From Deltaproteobacteria bacterium (GTDB lineage: Bacteria > Myxococcota > Kuafuiibacteriia > Kuafuiibacteriales > Kuafuiibacteriaceae): 64,000 bases of DNA. Below are positions 1 to 64,000 of the stretch, piece after piece. The position numbers and the translations under genes are program-made. The DNA lies in the NCBI GenBank assembly GCA_040218735.1, contig JAVJQW010000064.1, forward strand, positions 1-64,000. The letters are read 5' to 3'. Position 1 is the first letter of the stretch. The number at the start of each line of letters is the position of its first letter. The notes beneath the pieces are model-generated. The model had not been told where the DNA came from. It ran no database searches and saw nothing but the letters and a program-made list of their open reading frames with translations.

Positions 1-1
1 T

Positions 2-355
2 ATGAACAGAAAAAACAATGCAGCCTCTCCTGGTCGGTTCATCGTTCTGGAGGTGAGCGTGGAGCTCATCGAGGAGCTCGTCGACGTGGTGAGCAAGATT
101 CGGAAGAAGGATGCGAGCTTGGCGAAGCAGATTCGGGACGCCGCGAGCTCGGTGGTGTTGAATCTCGGTGAAGGGCGTCGACGCGAGGGCGGGTCGAGGA
201 CGTATCACTATACGGTGGCTGCGGGGAGCGCAGATGAGGTGCGGTGCGCGCTGCGGGTGGCGGTGGCCTGGGGCTACGTGAAGGCGGAGGACGCCGCGGT
301 GAGCATGGAGCTCATCGATCGGATCAACGCGATGCTGTATCGGCTGACGCATTAG
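2..355 (+). CDS. Four-helix-bundle protein (23S rRNA IVP/Avd-like family)
   Basis: 117 aa with family motifs LAKQIRDAASSVVLNLGEG and AAGSADEV...A..WGY. Confidence 0.85.
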   Translation: MNRKNNAASPGRFIVLEVSVELIEELVDVVSKIRKKDASLAKQIRDAASSVVLNLGEGRRREGGSRTYHYTVAAGSADEVRCALRVAVAWGYVKAEDAAVSMELIDRINAMLYRLTH

Positions 356-363
356 GTGGAGAT

Positions 364-395
364 GCCGGCGGCGCTCCGAGAGGGGCGCCGCCGGC
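364..395 (+). terminator. GC-rich hairpin with GAGA (GNRA) tetraloop downstream of the four-helix-bundle gene
   Basis: GCCGGCGGCGCTCC-GAGA-GGGGCGCCGCCGGC, a 14-bp stem with one G-U pair; no U-tract, so terminator function is uncertain. Confidence 0.45.
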
Positions 396-426
396 GGATT
401 CCGAGAGGGGTGACGCGGAAGCCGTG

Positions 427-571
427 TCCGGATTCGAGTCCGAGTCCGAGTCCGGATCCGAGTCCGATTCCGATTCCGATTCCGATTCCGATTCCGATTC
501 CGATTCGGATTCCGATTCCGATTCCGAATCCGATTCCGAACCCGATTCCGAACCCGAGTCCGTGTCCCGAT
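427..571. repeat. Hexamer tandem repeat (TCCGAT/TCCGAG/TCCGAA)n
   Basis: About 24 degenerate hexamers visible directly; source of the spurious SD/IP/GI-repeat ORFs. Confidence 0.95.
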
Positions 572-623
572 CCCCACCCCCCCATCCCCAAACGGCGGTT
601 GACCGTGACGGCGCCTTCGAACG

Positions 624-1595
624 ATGAGCGCCTCCATGCCGCGCCGCCCCCGCAGCCCCGCGCACACCGGGATGCTCCTCGTCGACAAACCCGGCGGGAT
701 GACTTCGCACGACGTCGTGAAGGTCGTGCGTCGGACGTTCGGGCAGCGCGAGGTCGGGCACACCGGGACGCTCGATCCCATGGCGACCGGGCTCATGGTG
801 CTGACGCTCGGCAAGGCCACGCGGCTCGGGCGCTTCCTTGAGGCCGAGGACAAGACTTACGACGGCACCGTCGTGCTCGGCCGCGCGACGACGACGTATG
901 ACGCCGAAGGCGAGACGACGGTGGAGGCGCCGGTCGAGGGTGTCACCGAGGCCGACGTGTGTCGGGTGCTGGACGCGCTCACCGGCACGATCGAGCAGCA
1001 GGTCCCGGCGTTCTCCGCGGTGAAGGTCGACGGGGTGCGGCTGCACGAGCGCGCGCGTCGTGGTGAGCACGTGGACGCGCCCACGCGCACCGTCACGATC
1101 TCGGAGCTGACGGCGACGCGGATTGCGCTGCCCGAGATCGACGTCGAGGCCTCGGTCTCGAAGGGCACTTACATCCGCACGCTCGCCGTACAGATCGGCG
1201 CGGCGCTGAACCTCCCCGCGCATCTGTCGCGGTTGGTTCGCACGCGGGTCGGGCTCCACCGCCTCGAGGACGCGCACCGCCTCGACGATCTGAAGGGGGA
1301 GGGCGCCGAGCTCATCGCCCCCACGGACGCGCTCCCGCACCTCGCGCCCGTGGTGCTGACGGCCGCGGACCTCGAGGACGTCCGCCACGGTCGCCCGCTC
1401 ACCGCGGGACAGCTCCGATCCCTCGGGGTGACCGTCGGGACGGCCGGACAGGCGCTGTTGCTGTTGCGGCCCGACGGCCAGCTCGCCGCGGTGGCCGAGA
1501 CGCGCCTCGATGCGGCCGCGCTCGCGGGGGCTCCGGCGAAAGAGCGAGCGATCGGCTATGCATGCGTGCTTGACAGCCCCGATCCGCAGCCCTAA
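624..1595 (+). CDS. truB: tRNA pseudouridine(55) synthase
   Basis: DKPGGMTSHDVV, VGHTGTLDPMATG, SKGTYIRTLA; lies upstream of rpsO-pnp. Confidence 0.96.
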   Translation: MSASMPRRPRSPAHTGMLLVDKPGGMTSHDVVKVVRRTFGQREVGHTGTLDPMATGLMVLTLGKATRLGRFLEAEDKTYDGTVVLGRATTTYDAEGETTVEAPVEGVTEADVCRVLDALTGTIEQQVPAFSAVKVDGVRLHERARRGEHVDAPTRTVTISELTATRIALPEIDVEASVSKGTYIRTLAVQIGAALNLPAHLSRLVRTRVGLHRLEDAHRLDDLKGEGAELIAPTDALPHLAPVVLTAADLEDVRHGRPLTAGQLRSLGVTVGTAGQALLLLRPDGQLAAVAETRLDAAALAGAPAKERAIGYACVLDSPDPQP

Positions 1596-1642
1596 CTTCC
1601 GCCGAATCTTTCAGAGAGAACGATAGTTTGTGAGGGAAAACG

Positions 1643-1912
1643 ATGCCTCTTCTTCAGGCGCGTAAAGCGGAAATCATCGAAAAATTTGGTCGTGGGAACG
1701 CCGATACCGGCTCTCCCGAGGTTCAGGTCGCCCTTCTGACGGCCCGGATCAACGAGCTTCAGGACCACTTCAAGGCCCACAAGAAGGACCACCACTCGCG
1801 GCGTGGCCTGCTCAAGATGGTGGGGCGCCGTCGCCGGCTGCTCGACTACCTGAAGGGCAAGAGCCAGGAGCGTTATCAGACGCTCATCGGCGAGCTCGGT
1901 CTGCGTAAGTAG
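1643..1912 (+). CDS. rpsO: 30S ribosomal protein S15
   Basis: [13 protein letters not shown]...[16 protein letters not shown], 89 aa. Confidence 0.99.
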
Positions 1913-2327
1913 CCGCAAACGCTCGGGGTTCGAGAGAACCGGATCGGAGTGGGTGACGCGGCTGAGATTGGGGCGACGTCGGGCTAGACCTTCGCGGCCG
2001 GATGTCCGATGATGCCTCCGCGGTCGAGATGACCCTCCGGAGTTGGTCGATCGAACAATGGGCTGAGCGGTTGTTTTCGAGCATTTTGCGTCTTCTGACG
2101 AGCCATCCGAACCGCTTTTTGCTTCTGCCGCTCAGCTCATTGCTCGATCCGCCAACCCCGCGCCTGACCCGCTGACCGCGATCAGGCCTCCCGCGATGCG
2201 GGCTCCGCTCGAACCCCCTGCACTGAACCATCGATCGCCCTAGCTCCGGCGAGCTTCGCCGCGCGTGTGCGCGCATTCGGAGGCAGGTCGATCCACGACA
2301 TAGGCAAGGGAAAGAGAGCTTAGAGAA

Positions 2328-4435
<2,108 letters not shown>

Positions 4436-4436
<1 letters not shown>

Positions 4437-4888
4437 TGACCGACCCCCGGGAGACGAGCCTCAAAGTGCGCGTCCTCCCGGGCCGCCCGCCGCTGCCGCT
4501 CCCCGCCTACGCGACGGAGGGCGCGGCGGGGCTCGACCTCTCCGCCTCCGAAGGCGCCATCCTCGAACCGGGGGCGCGCCACCTCGTCAGCACCGGCCTC
4601 GCCATCGAGCTCGAACCGGGCTTCGAGGCGCAGGTTCGCCCGCGCTCCGGTCTCGCGAACAAACACGGCGTGACCGTGTTGAACGCGCCCGGGACCATCG
4701 ACTGCGACTACCGCGGCGAGCTCAAGGTGCTCCTCGTGAACCACGGCGACGCCGCGTTCACGATCGAGCCCGGGGATCGGATCGCGCAGCTCGTGGTCGC
4801 GCCGGTGAGCCGCGCCGTCGTCGAGCTGGTCACCACCCTGGGCGACACCGAGCGCGGGGTGGGGGGTTTTGGACACACGGGGCGTTAG
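4436..4888 (+). CDS. dut: dUTP diphosphatase
   Basis: [41 protein letters not shown]. Confidence 0.98.
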
Positions 4889-5048
4889 CCCCGACGTGAC
4901 GCCCCGACCCGGCTTGTCAGTTCCAGCCGGATGTCCCACATTTTTCGGTCAGATGCGCGTGCGCAACTGGCCCGAACGCTACCCGACCGATGGTCACGCC
5001 GTGTCATGTAGGCCACAACGTCGTGGATTTTGGACAGGAGTCTAGGGA

Positions 5049-8000
5049 TTGCTCTGCTTTCGATGCGGTAGCCACGTTCAGGACGGGGCCGAAAAGTGCT
5101 GGAATTGCGGGACGGTGCTCTCGTCGGCGCAGGCGCGCCGAGCGCCGACCGCCGAACAACGGGCGCAGCAGCGCACCGGTAGTCGGGTCTTCGGCGTCGT
5201 CTTCAAGATCGGCGACCTGATCGCCAACCGGTACAAGGTCAAGGACATCGTCGGATCCGGCGGCGCTGGCGTCGTGTACCGGGCCCACGACACCGAGATC
5301 GACGTCGACGTGGCCGTAAAGGTCATCAACGCCAAGCTCGTCCAGACCTCGGACGAGCAGCGGCTCTTCTCGCGCCAGACGAAGATCGCGCGGAAGCTGT
5401 CGCACCAGAACGTCGTGCGCATCTACGACGAGGGCCGCGACGAGGCGCGCCCGTACGTCACGATGCAGTTCCTCGAGGGCCTCTCGCTCCGCAAGATCAT
5501 CGATCTGCGCGGGGAGAAGAAGCAGGTCTTCACGCTGGCGGAGGTCGAGCCGATCTTCAACCAGCTCTGCCAGGCGCTCGACTACGCCCACAAGACGACC
5601 TTCCACGGGAACCTCAAGCCCGACAACGTGATCGTGCTGCCGGACCTCTTGAAGGTCACGGACTTCGCGTTGCTCCGCGGCCTCCCGCGCAAGCCCTTCC
5701 TCGCGATCCAGAAGTCGCGCGCCTCCAACTTCCGCTACCTCGCGCCGGAAGTGCGCCTGGAGGTCGCGGACCTCGAGCGCTCCGTCGACGTCTACAGCCT
5801 CGGCGTCGTGCTCGGCGAGATGCTCACCGGTGTCGTGTACGACGACACCAAGCCGGAGAAGCTCGACGCCTCCGGCCTCGACCCCGCAATCCTCGCGGTG
5901 ATCAAGCGGTGCGTCGCGCGCGCGCCGAAGGATCGCTACGCGTCCACGCAGGACCTCTACGCGGATCTGCGCAGCGCGCTGTCGCGCGGCTCTGGCGCGA
6001 AGGCCGCCGCCGCCGCCGCAGCGGCGGGTGACGCGCCGACCCAGCGCCTCGAAATCGACAAACATGGGCAGCGCCCTGGCGGCACCGCCGAGGCCGGCAA
6101 ACGTCCGCCGCCCGAGGTCCCGCCCGCGCCGCCGAAGCCGGTGGAGATCCAGCCGAGCCTCGCGGTCGCTTCCGCGATCGAAGCGCCGGAGGGCGTGAAG
6201 CGCGAGGGGACGGATCTGCACGAGATCGACGACGACATGATCGAGTCGTCGATCGTCGCGCAGAAGAAGGCCGACACCGCGAACAAGGCGGCCCAGTCCG
6301 CCAACGGCGCGAGCAACGGCGTGCACAAGAACGGCGCAAACGGACACGCGGCGCCCGTCGCGCCGAGTGTCACCGGTGCGTCCGAGCCCGTCGCGGCTGC
6401 GCCGGAGCCCGACCTCGTCGACAACCCCAACGCGGTCGAGCTGGCGGAGGACGAGGAGGTGACGATCGCCGTCTTCGATCACCCGCCGATGCCGTCGCGC
6501 CCCATCGCGGCGGAGGGGATCAGCGTGCGGCCCGAGCCGGGCCTGGAGGAGATCAGCAACTCGGCGATCGAGCTGATCGCGGATCCGAGCGCGACGAACG
6601 TCTACGACGTGGACGCCGACGGGTCGCCGAAGCCCTCCGTGCAGGTGAAGGACGTCGCGGTGTCGACGAACAACCGCACGATGCAGCCGACGCCGCTGCC
6701 GGACTCGGCGATCCCGGAGCCGGCGTTCTCGCAGGTCGCGCACGAAGGGACGCAGGCGGGCCGCCTCGACGAACCCGCGCCGGCGACGCCCGGTGCGCCG
6801 GGGGTCGACGTTCAAGAGGAGCGCACCCAGGGCATCGCGTACTCGCCGAAGCCGCAGACGCGCGGCCCGACCGCGGCGTTCGACGGAACGAACGCGCCGA
6901 AGGCGAAGAAACGCCCGATGACGCGCCCGCGGATGCCGACGATGTCGGCGGCGCCCGTGCCGATGACGAGCACGGTCGGCGGGCCGGCGATCGTCGACCC
7001 GAGCACGATGCCGCGCCCGGCGACGCAGGAGGCGTTGTCGATCCCGAGCATGGTCGTGCCGCCTGCGGCCGCGCCCGCCGCGCCGCCGGAGGAGCCGAAG
7101 AACAACCGTTTCGTGATGATCACGGTGGCGTTGTCGCTGTTCGCGGTGCTGCTGGCCGTCGTGGTCCTGGTGATCGCGCTGAGTCAGAAGTCGGATCTCG
7201 AGGAGCAGATCAAGGCGATGCGCACCGAGGCCGCGCAGGCGCGTGAGACAGGGACCGTCGCGCTCGCCGACGCGAAGAAGGCCGAGGTCGAGGCGAGGGC
7301 CGCCGCGAAGGCGGAGGAAGAGGCCCAGGCTCGCGCCGCCGCGGCGGACGCTGCGCAGAAGGAAGCCGAAGAGGCCGCGAAGGCCAAGGAGGCGGAGGCC
7401 CGCCGGCTCGAAGAAGAGGCGAAGGCCGAGGCCGACGCGAAGCGCAAGGAAGAGGCGAAGCGCCGCGCCGCGGAGGCTTCGGCGGCGGCGGCCGAGCGTC
7501 GTCAGGCGGCCGCCGAGGCGGCGGCCGAGCGTCGCGAGGAGCGTAAGCGCGCCGCCGAGGAGCGCAAGAAGAAGGAAGCGCGCGAGCGCGAGCAGCGCGA
7601 CAAGGAGCGCCTCGCCAAGGAGCAGGAAGAGGCCGCGCGTCGCGCCGAGGATCGTGCGAAGCGGCTCGCCGCCGCGGAGGCCGAGGACGAGGCCCGCGCG
7701 CGTCGCGATCAGGCGAAGGTGGAGGAAGAGCGCCGCCGTCGCGAGGCCGAGGCCGCCGCGAAGGCTCGTGAGGAAGAACGCAAGCGCAAGGAAGCCGAGG
7801 CCGCCGCGAAGAAGGAGGCGATCTCGGAGCCCGAGCCCGCCGCGATGGTCGCGAAGGACAAGGAGCCGGAGTGTCCGCGGGGCATGGTGCTGATCAAGGG
7901 CGGGTCGTTCATGTTCGGCTCGAAGCGCTCCGACCCGGAGCGTAACTTCGGCGACAAGGACTACGTCTCCGTCGAGGTGCCGGCGTTCTGCGTCGACTAC

Positions 8001-8441
8001 TACGAGTACCCGAATGGCCGTGGCCGTTCGCCGTCGACGAAGGTCTCGTTCAAGACCGCGGCGGCGCGGTGCAAGCGGCGCAAGAAGCGCCTCTGCACCG
8101 AGGAGGAGTGGGAGAAGGCGTGTAAGGGGCCGAGCGGCTCGCGGTATCCGTACGCGAACCAGTGGGACCCGACGTCCTGCAACACCGAGGACGACGAGGG
8201 CTCGGACCGCGAGGTCGAAAAGTCCGGTTCGTTCAGGAAGTGCCGCTCCGGTTACAACGTCTACGACATGTCCGGGAACGTGGCGGAGTGGACGGCGACG
8301 CAGTGGGGGACCGGGTACGTCGTGAAGGGCGGCGCTTCGGATCGCCCCGGCTACGACGGTCGCTGCGCGGCGCGTAAGAAGAAGAAGTCGAGCAACAGCA
8401 GCGAGACGCTCGGTTTCCGCTGCTGCGCCGACCCTGGTTGA
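5049..8441 (+). CDS. Membrane Ser/Thr (pseudo)kinase: Zn ribbon, kinase-like domain, Pro-rich linker, TM helix, TolA-like coiled coil, FGE-sulfatase (SUMF1) domain
   Basis: CFRC..CWNC; GSGGAG, VAVK, HGNLKPDN, TDFA, LAPE; hydrophobic helix FVMITVALSLFAVLLAVVVLVIAL; RLCTEEEWEKAC, YDMSGNVAEW, GFRCC. TTG start. Confidence 0.88.
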   Translation: MLCFRCGSHVQDGAEKCWNCGTVLSSAQARRAPTAEQRAQQRTGSRVFGVVFKIGDLIANRYKVKDIVGSGGAGVVYRAHDTEIDVDVAVKVINAKLVQTSDEQRLFSRQTKIARKLSHQNVVRIYDEGRDEARPYVTMQFLEGLSLRKIIDLRGEKKQVFTLAEVEPIFNQLCQALDYAHKTTFHGNLKPDNVIVLPDLLKVTDFALLRGLPRKPFLAIQKSRASNFRYLAPEVRLEVADLERSVDVYSLGVVLGEMLTGVVYDDTKPEKLDASGLDPAILAVIKRCVARAPKDRYASTQDLYADLRSALSRGSGAKAAAAAAAAGDAPTQRLEIDKHGQRPGGTAEAGKRPPPEVPPAPPKPVEIQPSLAVASAIEAPEGVKREGTDLHEIDDDMIESSIVAQKKADTANKAAQSANGASNGVHKNGANGHAAPVAPSVTGASEPVAAAPEPDLVDNPNAVELAEDEEVTIAVFDHPPMPSRPIAAEGISVRPEPGLEEISNSAIELIADPSATNVYDVDADGSPKPSVQVKDVAVSTNNRTMQPTPLPDSAIPEPAFSQVAHEGTQAGRLDEPAPATPGAPGVDVQEERTQGIAYSPKPQTRGPTAAFDGTNAPKAKKRPMTRPRMPTMSAAPVPMTSTVGGPAIVDPSTMPRPATQEALSIPSMVVPPAAAPAAPPEEPKNNRFVMITVALSLFAVLLAVVVLVIALSQKSDLEEQIKAMRTEAAQARETGTVALADAKKAEVEARAAAKAEEEAQARAAAADAAQKEAEEAAKAKEAEARRLEEEAKAEADAKRKEEAKRRAAEASAAAAERRQAAAEAAAERREERKRAAEERKKKEAREREQRDKERLAKEQEEAARRAEDRAKRLAAAEAEDEARARRDQAKVEEERRRREAEAAAKAREEERKRKEAEAAAKKEAISEPEPAAMVAKDKEPECPRGMVLIKGGSFMFGSKRSDPERNFGDKDYVSVEVPAFCVDYYEYPNGRGRSPSTKVSFKTAAARCKRRKKRLCTEEEWEKACKGPSGSRYPYANQWDPTSCNTEDDEGSDREVEKSGSFRKCRSGYNVYDMSGNVAEWTATQWGTGYVVKGGASDRPGYDGRCAARKKKKSSNSSETLGFRCCADPG

Positions 8442-8453
8442 TGTCCCGCGCCC

Positions 8454-9434
8454 ATGGCGCGACGTGAAGTCATCGACGCTACGACGCTCGCGTGGGTGCG
8501 CGACTGCACCGGTGCGTCCGACGTGTACGCGCCGGCGTTCCTGCAGCGGTTGTGGGCGGGGTACGGTGCGATTCATCGCGTCCACCTCGACGGTGCGCCG
8601 TACGGCTCCGCGATCGTGAAGGTCGTGACACCGCCGTTGGACGCGTCCCACCCGCGCGGGTGGGGCACGGATCGGTCCGACGCTCGGAAGCGTCGCTCCT
8701 ACGAAGTGGAGTGCGCCTGGTACCGAACCTACGCGTCACGCTGCGCCGGATGTCGCGTCCCGAGGTGTTATGCGGCGGAGGCGTTCGAGGGTGGGTGGCG
8801 CATCCTCCTGGAAGATCTCGACGCGGCGGGCTTCGCGGGTCGGCGCGGGCGCTTCGTCGACGCGGACGTCGAGGTCTGCCTCGATTGGCTCGCAGCGTTC
8901 CACGCGACGTTCGTCGGCGTGGCTCCGGAGGGCCTATGGCCGGTCGGCACGTACTGGCACCTCGCGACGCGGCCCGACGAGCTGTTGGTCACGGAGGATC
9001 CGCGGCTCGCCGCCGCGGCGGAGGCGATCGACGCGCGCTTGTCGTCGGCGCGGTTCACGACCTTCGTGCACGGCGACGCAAAGCTCGCGAACTTCTGCTT
9101 CGGCGAAGCGGGCGTCGCGGCGGTCGACTTTCAGTACGTGGGCGGCGGGTGCGGGATGAAGGACGTCGCGTACTTCCTCGGCGGCGCGGCGCGCACGGAT
9201 TCGCTCGAGAAGAACGCCGACGCGTGGCTCGACAGGTACTTCGCGACGCTGCGCCGCCACCTCGATCCCGCGGTGGACGCCGACGCGTTGGAGGCCGAGT
9301 GGCGCACGCTGTACCCGTTCGCGTGGGCCGACTTCAACCGATTCCTCTCGGGCTGGGCGCCCGGGCACGAGAAGCTGGAGCCGTACGGCGCGAGGCTGAC
9401 GGAGCAGGTGTTGCAGGAGCTTCGGGTGCGGTGA
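8454..9434 (+). CDS. Aminoglycoside/choline/ecdysteroid kinase-like phosphotransferase
   Basis: [35 protein letters not shown]. Confidence 0.85.
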
Positions 9435-9440
9435 GCCTCG

Positions 9441-11114
9441 TCAGTCCTCGCGCAGGGCATCGACGAGCTGTTGGCCGCGTTCGAGCTCTCGCCGGATCTC
9501 CTTGATGTAGTTGCGGCTCTGAATGGCCTTGTCGCGGCCGAAGAGCTCGTAGACCGCGCGTCGCTCGTCGAGGCGACCGAGGGCGGCTTCGAGGACGAGG
9601 CCTCTGAAGCCTTGGCTGAGATCGAGGTCGAGGGTGTCGCCGGCTTCGGCGCGTTGCATCGCTTCGTCGACGAAGGCTTCGGCCGCGCGACGGAGCGCGT
9701 CGATCGAGGTCTGTTGCGCGGGGGCCAGTTCGAGCGCGAGCGCGCGCTCCACGTGGTGCGCTGCGAGGAGGGCGTCGCGCCCGACTTCGCCGCGGTCCGC
9801 GACGAACATCGCGTAGGCGCGGCGCACGACGTTGTCGAGCTGGCGCAGGTTGCCGGGCCAGGTCTGTCGTTCGAGCACGGCGGCGGCTTCACCGGAGAGC
9901 TCGGCGTCGCCGTCGGGGGCCGTCTGGCGGTGGCGCCGGTCGAGCATGAACCCCGCCCAGCGCGCGATCTCGTCGCGGCGTGCGTCGAGGGAGAGCACGC
10001 GGACCGGCAGGACGTTGATGCGGTAGTACAGGTCCTCGCGGAACTTGCCGTCGCGGACCGCGTCCGCGAGGTCGACGTTCGTGCCGACCAGGAAGCGGAC
10101 GTTCGCCGTCCGCGCGCCAGTCGGGTCGCCGAGCATGCGGTACGTCTTGTTCTCGAGGAGCCCGAGCAAGGCGGCTTGCGCGGCGAGGGAGAGTTTGTCG
10201 ATCTCGTCGAGGAACAGCGTCCCGCCGTCGGCGCGTGCGATGTACCCCGGGTTGTCTTCCACCGCGCCCGTGAAGGCACCGCGCCGCCAACCGAACAGCT
10301 CACCCATCTGCGTCGCCTCCGGGACGGTGTGGATGTCGAGCGTGACGAACGGCCCCTCCGCGCGCTCGGAGCGCGCGTGGCACCACGCGGCGAGGCGCGA
10401 CTTACCGCTCCCCGTCGGGCCCTGAATCAGAATCGACTCCTCGAGGCGAGCGAAGACCCGCAGCAGATCGATGACCGGAGCCATCGCGGCGCCCACCACC
10501 GGGAGCAGCGGATCCACCGGCGCTTCGTTCTGCCGTTCGAACGGGAGCCCGCAGAGGTACGGCGAGGCGAAGCCGGCGAGCAGCTCGAGCTGCGCGGTGA
10601 CCGACTCGGGCAGCGGCCACTGGTCGACCGCCTGCGGTGCGCGTAGCTCCAGCGCGATCATCCCCGCGACGCGCCCGCCGGGTGCGCGTAGCGGCACGGC
10701 GAGCAGGTGCGTGGCGCCGCGACTCTGCAGGCGGATCAGGCTCGCGGCGCCGTCGAAGGTCTTGGTGGACTCGGTGGCCAGCGCCGCGCTCGCTCCGTCG
10801 GCCACCGATGCGCGGCCCAGCCGGACGTCGACGAGGACGGGCGCCCGTTCGTGGGCGACCCAACGCCACGCCGTGGCGGAGGGGACGAGGGTGTCGTCGG
10901 CGCTCGGCGCCGAGAGCCGAGAGGCGCCCCGCTCGAGCGCCGCGAGGCCGCGGTAGTCGCCGTCCGGCCGCAGGTGGATGCTCGCACGGGTCGCGGCCTC
11001 GGGCGTCGCGTCCAAGATGCAGGTCAGGACGACGAACGCGGCATCTTCGAACCGCTCCGCGCCGATCAGTCGCTCCAGCACTTCGAACAGATCGCTGTCG
11101 GGTGACCGCGCCAA
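9441..11114 (-). CDS. Sigma54-dependent enhancer-binding protein (GAF-like N-terminus, AAA+)
   Basis: GPTGSGKS, ELFGWRRGAFTGA, GGTLFLDEID, FREDLYYRI, WPGNLRQL. Start placed at TTG 11114 (ORF open to 11252). Confidence 0.9.
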   Translation of the reverse strand: MARSPDSDLFEVLERLIGAERFEDAAFVVLTCILDATPEAATRASIHLRPDGDYRGLAALERGASRLSAPSADDTLVPSATAWRWVAHERAPVLVDVRLGRASVADGASAALATESTKTFDGAASLIRLQSRGATHLLAVPLRAPGGRVAGMIALELRAPQAVDQWPLPESVTAQLELLAGFASPYLCGLPFERQNEAPVDPLLPVVGAAMAPVIDLLRVFARLEESILIQGPTGSGKSRLAAWCHARSERAEGPFVTLDIHTVPEATQMGELFGWRRGAFTGAVEDNPGYIARADGGTLFLDEIDKLSLAAQAALLGLLENKTYRMLGDPTGARTANVRFLVGTNVDLADAVRDGKFREDLYYRINVLPVRVLSLDARRDEIARWAGFMLDRRHRQTAPDGDAELSGEAAAVLERQTWPGNLRQLDNVVRRAYAMFVADRGEVGRDALLAAHHVERALALELAPAQQTSIDALRRAAEAFVDEAMQRAEAGDTLDLDLSQGFRGLVLEAALGRLDERRAVYELFGRDKAIQSRNYIKEIRRELERGQQLVDALRED

Positions 11115-11196
11115 GCCCGGCGAGTCTACACGGCTCCGAAGAACGCTCCCACGGGGGCCTCGATTCGGACGCTGACAACGCGGTACGACGGGCCGC

Positions 11197-13101
11197 GTGG
11201 CGGTGGGACCTCGTGATCCGCTCGGGCTCGGGCCGGGCGTCAGCATCCACACGGTCCAAGGCTACGACCCGGACGGCGTGGTCCGCAGCGCGACGATCGT
11301 GCTGGGGGCGCGCGAACCGACGCTGCTCTTCGACGCGTCGCCGTACCCGGCGTTGCTCGCGGCGTTGACGGAGCCGAGGACCTCGGTCGAGCTCGCGCGC
11401 GCGATCCAACACGTTGCGGATCCGCCGCGGGTGCACGTCGCGATTCGTCGGCTCGTCGCGCTGGGCGTCGCGGCGCCGGACACACCGGCTGCGCCGTACG
11501 AGGTGACGGCGCTGCCCGACGACCTCGCGCTCACGGTGCTGACGCGCCTCGACCTGGAGACGCTCCGACGGGACGGTCGTGCCGCCGCGCGCGCGGGGCG
11601 ACGCTGGACGTTCCTGCTGCGGTGGGGCGGCGCCGTGTGGCTCGGACCGCACCTCGCGCCGGACGGCCGCCCTTGTGTCGATTGCCTCGTCGATCGACTG
11701 CGGCACACGCAGCCCGTGCTCGCGTACGTCACGCGCGACGACGCCGCGCCTCGGAGCGCCGCGCCCGACGCGCGGTTGCTCGAGCTGGCCGCGCAGCACG
11801 GGCGCTCCCGACCCACCGACGAGCCCGCGGTCCTCGTGCGACAGGATCTGGAGAGCGGCGAAGAGACCCGGCACACGCTCCACCCGACCTGCGCGCGGTG
11901 CGGGCCGGACGACGCTCCGCTCGAAGCGCTCGTGGATCCGGTGCTCGGCGTCGTCGCGCGCGCCGAGGTCGTGACCGACGAAGCCCCGTTTGTGTCCTTC
12001 GCCGTGACCCCGAGGTGCCCACCCGCCGGCGAAGCGCCGTCCGCCGAGGCGTTCTTTCGGACGTCGAGCGGGAAGGGCGCGACCGCGCAGGCCGCGCGCC
12101 GCGGGGCGATCGCCGAGGCGCTCGAGCGTCGGTCCGCGACCTGGGCCGGGCAGCGCGCGGTGCGGGCGACCTACCGAGCGCTGGGTGCACGCGCCGTTCA
12201 TCCCGCGCGGATACTTCAGTTCAGCGAGGCGCAGTACCGAGCCCGAGCACGCGGCGACGCCCGCCCCGAGGTCGACCCGCGCCGTCGCGTCCCGCCGCAG
12301 TTCGACGAGGACACGCCGGTCTCGTGGGTGTCCGCGCGCTCGCTCGCGAACGGCATCGAGCGGCTGCTCCCAGCCGCGCTCGCCTTCCTCGACGAGCGCT
12401 CGTCGCCGACGTTCTGCTACGACGATCCCAACGGCCTGGGCGCCGGGGCGACGCAAACGCAAGCTACCTTGCACGCGCTCTTGGAGCTCGTCGAGCGCGA
12501 CGCCGTGGCGTTGTGGTGGTACAGCCGAGCGCTTCGACCAACGATCGACCGGGGAGGAATCGACGCCGTCGCGGCGCGGTGGTGGATGCACCTCGAGCGA
12601 GACGCCTCCGACGTCGCGGTCCTCGACCTCACGTCGGACTTCGAGATACCGGTGTTCGCCGCGATTCGACGCGGAGCGGGCGCACCGCGGGTCGGCTTCG
12701 GGTGTCACCTCGATGGTCGCGTCGCGCTGCGCCGGTGCCTCGCCGAGCTGGCCCAGAGCTGCGCGGCGCGCCCGTCGCCGCGGGCCGAGGTGGATTGGAG
12801 CGCGGCGACCTTCCTCGATCCCCACGGAGAGCCCCGCGCGGTCTCGACCTTCGAAGCGACGGACGACGAAGCCCTGAACGCCGTCGTCACCCGGCTCGCG
12901 GCTCACGGCTACGACCCCCTCGTCGTCGATCTCCCCCCGCCCGGCGGGGGCCTTCACGTCGTGCGGGCCGTCGTTCCCGGACTGCGACACTTCTGGCCCC
13001 GGTTCGGCCCCGGGCGCCTGTATGAGACCCCCGTCGCGCTCGGCTGGGTCGACGCCGCGCCGATCGAAGCCACGCTCAACCCGTTGCCGGTGCTCTGGTA
13101 G
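11197..13101 (+). CDS. Fused E1-like/leader-binding and YcaO cyclodehydratase (TOMM C-D fusion)
   Basis: GP...GRPCVDCL and CARCG (E1-like); SSGKG, AEALER, PNGLGAG, LLELVERDA, ELAQ; ends PGLRHFWPRFGPGRLY...LNPLPVLW, the Pro-rich tail of azoline-forming YcaOs. Confidence 0.92.
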   Translation: MAVGPRDPLGLGPGVSIHTVQGYDPDGVVRSATIVLGAREPTLLFDASPYPALLAALTEPRTSVELARAIQHVADPPRVHVAIRRLVALGVAAPDTPAAPYEVTALPDDLALTVLTRLDLETLRRDGRAAARAGRRWTFLLRWGGAVWLGPHLAPDGRPCVDCLVDRLRHTQPVLAYVTRDDAAPRSAAPDARLLELAAQHGRSRPTDEPAVLVRQDLESGEETRHTLHPTCARCGPDDAPLEALVDPVLGVVARAEVVTDEAPFVSFAVTPRCPPAGEAPSAEAFFRTSSGKGATAQAARRGAIAEALERRSATWAGQRAVRATYRALGARAVHPARILQFSEAQYRARARGDARPEVDPRRRVPPQFDEDTPVSWVSARSLANGIERLLPAALAFLDERSSPTFCYDDPNGLGAGATQTQATLHALLELVERDAVALWWYSRALRPTIDRGGIDAVAARWWMHLERDASDVAVLDLTSDFEIPVFAAIRRGAGAPRVGFGCHLDGRVALRRCLAELAQSCAARPSPRAEVDWSAATFLDPHGEPRAVSTFEATDDEALNAVVTRLAAHGYDPLVVDLPPPGGGLHVVRAVVPGLRHFWPRFGPGRLYETPVALGWVDAAPIEATLNPLPVLW

Positions 13102-13118
13102 GCTGCCGCGACTTCGCG

Positions 13119-14183
13119 ATGTACGTCGTCGATGCGGACCGCCACCTGATCGAGCCCTTCACCCTGTGGGGAGGCCTCGCGCCCGAGCTTCGATCGTACC
13201 TCCCGGAGCGCGCCGGGTACGGCCTGCGCATCGGCGGCGAAGACGTGTGGCGACCGCTGCTCCCGAAGACCGAACGGATGCTCGAGGCCGCCGCGGCCGC
13301 GCGCGCCGAGGACATCGCCGCGGCCGCCTCCGGGGCCGGCCACCTCGCGGCGATGGACCGCGCCGGAATCGACGCCGCCGTGCTGTTCCCGACCATCGCG
13401 CACTTCATCCTCGCGATCGAAGCGCTCCCCGCGCACGTCGTGGCCGACTACGCGCGGGTCTACAACGCCTACGTGCGGTCGTGTTGCGCCGTCGACGACC
13501 GGCGCCTCTTCGCCGCCGGTGTCGTCTCCCGGCACGACGTCTCCGCGATGCCCGACGCGGTGGTGCGTCTCGCCGACGAGGGCTTTCGTGCGGTCGTCGT
13601 CCGCCCGAACCCGATGCACGGCCGGACGATCGCACACGCAGACTACGAACCGTTCTTCGCCGCCTGCGAGCGGACGGGCCTCGCGCTCGTCGTCCACGAA
13701 GGCTCCCACGCACGTGCGCCGTCCGCGGGGGCCGATCGCTTCGAGACTCGCTTCGGGCAGCACGCCTGTTCGCACCCCTTCGAACAGATGATGGCGCTGA
13801 CCGGCCTCATCGAGGGGGGCGTCCTCGAACGCCACCCGACGCTGCGCGTTGGGTTCTTCGAGGCGGGCGCGGGCTGGCTCCCCTACTGGCTGTGGCGACT
13901 CGATCACGTCGAGTACGCGCAGCACCGCGACGAGGTGCGGGAGCACGTCTGTCGCCCTCCGTCGCAGTACTTTCGTCGTCAGTGTTGGGTGACGGTCGAG
14001 CCGAGCGAGCCCGGGCTCGACCGTGTCGTCGAGATCGTCGGGGCCGACCGCCTGCTCTTCGGGACCGACTTCCCCCACCTCGACCACGACGCCGACGCGG
14101 CGCCGACGTCGCTCGACGCGGTGGGGCCCACGGTCGCGGGCGCTGTGCTCACGGACAACCCGCGCCGCTTCTATCGACTCTGA
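13119..14183 (+). CDS. Amidohydrolase family protein (Amidohydro_2-like)
   Basis: DADRH, MDRAGIDAAVLFPT, VHEG, FFEAGAGW, FGTDFPH, DNPRRFY; 17 bp after YcaO. Confidence 0.9.
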   Translation: MYVVDADRHLIEPFTLWGGLAPELRSYLPERAGYGLRIGGEDVWRPLLPKTERMLEAAAAARAEDIAAAASGAGHLAAMDRAGIDAAVLFPTIAHFILAIEALPAHVVADYARVYNAYVRSCCAVDDRRLFAAGVVSRHDVSAMPDAVVRLADEGFRAVVVRPNPMHGRTIAHADYEPFFAACERTGLALVVHEGSHARAPSAGADRFETRFGQHACSHPFEQMMALTGLIEGGVLERHPTLRVGFFEAGAGWLPYWLWRLDHVEYAQHRDEVREHVCRPPSQYFRRQCWVTVEPSEPGLDRVVEIVGADRLLFGTDFPHLDHDADAAPTSLDAVGPTVAGAVLTDNPRRFYRL

Positions 14184-14187
14184 CGCG

Positions 14188-14517
14188 TCAGCAGAGGCAG
14201 GAGATGTTTTTCGGCGGGTCGATCCGTCGCAGGTAGTCCGCGAGCTTGGTCGCGCCCTTGTTCAGATCGTCCGGCGTCTTCGGGAGCACGGCGACGAGCG
14301 CTGCGTCCTTGTTCATCTCGATGCTCGCGTTGAGCGCGGGGTCGCCTTCCTCGACGACGATGAGCTGCACGCGCGTAGGCAGCGTGTACTCGATGCGTTC
14401 GTCCGCGAGCGCGGCGTTCGGGTTCGACAGGAGCAGCTGCCGAAACGAGTCGTCCTCCCAGGCGAGGGCGACGGCGATGGACCACGCGTCCTTGAAGTTG
14501 TTCAGGTCAGCACTCAT
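14188..14517 (-). CDS. RiPP precursor, BMA_0021/BMA_0022-type (NHLP-like leader), C-terminal core ...PPKNISCLC
   Basis: 109 aa from ATG 14517 with GGAGGA-type RBS; AVALAWEDDSFRQLLLSNPNAAL leader, LPKTP motif and Cys-rich C-terminus; sits between the YcaO operon and the TOMM kinase. Confidence 0.85.
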   Translation of the reverse strand: MSADLNNFKDAWSIAVALAWEDDSFRQLLLSNPNAALADERIEYTLPTRVQLIVVEEGDPALNASIEMNKDAALVAVLPKTPDDLNKGATKLADYLRRIDPPKNISCLC

Positions 14518-14548
14518 TTCGATTTCTTCCTCCACGGTCTCTCTCGAT

Positions 14549-18406
<3,858 letters not shown>

Positions 18407-18452
18407 TGAGATCCAGGTTCCAGAACACTCTTCACACGCGCGCCGAGGAAGA

Positions 18453-19037
18453 TCAATTTGGGCCTGGCACCCACCCCGGCCAGGTGTCGACCGGTCGGGT
18501 GCGGCACTTGATGAGGAAGTTGACCGCGACGTTCGTCGGGCGCGTCTCGCTGGCCACCTTCACGTCGCCGTAGCTCGAGTCGCTGACGACGCTCGTGGTC
18601 TGGCCGTCGGTGACCTCGGAGAAGGCGTCACCGCTGTCGCTGGTCGTCGCGCCGCTCGCAACGGAGACGCCGTGTTCGTGGCCCTGAAACGCGAAGTCCT
18701 GGGTCGAGCCGACCTTCGCGCCCTTGTTCCCCGTCCCCGTCGCCGGGTCGGCGGGGTCGCGCTTGGACGCGTCGGGATCGCGCGCCTGCTTCGAGGGGCG
18801 ATCGTCCACGCCCCGGAGGAACTGACCGCGGTAGTCGGGGAGCTTGAGCTTCGTCGGCGCGGACGGTTTTCCGTAGATGTCTCCCAAGATCGCAGCGAGC
18901 TGACGGAAGGTCGCCGCGTCGACCTCCGAACCGTCGCACACCAACCAACCCTGGTCCGCGAGGTACAGGCGCACCTCGGGGCTCGCGACGTCGCCGGCGT
19001 AGACGATCACCGTTCCGACGGGCGCTTCGACGATCAT
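18453..19037 (-). CDS. Phage tail-collar domain protein
   Basis: 194 aa from ATG 19037 (ATGA overlap with upstream stop); PVGTVIVYAG, GWLVCDGS, LPDYRGQFLRG, VGSTQ...QGHEH, ETRPTNVAVNFLIK. Confidence 0.9.
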   Translation of the reverse strand: MIVEAPVGTVIVYAGDVASPEVRLYLADQGWLVCDGSEVDAATFRQLAAILGDIYGKPSAPTKLKLPDYRGQFLRGVDDRPSKQARDPDASKRDPADPATGTGNKGAKVGSTQDFAFQGHEHGVSVASGATTSDSGDAFSEVTDGQTTSVVSDSSYGDVKVASETRPTNVAVNFLIKCRTRPVDTWPGWVPGPN

Positions 19038-21754
19038 GGTGCGTCCCCCGGGATCTCCTCGGCGTCCTGCAACATCGTGAGCGTCGTCGGCACGCTGACG
19101 CGCCAGGACGGTCCACTCCCCGAGCGCTCCGACGCTTCGGAGGCGAGCAGCTCCGCGACGGCGGACACCGCCGACGCGTCGAGCGGGATGTCGGGTGGGC
19201 ACGGGACCCACTGCTTTCCGGACGCGAGGAAGTACAGCACCGACAGCTCGAAGCCGCGCCGGATGGGGAGCAGCACCCGCGCCGACTTCGCACGGAGGAA
19301 CGCATCGAACGTGCCGCGCGCGTCGCGGTCGACGTTCGACTCGCCCGCGAAACAACACGGCGACGTCGTGGGGGCGTCGCCCGCCGGCCACGACTTGAAG
19401 TCGAAGGCCATCGCCGGCCACTCGAAAGCGGCGTCGAAGAATCGGTACAGCTCGGGCGTTGCACCGTCCTTGGCCTTCGCGCCGAGGACGTCCATGCCGA
19501 GCGTCGTGAGCGCACGTTCGATGGTCCGACCGCGGTCGTCCTCGCTCTTCGCTTCGATGCGGTCGTGCAGCGCGTCGGTGTACCGTGTTTGCTGAGTTTC
19601 GTAGGCCGCGAGAATTCGCGCGTAGACGTCTTCCTGCCAGGCGAGGAGCAGGTCCGCGTGATCGTCGAGGTTACACTCGACGTCGACCGTCACCGTGAAG
19701 CTCGGCGAGCCGGAGCGAAACGCGACGGGGATGGATCCAGTAGCGGGGCTCAACGTCGCGACCTTCGACGTCCCCACGGCGGGGGTCGCGGGCGTCGGCG
19801 GTTCGAACGGATCCGGACACGTGCACCCCGAGTCGCCGTCCGCCGCGTCGGGCGCCCGCGCCGCGGCGCCGCTGGACTTCAGCTCGAGTGGCTGTGCACC
19901 GACGAAGCCGACCAGCGGGAAGCTCCCGTCCACGAGCGCGTACGTTACCGTCCCCAGCTTCGCGGTATGGCCCGCAGGGACCTCGACCTGCCCGGCGCGT
20001 GCGGGGCCGTCCGACTCGAAGCGGCTCGACACCGTCACGCTCTTTTTGGGCGGCGGGGGCACGTCGACTGCGCCGTAGCGCGTCGCGAGCGAACGGTAGT
20101 TGTTGGCCGCGATCGCGGAGGGGCCGTCGATCGGTGGTGTCAGCGCGGAGGGGGCGACGGGGGCCACGAGCGGACGGGGCCCCGACGCGGCGACGTCTTC
20201 CACGAACCGTTTGGACGGCGAGTCGAGCATCAGCTCCGCGAGGATCCGCAGGCCGCGATCGTGGAGCGACAGGGTGTAGACCTTCTCGAGCCACCGGAAG
20301 ACGCCGACGTTGCGTTGGTCGCGGCCACGGTTGTCGATGCGGCTCGTTTGCTCGCGCACCGACGACTGCTGAAGGTGCCGCGAACGCTTGACCACGGAGC
20401 GCGCCTTCAACCGCTTCGCCGCCTGGTCGGTGATGCGTTGCGCGAACGCCGCCGCCTGTCTTCGGCTCCGCTCCTTCAGGCAGTCGGACCCGTTCCACTT
20501 GCCGGTGAGGCTGACACAGAAGCCCGCGGGGCCGGTCTTCGGGGTGATGTTCGTGTAGTCGCGGCAGATCGACTTGCCGCCGATGACGTCCTGGACCTCG
20601 TCGTCGAGGTCCGCCTCGCCTTCGACGACGTGGATCTCGGCGTCGGCCCGATCTTCACGCTGCTCTTCGCGTTCGGTGACATCGATCGTCGTGGACTCCG
20701 ATCGGCGATCCACCCGCGACTCGAACGGCATCACGTTGATGGTGTTCGCGATGTCTCCGAGCTCGTAGCCGAGGAGCTTCTGCTCGACGACCTCGAGCAC
20801 CCCCACGCCGAGGATCTGCACCCACCCTTCCTTCGACGGTGGCGGGGGGGCCTCGGGCCGCAGCGCGAAGGCGCGCGGCAGCACGGGGATCGCGGAAGCG
20901 ACCGGCGCCGTCTCGGTGTCGCCGTCGGCGAGGTTCGCGAGCAGGGCGCGCGCGCGAAGCGCCCGCAAGACGACTTGCGTCGCGTCCGGATCCTTCGGTC
21001 CGAGCAACGCGTCCGCGACGAACGAGTGCCATAACCGCGTCTCGAGCGCGCGTGACTCGGTGCTCCGCAGGTAGCGCGCGGGCGGGACGTCCAGCAGGCC
21101 TTCGATTGTGGACGCCACGTCCTCGGGCTCGGCGTCGAACACGGCGTCGGCGATCTCCAAGAGCTTGCCCGCGGCCTTCTTCACCGCGGCCGGATCTCCG
21201 AAGTAGTCCGAGGACGCGACGAACGCCCGCGCTCCCGCGAGGACGTCGTCGCCGCCCGACGGAAAGGCCAGTGGCTCGGACCAGCGCAGGAAGCGGGACG
21301 TGTCGTCCTCGGACGCGCTCGGTGCGCGCACCCAGAGGAAGCCGAACAGGTCGCCACACGGCCGCAACGAACGGATCGCGACGCCGCTCCCCACCGGATC
21401 GAACGCTCGCTCGGAGCTCGTCGTCCACGTCGCGATCTGCCCCTGGAACGCGGTGGAGGGCCCCGTCGCGAAGTCGCCGGCGAGGATCGCGAGCCCGCCG
21501 CCGAAGGACAGCGTGAGCTCACCTTCGATCGCGTTCGGCTCCTCACCGATCTCGAACCACCCCGACGGCTGCGCCTCGTCGAGCTCGACGGTGCGCTCGC
21601 CGTTCGGCGACTGGCTGATCACGACACACCGTACCGAGCGCCGGTCGGGCCCCGCGTCCCACGACACCGAAACCTGTGCGGCGCCGCGGTAGGTCTGCGA
21701 CCCCGAGGGGCCGTGCGCGATGTTCGGTACGTCGGATACGTCGGTGCGGGTCAT
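19034..21754 (-). CDS. 906-aa uncharacterised protein, putative toxin/structural component
   Basis: Long ORF in a tight operon; conserved-looking blocks GVGVLEVVEQKLLGYELGDIANTINV, FRWLEKVY, FFDAAFEWPAM, FLRAKSARVLLPIRRGFE, WRVSVPTTL. Confidence 0.75.
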   Translation of the reverse strand: MTRTDVSDVPNIAHGPSGSQTYRGAAQVSVSWDAGPDRRSVRCVVISQSPNGERTVELDEAQPSGWFEIGEEPNAIEGELTLSFGGGLAILAGDFATGPSTAFQGQIATWTTSSERAFDPVGSGVAIRSLRPCGDLFGFLWVRAPSASEDDTSRFLRWSEPLAFPSGGDDVLAGARAFVASSDYFGDPAAVKKAAGKLLEIADAVFDAEPEDVASTIEGLLDVPPARYLRSTESRALETRLWHSFVADALLGPKDPDATQVVLRALRARALLANLADGDTETAPVASAIPVLPRAFALRPEAPPPPSKEGWVQILGVGVLEVVEQKLLGYELGDIANTINVMPFESRVDRRSESTTIDVTEREEQREDRADAEIHVVEGEADLDDEVQDVIGGKSICRDYTNITPKTGPAGFCVSLTGKWNGSDCLKERSRRQAAAFAQRITDQAAKRLKARSVVKRSRHLQQSSVREQTSRIDNRGRDQRNVGVFRWLEKVYTLSLHDRGLRILAELMLDSPSKRFVEDVAASGPRPLVAPVAPSALTPPIDGPSAIAANNYRSLATRYGAVDVPPPPKKSVTVSSRFESDGPARAGQVEVPAGHTAKLGTVTYALVDGSFPLVGFVGAQPLELKSSGAAARAPDAADGDSGCTCPDPFEPPTPATPAVGTSKVATLSPATGSIPVAFRSGSPSFTVTVDVECNLDDHADLLLAWQEDVYARILAAYETQQTRYTDALHDRIEAKSEDDRGRTIERALTTLGMDVLGAKAKDGATPELYRFFDAAFEWPAMAFDFKSWPAGDAPTTSPCCFAGESNVDRDARGTFDAFLRAKSARVLLPIRRGFELSVLYFLASGKQWVPCPPDIPLDASAVSAVAELLASEASERSGSGPSWRVSVPTTLTMLQDAEEIPGDAP

Positions 21755-21767
21755 GGCGGGCTCCTGT

Positions 21768-22208
21768 TCACTTGCGCGAACGTTGTTTGCGGGCGCGGCG
21801 GCGTTGCTCGCTCTTGTCGTCGGCTTCCTCTTCCTCGTCGGCCTCGGCCGCCTCCTCCTCGGGCGGCTCGATTCGAACCGAGCCCTCGCCCGACGTGGAC
21901 CACGACGAGAGCTGGCCCACGAACGCTTCGTGTGGGTTCACCTTCACGGACGCCTCGAGCGCCGTGAACTTCGGGCGCACCACCAGCGACAGGACACCCT
22001 GCACCTTGGGCGGCGTCTCGCCGGCCTCGGAAGGTTTACCGGTGAGCTCGAACGACAGTATCGACTGCTCCGGCGTCAGCGCGTGCTGCTTCGAGCCCGA
22101 CGGGCCCGTGAGCGTGATCTGTACGCAGGAGTCGGAGGGCGTCACGGCCCATGCGATCGAGAATTCGAACGGCGTCGAGAACGCCTTCTTGCCGGTGAGT
22201 TTGTCCAT
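21768..22208 (-). CDS. Hypothetical protein; stand-alone homologue of the N-terminal domain of the 906-aa protein, acidic/basic tail
   Basis: GAGGAGG RBS; P.EAFVGQLSSWSTSGE aligns with PSTAFQGQIATWTTSSE of the next gene. Confidence 0.75.
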   Translation of the reverse strand: MDKLTGKKAFSTPFEFSIAWAVTPSDSCVQITLTGPSGSKQHALTPEQSILSFELTGKPSEAGETPPKVQGVLSLVVRPKFTALEASVKVNPHEAFVGQLSSWSTSGEGSVRIEPPEEEAAEADEEEEADDKSEQRRRARKQRSRK

Positions 22209-22232
22209 CTTCGATACCTCCTCGTCCTTCGG

Positions 22233-22757
22233 TCACTGCCTCAGGACGACTTCCTGGGAGCCCGCGTCGTGCGTCACCGCGATGCCGCGATCGAGGCTGT
22301 CGACGTACAGCGGCGCGGTCATCCGTCCCGCGACCACGGCGCGAATCTCGTAGTTGTCGCCGATGTCGATCTGCTGGTTCTGCCACTGGCCGACCGCGAG
22401 CGTCGCGATGAGGTGCGGCTGTCGCCGCTCCACGCGGAACACCACCGGCGCGATCGTCGTGTTCTCGCAGCCGAGGCTCTTGATTCGACGGGGCGGGACC
22501 TGGTCGATCGACACCGGGCTCCCGTTGCGGTCCGACTGCTGAGATACGACGTACTGCGCGCCGCCTTCGCTCGGCCGCACCTCCATCTCGTGCTCCCAGC
22601 CGTCGTGCTCGTACTTGAGGTGCACGGCGTACTCTTCGAGCACCAGCGTCGAGGCCCGACTGCTCGGCTCGAGGTAGGTCACGCCGAACAGGTAGGGACC
22701 CTGTTGAATCCGGAACTGGACGCGCTCCTTCGTTCGGTTGTCGAGCTCGAGTTTCAC
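22233..22757 (-). CDS. Hypothetical beta-rich protein, paralogue of 22842-23390
   Basis: GTG start with GGAG RBS; shares FRxxQG, CENT...PV, ExxAxVxGxxTxPLxVD with the upstream gene. Confidence 0.75.
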   Translation of the reverse strand: MKLELDNRTKERVQFRIQQGPYLFGVTYLEPSSRASTLVLEEYAVHLKYEHDGWEHEMEVRPSEGGAQYVVSQQSDRNGSPVSIDQVPPRRIKSLGCENTTIAPVVFRVERRQPHLIATLAVGQWQNQQIDIGDNYEIRAVVAGRMTAPLYVDSLDRGIAVTHDAGSQEVVLRQ

Positions 22758-22783
22758 GTCTGACTCCGTCCTTCGAGAGATGG

Positions 22784-22832
22784 GGGGGCGTCGACGCCCC
22801 CGACGGCCGGGGGGACCGCCGGGGGCGTCGAC
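22784..22832 (-). promoter_or_regulatory. Intra-operon inverted repeat / alternative hairpin
   Basis: 13-bp perfect IR GTCGACGCCCCCG (22790-22802) / CGGGGGCGTCGAC (22820-22832), overlapping an 18-bp palindrome GGGGGCGTCGACGCCCCC (22784-22801). Confidence 0.65.
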
Positions 22833-22841
22833 ACTTCCTCG

Positions 22842-23390
22842 TCACGCGAGCTGCAGGTAGTAGCCCGAGTCGTTGTTGTCCTTCAGCAGGTTGATGACCG
22901 CGTTCGGGTCGTCGACGAAGAGGGGCTGCGTCGTGATGCCGTCCACGATCGCGTAGACCTCCCACTCCTGCGCGGTGCTGATGGCGAGCGTGTTGTGCTC
23001 GCTGACGACGCGCGCGGTCTGCAACGGCGAGTTGTCGCGCCACACCTTGATCGTGACCGGCTCCTTCCAGGTGTTCTCGCAGACGATCGCGGACGGCTGC
23101 GAACCGGGCTGCAGCTCGAGGTTGAAGTCGAGGAACTCGTTGTTCACCTCCATCTGCGCGAGGAGCATCGCGGAGTCGTCCGTGAAGGAGATGACCTCGG
23201 AGCTGAGGGAGACGCGCCCGGTCATCGTGAAGGCCTGCGCCTTGTAGGTGTGCCCGGTGGGGACGGTCGCGGTGCCGCCGGGACGCACGCCGACGCGCGC
23301 GACCTGGTCCTTGCCCTGGCGCATGCGGAACTCGGCGAAGCGAACGCTGTTCGGCGAGAGGTTGTTGTTGAGGTTGATCTGATCGCTCAT
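22842..23390 (-). CDS. Hypothetical beta-rich protein, first gene of the sigma54 operon
   Basis: AGGAG RBS then ATG; 182 aa with strong GC3 codon bias; paralogous to the next gene. Confidence 0.8.
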   Translation of the reverse strand: MSDQINLNNNLSPNSVRFAEFRMRQGKDQVARVGVRPGGTATVPTGHTYKAQAFTMTGRVSLSSEVISFTDDSAMLLAQMEVNNEFLDFNLELQPGSQPSAIVCENTWKEPVTIKVWRDNSPLQTARVVSEHNTLAISTAQEWEVYAIVDGITTQPLFVDDPNAVINLLKDNNDSGYYLQLA

Positions 23391-23479
23391 CGAAAACTCC
23401 TGGTGTGGAGGCCTTCGCCCCCGGTGTGTAGCGGGTGGTCCAGCGACCTCGTCCCGCGAATTCGTTGGGACCAGATAAG

Positions 23480-23496
23480 AGCAACCGCCGTGCCGA
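23480..23496 (-). promoter_or_regulatory. Sigma54 (-24/-12) promoter
   Basis: Minus strand TCGGCACGGCGGTTGCT = GG-N10-GC, matching TGGCAC-N5-TTGCW; about 90 bp upstream of ATG 23390. Confidence 0.8.
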
Positions 23497-23916
23497 CGCG
23501 CTCGACGCGAAACGTGGCGATTCGAGGGGGCGTCGTCGTGGACGCGAGACGATCGTTCGTCCGTGGCGGACGATCAGGGCATGACGTGGGCCGCGCCGCG
23601 TGCGCGCAGGTGACCGTCGGCGACGAGGATCAACAGATCCTCGTCGTCGGGTGCGAAGCGCGCGAGCCAACACCCGGCGTCGCCGCAGTCTAGCAGGACG
23701 ATCGTCGCGATGAGGTTCACGGGAGCGGGGTGGTGGACGGCGGACGCGAGCGCGTCCACGAGGGACGCGACCGCGTCGCTCCAGCGTTCGACTTCACAGT
23801 GTTCGGGTTCGAGCGTTCGGACGATCCCCACGCGCGCGAGGTGCGGCGCGACGCGGGGGGCGCCGGAGGCGGTCAGCGGGGGAGGGCGTGGTTCGCGGGC
23901 CGGCATCGACCCCGCG

Positions 23917-24942
23917 TCAGGGCGCGGGGGGCACGATGGTACCAGCCGGCGCCTTCTTGATGATCTTCGGCGTGCCCTCTTCGGGCGTCGCCGCCCACAG
24001 GTTGCCGGGCGTGCGTCCCGGCGGGTCGTCCATGAAGACGAGGCCATCGGCGCCCGTGACTCGCGCCGGGCTGGCGTCGGACATCTGCTGGATCATCTCG
24101 GAGCCGTCGGACTCGGCGGTGCCACCGTCGCCCGCCGTCTTGCACGTGAGCAGCACGATCTGCGCGCCCTTCGCGAGGTACGGCTTCAGCGCCGCCGCGA
24201 ACGTATCCGGGGCGACCTGGTTCTTGTAGAAGCCGACGAAACCCGCGCTCTGGAAGGGCTCGTTCTCGTCGCTGATCCGGAACACCGCCTGCGTGCCGTG
24301 CGCCGCGATGACGAGCACCTTCACGACGATGTCGGCCTTCGCCAGGCGCTCGAGCTCGCCGCGCAGGCTCGCGAGCCCGTTGATCCCGAACGCCTCGGTC
24401 CGCGCCGACAACGCGTGTCGCTCGGCGTACCTCTGGTTCCAGTCCGCTTTGTCGTTGTCCTGGTAGACGTACAGCGCGATTTCGGTCGCGTCCTCCTTGG
24501 GGAGCGCGGTCGGCGCGGCGAGCAGCGCGGGCGGCGCGCCGATCGTCGAACGCTTCGCGTCGTCGGAGTCGTAGCCGCTGAGCTGGTAGGCCGCTTCGAT
24601 CGCCGCGCGCAGCGCGTGCGTCGCCGGCACGTAGCCGTCCGCGAGGATGATGTAGCCGGGTGAGCCTTCGCGGACCTCGGCGATCGCGAACCGCAGCACG
24701 CGGCCGTTGTCCGTCCGGACGTAGACCCGCTGCGTGAGCGCGCAGTTGATGCCCTGCGGGACGAAGCGCTCCGAGGCGAGCTCGCGCGCGACTTGCTGGA
24801 CCAGACCCGGGTGGGCGATCCAGTCGAGCGTCGCCGGTCGACCTTCGTCGTAGGTCTCGAGCGCAAACGCCTCGCTGTGCTGGCGCATCTCTTCGAGGTC
24901 CCGCTTCTTGGCGGGCTCGGCTGGGTGGTTTTGATTCGACAT
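23917..24942 (-). CDS. Hypothetical protein with C-terminal DUF4347-like (caspase-fold) domain
   Basis: 341 aa from ATG 24942 (GGAG upstream); VLVIAAHG ... LKPYLAKGAQIVLLTCKTAG ... VTGAD gives a His-Gly/Cys dyad pattern. Confidence 0.7.
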   Translation of the reverse strand: MSNQNHPAEPAKKRDLEEMRQHSEAFALETYDEGRPATLDWIAHPGLVQQVARELASERFVPQGINCALTQRVYVRTDNGRVLRFAIAEVREGSPGYIILADGYVPATHALRAAIEAAYQLSGYDSDDAKRSTIGAPPALLAAPTALPKEDATEIALYVYQDNDKADWNQRYAERHALSARTEAFGINGLASLRGELERLAKADIVVKVLVIAAHGTQAVFRISDENEPFQSAGFVGFYKNQVAPDTFAAALKPYLAKGAQIVLLTCKTAGDGGTAESDGSEMIQQMSDASPARVTGADGLVFMDDPPGRTPGNLWAATPEEGTPKIIKKAPAGTIVPPAP

Positions 24943-25002
24943 GAGTTCTTTCTCCGCTGTTTCGCCACGCGGGGGGATTCGCCGCGCGATGCGGGGTCCG
25001 AG

Positions 25003-25018
25003 AGCAAGGGGCAGGCCA
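25003..25018 (-). promoter_or_regulatory. Sigma54 (-24/-12) promoter
   Basis: Minus strand TGGCCTGCCCCTTGCT = GG-N10-GC; about 60 bp upstream of ATG 24942. Confidence 0.7.
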
Positions 25019-25150
25019 CTCGACCCGCGGTGCGCGGGGCGGCGGAGGAACCCGCGCGTCGTCCGCAGGAGACGAAGCTGCGTCTCGGCGCTACGAACGC
25101 GAGGGACTGAAGGCTTGTCACCCGGCGTCGATGGCGCCAAGTGTCGGCCC

Positions 25151-26467
<1,317 letters not shown>

Positions 26468-26519
26468 GGCGCAACCCCCTCAGGTGACAACCGCGTGAAC
26501 CTTGCGCAACATCGGGCCT

Positions 26520-28496
26520 ATGCGTCGTTGGGCCTGGTGTCTGCTCCTGTGCGCCTGCGGGGGTGAAACGACCGAGGCGCCCGCGAAGGTCTGGGACTGC
26601 GTCGCGAGCGAAGCCGATCCCGCGTTCCTACAGCAGATCGGCTGCGACACCGACTTCGACGCGCTCGCGTCCGCGCCCCTCGACGCGACGATACCCGGCG
26701 CGCGCTCCACGAAGACCGTGCTCGACCGCGTGGACGGGGGCCTCTACTTCTCCAACAGCGCGCGTTACCCGATCCACTTCGACTTCGTCTCGGCGCACCT
26801 GAGCGGCGAGGGCCGGCCGATCGTGCCCATGCTCGCCGACTTCAACGCCACCGAATACAGCGCCCCGTCGCGCCGGTTCCTCCTGGGCGCGGTCACCTAC
26901 TACGCCGGCCCGGACGTCTACGTGTACGAGCTCGCGCCGTACGACGCGGCGTCGGCGGAGATGATCGTCGAGGCGTTCACGGCGATCGAAGCGTCCACGT
27001 ACTTCGGCGATCGACTCCGGTTCCTCGCGACGTCCGCGTCGATCGAGGCGACCGTCGCGCCCGTCGCAGAGCGGCTCCGGCTCATCACGATCGACGAGCT
27101 GTTCGCGGGCATCGACTACCAGCCGCTCAACCCGGCCGAGGCCTACGGCCGACTGCGGTTCATCACTTCAGAAGAGCTTCAGACTCAGTACGTATCGTTC
27201 CGCGACGTGGTGGTCCTCGACAACGTCCCCAACGACATCTCGGTGGTCAGCGGCATCGTCACGGAGCAGTTCCAGACGCCGCTCTCGCACATCAACGTGC
27301 TGTCCAAGAACCGCGGCACGCCCAACATGGCGCTGCGTGGCGCCTACGACGACGAGGCGCTCCGCGCGCTCGACGGCGCGTGGGTCCGCATCGAGGTCAC
27401 GCCGACCGCCTACACGATCGAAGCGGTGAGCGTAGACGTCGCCGACGCCTGGTGGGCGATGAACAAACCCGCCGCGGTGCAGGTGCCCGGCCTGGACGGC
27501 GACACCACCGGGCTCGTCGACATCGAAGACGTCACCGACCTGTCCGGGGACCTCTCGCTGTTCGACGCCGTGAAGGCCGCGACGCGCACGTTCGGCGGCA
27601 AGGCCGCGCACTTCTCCGCGATGACGAACATCGACGGCCTCCCGTACCCGCCCGGGTTCGCCGTGCCGGTCTCCTACTACCTCGACTTCATGGACACCCA
27701 CGGCTTCACGGCTCGCGTCGAAGCGCTGCTCGCCGACGACGACTTCAACGCGGACCCCGCGTTGCGCGACGCCGCGCTCGCTTCGGTGCGTGAAGACATG
27801 ATGGCGGCGCCGCTCGACGCGGGCTTCGAAGCCGCGCTCGTCGCGAAGCTCGAGGCCGAGTTCGCCGGCACACGCATGCGCTTCCGCTCCAGCACCAACG
27901 CCGAGGACCTCGACGGCTTCACAGGCGCGGGCCTCTACACGTCGAAGAGCGGCGACCCGAACGACCCGGAGCGCCCGGTGGCCGACGCCGTGCGCGAGGT
28001 TTGGGCGAGCGTCTGGCTGTTCCGCGCTTTCGAGGAGCGGAGCTACCGCAGCATCGATCACCTCTCCGTCGCGATGGCGCTGCTCGTGCACCGCTCGTTC
28101 CCGGACGAGGAGGCCAACGGCGTCGCGTTGACCAACAACCCGTTCGATCCGAGCGGCCTCGATCCGGCGTTCTACGTGAACGTGCAACGAGGCGACATCT
28201 CGGTCGTTCAGCCGCCGCCGGGTATCACGGCCGACGCGTTCCTCTATTACTTCGACCGCGCCGACCAACCGCAGACCTACGTGTCGCGGTCGAACATCAC
28301 CGTGGGCGGCGCGTCGGTGCTCACGCGCGCACAGACGTATCAGCTCGGCGAAGCGCTCGACCGCATCCGGAGCTTCTTCTTCTCCGCGTACGGGGAGGGT
28401 GAGGCGTGGTGGGCGATGGACGTCGAGTTCAAGTTCGACGGCGAGCCGGGCGAGGAGCCGGCGCTCTACGTGAAGCAGGCGAGGCCTTACCAATGA
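26520..28496 (+). CDS. Lipoprotein with phospho-His-like and PEP/pyruvate-binding (PPDK_N, ATP-grasp) domains
   Basis: Lipobox LLCA-C; PLSHINVLSKNRGTPN; FGGKAA, RFRSSTNAED..GFTGAGLY.S, DVEF, VKQARP. Confidence 0.85.
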   Translation: MRRWAWCLLLCACGGETTEAPAKVWDCVASEADPAFLQQIGCDTDFDALASAPLDATIPGARSTKTVLDRVDGGLYFSNSARYPIHFDFVSAHLSGEGRPIVPMLADFNATEYSAPSRRFLLGAVTYYAGPDVYVYELAPYDAASAEMIVEAFTAIEASTYFGDRLRFLATSASIEATVAPVAERLRLITIDELFAGIDYQPLNPAEAYGRLRFITSEELQTQYVSFRDVVVLDNVPNDISVVSGIVTEQFQTPLSHINVLSKNRGTPNMALRGAYDDEALRALDGAWVRIEVTPTAYTIEAVSVDVADAWWAMNKPAAVQVPGLDGDTTGLVDIEDVTDLSGDLSLFDAVKAATRTFGGKAAHFSAMTNIDGLPYPPGFAVPVSYYLDFMDTHGFTARVEALLADDDFNADPALRDAALASVREDMMAAPLDAGFEAALVAKLEAEFAGTRMRFRSSTNAEDLDGFTGAGLYTSKSGDPNDPERPVADAVREVWASVWLFRAFEERSYRSIDHLSVAMALLVHRSFPDEEANGVALTNNPFDPSGLDPAFYVNVQRGDISVVQPPPGITADAFLYYFDRADQPQTYVSRSNITVGGASVLTRAQTYQLGEALDRIRSFFFSAYGEGEAWWAMDVEFKFDGEPGEEPALYVKQARPYQ

Positions 28497-29416
28497 AGCG
28501 CTTCACGTGGGTGCTGCTGCTCGCGGCGTGTTCGAGCGGCGACGATGGCGATGACGCTGCACCGCGTGACGGCGGCGTCGCGACGGTCGGAGGTTACGCG
28601 ACGTGCGCGGACGACGCGCGGGTCGGGCAGATCGTGCTCGAGCTCCGCGCGCAGTTCACGTCGGTGCAGGGCGCGGTCACGAACGGGGTCCGGCCGATCG
28701 ACGTGCCTGTGGTCGATGTCGAGGACGGCGCGTGCATCCTCGTGTCGCCGCCGAGCCTGTTCTGCGACCCGGCGTGTGCGGGCGGGATGACCTGCGGCCC
28801 CGACAACACCTGTGTGCCGCTCCCCGAGAACCAGGACCTTGGCACAGTCACGATCGATGGGCTCACCGCGCCTGTGGAGATGACCGCGCGGGCGCCGGTG
28901 TTCTTCTACAACTTCCTCGGCGACCTGCCGCACCCGGCCTTCGCGCAGGGCGATTCGATCGCGATGAGCGCGTCGATGGGGCCGTCGATCGCGACGGTCG
29001 GGGTGGCGCCGCTGGAGGTGTCGACGTCGAGCCTCGCGGTGGAGCGCGACGTCGCGTCGACGCTACAGTGGTCCGCCGCAGCGGACGACGACGGCGTGCG
29101 GATGGAGCTCGAGCTTTCGATCGCGAACCACGGCGGGACGCCGGGCCGGATCCTCTGCACGATCGCCGACTCGGGTTCGTTCACGATCCCGGTCGCGCTG
29201 ACGAACGCGCTCCTCGACCGCGGCTTCTCGGGCTTCCCGAGCGTGACGCTCACCCGCCAGGGCGCGCAGACGGGCGCGACGAGCGACGGGTGCATGGAGC
29301 TCGTGGCGCGGTCCGAGGTCGTGGTCCCGATCGAGATCCCGGGGCTCACCTCCTGCTCGAACGACGACGATTGTCCGGGGTCCGAGACCTGCCAGCCGGA
29401 CCTGACGTGTGGATGA
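28493..29416 (+). CDS. Cys-rich hypothetical lipoprotein
   Basis: MKRFTWVLLLAA-C; Cys clusters CDPACAGGMTC and CSNDDDCPGSETC; ATGA overlap with the previous stop. Confidence 0.8.
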   Translation: MKRFTWVLLLAACSSGDDGDDAAPRDGGVATVGGYATCADDARVGQIVLELRAQFTSVQGAVTNGVRPIDVPVVDVEDGACILVSPPSLFCDPACAGGMTCGPDNTCVPLPENQDLGTVTIDGLTAPVEMTARAPVFFYNFLGDLPHPAFAQGDSIAMSASMGPSIATVGVAPLEVSTSSLAVERDVASTLQWSAAADDDGVRMELELSIANHGGTPGRILCTIADSGSFTIPVALTNALLDRGFSGFPSVTLTRQGAQTGATSDGCMELVARSEVVVPIEIPGLTSCSNDDDCPGSETCQPDLTCG

Positions 29417-29429
29417 AAGGTACTCCGTC

Positions 29430-30350
29430 ATGAAGCGACTCCTCCCCCTCTCGACTTTGGTCCTGGCCGCCTGCAGCGGGTCGACGACGAACGACCTCGA
29501 CGATCCGCATGACGCGGGCGCGCAGAACGTCACCGACGCCGTCGTGCTGGACGGCGCACCGCGCGACGCCGGTGGACCCGACCGCGACGCCGGACCCCGA
29601 GACGCCGGGCCGCGGGACGGTGGGCCGCGAGACGGCGGCACGGGTCCCCTCGCGGACTGGTGCCGGGGGCAGCCGGCGACGTTTTCGTTCTTCGTGACGA
29701 GCATGGAGGCGCTGTGGGCGCTCTCCGGCGATCCGATCGACGACTGGAACGGAGGCTTCGGCGGCGACTACGGCGGCATCGCGGGGGCCGACGATATCTG
29801 CCAGCAGATCGGCGCGGCTACCGGGAACGGCGACCGCACCTGGCGCGCGTTCCTCTCTGCGACCGACGACGGCAACGGCAACCCGGTCCACGCCATCGAG
29901 CGCATCGGGATGGGCCCGTGGTTCGACGCCAACGGCCTGATGGTCGCGAGCGGCATCCAGGGGTTGCTCGGCGACCGACCCGACGGGGACGCGCGCACCA
30001 TCGACGACCTCCCCAACGAGTGCGGCGTCCCGATCTCCGCGTTGGGTGACGCACACGACATCGTCACGGGATCGGACCAACAGGGGCGCCTCGCCGGTAC
30101 GAACCTTCAGAGGACGTGCAACGACTGGACGTCCTCGGACGGCAACGTGGGTTCCAACATGCGAAACGGCGTCATGATCGGCCACTCGTTCCCGCGCAGC
30201 GGACGCGGCGGTCGCAACTGGGTGAGCGACCACGCCACACGCGGGTGCGGCAAGGGCGCCAACCTCCTCCAGGACGGCCCCGGCAGCGGCACCTGTATCG
30301 GGTGCTCGGGCGGCTTCGGCGGTCTGTACTGCTTCGCGGTGGCGCCATGA
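29430..30350 (+). CDS. Lipoprotein with DUF1554/C-type-lectin-like (endostatin-like) domain
   Basis: LAA-C lipobox; FFVTS, GGIAGADDICQ, WRAFLS, IG.GPW, TCNDWTS, LYCFA. Confidence 0.8.
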   Translation: MKRLLPLSTLVLAACSGSTTNDLDDPHDAGAQNVTDAVVLDGAPRDAGGPDRDAGPRDAGPRDGGPRDGGTGPLADWCRGQPATFSFFVTSMEALWALSGDPIDDWNGGFGGDYGGIAGADDICQQIGAATGNGDRTWRAFLSATDDGNGNPVHAIERIGMGPWFDANGLMVASGIQGLLGDRPDGDARTIDDLPNECGVPISALGDAHDIVTGSDQQGRLAGTNLQRTCNDWTSSDGNVGSNMRNGVMIGHSFPRSGRGGRNWVSDHATRGCGKGANLLQDGPGSGTCIGCSGGFGGLYCFAVAP

Positions 30351-31003
30351 GGGCGGCGGTCGTGTTGGTGTTCCTCGGCTTGGTGGCGTGTGGCTCCGAG
30401 CCGCCGGTCGTCATCGACCCGGGTGACGGGGACCTGTACCCGCTCGCGGTCGGCAACCGGTGGACGTTCCGGGTGACGGACTCGAGCGGCGTGGTGTCGA
30501 CGAAGACCCAAGAGATCACGGGGACGACGATGACGTCCGACGGGAAGACGGCGTTCGTCACGCTCACTCGGCGCGCCGAGGACAAGGGCACGCGCTCCGT
30601 TCAGGGTTACGAGGACGAGCGCATGGTTCGGTACTCGGAGCAGACGCTCCAGGGCGACAGCGTGATCTTCGACTACCGGTTCGACCCACCGGGGCTGCGC
30701 ATTCACTCCGGCGAGCGCTCCGTCGGCGCGACGTACAGCGACACCCACGACAAGCTGAAGCTCGACGTGAACGGCGACGTCCTCGAGATCGAGCCGAAGG
30801 TCCACACGTTCACGGTCGAAGCGATCGAGACCATCCAGGTCCCGGCCGGCGACTTCGAGTGTGTGCGCATCTCGCGCGCGAGCGAGACGACCACGGACAA
30901 GATTTATTGGTACGCGCCCGGCGTCGGGAAGGTGAAGGAGATCGGTGGCCAGACGGAGGAGCTGGCGTCGGTCGACGTCGCCACCCCCTCCGCCGAGCAG
31001 TAG
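30347..31003 (+). CDS. Hypothetical lipoprotein (DUF3108/TapB-like beta fold)
   Basis: LVA-C lipobox; YPLAVGNRWTF, E.I.VPAGDFEC, WYAPGVGKVKE. Confidence 0.8.
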   Translation: MRAAVVLVFLGLVACGSEPPVVIDPGDGDLYPLAVGNRWTFRVTDSSGVVSTKTQEITGTTMTSDGKTAFVTLTRRAEDKGTRSVQGYEDERMVRYSEQTLQGDSVIFDYRFDPPGLRIHSGERSVGATYSDTHDKLKLDVNGDVLEIEPKVHTFTVEAIETIQVPAGDFECVRISRASETTTDKIYWYAPGVGKVKEIGGQTEELASVDVATPSAEQ

Positions 31004-31024
31004 CCGCGGGGGCCGAAGAGAGGC

Positions 31025-33742
31025 CTACGGCGCCATCACCTGGAGCTCGCGGACCGCGGCGGCGTCGATATCGCCAGGCGTGAATCGCACGGGGATCGGA
31101 TCGTTCACGAGCCAGCGCTCGAGCAGATCGTCGTAGTGCGGTGACGTCGGGAACGAGCTTTGGCCTCCCGGGAGCTCGATGGTGCAGGCCATCGCGGTCG
31201 GCGCTGCTTCGCAGGCCAGCCGCATCGACGGGCCGGAGCCGTGCGCGTAGTTGTCGCTGTTGCGTCCGCCGGGGTTGGCGACGTCGACGGTGTAGAGGCC
31301 GCCGTCGTTGCAGTACGGGCCGTTGTTGTAGCGGTTCGTCAGCGCGCTGATCAGGTCGTAGGTCAGCGTGACGGTGTGGACGCGGCCCCAGCGCCAGTCG
31401 TCGGCGCTGTTGCCGAGGTTGGCGTTGAGCCAGGTGCCGGCGTCGTTCATCGCGGCGACGATCACCGCGGTGCTCGTCTCCACCGTGTCGGTCGTCGACA
31501 CGTTGTCCCAGTACGACGCGCCGCGGAGGAGCTGGCTCGGCCCCGTGAGGAGTTTGATCGCGGCGGCGTCGCCCGCCGTGCGCGAGGTGCCGGCCGCCGA
31601 CAGCTCGTCGGAGAACGCGCCGCGGACGATGCGCGGGAACAACACGTGGAACGCGGCGCAGCCGATGGACTCACGCGCCACGATCGGGTCCGCGGCCTTG
31701 GGGCCGGTCGGATCCGAGCCGTCGATGCCGGTCGTGCAGGTGTACTGCCAGGCGGCGAGGGCGTCGCGGACGCGTCCTCCGGTGTCGGCGTCGAGCTGAC
31801 CCGAGCCGGCGTTCGCGGCGGCGAGGATCGTCGGGAGCGTGCGCTCCGCGAGGAGCGACTGCACGTCGGCCTGGATGTCCTGCATCGTGCCGCGGGTGTG
31901 CATCGTGGTCTCTTCGAGCCGCTCCGCGATGCGCTCGTGGCGGTACCCGGTCGCGACGTAGTGCTGGATGGCGTCCTGTCCGTCGTTGGTGGGGTCGCCG
32001 TCCGCGAGGTGCCCGGTCATGTCGTTGTTGGCCGTCGCGACGTAGCCGCTCGCGGGGTTGAGCGTCTGCGGGAGCTCGGCGTACGGGACGTAGCCGTTCC
32101 ACTCCGCGCTCCCGTCACCCGGGACGGGGAGCCACGACGGGATCTGCGCGCTGTTCCACGGGCGGTTCGGGACGCGGTTGTACGGGAACCAGCCGATGTT
32201 GCCGCCGCGGTCCGCGACGACCCAGTTCTGGCCGATCGTCGTCACGTTCTCGATCGCGGTGCGCGCCTCCTGGATGGTGGTGGCGGTGTAGAGGCCGTGC
32301 AGCACGTTGAGGTCGGTGTCCGCCTCCTGGCCCGTCCACTTGATCGTGATGGCGATGCCCATCGCGACGTCCTTCGACACCACGGGGCCGTGGTGTTCGA
32401 CGTACTCGAAGGGCTCCGTCACGGGCTGCCCGCCGAGCACGTTGAACGTGTGGTTCACGGTGGTGATCGGGACCTCCTTGCCGTCGAGGATGACGGCGTC
32501 GCCCGCGGTGTTCAGCGTCTCGACGTAGACGTCGGCCATGTCGAAGAACGTCGTGGTGGCGCCCCACGCGATGTCCTCGTTCTGGCCGAGGATGATGCCC
32601 GGGAGCCCGGCGAACGACGCACCCGCGACGTGGATGTTTCCGCCGGCCGCCTTGCTGTCGAGGCTGACGAGGTACCAGACCGACGGCTGCGACATCCCGA
32701 GGTGCGGGTCGTTGGCGAGCAACGCGTAGTCGCCCGCGGTGCGCGTGGCGTCGACGACCCAGTTGTTCGAGCCGCGCCCGTCGGAGGCGATCTGATCGCG
32801 TTCGATGAGGCGCGCGGCGCGTAGCGCGTCGCGCGCATGGTCGAGGCGTGCGCCGACGGACGCGAAGTGCTTCGCGAGGTTCGGGTTCGCGGTGCGCAGG
32901 TCACCGGTGAACGTCGCGACCTGCTCCGGGAGGATCACACTCGGGGATCCGGGCGCGAGGCCGAACGTGTCGATGAAGAGGTCGGCGGGGAGCACCGACG
33001 CGAGCTCACCGGCGCGGATCTCGCTGTCGGTCTGGTTGGTGAGCTGCTCGATGAGCGCGAGGATGCAGGCGATGCTGTCGATCTCCGTCCAGTCGGCGAC
33101 GGAGCTCGCGTAGGCCTCGTACTCCGGCGGGAGGACCGCGCCGTTGCGATCGTTCCTCAGGTCGTCGATCCACGCGTTGATGCCCGCGGTGTACGCGGTG
33201 ACCATCGCTTGGGACGCGGCGTCCGAGTTGTCCCAGATCTGCTGCGCGACGGAGCCGCCCGTGCGCGTGGAGATGAAGTGGCGCGTGGCGCGGTCGTTGT
33301 CGAGCGCGAGCGGCCCGAAGACCTCCGCGAGGCGACCCGCGGCGAAGCGCCGACGAATGTCCATCTGCGGGAACCGCTCGGACGCGTGGAAGTAACCCTC
33401 TGCGCGGAAGCAGTCGGCGTCCGTCTGACAACGGACGTGGAGCACACCGTACTCGTCGAACTTCACATCGACTGGCGCGGACAGACCGGGGATGCGGATG
33501 TCCGGCGGGCCGCCGTCGCGCACCTCGCCGCCGTCGCGGGGGCCGCCGTCGCGTTCGCCGCCCGCGTCGCGCGGACCACCGTCGCGCACGACTTCGCCGC
33601 CGTCGCGCTCGTCGTCGCCGCCGTCCTGGGTCACGCCCGCGTCGCGCGGCGTGCCGTCGTCGTCGCCCATGTCGTCGTCATCGCCGGAGCAGGCGGCGAG
33701 GCCGACGCAGAGTGCCAGTGTGAGGGTGTGGCTGAGCTTCAT
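31025..33742 (-). CDS. Penicillin acylase / AHL acylase family Ntn hydrolase, lipoprotein
   Basis: LAA-C; DEYGVLH, GSNNWVV (Ser nucleophile), LLANDPHL, ATANN, PGGQS...SPHYDD. Confidence 0.93.
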   Translation of the reverse strand: MKLSHTLTLALCVGLAACSGDDDDMGDDDGTPRDAGVTQDGGDDERDGGEVVRDGGPRDAGGERDGGPRDGGEVRDGGPPDIRIPGLSAPVDVKFDEYGVLHVRCQTDADCFRAEGYFHASERFPQMDIRRRFAAGRLAEVFGPLALDNDRATRHFISTRTGGSVAQQIWDNSDAASQAMVTAYTAGINAWIDDLRNDRNGAVLPPEYEAYASSVADWTEIDSIACILALIEQLTNQTDSEIRAGELASVLPADLFIDTFGLAPGSPSVILPEQVATFTGDLRTANPNLAKHFASVGARLDHARDALRAARLIERDQIASDGRGSNNWVVDATRTAGDYALLANDPHLGMSQPSVWYLVSLDSKAAGGNIHVAGASFAGLPGIILGQNEDIAWGATTTFFDMADVYVETLNTAGDAVILDGKEVPITTVNHTFNVLGGQPVTEPFEYVEHHGPVVSKDVAMGIAITIKWTGQEADTDLNVLHGLYTATTIQEARTAIENVTTIGQNWVVADRGGNIGWFPYNRVPNRPWNSAQIPSWLPVPGDGSAEWNGYVPYAELPQTLNPASGYVATANNDMTGHLADGDPTNDGQDAIQHYVATGYRHERIAERLEETTMHTRGTMQDIQADVQSLLAERTLPTILAAANAGSGQLDADTGGRVRDALAAWQYTCTTGIDGSDPTGPKAADPIVARESIGCAAFHVLFPRIVRGAFSDELSAAGTSRTAGDAAAIKLLTGPSQLLRGASYWDNVSTTDTVETSTAVIVAAMNDAGTWLNANLGNSADDWRWGRVHTVTLTYDLISALTNRYNNGPYCNDGGLYTVDVANPGGRNSDNYAHGSGPSMRLACEAAPTAMACTIELPGGQSSFPTSPHYDDLLERWLVNDPIPVRFTPGDIDAAAVRELQVMAP

Positions 33743-33915
33743 CGGCGCGCATGGTCGACCGCGAATGCGGGGCCGTCAACGTGCCGCCGCTCACCGCGAT
33801 CGCCGAGGCGGCCAAATGCCCACCCCAAGAATCGAAATCTCCCTTCGATCTCCTCGTCTCCCGCCTCCCCGTTTTCTGAGGGGTTCACAGGGAGCCGGTG
33901 AGTTCTGGGAGTTCT

Positions 33916-34881
33916 TCAGGATGGGGTCGGGAGGAGGTGTGCGCGTTCGAGGTTTTTGCGGATGCGGGCGCCGACGTCGCCCACGGTGGGTTCGAAGGGG
34001 CTGCCGAGGATCGCTGCGTAGGCGTCGAAGTAGCGGGCGGCGAGGGTGGTGCGGATGTCGTCGTCGAGCGCGGGCGGGGTCCCGTGGCCCGAGAAGCCGT
34101 GTTTGTCGATCAACCAGCCGCGGAGGTTCTCCTTGTCGAGCATCTTCTGCGGCTCGCCGGCGGCGAAGCGCTCCTCGTACTCGCTCGCGATCCAGTAACG
34201 CGACGAGTCAGGCGTGTGGATCTCGTCGATGACGTACAGCTCGCCGTCCTCGTCCTCGCCGAGCTCGTATTTGGTGTCGACGAGGATGAGGCCGCGGGCG
34301 GCGGCGCGCTCGGCGCCGCGTGCGAAGAGCTTGCGAGCGGTGGCCTCGGCGCGTTCGAGCTGGTCGGACGTCATCAGTCCGCGCGTGACGATGTCGGCCT
34401 TCGAAATCGGTTCGTCGTGGGTGCCGATCTCCGCCTTGGTGGAGGGCGTGAAGATCGGCGCGTCGAAGCGTTGGTCCTTCTTCAGGCCCTTGGCGAAGTC
34501 GAGCGCGTACGCGTCGGCGACGCCGGAGAGGTAGTCGCGCCACAGCGAGCCGGTGATGTACTGCCGGACGATCATCTCGACCGGGTAGGCCTTCAGCTTC
34601 TTCGCGACGACGACGTTCGGATCCGGGACGTCGATCAGGTGGTTCTTCGCGATGTCCTCGGTGGCGCGGAACGCGTCGACCGCCATTCGATTGAGTATCT
34701 CTCCTTTGAATGGAATCGTGCCGAGGACGTGGTCGAACGCCGAGACACGATCGGTGGTCACGATGATCAGGCGGTCCTCCTGCTGGTAGACGTCGCGGAC
34801 CTTGCCGACGTAGCGCTCGCCGAGGCCTTCGAAGTCGGTGCCCTTCAGCGTGTGGGCGAGCTGTTCTTGGATCGGGTTCAC
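33916..34881 (-). CDS. purC: Phosphoribosylaminoimidazole-succinocarboxamide synthase
   Basis: GKVRDVY, TDRVSAFD, TPSTKA, LVDTKYE, DEIHTPDSSRYW; GTG start overlapping the upstream stop. Confidence 0.96.
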   Translation of the reverse strand: MNPIQEQLAHTLKGTDFEGLGERYVGKVRDVYQQEDRLIIVTTDRVSAFDHVLGTIPFKGEILNRMAVDAFRATEDIAKNHLIDVPDPNVVVAKKLKAYPVEMIVRQYITGSLWRDYLSGVADAYALDFAKGLKKDQRFDAPIFTPSTKAEIGTHDEPISKADIVTRGLMTSDQLERAEATARKLFARGAERAAARGLILVDTKYELGEDEDGELYVIDEIHTPDSSRYWIASEYEERFAAGEPQKMLDKENLRGWLIDKHGFSGHGTPPALDDDIRTTLAARYFDAYAAILGSPFEPTVGDVGARIRKNLERAHLLPTPS

Positions 34882-35633
34882 GCGAGGGCCTCCTGGACGG
34901 TGGTCGCGACCATGTCGACGAGTTTTTCGTAGGTGGCGTGGCCTTCCGCGATCGACGCCTCGGCGGGGCGACCGAAGTAACCCTCCGTGGCGCCCATCTC
35001 GAGGAAGTCCTTCTTGCCGGCCTTCATGCCGCCGATGAGATCGATCGCGCGCTCGGGGAGCTCGGCGCGGACTGCGTCTTCGATCGGTGCGCCTTCGATG
35101 GCCATGATCAGCGAGCTTTCGTACTGGCCCGCGTGGCACTGCCCGCTCTGCAGCTCCTCGGTCAGTGTCGTGACCCAGCGGCGGTCGCAGGGGTCGGCGA
35201 TGACGACGGGGCACTCGGCGTCCTCGGCGGCCTTCACGCCGTCACGGAGTCCGTAGCGGTGCGCCGGTTCGAGGTGGGCGTTCACGAGGCAGACACACTT
35301 GAACCCGTGGCGGCTCGCGCCGAGGACGACGTCGCGCACGTAGGCGACCGCGGTCTCTCTCGGGATGGAGATCGTCCCGGAGAAGGGCGCGGCGTAGTCG
35401 GTGATCGTGAAGGCGAGCGGCGGGAGGATCAGGGCGTCGAGGTTGGTGCGTTCCTTCACGGCGGCGACCGCGCGGCGGCAGGTCTCGGTCGCGATGAGGA
35501 CGTCGGTCGACAGCGGGAGGTGTGGGCCGTGGGCTTCGGTCGAGCCGGTGGGCCACAGCGCGACGGCGCCCGACTCGAGGAGCGCCTTCACCTTGGGGAA
35601 CGTGAGATCGGCGAGGAACATCGGTGTGGTCAC
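34878..35633 (-). CDS. Creatininase family protein
   Basis: [35 protein letters not shown]. Confidence 0.9.
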
Positions 35634-37189
35634 CGGCGGGCCGCGGCTTCGGCGGCGAGGGTCGCGAGGGCCTTGCGATCGAGTTTGTCGCGGTCGCCGC
35701 GGGGGAGGGTGTCGACGACCTCGATGAAGCGCGGCGCCTTGTACGGTGCGAGGGTGTCGGCGACGTGCTGGGACAGCGCCTTCTTCAGGGCGTCGTCGGC
35801 GGTGAAACCATCGCGCAGGATGACGAAGGCCATGGGTTTGTTGAGGCCGTCGTCTTGGTACGCGGCGGCGCCCGCTTCGAGGACGGCTTCGTGGCGGGTG
35901 AGGGCGTCTTCGATCTCCTGTGGGGAGAGCCAGCGGCCGGCGACCTTGAGGACGTCGTCGGCGCGGCCCTTGAACCAGTAATAGCCGTCGGCGTCGCGGA
36001 TGAACTGGTCGCTCGTGACGACCCACTCGCCCTGCAGCGTGGTGCGCGATTTCTCGTGGCGCTGCCAGTAGAACGCGGCGGAGCTGTGCCCCTTGATGTG
36101 GAGCGCGCCCATGTCGCCGTCTTCGACCTCCTTGCCGTCGGCGTCGACGATCTTCGCTTCGTAGCCGTCGACGATCGTGCCGAGGCTCCCGGGGCGCACC
36201 TCGCCGAGGCGCGCGCTGATGAAGACGTGGAACATCTCGGCGCTGCCGATGCCGTCGAGGATCTCGACGCCGACCTCGTTCATCCAGCGCTGGTACAGAT
36301 CGGGCGGGAGCGCCTCGCCGGCGGAGGTGAGGAGGCGGAGGGTGTCGGTCTTCGGTTTGCTCTCGGCGGCGGCGTGGTGGGCGGCCATCTGCGCGATCAT
36401 CGTGGGGACGTTGATCAGCACGGTCGCGCCGTGGCGCTCGGCCATGTCGAAGAGGCGCTCGGGCGTGGGCCGGTCCGGGAAGAGGATGGCGGCGCCGCCG
36501 AAGAAGAACGGGAAGAGGAGGTTCGAGCCGGTCGCGTAGCCGAAGAAGAGCTTCGGCACGGAGAGCGTGACGTCCTGGTCGGTGATCTGGAGGACGTCCT
36601 TGGCGTAGCGCTCGGTGTTGTAGACGAAGTCATACGCGCGGTGGACGGCGGCCTTGGGGGCGCCGGTGGAGCCGCTCGAGTACAGCCAGATCGCGAAGTC
36701 CTCTTCGAGGGTGGGGGCGACCTCGATCGTCGTGGGGTGCGCGGACACGTCGGTGTCGACGGTGTGGACGGCCTTCAGGTAGGGGCGCTCGCTCGGGAGG
36801 CGGGCGCCGATCTCGGCGGTGGTGACGACGCCCTTCGCGCGGCTGTCGGCGAGGTAGAAGGCGATCTCCTCGTCGCCGACGTTCGGGTTCAGGAACATCA
36901 CGGTGCACCCGACGGCGAGGGCGCCGAAGAACGCGGCGACCCACTCGGCGCCGTCCTCGAGGATGATGAAGACGCGGTCTTCGAGCCCGAGCCCCTGTTC
37001 GGCGAGCGCGTGGCCGTACTGGGCGGCCAGCGCGGCGATCTCGCCGTAGGTGTAGGTCGTGACGCCGTCGGGTGTGTCGACGATCAGCGCGCGCTGGTCG
37101 GCGCGCCCCTCGGCGAGGCGATCGAACAGGAAGACCTGGGCGAGGTTCATCGGCCGCCCCGGGACCACGAAGCGCGCGTTGGTGCTCAT
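35630..37189 (-). CDS. Benzoate-CoA ligase family AMP-binding enzyme
   Basis: [51 protein letters not shown]. Confidence 0.9.
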
Positions 37190-37265
37190 CTTCCGCGGGG
37201 TTAGCACCCAAATCGGGGGCCTGTCACGCAGGGCGAAGTGGGCGCTTGCCAGGGAGGCGGCGCGC

Positions 37266-39203
37266 GTGATTCGAGGGCGGTTCGTGGCGGGTCCCGACGA
37301 GAGGAAGTCCGAGCCGGCCGAGGCCGATGCGGAGGACCCCGTGCAGGCGCCGGAGCCCGCGAGCGGAGCCGAGGCGTCCGAGCCGGAGGGCGAGGAGCCC
37401 GGTCCGGGTCCCGGTTCCGGTCCGGGTCCCGAGTCCGCATCCGAGCCTGGCGAGGAGCCCGGTCCGGGTCCCGGTTCCGGTCCGGGTCCCGAGTCCGCAT
37501 CCGAGCCTGGCGAGGAGCCCGGTCCGGGTCCCGGTTCCGGTCCGGGTCCCGAGTCAGAGTCCGTCTCCGAATCCGGGTCCGAGTCCGAATCCGAATCCGA
37601 ATCCGAATCCGAATCCGAGTCCGGGTCCGAATCCGCGTCCGGGTCCGAACCCGGGTCCGAACCCGGGTCCGCGTCCGGATCCGACTCGGAGTCCGATTCG
37701 GACTCGGTCACGGGATCGGACTCGGCTACGGAATCGGGCTCGGTGTCGGGCACGGAATCGGATTCGGACTCGGCCACGGAATCGGACACGGAATCGGCCA
37801 CGGACTCGGACTCGGACTCGGCCACGGACTCGGACTCCGCCACCGACTCCGCCACCGCCGCATCGGGACCGGGCCCGGGACCCGAACCGGGACCGGGCTC
37901 GGGCTCGCCTGAGGGCTCGCCCTCGAAGGAGACCCCCGCCGAGCAGGCCCAGCGCGAGGTCGAGGAGTTCCTGGGCCCCGACGTGCGCACGCCCGTCGGA
38001 ATCCCCCGCGACTACAAACCCACCGACACCAGCATCCACGAGCTCTTCCGCGTGGAGCTGTCCGAGTTCGCGGGGCCGCTCGATCTCCTGCTGTACCTCA
38101 TCCGCAAACACGAGCTCGACATCTTCGACATCCCGATCGCGTTCATCACGGATCGCTACGTCGCGATGATCGACGCGCTGCAGGCGCTCGAGGTCGACAT
38201 CGCCGCGGACTTCCTCGTGATGGCAGCCGAGCTCACGCACATCAAGTCGAAGATGTTGCTCCCCGTGAAGGAGGGCGTCGCGGTCGAGGACGAAGAGGAC
38301 GAGGGCGACCCGCGTGAAGAGCTCGTGCGGCGGCTGCTCGAGTACCAAAAGTACCGCGACGCTGCGCACCAGCTCGCCGACCGCGACCGGCTGGGGCGCG
38401 ACGTCTTCGCACGCAACCCGCCGACGATCGAGCTGGTCGACGAGCTCGACCCGGGCCTCAAGAGCGTCAGCATCTTCAAGCTCGTCGAGCTGATGGCGAA
38501 GCTGCTTAGGCGCGCGCCGCCGGCGCACCACGAGATCTCGTTCGAGTCGGTCTCGATCGCGGAGCGCATCCACTACGTGATGGCGTTCGGCGAGGCGCGC
38601 GAGGGCAAGTTCACGCTGGTGCAGCTCCTCGACGGGATCCTCGCGCGGGCCGAGCTCATCGTGACGTTCATCGCCGTGCTCGAGATGACGAAGCTCGGCC
38701 TCATCAAGATCCTCATGGAGGACCTCCCGTCCTGGCGCGCGTCGTCGCTCCCGAAGAAGGCCGACGTCGACGAAGACGACGAGGACGCGCCGCTGCCCGT
38801 GCCGCCGGCCGTCGAGGACGAGGACGACGCACCGGCCGTCGAGGACGACGTGGCCGCCGACGACGCAGCCGCAGACCAATCGACCGCAGACCAATCGACC
38901 GCAGACGACGCGGCCGCGGACGACGCGGCCGCAGACGACTCGACCGCGGACGACACGGCCGACGACGAGCCACCGCCCGTCGTCGACGACCACGCGGACG
39001 AAGGCAGCGCCGCAGCCGCGCGCCGGCTCGCCGACGAGCTCGACGCCGCCGCGCCGGAGCTCGAAGCGCTCTCCGAGATCAGCGCCGCGCCGCCCGCGGC
39101 GCCCAAGGCGACGACTCCGTGGGAGGACGAGCCCCTCCCCGAGATCTGGATTCACTTCACGGGCAAGCGCTTCGAGGGTGACATCCTCGACGACTATCAG
39201 TGA
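37266..39203 (+). CDS. scpA: Segregation and condensation protein A with long acidic low-complexity extensions
   Basis: [63 protein letters not shown]; start uncertain (GTG 37266 after GGAGG). Confidence 0.9.
37389..37555 (+). repeat. 60-bp tandem repeat, about 2.8 copies ([20 protein letters not shown])
   Basis: Near-identical 60-nt units in register at lines 37381, 37441 and 37501. Confidence 0.95.
37556..37910. repeat. Hexamer array that switches orientation (TCCGAA/TCCGAG to TCGGAC/TCGGAT)
   Basis: Seen directly; switch near 37680. Confidence 0.85.
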
Positions 39204-40165
39204 CGGCGTAGCCGCGCCTTCACGCGCGCCCCGAAGCCCTCGATCTCCTCCGGTCGGAAGAACGCCGGGAAGAACGCGAGCATCGCCCACGGGAAGATGC
39301 CGAGGTACATCGTCACGGCGAGCGACAGGTGAAAGCCGACGCCGATGAAGACGTAGACGTCACGCACCCGGAGCCGCTCGAACCACCGCCGCATGAACCC
39401 GCCGCGCTCCGCCGTCCGCCGGTAGTACGCCGCGAGGAGCACCACCGGCGCGCCCATCTCCCACGTGTGTGTGATGCCGGTCCCGACCTGCGTGAAGAAG
39501 TACAGGACGGGGTGTTCGAGGAACGCGAAGCTCATCTTCGCGTAGATCGGATCCTGCAGGATCACGTACAGCGCGCCGTACCCGCCCCACGGGAACCACA
39601 GCGTCCCGCCCTTCGAAAAACCGGCCGCGCAGTACAACAGCACCAGCTGCCCCAGCACCAAGAACCGCGGCCACGCGGGCACCGGCTTGCCGTCGCCGCG
39701 CCACGACCCGGTCTTGCGCCACGCGTCGAACGAGTACGCGGCCCCCGCCGCCGAGAACGAGAGGATCAACATCACGACGCGCACGGCGCGATCGATGCCG
39801 CGGTCGCCGTAGTCGTTCGCCATCGCGGACTGCGCGTAGACGAACACAAACACCAACCCCGAGGTGCGCGTGAAGCAGCCGACGCCGAACATCGTGATCG
39901 AGACGAGGAGCACGACGTAGATCAGCGTCGCCGTCCCCGCGTCGAGCCCGAACCACTGGTAGATCACCGGCGGGTTCTGGTGGACGGCGGGGGAGATGCC
40001 GCCCTCCGAGACCGGCGCCCACAGCCAGTCCGACACGCCGAAGTAGCCGATCCACAGCAGGTCGGAGAGCATCACCGTCGCGAGCAGCACGCGGATCAAC
40101 ACGAGCGCCGTGGGCGACTCACGCTCGTCGAACGCCGCGACGATGCGCTGGACGAAGCGCTTCAT
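39197..40165 (-). CDS. HTTM-domain membrane protein (SdpB / vitamin K-dependent carboxylase-like)
   Basis: Multiple TM helices; G.FTR, AYSFDA, QL..LY..AG..K, GFHL..A.TM.LG.F. Confidence 0.8.
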   Translation of the reverse strand: MKRFVQRIVAAFDERESPTALVLIRVLLATVMLSDLLWIGYFGVSDWLWAPVSEGGISPAVHQNPPVIYQWFGLDAGTATLIYVVLLVSITMFGVGCFTRTSGLVFVFVYAQSAMANDYGDRGIDRAVRVVMLILSFSAAGAAYSFDAWRKTGSWRGDGKPVPAWPRFLVLGQLVLLYCAAGFSKGGTLWFPWGGYGALYVILQDPIYAKMSFAFLEHPVLYFFTQVGTGITHTWEMGAPVVLLAAYYRRTAERGGFMRRWFERLRVRDVYVFIGVGFHLSLAVTMYLGIFPWAMLAFFPAFFRPEEIEGFGARVKARLRRH

Positions 40166-40878
40166 GACTTCGGCCTCGTGAACGTACGGACGTAGCGCTC
40201 CTCCGCGGTGGGGTCCTTCGGTTTACCGGGGAGCGTGGTGTGCGTCTGGATCATCGAGATGATCACTTCGTCGGCGTCCGGGAACTCCTCGAAGACCATC
40301 GCGCTCACGTTGCGCGCGAAGCCATCGTAGGTGCCGGGTGCGTAGAGGTTGCCGGGGTTGAACGACCCGCGGATGCGGCGGAAGCGGAAGAGCGCGTCGT
40401 TCCAGTCGTGTTCGTCGCTCGCGGTGCGGTAGAGCACGCGCCGCTCCCCGCCGAACGACGCGACGATCTGCAGCGAGAACGGCCGCTCGTCCGGCATCCC
40501 GAAGAGGCGCCAACCCTGGTGGGTCTTCGTCCACGCCTGCACGGGCCCGATCGGCGCGACGACCGTGCGTTTGATCCCTTCGAGGTCCTTCGCGAGGTCG
40601 ACGTACCACTGCGCGAGCTCGTCCGGCTCGACCTCGATGCCCCAGCCGTCGAGGATCTTCACCCACCGCAGCAGCTCGGCGCGGTTCGTCTTCAGGTTGA
40701 TCTTCTGCATCGTGACGTTCCCCGGCGTCGGCACGGCCGACAGCACCGAGAACACGATGAAGAACGAGAGGATCGCGGCGCGCAGCGGCGGCCACCACCG
40801 CGGCGAAGAGGGATCCGGCGCCCCCTCGACGGGGGCCGCGGACGGGCCCGCCTTTCGACGCCGGCGCTTCTTCGCCAC
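40162..40878 (-). CDS. Membrane-anchored partner of the HTTM protein (SdpA/DUF5819-like)
   Basis: N-terminal TM helix; QGWRLFG.PD motif; ATGA overlap with the HTTM gene. Confidence 0.6.
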   Translation of the reverse strand: MAKKRRRRKAGPSAAPVEGAPDPSSPRWWPPLRAAILSFFIVFSVLSAVPTPGNVTMQKINLKTNRAELLRWVKILDGWGIEVEPDELAQWYVDLAKDLEGIKRTVVAPIGPVQAWTKTHQGWRLFGMPDERPFSLQIVASFGGERRVLYRTASDEHDWNDALFRFRRIRGSFNPGNLYAPGTYDGFARNVSAMVFEEFPDADEVIISMIQTHTTLPGKPKDPTAEERYVRTFTRPKS

Positions 40879-40909
40879 GCCCGGACGCTAGCGCGAACGT
40901 CGGCGCGCG

Positions 40910-42112
40910 TCAGTCGGCGAATCGCGTCGTGATGTGCGGCTTGTTCTCGAGCGTCCGGTGCACGGGGCAGCGGTTCGCGATCTCCAGGAGGCGCGCGCGC
41001 TGGGCTTCGTCGAGGGGGCCCTCCAGCCGAATCGCCCGCGTGATGCGCTCAATGCGGCCCTCCTTCTGCTCACACTCCTCGCAGTCCTTCGCGTGCATCC
41101 GCTCGTGTTTCAGGTCCACCGCGACCCGCTCCAGCGGCCACTCTTTTCTTCGCGCGTACATCTGGAGCGTCATCGACGTGCAGGCGCCGAGCCCGGCGAG
41201 GAGCAGGTCGTACGGCGAGCCCCCGAGGTCGGCGCCGCCCACCGACTCGGGCTCGTCCGCGAGCAGGTGGTGATGCCCCATCGTCACCGCCTGGGTGAGG
41301 TGCCCGACCGACTGAACGCGCACCTCGCCGTGCGGCATCGTCTCCTCCTCGGGCGGCGCCGGGAGGTACCGCGACGCCCACGCGGCGATCGCCCGCCCCA
41401 CGTACTGCGAGTCGCGCGGCCGCGACAGCAGGTGGTCCGCGCCGTCGAGCGCGATGAAGCTCTTCGGGTGCATCGCGCTCGTGTAGATCTTCCGCGCTTC
41501 GTCGATCGAGACCAGCTCGTCGAGCGGTGCGTGCAGGATGAGGAGCGCGCGTCGGAGGCGGTGCACCCGCTCGCTCGTTCGCTGCTCGTCGAGGTCCTCC
41601 ACGAACTGCTTCTTGATCGTGAACTGCCGCCCCGCCAGCGTGACCTCGGCGCGCCCGTCGCGCGTGATGTCGTCGAGCTCCCCGGCGAACAGGTTCTTCA
41701 CGTGCGCCGGATCCGCGGGGGCGCCGATCGTCACGACCGCCTTCACCGAGGGGAGCTGCTCCGCCGCCGCGAGGACCGCCGCGCCACCGAGGCTGTGACC
41801 GACGAGGAGCTGCGGCGCAGCGTACGCCGCCTCCAGCGCGGCGGCGGCCGCGACGAGGTCCTCGACGTTCGAGGAGAAGTTCGTGTTCGCAAAGTCACCG
41901 TCGCTGTTCCCGAGCCCCGTGAAGTCGAACCGCAGCACCGCGATCCCCTCCGCGACGAGCGCGCGCGAGATTCGCGAAGCGGCCGCGATGTCCTTGCTGC
42001 ACGTGAAGCAGTGCGCGAACAGCGCGTAGGCCGTGGGCGGGGTCGCCGGGGTCTCCAGTCGTCCGGCGAGGCGGTGCTCGCCGCTGTCGAAGTCGAAGCG
42101 CTCGTTGGGCAT
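40910..42112 (-). CDS. Bifunctional alpha/beta hydrolase / OsmC family protein
   Basis: [24 protein letters not shown]; DEP..VGG.D.G..PYDLL...[19 protein letters not shown]. Confidence 0.95.
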
Positions 42113-42153
42113 GTCGCGACCCTAACACCTGACGAACGGGTTAATCTCCCGGC

Positions 42154-42570
42154 GTGCTGAATCCGGAGTCGTGCCCGCAGTGCGGCGGTGCGCTCGAGGG
42201 CGCGCAGGGGCAGGTGTTCGTCGCGTGCCCGTTCTGCGGCGTGGAGCTCACGCGGACGCTGTCGCCGATCGAGTCGATGAAGCGCGCGCTCGAGAAACGC
42301 GCGTCAGTGGAACCGAAGATGAACGCGTTGATGGGCGTCTACGCCGAGCACCTCGGCGCCGGCCGCAAGGCGAGGGCGCTCGAGTACTACGAGTGCTTTC
42401 AGTACCTCGTGCTCTACACCGCGTACGAGGTGGAGGACCTCGACGAGCTCGAAGCGATGGCGACCCCGCTGATGCGGGACGTCGCACGTCAGCTCGACGT
42501 CGCCTACGAGCCCCCGCACGCCCGCGGCGTGCGCATCACGTTCGAGACGATCGATCGCCTACTCGAGTGA
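42154..42570 (+). CDS. Hypothetical zinc-ribbon protein
   Basis: CPQCG...CPFCG N-terminus; typical codon bias. Confidence 0.65.
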   Translation: MLNPESCPQCGGALEGAQGQVFVACPFCGVELTRTLSPIESMKRALEKRASVEPKMNALMGVYAEHLGAGRKARALEYYECFQYLVLYTAYEVEDLDELEAMATPLMRDVARQLDVAYEPPHARGVRITFETIDRLLE

Positions 42571-43353
42571 GACGCCCTGGCAGTGCGGGCAGAAGTACGT
42601 CGACCGCATCTGCGCGCCCTGACGTTTCATGCGCACGGTGCGCCCGCACGCGCGGCACGGCTTTCCGCTGCGGCCGTAGACCCACTCGTAGCCGGGATCG
42701 AGCGCGAAGCGTGTGCGTCGCTTGCCGCCGGTGAGGTTCTTCTTCAGCAGCTCGGCGGCGCGGTGGACGACGCGAAGGAGCGTCGCGTCGTCGAGCGTGT
42801 GCACCGGGACGAACGGGTCCACGCGCTCGATGAACAACACCTCCGCCTTGTAGACGTTGCCGATGCCCGCGACGATCGATTGGTTCATCACCGCGACGCC
42901 GATCGGGTCGTCGTCGTGTCGTCGGAAGCGTTGGATGATCACGTCGTCGACGAGCGCGTCCGCGATGAGGTCCGGGCCGAGCTCGACGAGCGGCGGATAC
43001 GCGCGGAGCTGAAACGGCGTGAGCAGCGCGACCACCGGCGCGTCGAAACACACCGCGACGTAACGCGCGGTGTGGAGCGCGACACGTGCGCGGTGGGCGC
43101 CGACCTTCCAGCGCTCGCCGGTTCGGTACACGTGCCAGCTCCCCTCCATCTTCATGTGTGAATGCAGGCAGCGCCCGTCGTCGAGCTCGATGAGGAGGTT
43201 CTTCCCGCGCGCGTAGACGCGGGCGACGTCGTGCCCGTCGAGGTCGGCGTCGGCGAGCTTGGGGAGCGGGGACTCGAAGGCGGTGATCTTCGCGCCCTCG
43301 ATCGCGCGCCGCAGGGTGTTCGCAGTGCGGTGGATCGTGTCGCCCTCAGGCAC
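42559..43353 (-). CDS. nei: Fpg/Nei family DNA glycosylase
   Basis: N-terminal PEGD, RGKNLL, H.KMEGSW, AGIGNVYKAE, zinc finger CRAC...CPHCQ. Confidence 0.93.
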   Translation of the reverse strand: MPEGDTIHRTANTLRRAIEGAKITAFESPLPKLADADLDGHDVARVYARGKNLLIELDDGRCLHSHMKMEGSWHVYRTGERWKVGAHRARVALHTARYVAVCFDAPVVALLTPFQLRAYPPLVELGPDLIADALVDDVIIQRFRRHDDDPIGVAVMNQSIVAGIGNVYKAEVLFIERVDPFVPVHTLDDATLLRVVHRAAELLKKNLTGGKRRTRFALDPGYEWVYGRSGKPCRACGRTVRMKRQGAQMRSTYFCPHCQGVSLE

Positions 43354-46300
43354 GCGACAGCCTCCGCCTCAACAGAAAGCCGCGGCTCGACGCCGAGAAC
43401 CCCGCCTCCGCGAAGCGTGGCGCGAGCTCGGAGGCGGACGGCTCGTCGCCGTCGATCTTCGACACGAGCAGCGCGCGCCGGTCCCCATTCGTCACCAGCT
43501 CTGCGAGGGCCGCGACGAGCTGCCGCGCCGCCCCGGTGCGCTCCGGATCGCGCGGCGGGAGGAACGTGAGCAGCGACTTCTCGGTGCGCCCGACGTACGC
43601 GAGCAGGCGCCCGTTCGACAGCACCACGTGCGCGCCCGCGGCGCGTTGCGGTCGTGCGCCTTCGCGCTCCGGCCACGGGAGCATCGTGCCGTACGGGTTC
43701 GCCGGGTCCGTCGCCGCGAGGACGAGCGTGGTGACTTCTTCGGGGGCGTCGCGGAAACCGCGCAGCCGATCTTCGGCGCCCAGGAGCGCGAACTGCGTCG
43801 CGCCGAGCCCGTCGACGAAGTACCCGCGGCGAATCTTGCCGGACTCCTCCATCGCCTTGAGCACGGTGTAGACCGCGGAGAAGCCGCCGGTGACGTTCTC
43901 CGCGTGCACCGCCTCACGCACGAGGACGCCGTAGCGTTCGAGGAGCTGCCGCGCGAGCGCCGTCTTCTGCGCGGTGGGGGTGACGTCGGCGGCGCGGAGC
44001 AGCGACCACCGCCCCTCCGTGCCCGGCGGACCGAGCCGCCGCGATCGGAAGGAGCGCCCCGGGCGCCCGCGGGACTTCGACGTCTTCTTCCCGCCGACGA
44101 AGCTCCGCAGCGGCGCCACCGTGTCGTTCGTGACCTCGCCCGCCCAGACCAACGCCCAGATCGCGGACACCAGATCCGCGGGGAACGCGCCGGTGGCCTT
44201 GGCGAGGTCCGAGTAGAACAGCGCCCCACGCTCCGCGAGCAACGCGCGCACCCGCTCCGCGAGCTCCCCCTCCGCGGCGGTGATCGGCGTCGCGAGCGCG
44301 GGGTAGTGATCGGTGAGGTACAGCGCGACGCGCCCGTCGTTCACGCCGAGCGGCTCGTGCCCCCGCCAAACGATCTCGCCGGCCGCGCACAGCTCGTCGA
44401 GCATCGACGGCGTGTACTTCGCGACGCGCGCCGGGAGGATCTCCGACTCCAACACCGACGCGGGGATCGGCGCCCCCTGCAGCTGCTCCACCGCGGACAA
44501 CACGCCGTCCAACCCGCGCTGCGGGCGCGCGACGCTCTGCCAGTCCACGAGGAACCGCGCGAGCGCGTCGCCCTCGACCGGTTCGACTTGCCGCCGCAGC
44601 TTCGCGAGTGACTGCCGCTTCAATGCGCGCAGCACGTCCTTGTCGACCCACTCCGTCCCGCGCCCGCCCGGGATGAACTCCCCCTCCAGCACGCGGTCCT
44701 GCTCCGCGAGCCGCAGCAGCGCCGCGCGAACGGGCGCGACGCCGATGCCGAAGCGATCTGCGACGCTCTCCGCCGTGAACGGCGCGTGCGTGCGCGCGTA
44801 CCGCGCGACGAGCTCTTCGAGCGGATCACCGACGGTCTCTAGGAACGCCTCGGGGAGCCCCGGCGGCGGCATCACGCCCAGCGCGTCGCGGAGCTTGGCG
44901 ATGTCCTCCGCCGCGGCCCAGCGACGCTCGTTGGCGATCGTCACCTCGACGATCCGGCGCGTCCGCTTCAGCTCGGGGAGCCACTCGTCGACCGCCCCCT
45001 CGGCGCGCGCGCGGATGTCGTCGGTGGTGAGGTCACCGATCGACAGCAACAGATCGTGCACGCCGTCCGCGTGTTTGATCGGGTAGGGCGAGTCGAGCCG
45101 CTGCAGGCGGAGCTCGAGCTGTTCGAGGACGTCGCCGTCGAGGAGCTCGCGGAGCTCGGCTTCACCGAGGAGCTCCGCGAGCTGCGCGTGGTCGATCGAC
45201 AGCGCCTGCGCGCGGCGCTCCGCGAGGGGGGCGTCGCCGTCGTAGATGAAGTTCGCGACGTACGAGAACAGCAGGTTCGCGGCGAACGGCGACGGCGTCT
45301 TCGTCTGCACCGTCTTCACGCGCACCTTCCGCGACGCGACGTTCCGCATCAGCTCGGTCAGCGCGGTGATGTCGAAGACGTCGCGCAGGCACTCGCGGTA
45401 CGTCTCGAGGATGATCGGGAACTGCGGGAACTCGGACGCGACGGACAACAGATCCGCCGACCGGCGACGCTGCGCCCACAGCGGCGTGCGCTTCTGCGGG
45501 TGTTTCTTCGGGAGCAGCAGCGACCGCCCCGCGTTCTCGCGGAAACGCGCCGCGAACAGCGACGTGGAGCCGAGCTGACGCACGACGAGATCTTCGAGGT
45601 CGTCCGGCGCGGGGAAGAAGTCCTCCGGCTCCGGCGGCGCGTCGGCCTCCGGGAGGCGGAAGACGATGCCGTCGTCCGCCCACATCAGATCGACCTGGCC
45701 GCCGGTGTCCGCTTCGAGCTTGCCGAGCACGGCCGTCGCCCACGGCGCGTGCACACGCGCGCCGAACGGCGAGAGGATGCAGACGCGCCAGTCGCCGACC
45801 TCGTCGACGAAGCGTTCGAACACGATCGTGCGATCGCTCGGCACCTCGTCGGTGACCTCGACCTGCTCCGCGAGGAACTGCACGAGGTTCTGCGCGGCGA
45901 GGCGGTCGAGGCGGTGCTCCTCCTCCAGGTGGGTGATCGCTTCGCCGTCCTTCATGCGCGCGACCTTCCGCGCGAGCGCGCCGATCGCCGCGCCGAGCTC
46001 CGCCGGTCGACCGGGGCGGTCGCCGTGCCAGAACGGCATCTTCCCCGGCTCCCCGGGGGCCGGGCTCACGAGGACCTTGTCGTGGTCGATGTCCTCGATG
46101 CGCCACGACGACGCGCCGAGGAGGAAGACGTCGCCGGTGCGCGACTCGAAGACCATCTCCTCGTCCAGCTCGCCGACGCGTCGGCTCTTCTTCGTCTCGT
46201 CGCCCGCGAGGAAGACGCCGTACAGGCCGCGGTCGGGGATGGTGCCGCCGTTGACGATCGCGACGCGTTTGCTGCCGCGACGCGCTTCGACGATCCCCGC

Positions 46301-47827
46301 GACGCGGTCCCACGTGATGCGCGGCCGCAGCTCCGCGAAGCGGTCCGACGGGTAGCGCCCCGACAACATGTCGAGCACACCTTCGAACGACGAGCGCGGC
46401 AGATCCGCGAACGACGCCGCGCCGCGGATCTGATCGTAGAGCTGCTCGACGTCGAGCTGATCCGCGCTCGCCATCGCGACGATCTGCTGCGCGAGGACGT
46501 CGAGCGGGTTTCGCGGGTAGTACGTCTCCTCGACCTTGCCCTCCAGCATCCGCACCGTCGCCGCGGCGCACGCGAGGAGGTCGCCGCGGAACTTCGGGAA
46601 GATGTGGCCCTTCGAGGTGGCGCCGACCTGGTGGCCCGCGCGGCCGATGCGCTGCAGGCCGGAGGCGACCGACGGCGGCGCCTCGATCTGGATGACGAGA
46701 TCCACCGCGCCCATGTCGATGCCGAGCTCGAGCGAGGAGGTCGCGACGATCGCGGGGAGCAGCCCCTTCTTCAGGCGGTCTTCGATGACGAGGCGGGTGT
46801 CCTTCGCGATCGAGCCGTGGTGGGCGAGGGCGATCTCCTCCTCGGCACACTCGTTCAACGCACCCGCGAGCCGCTCCGCGAGGCGGCGGCTGTTCACGAA
46901 GATCATCGTGGAGCGGTGCTGGCGGATCAGCTCGACGAGGCGCGGGTGGATCGACGGCCAGATGCTCTTGCCGCCGCTCTGATCCGCGGACGCGGGGCCG
47001 GAACGGATCGGGGCGTCGTCGCCGATTCCTCGGATCGGGGCGTCGTCGCCGAGGCGGGCCATGTCCTCGACCGGGACCTCGACGGAGATTTGTAAGTCGC
47101 GGCGGCGGCCGGCGTCGATCACGTTCACGGGGCGCGGGCGCCACGCGTCGCCGTCGACGACGCCGCCCGCGAGGAGGCGCGCGATCTCGTCGAGCGGGCG
47201 CTGCGTCGCGGACAGGCCGATGCGGACGAGCGGGTCTGAGGAGCGGCGCAGCGCTTCGAGGCGCTCCAGCGAGAGGAACAGGTGCGTCCCGCGTTTGGTG
47301 GGGACGAGGGAGTGGATCTCGTCGACGATCAGGGTGTCGACGGAGCGCAGCATCTCGCGCGCCTGCGAGGTGAGGATCAGGTAGAGCGACTCCGGCGTGG
47401 TGATCAGGATGTCCGGCGGCGTGCGCTGCATCTTCGCGCGCTCCGACGACGGGGTGTCGCCGGAGCGCACGCCGACGGTGAGCTCGCGGTGCGGGACGCC
47501 GTCCCTCGCGGCGAGCGCGCGGATGCCGGTGAGGGGGGCGCGCAGGTTGCGCTCGACGTCGACGCCGAGCGCCTTGAGCGGCGAGATGTAGAGGACGCGG
47601 CAGCGCTCCATCTTCTCGGGCTCGGGCGAGAACATCAGCTCGTCGATCGCGGAGAGGAACGCGGCGAGGGTCTTGCCGGAGCCGGTCGGCGCGAGCAGGA
47701 GCGTGGAGCTGCGGTCTTGGATCGACGGCCAGCCCTTCCGCTGGGCGAGCGTGGGCCCGTCGGGGAACGACGCGTTGAACCACTGCTGCACCACGGGGTG
47801 GAGCCTCTCGAGCGCCGCTTTCGCCAC
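43346..47827 (-). CDS. lhr: Lhr family ATP-dependent helicase (long form with C-terminal winged-helix/glycosylase region)
   Basis: APTGSGKT, ITTPESL, VDEIH, IGLSAT, SSLELGIDMG, QRIGRAGH, RRGYFV.GLG..QFA, AATDPANPYG; GTG start at 47827. Confidence 0.95.
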   Translation of the reverse strand: MAKAALERLHPVVQQWFNASFPDGPTLAQRKGWPSIQDRSSTLLLAPTGSGKTLAAFLSAIDELMFSPEPEKMERCRVLYISPLKALGVDVERNLRAPLTGIRALAARDGVPHRELTVGVRSGDTPSSERAKMQRTPPDILITTPESLYLILTSQAREMLRSVDTLIVDEIHSLVPTKRGTHLFLSLERLEALRRSSDPLVRIGLSATQRPLDEIARLLAGGVVDGDAWRPRPVNVIDAGRRRDLQISVEVPVEDMARLGDDAPIRGIGDDAPIRSGPASADQSGGKSIWPSIHPRLVELIRQHRSTMIFVNSRRLAERLAGALNECAEEEIALAHHGSIAKDTRLVIEDRLKKGLLPAIVATSSLELGIDMGAVDLVIQIEAPPSVASGLQRIGRAGHQVGATSKGHIFPKFRGDLLACAAATVRMLEGKVEETYYPRNPLDVLAQQIVAMASADQLDVEQLYDQIRGAASFADLPRSSFEGVLDMLSGRYPSDRFAELRPRITWDRVAGIVEARRGSKRVAIVNGGTIPDRGLYGVFLAGDETKKSRRVGELDEEMVFESRTGDVFLLGASSWRIEDIDHDKVLVSPAPGEPGKMPFWHGDRPGRPAELGAAIGALARKVARMKDGEAITHLEEEHRLDRLAAQNLVQFLAEQVEVTDEVPSDRTIVFERFVDEVGDWRVCILSPFGARVHAPWATAVLGKLEADTGGQVDLMWADDGIVFRLPEADAPPEPEDFFPAPDDLEDLVVRQLGSTSLFAARFRENAGRSLLLPKKHPQKRTPLWAQRRRSADLLSVASEFPQFPIILETYRECLRDVFDITALTELMRNVASRKVRVKTVQTKTPSPFAANLLFSYVANFIYDGDAPLAERRAQALSIDHAQLAELLGEAELRELLDGDVLEQLELRLQRLDSPYPIKHADGVHDLLLSIGDLTTDDIRARAEGAVDEWLPELKRTRRIVEVTIANERRWAAAEDIAKLRDALGVMPPPGLPEAFLETVGDPLEELVARYARTHAPFTAESVADRFGIGVAPVRAALLRLAEQDRVLEGEFIPGGRGTEWVDKDVLRALKRQSLAKLRRQVEPVEGDALARFLVDWQSVARPQRGLDGVLSAVEQLQGAPIPASVLESEILPARVAKYTPSMLDELCAAGEIVWRGHEPLGVNDGRVALYLTDHYPALATPITAAEGELAERVRALLAERGALFYSDLAKATGAFPADLVSAIWALVWAGEVTNDTVAPLRSFVGGKKTSKSRGRPGRSFRSRRLGPPGTEGRWSLLRAADVTPTAQKTALARQLLERYGVLVREAVHAENVTGGFSAVYTVLKAMEESGKIRRGYFVDGLGATQFALLGAEDRLRGFRDAPEEVTTLVLAATDPANPYGTMLPWPEREGARPQRAAGAHVVLSNGRLLAYVGRTEKSLLTFLPPRDPERTGAARQLVAALAELVTNGDRRALLVSKIDGDEPSASELAPRFAEAGFSASSRGFLLRRRLSRA

Positions 47828-47927
47828 GGACCGACGATGATAACGAAACGGGCGAAAAGTGCACGCGTGTTCAGGTGCTCCAATCCGCTTGACCCTGGGG
47901 CGGCCCGAAACGTACACGCGCCGGACC

Positions 47928-48887
47928 GTGGCGCTCGGGGAAGAACGGCTCCGCTCGATCGTCGAGTCTCTGCTCCTGATTTCGGCCGACCCGGTGCCGG
48001 TGGCGCGCCTCGTGGAGGTCATCCGCATCGAGGACCCCCAGACCGAGGAGGACACGATTCGGGCGGCGATCGGCAGCCTGGTCGAGCACTACGCCAACGC
48101 CGAGCGGCCGCTGGCCCGGGGCTTTCGGGTCGATGAGGTCGCCGGGGGCCTGCAGTACCGGACGACCCCGGAGAACGCGCAGTACGTGCGGCGCTACCTG
48201 GCGGCGAAGCCGCAGCGCCTCACGAAGGCGGCGCTCGAGACGCTCGCGATCATCGCGTACCGGCAGCCGGTGACGAAGCCGGAGGTCGAGGCGATCCGCG
48301 GGGTCGACGTGGGGGCCGCGCTCAAGGGGCTCTTGGAGCGCGACCTGATCAAGATCCTCGGCAAGCGCGACGAGGTCGGGCGGCCGATCATCTACGGCAC
48401 GACGACGGCGTTCTTGGAGTTCTTCGGGCTGAAGGCGCTCGGGGAGCTGCCCACGCTGCGCGAGTACCACGAGCTGGACGACGAGCATCAAAAGGAAGTC
48501 GACGCCCTCGGCGGCGAGGAGAAGCAGTCGGTCGCGGACCTCGCGGCCGCGGCGAGCTTCCTCGTGGAGCGGCGCGAGGACCCGGAGCTCGACGCGCTCG
48601 ACGCCGCGGTGGCGGACGTCGACCGCGTGAAGAAGACGGCCGACGACGCCCTGGATCCGCCCAAGCCCGAAGGGGCCGAGGGGGCGCCGGGCTCGGACGG
48701 AGCCAACGGTCCGGAGGGTCCGGAGGGAGCGGCGCCGAGCGCCGCAGAGGACGCCGCGCCCGAGCGCGTGGCCCAAGAAGCCGCGCCGGCGAGCGCGGAC
48801 GATGGTGCCGCACCCGAGGGTGCGGACGATGGCGCCGCTCGTGAGAGCGCCGCACCCGAGGCGCCGGCTGCGCCGACTGAGAGCTGA
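47928..48887 (+). CDS. scpB: Segregation and condensation protein B
   Basis: EVAGG.Q.RT, AALETLAIIAYRQPVT..EVEAIRGV, GRP..YGTT..FLEFFGL; start uncertain. Confidence 0.95.
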   Translation: MALGEERLRSIVESLLLISADPVPVARLVEVIRIEDPQTEEDTIRAAIGSLVEHYANAERPLARGFRVDEVAGGLQYRTTPENAQYVRRYLAAKPQRLTKAALETLAIIAYRQPVTKPEVEAIRGVDVGAALKGLLERDLIKILGKRDEVGRPIIYGTTTAFLEFFGLKALGELPTLREYHELDDEHQKEVDALGGEEKQSVADLAAAASFLVERREDPELDALDAAVADVDRVKKTADDALDPPKPEGAEGAPGSDGANGPEGPEGAAPSAAEDAAPERVAQEAAPASADDGAAPEGADDGAARESAAPEAPAAPTES

Positions 48888-48890
48888 AAG

Positions 48891-51113
48891 ATGTCCATAC
48901 GCCTGCAGGTGGTGTTGTCGCGCGCGGGGATCGCGTCGCGGCGGACCGCCGAGAAGATGATCGAGGACGGCCGCGTCGCCGTGAACGGCGAGGTCGTGCG
49001 CGAGCAGGGGACGAAGGTGGAAGACGCCGACGTCGTCACGCTCGATGGCGAGGTGGTGGGGCCCAAACAGGACCCGGTCACGCTCGTGATGTTCAAGCCG
49101 GCCGAGGTGGTCACGACGATGTCGGATCCCGAGGGCCGCGAGACGGTCGCCGACATCGTGCGCAACGAGCCGTACCGGTTGGTGCCGGTGGGGCGGCTCG
49201 ACTACCTCACCGAGGGCCTGCTGTTGATGTCGACGGACGGGGAGCTCATCGAGCGCCTCCTGCATCCGCGCCACAAGGTCCCGAAGATCTACGTCGTCAA
49301 GACGGTCGGCACGATGGGCGACGAGGCGGTGACGCAGCTGATCGAGGGCGTGGAGCTCGAGGACGGCGTGACGCACCCGGCGGTGGTCGAGGTGCTCGAG
49401 CAGACGCCGCGGCGGACGTGGATCGAGATCGTCGTGACCGAGGGGCGCAACCGATTGGTGCGTCGTATGTGCGAAGCGGTCGGGCACGAGGCGCTGCGCG
49501 TGGTGCGGACGGCGATCGGGACGATCGATCTCGGTGACCTGAAGCCCGGGCAGTACCGCTACCTCACCGCGCAGGAGCTCGGCGCGCTGTACAAGGCGGC
49601 GGGCCTCGAGAAGGCGCGACGCTTCGAGCCGGCCAACGCGGGCTACGTCATCGGCAAGGCGCGGCGCGGCAAGGGCGCGTTCCCGGGGTACGGCAACTTC
49701 GTGCACACGACCGTCGTGGAGCGCGAGCCGACGGGCCGGAACAAGAGGAAGGGGCCGCATCGCGAACGCAAGGACGACAAACGCCGCGGCGACCGCAGCG
49801 GCGCCGGGCGCGCACGACGCAACGACCGCGGCGGCGATCGTAGCGGCGCGGGGCGCTGGGGACGCGACGGCGACGAGCGCCGCACGCGTAGCGGCGACCG
49901 CGGCGGCGCGGGGCGCGAACGCCACGACGACCGCGGCGGCGACCGCAGCGGCGCCGGGCACTGGGGCAACGACGATCGCAAGGGCGGTGGACGAGGGCGC
50001 GACGACCGCAGGGGCGGCGAGCGCTGGGACCGAGGCCACCGCGAGCGGGACGACGAACGGCGCGGCGCCGACGACGCACGCCGCGGACGCTGGAACCGCG
50101 ACGACCGCGACGGTGGCTCGGGCGGCGAGCGCGGCGGCGGATCCCGCGACCGCGCGGACGGGGATCGCCGCGGGCGCTGGAGCCGCGACGGTGGCTCGGG
50201 CGGCGAGCGCGGCGGCGGTGGCTATCGCGCGAGAGACGGCGCCCAGCGCCGAGGTGGTTCGGGCGGCGAGCGCGGCGATGGCGGCGACCGCCGAGGACGC
50301 GGACGCTGGAGTCGCGACGACCGTGACAGTGGTTCGGGTCGCGAGCGCGGCGGACTGGACGACCGTGACGGTGGCTCGGGTCGCGAGCGCGGCGGACGCA
50401 ACGACCGCGGTTCGGATCGCGGGGGCGGCGGGCGTTGGGGTCGCGACGATGGCGAACGCCGTGGGCGCGGAGGCTGGAGTCGCGACGGCGACGATCGCGG
50501 CGGCCGCGGACGCGGCGGCGGATACCGCAACCGCGCGGGCGGCGACGATCGCGGCGACCGCGGCCGCGGAGGCTGGAGCCGCGACGGCGACGATCGCGGC
50601 GGCCGCGGACGTGGCGGCGGGTACCGCGACCGCGCGGGCGGTGACGATCGCGGCGGCCGCGGACGCTCGGCTCGGGACGATCGCAAGGGTGGCTCGGGTC
50701 GCGGTCGTGACGATCGCGAGGGCGGTTCGGGTCGCGGCGGCGGACGCTGGGGTCGCGACGACCGCGCGGGCGGCGATCGCCGAGGCGGCGGCCGAGACCG
50801 CGATGACCGCAAGGGCGGTCGAGATCGTGATGACCGCAAGGGCGGTCGAGGCGGCGGCCGAGACCGCGATGACCGCAAGGGCGGTCGAGTCGGAGGGCGC
50901 GGACAGGGCGAGCGCGAGGCCGGGGGCCGGAGCGGACGTGACGACCGCGGCGCCGGTGACGACGCCAAGCGCGGTGGCGGCTACGGCCGCGGCGATCGCA
51001 AAGGCGCGCGCGGCCGCAGCTCGAGCAAGGGCGCGCCGCGGGGCAGGTCGGGACCACGCGGCAAGCCGCGCGCGGGCGGACGCAAGGGCCCGCGCAAGGG
51101 CAGCCGGGACTGA
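48891..51113 (+). CDS. rluB: rRNA pseudouridine synthase (RluB/RsuA family) with a very long RG/RD-rich tail
   Basis: S4 domain GIASRR; VGRLDYLTEGLLL, EGRNRLVRRM; follows scpB. Confidence 0.9.
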   Translation: MSIRLQVVLSRAGIASRRTAEKMIEDGRVAVNGEVVREQGTKVEDADVVTLDGEVVGPKQDPVTLVMFKPAEVVTTMSDPEGRETVADIVRNEPYRLVPVGRLDYLTEGLLLMSTDGELIERLLHPRHKVPKIYVVKTVGTMGDEAVTQLIEGVELEDGVTHPAVVEVLEQTPRRTWIEIVVTEGRNRLVRRMCEAVGHEALRVVRTAIGTIDLGDLKPGQYRYLTAQELGALYKAAGLEKARRFEPANAGYVIGKARRGKGAFPGYGNFVHTTVVEREPTGRNKRKGPHRERKDDKRRGDRSGAGRARRNDRGGDRSGAGRWGRDGDERRTRSGDRGGAGRERHDDRGGDRSGAGHWGNDDRKGGGRGRDDRRGGERWDRGHRERDDERRGADDARRGRWNRDDRDGGSGGERGGGSRDRADGDRRGRWSRDGGSGGERGGGGYRARDGAQRRGGSGGERGDGGDRRGRGRWSRDDRDSGSGRERGGLDDRDGGSGRERGGRNDRGSDRGGGGRWGRDDGERRGRGGWSRDGDDRGGRGRGGGYRNRAGGDDRGDRGRGGWSRDGDDRGGRGRGGGYRDRAGGDDRGGRGRSARDDRKGGSGRGRDDREGGSGRGGGRWGRDDRAGGDRRGGGRDRDDRKGGRDRDDRKGGRGGGRDRDDRKGGRVGGRGQGEREAGGRSGRDDRGAGDDAKRGGGYGRGDRKGARGRSSSKGAPRGRSGPRGKPRAGGRKGPRKGSRD

Positions 51114-51340
51114 GCCCCTGCCCGCAACTCGACTTGCGGTTCGTGACGCCGTGATGGCTCGCCGAACCGATCCGATCCGAGGCGGTGGGTTGCGAGTCCG
51201 CAGGACGTTCGCGACACTGACGCATCGTTCGACCCGTACCGCTGATCGTCGCCGTCCTGTGGGCTTCGTCCGCGTGGGCGTTCCCGGGCGGCAAGGCGCT
51301 CTGCACGAACGCGCGAGGTCAGGTCTACGCGTGTGACACC

Positions 51341-53050
51341 GTGCTCCGGCCCGGCAAGTTCTCCAAGTGGGAGCGGGTCATCGCCCCGGAGATCGATTGG
51401 AACGAGGTGGTCGAGCGATCGAACGCGTCTCAGCGTCGCGCCGAGCAGCGTCACCGCGTGTCACCCCTCGGGCGTCGTGAGGCGGCGTGGAGCGAGCTGA
51501 TCCGTCCGTGCGGGCGTGCTGATCCGTGTGCGTGCGCCATCGCGACGAGCGCCGCGCCGGCGTTCTGCAACACCGGCGTCAAGTCGGCTTGCGGGATGAT
51601 CTTCCGGGGGCGTGGGGCCGCCGAGCCCGACTACGCCCGACGATGCCGAGCCCGACCCGACGCCATGCACCGCACGCTCCGCGAAGTCTGCGTGGCGCGC
51701 GCCAACCTCCAACACAGCATCGACCAGGCGCGTTCGTCCCAGGCGCAGAGCGATCTACGGAAGGGGCTCGCGAGCATCGACCGGTTGCGTCCGATGATGG
51801 AGGCACCCGCGGGGGGTGAGGGGTACTACCGGAAGAAGGACTTTCGGGCGTGGTGGTCGATGTACTGCGCGTCGAGCTCGCCCGAGGACTTTCGGCGACG
51901 TCAGCGCGAGGTCCGCCGCGGTGAGCAACAGGCGCGCCTCGACTCCGAGCGTCGCGAGCAAGCCGAGCGGCGCAAACGAGAGCAACGCGAGCGGCGGCTG
52001 GACACGGAGCCGCCCGCGGCTGCTCCGGCCGCTCGCCTCGAACACGACGGTCGACGACTCTTCGACCTCGTCGGTCTACCGATCGACGACGACCGCGTGG
52101 AGCGCGCGCTCGCGGCGCTCGGACGGCCGACGATGCGCCGGGCGAACGTGCAAACGTGGTCGTCGTCGAAACACGCGCCGCGACGCATCGACTACAACGT
52201 GTCGATCACCACGGACGACGCCAACCGCGTGCGTTCGGTCAGGCTCGGGGCGCGCTGGCCGGGACGTCTCCCGTACGGGCTTCATGCGTTCGGCCGGTCC
52301 GGGGAGAAGGGCGTCCCCGACGGCGACGATCTGCGGGACGCGCTCGGTCGCCCGCACGCGCGGGAGAAACAGAACGGCGGGCGCACGGCCGAGTGGTCCT
52401 GGACGTTCGGCGACAAGAGGATCACCGCGTACGTCGGCCGCGGGCGCGCGCCGTCGCTGAAGTGGATCTGGGCCGAACGCGTTGAGCACACGGACGATCG
52501 GACCGAGTCGAAGCGAGCCGGGCCCCGCGCGGATCCTCGCACCGCCGAGCTCGCGGCGCGCCGCTCCGAGAGGAGGCGAACGCGGGACGCGCGCATCGCC
52601 GACGGGAAGGCGAAGCAGGCGGCCGAGTCCGCGCGCCGCGCCCGGCTCGGCGCCGATCTCGTCGAGCCGGGGCCGCTCGGGGTCTTCGATGTCGTCGGTC
52701 GCGACATCGACGATTCGAACGTGACATCGCGCCTCGCCGCGCTCGGTGCTCCGGCGCGAAGCTCCGACACGAGTCGGCACTGGGAGGGCGTGAGTCTGTT
52801 CGGCGAGGGGGTCGTGCGGAAGGTCGTCCTGCGCCCGAAGTACGCGGGGCGGTTCCCGTACGGCCTTGGCGATCGTCGCCCGATCCGGGAGGCGGATCTC
52901 GAAGCGGCCCTCGGCGATCCGCTCACGAAGCGGCCGGGCTTCGGGACCCGCGTGATTTGGATCTGGCGCTTCGGCGACTTCGAGGTCTTCGCGTTCTTCG
53001 ACGGCGGGACGAAGACGCTCACGCGCCTCGAACGACGCTCCGTGCGTTGA
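51341..53050 (+). CDS. Hypothetical secreted protein with Cys-rich N-terminus and duplicated C-terminal domain
   Basis: Two copies of FD.VG..IDD..V...LAALG.P...GR.PYGL...DL..ALG.P...W.W.FGD; frame extends upstream to 51221 with a signal-like segment but no canonical start. Confidence 0.7.
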   Translation: MLRPGKFSKWERVIAPEIDWNEVVERSNASQRRAEQRHRVSPLGRREAAWSELIRPCGRADPCACAIATSAAPAFCNTGVKSACGMIFRGRGAAEPDYARRCRARPDAMHRTLREVCVARANLQHSIDQARSSQAQSDLRKGLASIDRLRPMMEAPAGGEGYYRKKDFRAWWSMYCASSSPEDFRRRQREVRRGEQQARLDSERREQAERRKREQRERRLDTEPPAAAPAARLEHDGRRLFDLVGLPIDDDRVERALAALGRPTMRRANVQTWSSSKHAPRRIDYNVSITTDDANRVRSVRLGARWPGRLPYGLHAFGRSGEKGVPDGDDLRDALGRPHAREKQNGGRTAEWSWTFGDKRITAYVGRGRAPSLKWIWAERVEHTDDRTESKRAGPRADPRTAELAARRSERRRTRDARIADGKAKQAAESARRARLGADLVEPGPLGVFDVVGRDIDDSNVTSRLAALGAPARSSDTSRHWEGVSLFGEGVVRKVVLRPKYAGRFPYGLGDRRPIREADLEAALGDPLTKRPGFGTRVIWIWRFGDFEVFAFFDGGTKTLTRLERRSVR

Positions 53051-53055
53051 ACGTG

Positions 53056-53766
53056 TCAGCGCGGTGGGCCGCGCCCGCGCCCGGGGCCAAAGCGCCGGAT
53101 CTCTTCGAACGCTTCGAGCTGCGTCGCGTCCAGGACCTCTGCGGCGCGCTGCTTCGTCGCGTCGCGCGCGGCCTCGAGGGCGGGGCGGATCTTGTCGAAG
53201 TCGGGTGGGCCGTCGCCGGCTTCGCGCTCGAACAGCGCGTGCAGCTTCTCGCGCTCGGCGTCGATCGCCTGGCGGAGGACCTGCGTCTGCGAGCTGTCGA
53301 GGCTGTGGTCTTCGACGAAGGACTGGAAACGTTCGTCCTCGCGCCGCTCGAACCGCTCGCGCATCTGCTTTCCGCGCTCCCGAAAGACGTCGTCCTGCAC
53401 GCCGCGGACGATCGTCTCGAGGCGCTTGCGACCGGCCTCGGTGTCGAGGGGCTGATAGGCGAGCACGGCATCGACGTCCTCTCGGAGCGTCTCGATCTCC
53501 TTGGCGACTTCGCCCTCCGGGGCCTCGGCCACGGCGGTCGTGGGGAGCGTCCGCCGCTCGAGCGCCGAGACCCGCGCGGCGAGCGTCCGGACCTGGTGCT
53601 CGAGCGCCTGCACGCGCCCGTCGTCGGTGCGGTCCACTTCGGCGGCGCGGGGCTCGGCCGGCTCGGGGTGCGCGCGCGGTTCGGGTCGCGTCAGGCTGAC
53701 GACGAGCGCCGCAGCGCCCAGGACTGCGCCGAGGAGTGAGAGGAGTGTCGAGGTACGTGGATTCAT
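53056..53766 (-). CDS. Hypothetical membrane-anchored coiled-coil protein
   Basis: N-terminal TM helix; helical charged C-terminus ending ...VLDATQLEAFEE. Confidence 0.7.
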   Translation of the reverse strand: MNPRTSTLLSLLGAVLGAAALVVSLTRPEPRAHPEPAEPRAAEVDRTDDGRVQALEHQVRTLAARVSALERRTLPTTAVAEAPEGEVAKEIETLREDVDAVLAYQPLDTEAGRKRLETIVRGVQDDVFRERGKQMRERFERREDERFQSFVEDHSLDSSQTQVLRQAIDAEREKLHALFEREAGDGPPDFDKIRPALEAARDATKQRAAEVLDATQLEAFEEIRRFGPGRGRGPPR

Positions 53767-53781
53767 CGGGCGACCCGGCGC

Positions 53782-54069
53782 TCACAGGCGCGCGAACTTG
53801 GACGGCTGGGGGCGACCGTCGATCACCTTGTAGCCTTGTTTCCGCAGCCGTCGCAGGAAGTCGTTCAGGTTCCGCGCGCGCTTCATGTGGTTGAGCACGT
53901 CCGGTTCCACTTCGGTCAGGTAGCACTGCATCGTCGCAAAGGGGCACATCACGATGTCCGTGCCGTCCTCGGGGATGCGCGTGAAGTTGAACTCGCCGGG
54001 CTCTTCGGACAGGGCGAGCACGAGGCGATCGTCCCGGTTGTACACCGACCAGATCCGAACCTCGTCCAC
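53782..54069 (-). CDS. Small hypothetical protein
   Basis: GTG 54069, 95 aa, typical codon bias, 15 bp from the next gene. Confidence 0.6.
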   Translation of the reverse strand: MDEVRIWSVYNRDDRLVLALSEEPGEFNFTRIPEDGTDIVMCPFATMQCYLTEVEPDVLNHMKRARNLNDFLRRLRKQGYKVIDGRPQPSKFARL

Positions 54070-54152
54070 GCCCCCGAGCGTACCCGATCGTGCGGCGCGA
54101 AGCCCTTCCGAATTGACCGTGTGCACCCTTCGGGCTAACCGCGCGGGCACCG

Positions 54153-55958
54153 ATGTCGGGCGAGAAGCTGATTACGGAGCGAAAGCGCACGCACATGTGC
54201 GGCGACCTGCGGGCCGACCACGAGGGCCAGGAGGTCGTGTTGATGGGGTGGGTGCAGACCGCCCGCGATCACGGTGGCGCCGTGTTCTTCGATCTCCGGG
54301 ATCGCACCGGGATCGTGCAGGTCGTGTTCGACGAGTCCGAGGGCAAGGACGTCCACACGATCGCCGAGCGTGTCCGCAGCGAGTGGGTCATCGGGATCGT
54401 CGGCAAGGTCCGCTCACGCGGCGCCAACGTGAACCCGAACATCGCGACCGGCGCGATCGAGATCGCCGCGGACTCGATCGAGGTCTTCAACGAAGCCAAG
54501 ACCCCGCCCTTCGAGATCGAGGACGACATCGACACCGCCGAGGAGAAGCGCCTCGTGCACCGCTACCTCGACCTGCGGCGCCCGCGCATCCAGCGGAACC
54601 TGATGCTGCGTTCGAAGCTCAACCACGTCGTCCGCAAGTCGCTCGTCGACCAGGGCTTCATCGAGCTCGAGACGCCGTTCATGGTGAAGTACACGCCGGG
54701 CGGCGCGCGTAACTTCCTCGTGCCGTCGCGCCTGTCGCAGGGGTGCTTCTACGCGCTCGCCGAGAGCCCGCAGCTGTACAAGCAGCTGTTCATGATGTCG
54801 GGCTTCGATCGCTACTTCCAGATCACGAAGTGCTTCCGCGACGAGGACCTTCGCAACGACCGGCAGCCCGAGTTCACGCAGATCGATCTCGAGATGTCGT
54901 TCGCGGACATGGACGACGTACACACCGTGATGACCAAGGTCGTCCGCGGGATGTTCAAGGAGGCGCTCGACGTCGAGCTCCCCGAGCAGTTCCCGCGCAT
55001 GACCTACGACGAGGCGATGCGCCGCTTCGGCAGCGACAAGCCGGACCTGCGCTTCGGGCTCGAGCACATCACGCTCACCGACCTCGTGAAGGCCAACCCC
55101 GACGGTGGGCTCCCGCTCTTCGAGCAGGCCGTCGCGCAGGGCGGCATGGTCAAGGCGATGGTCGTCCCCGCCGAGCACAAACTCTCGCGCAAGGACGTCG
55201 ACAACCTCGAGGCGAAGGCGAAGGAGGTGAAGGCCAAGGGTCTCGGTCGCGCGAAGGTGAACGAGGACGGCGGCTGGACGCAGTCCCCGTTCGCGAAGAC
55301 CGTGAAGGACGAGGTCCGCCTCGCGATCAACGAGGCGTGCGGCGCGAAGCCCGGCGACCTCATCCTCTTCCAGTTCGGCCCCGAGAAGCTCGTGCAGACG
55401 GTGATGAACCACCTGCGCCTCCTCCTCGGGAAGCAGCTCGACCTCATCCCGCCGAACACCTGGTCGGTGCTGTGGGTCGTCGAGTTCCCGCTGTTCGAGT
55501 ACAGCGAAGAGAACAAGACGTACGTCGCGGCGCACCACCCGTTCACGTCGCCGCGCGCCGAGGACGTCGACCGCCTCACCACGGACCCCGGCGCTTGTCG
55601 CGCACGTGCGTACGACCTCGTGCTCAACGGCAACGAGATCGCGGGCGGCTCGGTCCGAATCCACGACCCGATCGTGCAGGCGAAGGTCTTCGACGCGCTG
55701 TCGATCTCCGAGGAGGAGCAGCGCGCGAAGTTCGGCTTCCTGCTCGACGCGCTCTCCTACGGCTGCCCGCCGCACGCGGGCATCGCGGGCGGCATGGACC
55801 GCATCGCGATGTTGATCGCCGGTGCGTCCTCGCTCCGGGAGGTCATCCCGTTCCCGAAGACGCAGAAGGGCCAGGACCTCATGACCGGCGCGCCGACGCC
55901 GGTGGACGACGCGCAGCTCGCCGAGCTGTCCGTGAAGTCGATCGCGCCGAGGGACTGA
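54153..55958 (+). CDS. aspS: Aspartate--tRNA ligase
   Basis: RTH.CG.L, RDHGG..F.DLRD, YLDLRR, SPQLYKQL, CFRDEDLR.DRQPEFTQ, PPHAG, VIPFPKT. Confidence 0.99.
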   Translation: MSGEKLITERKRTHMCGDLRADHEGQEVVLMGWVQTARDHGGAVFFDLRDRTGIVQVVFDESEGKDVHTIAERVRSEWVIGIVGKVRSRGANVNPNIATGAIEIAADSIEVFNEAKTPPFEIEDDIDTAEEKRLVHRYLDLRRPRIQRNLMLRSKLNHVVRKSLVDQGFIELETPFMVKYTPGGARNFLVPSRLSQGCFYALAESPQLYKQLFMMSGFDRYFQITKCFRDEDLRNDRQPEFTQIDLEMSFADMDDVHTVMTKVVRGMFKEALDVELPEQFPRMTYDEAMRRFGSDKPDLRFGLEHITLTDLVKANPDGGLPLFEQAVAQGGMVKAMVVPAEHKLSRKDVDNLEAKAKEVKAKGLGRAKVNEDGGWTQSPFAKTVKDEVRLAINEACGAKPGDLILFQFGPEKLVQTVMNHLRLLLGKQLDLIPPNTWSVLWVVEFPLFEYSEENKTYVAAHHPFTSPRAEDVDRLTTDPGACRARAYDLVLNGNEIAGGSVRIHDPIVQAKVFDALSISEEEQRAKFGFLLDALSYGCPPHAGIAGGMDRIAMLIAGASSLREVIPFPKTQKGQDLMTGAPTPVDDAQLAELSVKSIAPRD

Positions 55959-55961
55959 CCC

Positions 55962-56309
55962 ATCAGCGACGACGACGCCGAGGTCGCCGCGCTCGCGGCG
56001 TTTCAGCAGCAGGTCACACGCGCGCGCCTGTCGATCGGGCTGCCGTGCATCGGTGTCGGTCTGGTGCTCGGCGTGGTCGGTGCGATCTGGGTGCACCAGC
56101 TCGCGATCGACGCCGGCTTCTCGGGCGGGGCCGCGGTGACCATCGCGCTCGCGGGCTTCGCGCCGCCGGTCGCGATCGCGCTGGTCGGGGGCGTCATCGC
56201 GGCGCGCAGGATCACGAACGCCAAGAAGGGCGCCTGGCTCGACGCGCTCGCGGCCGAGCACGGCGTCCCACCCGAGCGCCTGCGCGAGGTCGCGGAGATC
56301 TTCGACTGA
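55962..56309 (+). CDS. Small two-TM membrane protein
   Basis: Frame is open from the aspS stop; first canonical start is GTG 56064 inside a TM helix; ATC at 55962 follows GAGGGA. Confidence 0.55.
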   Translation: MSDDDAEVAALAAFQQQVTRARLSIGLPCIGVGLVLGVVGAIWVHQLAIDAGFSGGAAVTIALAGFAPPVAIALVGGVIAARRITNAKKGAWLDALAAEHGVPPERLREVAEIFD

Positions 56310-56375
56310 CCGCGCGATCTACGACGGCCGACGGATACGCGAGTGCCCTGACATTGGGTCCAAATGTGGGTGGAC

Positions 56376-56903
56376 ATGGGTGCGGGTGTGTATTCGGGCC
56401 GCCGCCGTCTGCTGCGCGTCTTGGGGCGCGGCGCGGTCGGCGCGGGGATCTTTGGCCTCACGGCCGCGACACGGGACGAGCTGACGCCGAGCGCGCACGG
56501 GACCGAGGTGCGTCGGTACTACCCGCGCGTGCGTGTCGCTTCGATCGCGGAGGTCGGCGCGGAGCCGATCGCGTTCGGTTATCCGGATGAAGCGTCGCCC
56601 TGCTTCCTGGTGCGGCTCGATCGCCCGGCGGAGCATGGCGTCGGGCCGAACGAAGCCATCGTCGCGTTCAGTCGAATTTGTCCGCACATGGGCTGCCCCA
56701 TCGAGCGCGTCGTGGTCGCCGATGCGCAGCTCGGGCCCTGCGGCTGTCACTACAGTGCGTTCGATCTCGCGTTCGCGGGACGGCAGCTTCAGGGGCAGTC
56801 CACCGAAGACCTCCCGCAGGTGCTCCTCGAGACCGATGACGACACGGTGTGGGCCGTGGGGATGCGGGGCCTGGTCTACGGCCGCTTCGCCAACGTGCCA
56901 TGA
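56376..56903 (+). CDS. Rieske small subunit, arsenite oxidase AioB/IdrB-like
   Basis: Tat motif SGRRRLL; YPR..VA, F.YPD, GVGP...IVAFS.ICPHMGC, C.CHYS.FD, GQST..LPQV.L, GL.YGR..N. Confidence 0.9.
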   Translation: MGAGVYSGRRRLLRVLGRGAVGAGIFGLTAATRDELTPSAHGTEVRRYYPRVRVASIAEVGAEPIAFGYPDEASPCFLVRLDRPAEHGVGPNEAIVAFSRICPHMGCPIERVVVADAQLGPCGCHYSAFDLAFAGRQLQGQSTEDLPQVLLETDDDTVWAVGMRGLVYGRFANVP

Positions 56904-59422
56904 AGTTCACACGTCGAGAGTTCTCGGGCCTCGCCGCCGCCGGTGTCGCGGGCGGGTGTGCCGCGACCCAGAGCGAGCCGACCCACGTCGACGACACGTC
57001 GCTGCCGATCATCCCCGCCCACGCGAAGCGCGTCCCGACGGCGTGTGACTACTGCATCGTCGGTTGCGGCTACGAGGCGATCACGTGGCCGGTCGAAGAC
57101 CGCGGGACCGACGAGGACCCCGCCGATTGGTACGCGCCCGCGATGCATACGATTGCGGACGTCGACGGACGTCCTCACCACGTCGTCGTGCGACCGGACC
57201 GCAGCTCGCGCGTGGTCAACGTCGGCGGAGACTTCAGCGTGCGCGGCGGAACGCTCGCGCAGAAGCTCTACTCCAAGGATCGCGCGACGCGCGAACGCCT
57301 CACGACGCCGCTCCTCCGAGTCGACGGTGAGCTCGTGCCCATCGGGTGGGACGAAGCGCTCGAGATCAACGCGCGCGTCGGCCGGTACGTGCTCGACCGC
57401 CACGGCGAGCTCGCGTGGGGGATGAAGCACTACTCGTATCAGTACTACGAGAACACCTACGCGTTGACGAAGCTCGCGCTCGGCGCGGTGAACACGCCGG
57501 TCTGGGCGGTGCACGACAAGCCGGCGGAAGCCTCGGACACCCCCGGGCTCAGCGACGCCGGGGTGTACGCGTTCAACGCTTCGTATCAGGACTGGCGTGA
57601 CGCCGAAGTCATCTTCGTGTCCGGCGTCTCGCTGTACGACGCCAAGTCGATCCTCTTCCAGGACTGGGTCGCGCCGGGGGGCGCGAAGCTGATCGTCGTG
57701 AACCCGCGGCGCGATCTCACCGCGTCGTACGCGCTCGCGAACGGTGGGTTGCATCTGCAGGTCGTGCCGGGGACCGACACGCTCCTGCACAACGCCATCG
57801 CGCGGCAGATCATCGAGATGGGCGGTGAGGACGCGGCGTTCATCGCGGCTCGCACGGTGTCGGCCGAAGATCTCGCAGGCGAGGGCGGGTTCCGGCGCGC
57901 CGCGTTCGGTCGGACGTACGAGGACTACCGAGCGTTCATCCTCGGTCGCGACGAGCACCGCGCAGAGGCGGCGGCCGAGATCACCGGGGTGCCGGCGGAG
58001 CAGATCCGCGCGGCGGCGCAGATGTTGGCGGCGCCTGCGAAGAGCGCCTTCATGCTCGAGAAGGGCAACTACTGGAGCCACAACGTCGACAACACGAACT
58101 CCTTCGTCAGCCTCGGCCTCCTCGTCGGAGCGGGCGGCGCCCCCGGGCGTGTCATCGGACGGGCCGGCGGACACCAGCGCGGGATGATCAAGGGCGGGCG
58201 CTATCCGCACGACAAGTCGCCCGATCACTACGAGGGACACCCGCTCGCGTTGAACGTCGACCGTTGGGTGACGGAGGGGCGTGTGCGCTACATGTGGGTC
58301 GTCGGCACGACGTGGTGCGCGGCGATGGGCGCGACCGGGCACCTCGACGAGGTCATCTCGATCCTGACGCGACACACCGGACCCCAGATGACGAGCGCCG
58401 TGATGCGCGCGGGACGTGTCGACGTCGAGGCGGCGGTCGACGCGCTGCGCGCGAAGGTCGACGCGCTCGGGATGGTGTTGGTTCAACAGGACATCTACGC
58501 CAACGGGCTGAGCGCCTACGCAGACCTCGTGTTCCCAGCGGCGGGGTGGGGCGAGGCGGACTTCACGCGGATGCAGGGCGAGCGGAGGTTGCGCATGTAC
58601 TCGCGCATCGCGGACGCGCCAGGCGATGCGAGACCCGACTGGTGGATCGTCGCGCAGACGGCGCAGCGCATGGGTTACGAAGGGTTCGACTGGCCGGACG
58701 GCAACGCGATCTTCGAGGAGGCCGCCGAGGCCTCCGTCGGTTCGCCGCACGACTACCAGGCGCTCGTCGACCTCGCGCGGGAGCGCGGTGAGAGCGGTCA
58801 TGAGTTCTTGCGCGCGCTGGGCACCGAGGGGGTGCAGTGTCCGATCCGTCGAGACGGCGACGCGTTGGTCGGCACGCCGCGACTTCACGACGAGCGGTTC
58901 TTCACGACGTCCGGCCGCGCGGTGTTCATGGAGGGATCGTGGGCGCGCGTCGCGCCGGTGCAGGAACGCATCGCGCCGCGCGGCGACGAGCTTTGGGTGA
59001 CGAACATGCGCGTGAACGCGCTGTGGCAGTCCCTCGCGGACGACGCACGCATCCCGCAGCGCATCGATCGCTACCCCGCGAACGTCGTGCACATCCACCC
59101 CGCTGATGCCGCCGCGCGTGGCATCGCGACGGGAGACTGGGTCTCGCTCGAGAACGACTCCGTCCTCAATCACCAGGGCCAGCCACACCTGGGTCGTGTT
59201 CGCGCCGTCGCGCTCGTGACCGACTCCACGCGCCGGGGCGTGATGTGCACGTACTTCAACTACCGAGGTGACGTGTCTCAGAGCGCCAACTGCCTGACGG
59301 ACGGCGAGGTGGACCCGATGAACCCGGTGTACCGCTACAAGCTCGCGCGCGCGCGTGTCGTACGCCTCGGACGCTCCGAGTTTGCGGAGACGATGGTGCG
59401 GCACGCGCCGAACCGCGTGTGA
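56900..59422 (+). CDS. Molybdopterin oxidoreductase large subunit, AioA/IdrA-like
   Basis: CDYCIVGCGY and FSVRGG ([3Fe-4S] type), YENTYA, HDKP, EKGNYWS, GGHQRG, QGERRLR.Y; ATGA overlap with the Rieske gene. Confidence 0.9.
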   Translation: MKFTRREFSGLAAAGVAGGCAATQSEPTHVDDTSLPIIPAHAKRVPTACDYCIVGCGYEAITWPVEDRGTDEDPADWYAPAMHTIADVDGRPHHVVVRPDRSSRVVNVGGDFSVRGGTLAQKLYSKDRATRERLTTPLLRVDGELVPIGWDEALEINARVGRYVLDRHGELAWGMKHYSYQYYENTYALTKLALGAVNTPVWAVHDKPAEASDTPGLSDAGVYAFNASYQDWRDAEVIFVSGVSLYDAKSILFQDWVAPGGAKLIVVNPRRDLTASYALANGGLHLQVVPGTDTLLHNAIARQIIEMGGEDAAFIAARTVSAEDLAGEGGFRRAAFGRTYEDYRAFILGRDEHRAEAAAEITGVPAEQIRAAAQMLAAPAKSAFMLEKGNYWSHNVDNTNSFVSLGLLVGAGGAPGRVIGRAGGHQRGMIKGGRYPHDKSPDHYEGHPLALNVDRWVTEGRVRYMWVVGTTWCAAMGATGHLDEVISILTRHTGPQMTSAVMRAGRVDVEAAVDALRAKVDALGMVLVQQDIYANGLSAYADLVFPAAGWGEADFTRMQGERRLRMYSRIADAPGDARPDWWIVAQTAQRMGYEGFDWPDGNAIFEEAAEASVGSPHDYQALVDLARERGESGHEFLRALGTEGVQCPIRRDGDALVGTPRLHDERFFTTSGRAVFMEGSWARVAPVQERIAPRGDELWVTNMRVNALWQSLADDARIPQRIDRYPANVVHIHPADAAARGIATGDWVSLENDSVLNHQGQPHLGRVRAVALVTDSTRRGVMCTYFNYRGDVSQSANCLTDGEVDPMNPVYRYKLARARVVRLGRSEFAETMVRHAPNRV

Positions 59423-59470
59423 AGCGGGAGCGAACGCAACCTTTCGGAGCTTCGAACCGATAACCCTCGC

Positions 59471-59689
59471 ATGACGCGACGCCTCCGCGCTTCCGACTTC
59501 GACCCGCCCGCGCGCACGTTCACGCAGCGCCTGGTGCGCAACATGGGTCAGGACTACCAGCCCACGAACATCATGGGGCAGCCGATGCGCCGCGTTCCGT
59601 CGGGGCGGGCGACGGACCACGACCCGCAGCCGCGCACGTTCACGCAGTACCTCGTGAGCCGCATGAACGGCGACGTCTGGGAAGGTTAG
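59471..59689 (+). CDS. 72-aa protein with an internal duplicated motif
   Basis: DPPARTFTQRLVRNM and DPQPRTFTQYLVSRM exactly 120 nt apart; frame preserved. Confidence 0.65.
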   Translation: MTRRLRASDFDPPARTFTQRLVRNMGQDYQPTNIMGQPMRRVPSGRATDHDPQPRTFTQYLVSRMNGDVWEG

Positions 59690-59693
59690 ACGC

Positions 59694-61016
59694 TCACTTC
59701 GCCAAGCGCCGCCACGCGGCGAGCCTCTTCCCGATCGTCGCCTCCTCGCCGTTCTTCGTCGGCTCGTAGTAGCGGCGCCCGAGCAAGGGCTCCGGGAGGT
59801 ACGTCTCGCCGGGCGCGATGCCGCCGAGGTCGTGCGGGTACTTGTAGCCCTTGCCGTGGCCTTGCTGCTTCGCCATGGCGTTCTTCCCGGGGAGGATGTG
59901 TTTGGGGACGGGGAGCGGGCCGCGGGTGCGGACGTCCTTGAGCGCGGCGCCGTACGAGGTCACCGCGGTGTTCGATTTGGGGGCGGACGCAAGGTAGGTT
60001 GCGGCCTGCGTCATCGGCAGCACGCCCTCCGGCATGCCGACGAACTCGTAGGACTGGAGCGCGTTGATCGCGACCTGCAGCGCGGTCGGGTCGGCGTTGC
60101 CGACGTCCTCCGACGCGAAGATCACCATCCGGCGCAGGACGAAGCGCGGGTCCTCGCCGCTCTCCAGCATGCGCACGAGGTAGTAGACCGCGGCGTCGGG
60201 GTCCGAGCCGCGCATCGACTTGATGAACGCCGAGACGACGCCGTAGTGCTCGTCGCCCGCCTTGTCGTAAAGGAGTGTCTTGTGCGCGGCGGCTTCGTCT
60301 GCGACCTCGCGCGTGAGCCTCACGGGCTCGCCGGGCTCGGCGAGGAGCGTCGCGTCGCGCACCGCGAGGTCGAGCACCGTGAGCGCGCGCCGCGCGTCGC
60401 CGTAGGCGCCGTTGGCGATGAGCTCCAACGCGTCTTCTTCGACCTCGAGCTTCAGCCCCTTGAACCCGTCCGCGAGCGCGCGCCGTAGGATGGCGACGAG
60501 CGCCTCCGCGTCGATCGCCTGGAGCACGAACACCCGCGTCCGGGACAACAGCGCCGCGTTGAGCTCGAACGACGGGTTCTCGGTCGTGGCGCCGATCAGC
60601 GTGACGAGGCCGCGTTCGACGGCGTCGAGGAGGGCGTCCTGCTGCGACTTCGACCAGCGGTGAATCTCGTCGACGAACAGGATCGTGCGCTCGCCGTGTT
60701 GGCCGCGCGCGACGCGTGCAGCCTCCAGCGTCTTCCGGAGATCGGCGACGCCCGACAGCACCGCGGACATCTGCACGAACCGCATCTTCGTCAAGCGCGC
60801 GACGAGCCGCGCGATGGTCGTCTTGCCGGTGCCGGGCGGCCCCCAGAGGATCATCGACGGCACGCGGTCCGCTTCGATCAGCCGGCGCAACAGCTTGCCT
60901 TCGCCGAGCAGGTTCTCCTGGCCGAGGACGTCCTCCATCCGCGACGGCCGCATCCGATCCGCGAGCGGATCTTCGGAGTGCTTCGCGTCCGCGGCGTTGT
61001 CGAAGAGGTCGCGCAT
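59694..61016 (-). CDS. rarA: Replication-associated recombination protein A (MgsA)
   Basis: PLADRMRP, WGPPGTGKTT, FVDEIHR, GATTENPSFE, SAFIKSMRGSDPDAA, GYKYPHD. Confidence 0.97.
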   Translation of the reverse strand: MRDLFDNAADAKHSEDPLADRMRPSRMEDVLGQENLLGEGKLLRRLIEADRVPSMILWGPPGTGKTTIARLVARLTKMRFVQMSAVLSGVADLRKTLEAARVARGQHGERTILFVDEIHRWSKSQQDALLDAVERGLVTLIGATTENPSFELNAALLSRTRVFVLQAIDAEALVAILRRALADGFKGLKLEVEEDALELIANGAYGDARRALTVLDLAVRDATLLAEPGEPVRLTREVADEAAAHKTLLYDKAGDEHYGVVSAFIKSMRGSDPDAAVYYLVRMLESGEDPRFVLRRMVIFASEDVGNADPTALQVAINALQSYEFVGMPEGVLPMTQAATYLASAPKSNTAVTSYGAALKDVRTRGPLPVPKHILPGKNAMAKQQGHGKGYKYPHDLGGIAPGETYLPEPLLGRRYYEPTKNGEEATIGKRLAAWRRLAK

Positions 61017-61090
61017 GCGGACCAACGTGGCACGGTCCTTGACGCTCGTCACGACAGACCTAGTACGTCGGGCGGAGGTCGAAACCAGCC

Positions 61091-63664
<2,574 letters not shown>

Positions 63665-63773
63665 AGAATTACCGAGTATTCTTGGCGGCTTACGTCTCCG
63701 TTTCGAACAGGTAGTCCTTTGGGTCAGGTCGAGGCTCAAGGCCCCCATGCGGCGGCCGAATCACCACCGCAGG

Positions 63774-64000
63774 ATGCACGAACGGCCGCCGCCCACCTCG
63801 CTTCCCGACCCCGCCGTCGTCGGGCGCATCTGTGTCCAGGCGGTGCTCGCGACGTCGGCGGCCCGCTACATCGACAAGTACCGCCTCGGCGAGCTGGTCC
63901 GTCGGCACGTGGTCGACCGGCTGAAGGAGCGGCGCGTCGACTTCACGGAGGTGCTCCGAGGGCTGCTCGAGATCGAGAACGTGACGGAGGAGGACCTCTA
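63774..64000 (+). CDS. Hypothetical protein, truncated by the window end
   Basis: Open frame MHERPPPTSLPDPAVVGRICVQAVLATSAARYIDKYRLGELVRRHVVDRLKERR... runs off the edge. Confidence 0.55.
   Translation, partial: MHERPPPTSLPDPAVVGRICVQAVLATSAARYIDKYRLGELVRRHVVDRLKERRVDFTEVLRGLLEIENVTEEDL

Follow-up and report, generated by a model that had tools for sequence, protein, structure and literature searches.

The 15.7-kb genomic island at positions 9421-25112 of the window (the whole 64,000-nucleotide stretch of DNA that was analyzed) is, in the reading that we favor with moderate confidence, a composite of two separable cassettes: an ordinary TOMM cassette (cassette 1: YcaO fusion, amidohydrolase, precursor, and kinase/cyclase) and a C cassette of the collar clade (cassette 2: A1, A2, B, C, and collar), in which C would have a scaffold/partner role (Table 1). 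The gene content and boundaries of the island, the independence of the cassettes elsewhere, and the clade structure of the C family are observed directly; the scaffold/partner mechanism, an antagonistic role of C cassettes, and dependence on sigma54 are what we infer from sequence.

Compared with a genome of the same genus (G011), the island amounts to one indel block: a contig of that genome (L116) aligns to window positions 8373-9420 (78%) and 25113-26074 (87.5%) with just 660 bp of other sequence between them; with both flanks adjoining in this way, the region is a real island, as the first-pass annotation had claimed. Window positions 9441-11477 and 11569-25100 line up in order, at ~93% identity, with a 29,952-bp contig that comes from a different study, which rules out an assembly artifact. 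The minus-strand genes run in the order A1, A2, B, C, collar, kinase/cyclase, and precursor, with gaps of 84, 24, 13, -4, 46, and 31 bp; open reading frame coordinates and gap arithmetic agree with the earlier description of this unit, and the YcaO and amidohydrolase genes lie where it had them converging on it. Third-position GC (GC3) is 0.86-0.97 in all seven of these genes, and all seven open reading frames are therefore coding. A further protein inside the island, P0287, has no Pfam or NCBIfam match and no homolog in any fetched locus; judged from its translation, it likely starts at Met67 of the open reading frame 23917-25140.

Table 1. Features of the island in window coordinates, with the evidence for each
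Feature	Position	Strand	Evidence
Island	9421..25112	.	Single indel block against G011 contig L116
Sigma54 enhancer-binding activator (GAFTGA)	9441..11252	-	PF00158 (Sigma54_activat) 162 bits; GAFTGA visible in translation
YcaO cyclodehydratase fused to leader-binding (E1-like) domain	11197..13101	+	PF02624 237 bits; same place as in L112-L114
Amidohydrolase_2	13119..14183	+	PF04909 98.9 bits; 43-45% identical to YcaO-adjoining gene in L112, L113, L114
NHLP-Burk-like precursor, 109 aa	14188..14517	-	Ends ...NISCLC; TIGR03795 35.9 bits, below cut-off 41
TOMM kinase/cyclase fusion (Ser/Thr kinase, AAA_16 STAND ATPase, helical tail)	14549..18406	-	TIGR03903 856.3 bits versus cut-off 705.75; Pkinase and AAA_16
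Tail-collar domain protein, 194 aa	18453..19037	-	PF07484 50.8 bits versus cut-off 24; overlaps C gene by 4 nt (ATGA)
C, 906 aa, core protein of unnamed family	19034..21754	-	N-terminal beta-sandwich ~1-111, helical region, conserved core 300-906
B, free-standing copy of C N-terminal beta-sandwich, acidic and basic tail	21768..22208	-	28% to C residues 17-115, E 1e-8 (over 107 aa)
A2, beta-rich, A1 paralog	22233..22757	-	Orthologs in L103, L104
A1, beta-rich, first gene of unit	22842..23390	-	Orthologs 48-50% in L103, L104
Sigma54-type -24/-12 promoter	23480..23495	-	CGGCACGGCGGTTGCT, ~90 nt upstream of A1 ATG
P0287, protein without assigned family	23917..24942	-	GC3 0.89
Second, weaker sigma54-like motif (putative)	25003..25018	-	TGGCCTGCCCCTTGCT, upstream of P0287; two mismatches to consensus

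Cassette 1 would be an ordinary member of the NHLP-Burk/kinase-cyclase type of TOMM cluster. Its kinase/cyclase fusion scores above the TIGR03903 cut-off, so that the cluster type had been named correctly at first pass, and NHLP-Burk/Ser-Thr kinase TOMM clusters (TIGR03903, TIGR03795, TIGR03882) are a described class (Haft, Basu, and Mitchell, 2010; PMC2887384). The N terminus of the YcaO protein matches TIGR03882 over residues 136-242 just below the cut-off (35.7 versus 36.9 bits), as the protein does TIGR03604 (198 versus 219 bits). The position of the precursor and its Cys-bearing C terminus fit a TIGR03795-type precursor, alongside the sub-cut-off score for that model (35.9 versus 41 bits); TIGR03793 gives 31 bits against a cut-off of 50.9. 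Cassette 1 presumably modifies the Cys-containing C terminus (NISCLC) of this 109-residue precursor, and the syntenic precursor in L112 ends in ...PLTCFC. A single precursor open reading frame lies between 14188 and 14549, with no tandem or fused pair; such a pair is reported for clusters of Burkholderia, Delftia, and Acidovorax (PMC2887384), and may not be a defining trait of the myxobacterial clusters. The first-pass annotation was also right that azoline dehydrogenase is missing, there being no TIGR03605 match for a SagB-type enzyme on the contig (C43). The TOMM cluster of G160, another myxobacterium, has a ThcOx/nitroreductase gene and that of a further genome, G200, has none, so that the dehydrogenase is optional for the NHLP-Burk type.

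The same layout of YcaO and amidohydrolase on one strand and precursor and kinase on the other is found in three other Myxococcota genomes (L112, L113, and L114), where no A, B, C, or collar gene occurs within 20 kb. Judged by homology, the amidohydrolase is a fixed member of myxobacterial NHLP-Burk TOMM clusters. In these stand-alone clusters the kinase/cyclase gene opens its unit, and upstream of it lie genes for an FHA-GAF histidine kinase and a cytochrome bd oxidase, unrelated to cassette 2. No ABC or C39 exporter adjoins any of the three, and by gene content the myxobacterial NHLP-Burk TOMM clusters are without exporters generally. The missing exporter here, from which it had been argued at first pass that the peptide acts in a protein assembly, thus needs no special explanation, and that argument fails. 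A survey of 401 Myxococcota genomes, limited to the two top candidates of each, found TIGR03903 above cut-off in 47.

The five genes upstream of the kinase had been described as non-TOMM components, and they are indeed undescribed: NCBIfam, Pfam, PHROG, and PADLOC yield only the collar domain match. A1 and A2 are 30% identical over 77 residues (E 1e-8), in line with the paralogous pair of beta proteins proposed earlier. None of A1, A2, B, and C has a Pfam match; A1, B, and C have no PHROG match and A2 has one that is not significant (E 0.047), to a family without known function. PADLOC 2.0 gives no match for these four or for the collar protein, and the kinase domain alone of the TOMM kinase matches its kinase models. 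C is without a match in Pfam, NCBIfam, PHROG, PADLOC, or PDB; no signal peptide is seen, and Pfam/NCBIfam profile searches find no ATPase or nuclease. Fold searches with its AF2 model (pLDDT 81) return nothing beyond generic beta-sandwiches, and no sheath, tube, baseplate, or spike protein of a phage-tail-like or contractile injection system is found among A1, A2, B, and C (PHROG and Pfam, with fold searches of C). Free-standing copies of the C N-terminal domain, as in B, are also carried by other collar-type loci.

Matches of the collar protein extend to 23 PHROG families, most of them tail fiber or collar (best E 3e-28), as would be expected if it and its neighbors were a decayed prophage tail-fiber module without cellular function. 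We regard this as very improbable: apart from the collar protein, nothing in cassette 2 matches an annotated PHROG family, every reading frame is intact and high in GC3, no other phage genes were found in the island, and the C-collar pair is kept, with its translational overlap, across four phyla. The collar gene encodes the sole collar domain in its genome, and its residues His120 and His122 are invariant in 11 orthologs.

The C family, whose proteins are ~950 residues long, comprises 3,736 representative clusters and aligns to C along the full extent of the core (~300-906). Its thousands of members are spread over cyanobacteria, actinomycetes, and bacteria between these, and one methanogen also has it. 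In 63 of 80 C-family loci a same-strand gene follows directly (+1), among them patatin (8), arginine deiminase (PAD; 7), M23 (5), LodA (4), collar (4), and PT-TG (3); these partner families have no detectable domain in common, and no gene is conserved at position -1. All 11 collar-linked C proteins fall in one clade (SH-aLRT 98), which spans the four phyla and has collar as partner in 11 of 11 members. On the C tree 13 changes of +1 type are counted, versus 24-31 in 200 label shuffles, a comparison that overstates independence because kin share labels. The A1-A2-B-C-collar set occurs alone in two genomes (L103 and L104), and C plus collar in L102, L105, L106, L107, L011, L012, L014, and L017. 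C itself is present in 16 of 401 Myxococcota genomes and in none of the 19 of the organism's own family.

C may be a scaffold or carrier that acts with the protein encoded directly downstream, to which it would be translationally linked. In most clades the partner would be an enzyme that targets the envelope or the proteins of another cell (phospholipase, peptidoglycan peptidase, arginine deiminase, lysine oxidase, or PT-TG toxin), and in the collar clade a trimer-type, HxH-bearing, receptor-binding collar domain; B, as a free copy of the C N-terminal domain, and A1 and A2 would be accessory subunits. A large conserved protein with a swappable effector, patatin included, also resembles many defense systems, and C with its partner could instead form an anti-phage (abortive infection) system, with C as sensor, the +1 protein as effector, and the free N-domain copies as decoys or regulators. 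The patchy spread of the family and the location of the cassette in a variable island agree with this. However, neither the PADLOC search nor the profile searches of C for ATPase or nuclease support it, and M23 peptidase, LodA, and PT-TG are typical of exported antagonistic proteins, while collar domains do not act as killing effectors; we hold an anti-phage role to be quite unlikely. The function of the C protein, once worked out, would annotate thousands of genes, and could uncover a previously unseen route by which bacteria make use of phospholipases, peptidoglycan hydrolases, arginine deiminases, and lysine oxidases.

A GAFTGA activator had been placed divergent from YcaO, and its Sigma54_activat domain and motif are present there, as is a -24 GG/-12 GC element before A1. 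CGGCACGGCGGTTGCT has one mismatch to the general sigma54 consensus; the number of such motifs in the window is not above chance (3 versus 1.76 expected, with 26 of 100 shuffles reaching 3). The N-terminal sensory part of the activator has no Pfam match, and its true start is probably internal to the open reading frame. Residues 242-600 are 51% identical to the activator that G160 encodes within its C-collar operon, in which activator, N-domain paralog, C, and collar genes are all co-directional and a sigma54-like CGGCATGGGTGTTGCT stands before the activator in the position equivalent to CGGCACGGCGGTTGCT. Because the G160 cassette carries its own activator and a similar promoter, sigma54 control, itself plausible for the unit, probably belongs to the C-collar cassette. 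Cassette 2 would then be expressed from the predicted promoter at 23480-23495, with the GAFTGA activator of the island controlling it. In the cassettes of three other genomes an ECF sigma factor takes the place of the sigma54 activator.

The first-pass annotation had proposed that the modified peptide serves a protein assembly, and had held that homologs of the upstream genes occurring apart from TOMM genes would speak against it; this is what is observed. Not one of 87 other C-family loci (80 + 7) includes a YcaO, amidohydrolase, or precursor gene, and none a full kinase/cyclase, the kinase matches covering the kinase domain alone. With both C-family and A1-A2-B-C-collar loci occurring independently of TOMM genes, and TOMM clusters without cassette 2, the proposed coupling is mostly unsupported. 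In the survey of two top candidates per genome, a TIGR03903-like gene accompanies C in 11 of the 15 further Myxococcota genomes that carry C, and the closest two on a shared contig are 326 kb apart.

The alternative is one seven-gene sigma54 operon, in which the TOMM-modified peptide would serve the A/B/C/collar assembly as signal, cofactor, or cargo. The seven genes are co-directional with gaps of at most 84 bp, and a consensus scan finds no strong terminator in the 46 bp between collar and kinase, just a weak terminator-like stem of 5 bp at the collar 3′ end. The block keeps its order on the 93%-identical contig and is lost or gained as one indel relative to G011. In the only close relative (~60% identity), C (P0008, 61%), A1 (P0010, 86%), and kinase/cyclase (P0168, 60%) each lie on a single 207,622-bp contig, probably the same one, so that linkage seems to be kept over ~40% protein divergence, which exceeds what chance synteny usually gives. 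Against this stand the 0 of 87 C loci with TOMM genes, the absence of cassette 2 from all three full TOMM clusters inspected, the first-gene position of the kinase/cyclase in those clusters, and their general lack of exporters; moreover, the literature search found no paper joining “tail collar” and “YcaO”. We consider a single functional operon unlikely, if not negligibly so, and the idea that a RiPP feeds a tail-like protein assembly probably reflects juxtaposition. Transcription may run on from collar into the kinase/cyclase gene, and neither of the two separable cassettes would need this. The boldest version, in which C cassettes are an undescribed phylum-spanning two-component effector system wired in this lineage to a TOMM pathway under one sigma54 promoter, the Cys-modified peptide being loaded onto or triggering the C/tail-collar assembly, strikes us as distinctly doubtful; if true, a ribosomal peptide would function within a protein machine, as one of its parts, and not as a free antibiotic.

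Cassette 1 shares with the NHLP-Burk TOMM clusters (PMC2887384) the kinase/cyclase fusion, the fused cyclodehydratase-docking YcaO, and a precursor with a long NHLP-like leader and a short C terminus that carries Cys. It differs in having one precursor, below the TIGR03795 cut-off, instead of the tandem pair of Burkholderia, in the amidohydrolase that is fixed in myxobacterial clusters, and in its place directly 3′ of an unrelated cassette. The collar protein resembles phage tail collar/short tail fiber receptor-binding domains (PF07484), a group taken here to include small collar-only proteins of bacteria, in its domain match and conserved His-x-His pair; it differs as a stand-alone protein of 194 residues with no fiber shaft, a ~950-residue cellular partner, and no phage genes around it. 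Operons regulated by sigma54 and enhancer-binding proteins are known from Myxococcota, and the GAFTGA AAA+ activator and -24/-12 element follow that pattern, although the regulator type of the cassette is not fixed, given the ECF sigma factors in three genomes. Polymorphic effector cassettes, such as VgrG-effector pairs and PT-TG toxins, place swappable toxin genes behind a conserved gene. Unlike these, C matches no secretion, phage-tail, or toxin family, no secretion apparatus is nearby, and what varies is a protein of its own, not a C-terminal domain. The C cassettes nevertheless share with them a conserved upstream gene, a lineage-specific toxin-like partner (patatin, M23, PT-TG, or LodA), and a partner type that tracks the phylogeny of the conserved gene.

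The seven minus-strand genes running from 23390 to 14188 (A1, A2, B, C, collar, kinase/cyclase and precursor, in that order) were recovered as ORFs at exactly the coordinates of the first-pass annotation, with intervals of 84, 24, 13, −4, 46 and 31 bp, and their third-position GC content (0.86–0.97 in all seven, versus ~0.70 GC for the window) marks them as real genes. The paralogous pair and tail-collar protein that it described are present: A1 and A2 are paralogues, and the collar protein, which matches PF07484, carries the sole collar domain in the 11.6-Mb genome. B (146 aa) duplicates, as a free-standing protein, the N-terminal β-sandwich of C (906 aa). The kinase/cyclase scores 856 bits on TIGR03903, above the curated cut-off of 706; YcaO gives a strong match, with its leader-binding N-terminal part slightly below the TIGR03882 cut-off; the amidohydrolase matches PF04909; and the precursor, with the C-terminus ...NISCLC, reaches 35.9 bits on TIGR03795, under the cut-off of 41. 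The proposed activator does contain a sigma54-interaction domain and a GAFTGA motif, and, in agreement with the reported lack of an azoline dehydrogenase, no SagB-type dehydrogenase was found on the contig. The putative promoter CGGCACGGCGGTTGCT has one mismatch relative to the sigma54 consensus; because sigma54-type motifs in the window do not exceed the number expected by chance, support for this promoter comes from where it lies and from comparison with genome G160.

The first-pass annotation interpreted these genes as one sigma54 island coupling a YcaO RiPP pathway to a tail-collar module. Of this reading, the island stands, as do the sigma54 element and the presence of undescribed genes, but the coupling is mostly unsupported by gene neighborhoods. 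C was detected at E ≤ 1e-10 in 16 of 401 Myxococcota genomes, the window's included. In the 20 kb fetched around C in six of these genomes the collar gene lies directly 3′ of C in every case, and no TOMM genes were found; TIGR03903-like genes (the two best candidates per genome were scored) are present in 11 of the 15 other C-bearing genomes, either on a different contig from C or no closer to it than 326 kb. When GTDB species genomes were scanned by pattern, 518 C loci were confirmed, of which 80 were kept (from cyanobacteria, Actinomycetota, Bacteroidota, Pseudomonadota, Bacillota, Acidobacteriota and one Methanosaeta MAG); none of the 80 contained YcaO, precursor or amidohydrolase, and five "kinase" matches covered the kinase domain alone.

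Conversely, TIGR03903 scores above its cut-off in 47 of the 401 sampled Myxococcota genomes, and among six of these for which 20 kb was fetched, G172, G160 and G200 hold the full TOMM set in the order and orientation of the window: YcaO(+), amidohydrolase(+, 43–45% identical), precursor(−) and kinase/cyclase(−). No match to A1, A2, B, C or collar was found in these three loci, where the genes 5′ of the kinase gene are unrelated (an FHA-GAF histidine kinase in G160, a cytochrome bd oxidase in G200). On the side of linkage, C, A1 and the kinase/cyclase each have their nearest homologue (61%, 86% and 60% identical, respectively) on a single contig of 207,622 bp, almost certainly the same one; by our own arithmetic the chance of two unlinked loci sharing such a contig in an 11-Mb genome is ~2%. 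The 46-bp collar-kinase spacer contains a weak stem only, making read-through from collar into kinase plausible. No paper treating a tail collar and YcaO together was found in the literature outside subscription journals. We consider true functional coupling of the TOMM pathway and the cassette unlikely; the island is probably a composite, in which an ordinary NHLP-Burk-type TOMM cluster lies beside a sigma54-regulated, collar-clade member of an unnamed "C plus partner" family.

In a genome of the same genus (G011, 75% complete), the two genes that flank the island share a small contig, which matches window 8373–9420 and 25113–26074 with 660 bp between, so that window 9421–25112 constitutes one indel block containing the activator, the TOMM genes, the five-gene cassette and P0287, a further protein. 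By our reading of its sequence, the 660-bp replacement is a putative β-carbonic-anhydrase-like ORF, in which case the locus would be a hot spot for replacement and not a site of clean insertion. The organism's family, which is also the entire class in the genome collection used, has 19 further genomes, and neither C nor A1 nor a TIGR03903 protein was found in any of them. That the arrangement is real is shown by an independent assembly (organism A, another study), in which a contig of 29,952 bp is collinear with window 9441–11477 and 11569–25100 (893 differing letters over ~13.5 kb, ~93% identity); so close a relative cannot inform on selection. Runs X9, X12 and X14 gave short pieces only and were left out. 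P0287 matches no Pfam or NCBIfam family and has no homologue in any fetched locus; by eye, its C-terminal ...AAHG... and ...LLTCKTAG... could form a His/Cys catalytic dyad.

Coordinates of the putative promoter and of further features in the window and in related loci
Feature	Location	Coordinates	Strand	Remarks
Sigma54-type promoter CGGCACGGCGGTTGCT	Window	23480–23495	−	~90 nt 5′ of A1 start
P0287	Window	23917–25140	−	
Weak sigma54-like motif	Window	25003–25018		5′ of P0287
1130-aa protein	Window	5049–8441	+	Just left of island; zinc ribbon, Ser/Thr kinase domain, C-terminal FGE-sulfatase (formylglycine-generating-enzyme-like)
Putative β-carbonic-anhydrase-like ORF	G011 contig C1063 (L116)	1032–1691		
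Second kinase/cyclase-like gene	G000:C55 (L002)	200564–203134		TIGR03903 242.7 bits, far under cut-off; ~130 kb from divergent C paralogue on same contig
Second C-family gene of the window's genome	G000:C55 (L108)	334175–334963		25% identity over residues 318–585; long branch, outside collar clade
Unnamed protein, ~350–375 aa	L014	7566–8678		~30% identity among the three
Unnamed protein, ~350–375 aa	L105	7332–8462		
Unnamed protein, ~350–375 aa	L106	11730–12788		
Nal1-like (NARROW LEAF 1 C-terminal domain) protein	L012 (Microcoleus)	6766–7764		Two genes 5′ of C
B12-binding radical-SAM enzyme and ThcOx/nitroreductase-type dehydrogenase	L113 (G160)	2922–4874, 6022–7443		Between YcaO/amidohydrolase and precursor
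Sigma54 activator gene adjoining C-family gene	L031 (Lewinellaceae MAG)	7835–8479		Patatin partner
Sigma54 activator gene adjoining C-family gene	L021 (Acidobacteriota MAG)	15508–16140		

C has no match in Pfam, NCBIfam, PHROGs or PADLOC, nor do other members of its family, and no description of the family was found in the literature outside subscription journals. A word-based search with C returned three proteins only; searched with a profile, 1.84 billion representatives gave 3,736 at E ≤ 1e-3 and 2,202 at E ≤ 1e-30, the conserved part being residues ~300–906. By crude ORF calling (longest ORFs, greedy overlap removal), the 80 loci have no conserved gene 5′ of C; a same-strand gene lies directly 3′ in 63, mostly ≤50 bp away. 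Pfam assignments of this +1 partner comprise patatin (8), PAD (7), M23 (5), LodA (4), collar (4) and PT-TG (3), the rest being a few singletons and many without a family. No segment or domain common to the partner families was detected at E ≤ 1e-3, and nothing relevant was found in literature on the patatin, arginine deiminase, LodA and M23 partners. The C family may serve to deploy a lineage-specific, mostly envelope-directed partner protein.

In a tree of the conserved core (79 rows; 7 near-duplicate Micromonospora/Nocardia rows of 85 passing coverage were left out), all 11 collar-linked C proteins, from Myxococcota, two cyanobacteria, Chitinophaga and a Desulfurivibrionaceae MAG, form one clade (SH-aLRT 98, to be read with some caution because the method was a quick one and several branches are long). 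Across the tree, partner type changes 13 times versus 24–31 times in 200 label shuffles, a comparison that overstates independence because relatives share labels. Free-standing copies of the N-terminal domain of C recur upstream in collar-type loci (~204 aa, sometimes tandem), of which B is the window's counterpart, and their collar proteins share an invariant His-x-His, which we take to be the metal site of trimeric collar/fiber tips. The complete A1-A2-B-C-collar order occurs in G278 and G322, with A1 48–50% identical and the B position held by a weakly similar gene; an A-family HMM search of all loci matched only L103 and L104, which have this gene order. Three collar-type loci (Chitinophaga and two myxobacteria) also encode an unnamed protein that is missing from the window.

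In the AF2 model of C (pLDDT 81.2, pTM 0.67), an N-terminal β-sandwich precedes a helical region, and two very long strands (310–341 and 482–511) flank a 37-residue helix along with charged loops of low confidence; a second β-sandwich (571–697) and a mixed C-terminal domain complete the model. Foldseek found nothing in the PDB at E ≤ 0.001; VIA-wide returned a generic β-sandwich at 571–697 only (best Z 9.3), and BFVD one small-domain match (E 7e-4). The core (296–570) modeled apart had a pLDDT of 67 and a best VIA-wide Z of 3.7, and a profile of C gave nothing meaningful against PDB sequences. Taken together, these searches are not proof of a new fold. Complex prediction for C(112–906) with collar scored 0.00, which speaks neither for nor against binding. 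In the ESM Atlas, C and A1 fall in "hypothetical protein" clusters only, apart from a weak RhiA_N lead for A1 (20% of one cluster).

The C locus of G160 contains, in this order, an activator, an N-domain paralogue, C and collar, all co-directional. Its activator is 51% identical to that of the window (residues 242–600), whereas the remaining activators of the fetched loci reach 36–40%, and the sigma54-like motif CGGCATGGGTGTTGCT lies just 3′ of the activator gene and 5′ of the first cassette gene. An ECF sigma factor is found upstream instead in G346, G278/G322 and G184. Sigma54 activators are numerous in these genomes and also occur near some kinase/cyclase-like genes (L109, L111), so the window's activator can be assigned to the five-gene cassette only tentatively from these comparisons. 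Activator genes also adjoin C-family genes in two MAGs, a hint that the family and sigma54 control are recurrently, if loosely, linked.

The recognized TOMM cluster type named in the first-pass annotation is borne out by the TIGR03903 score and by the same four-gene set in three Myxococcota genomes. Its argument that a missing exporter points to a protein-assembly role loses its force: no ABC or C39 exporter was found beside the stand-alone clusters of G172, G160 and G200, and the lack is therefore a general trait of this TOMM type. The two extra enzymes of the G160 cluster are missing from that of the window. Some "TOMM kinase/cyclase" proteins lie outside TOMM clusters: L109, L110 and L111 (G278 C87, G232 C90 and G368 C1) score 750–960 bits on TIGR03903, above cut-off, with no YcaO, precursor or amidohydrolase found within 20 kb. 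In the portions consulted, Cox et al. (2015; PMC4603692) add nothing on products, and Haft et al. (2010; PMC2887384) describe this cluster type with a "large Ser/Thr kinase" and a C-terminal Cys or Cys-Cys. The precursor of G172 ends in ...PLTCFC, resembling the ...NISCLC of the window, and the TOMM half of the island is a known, self-contained unit.
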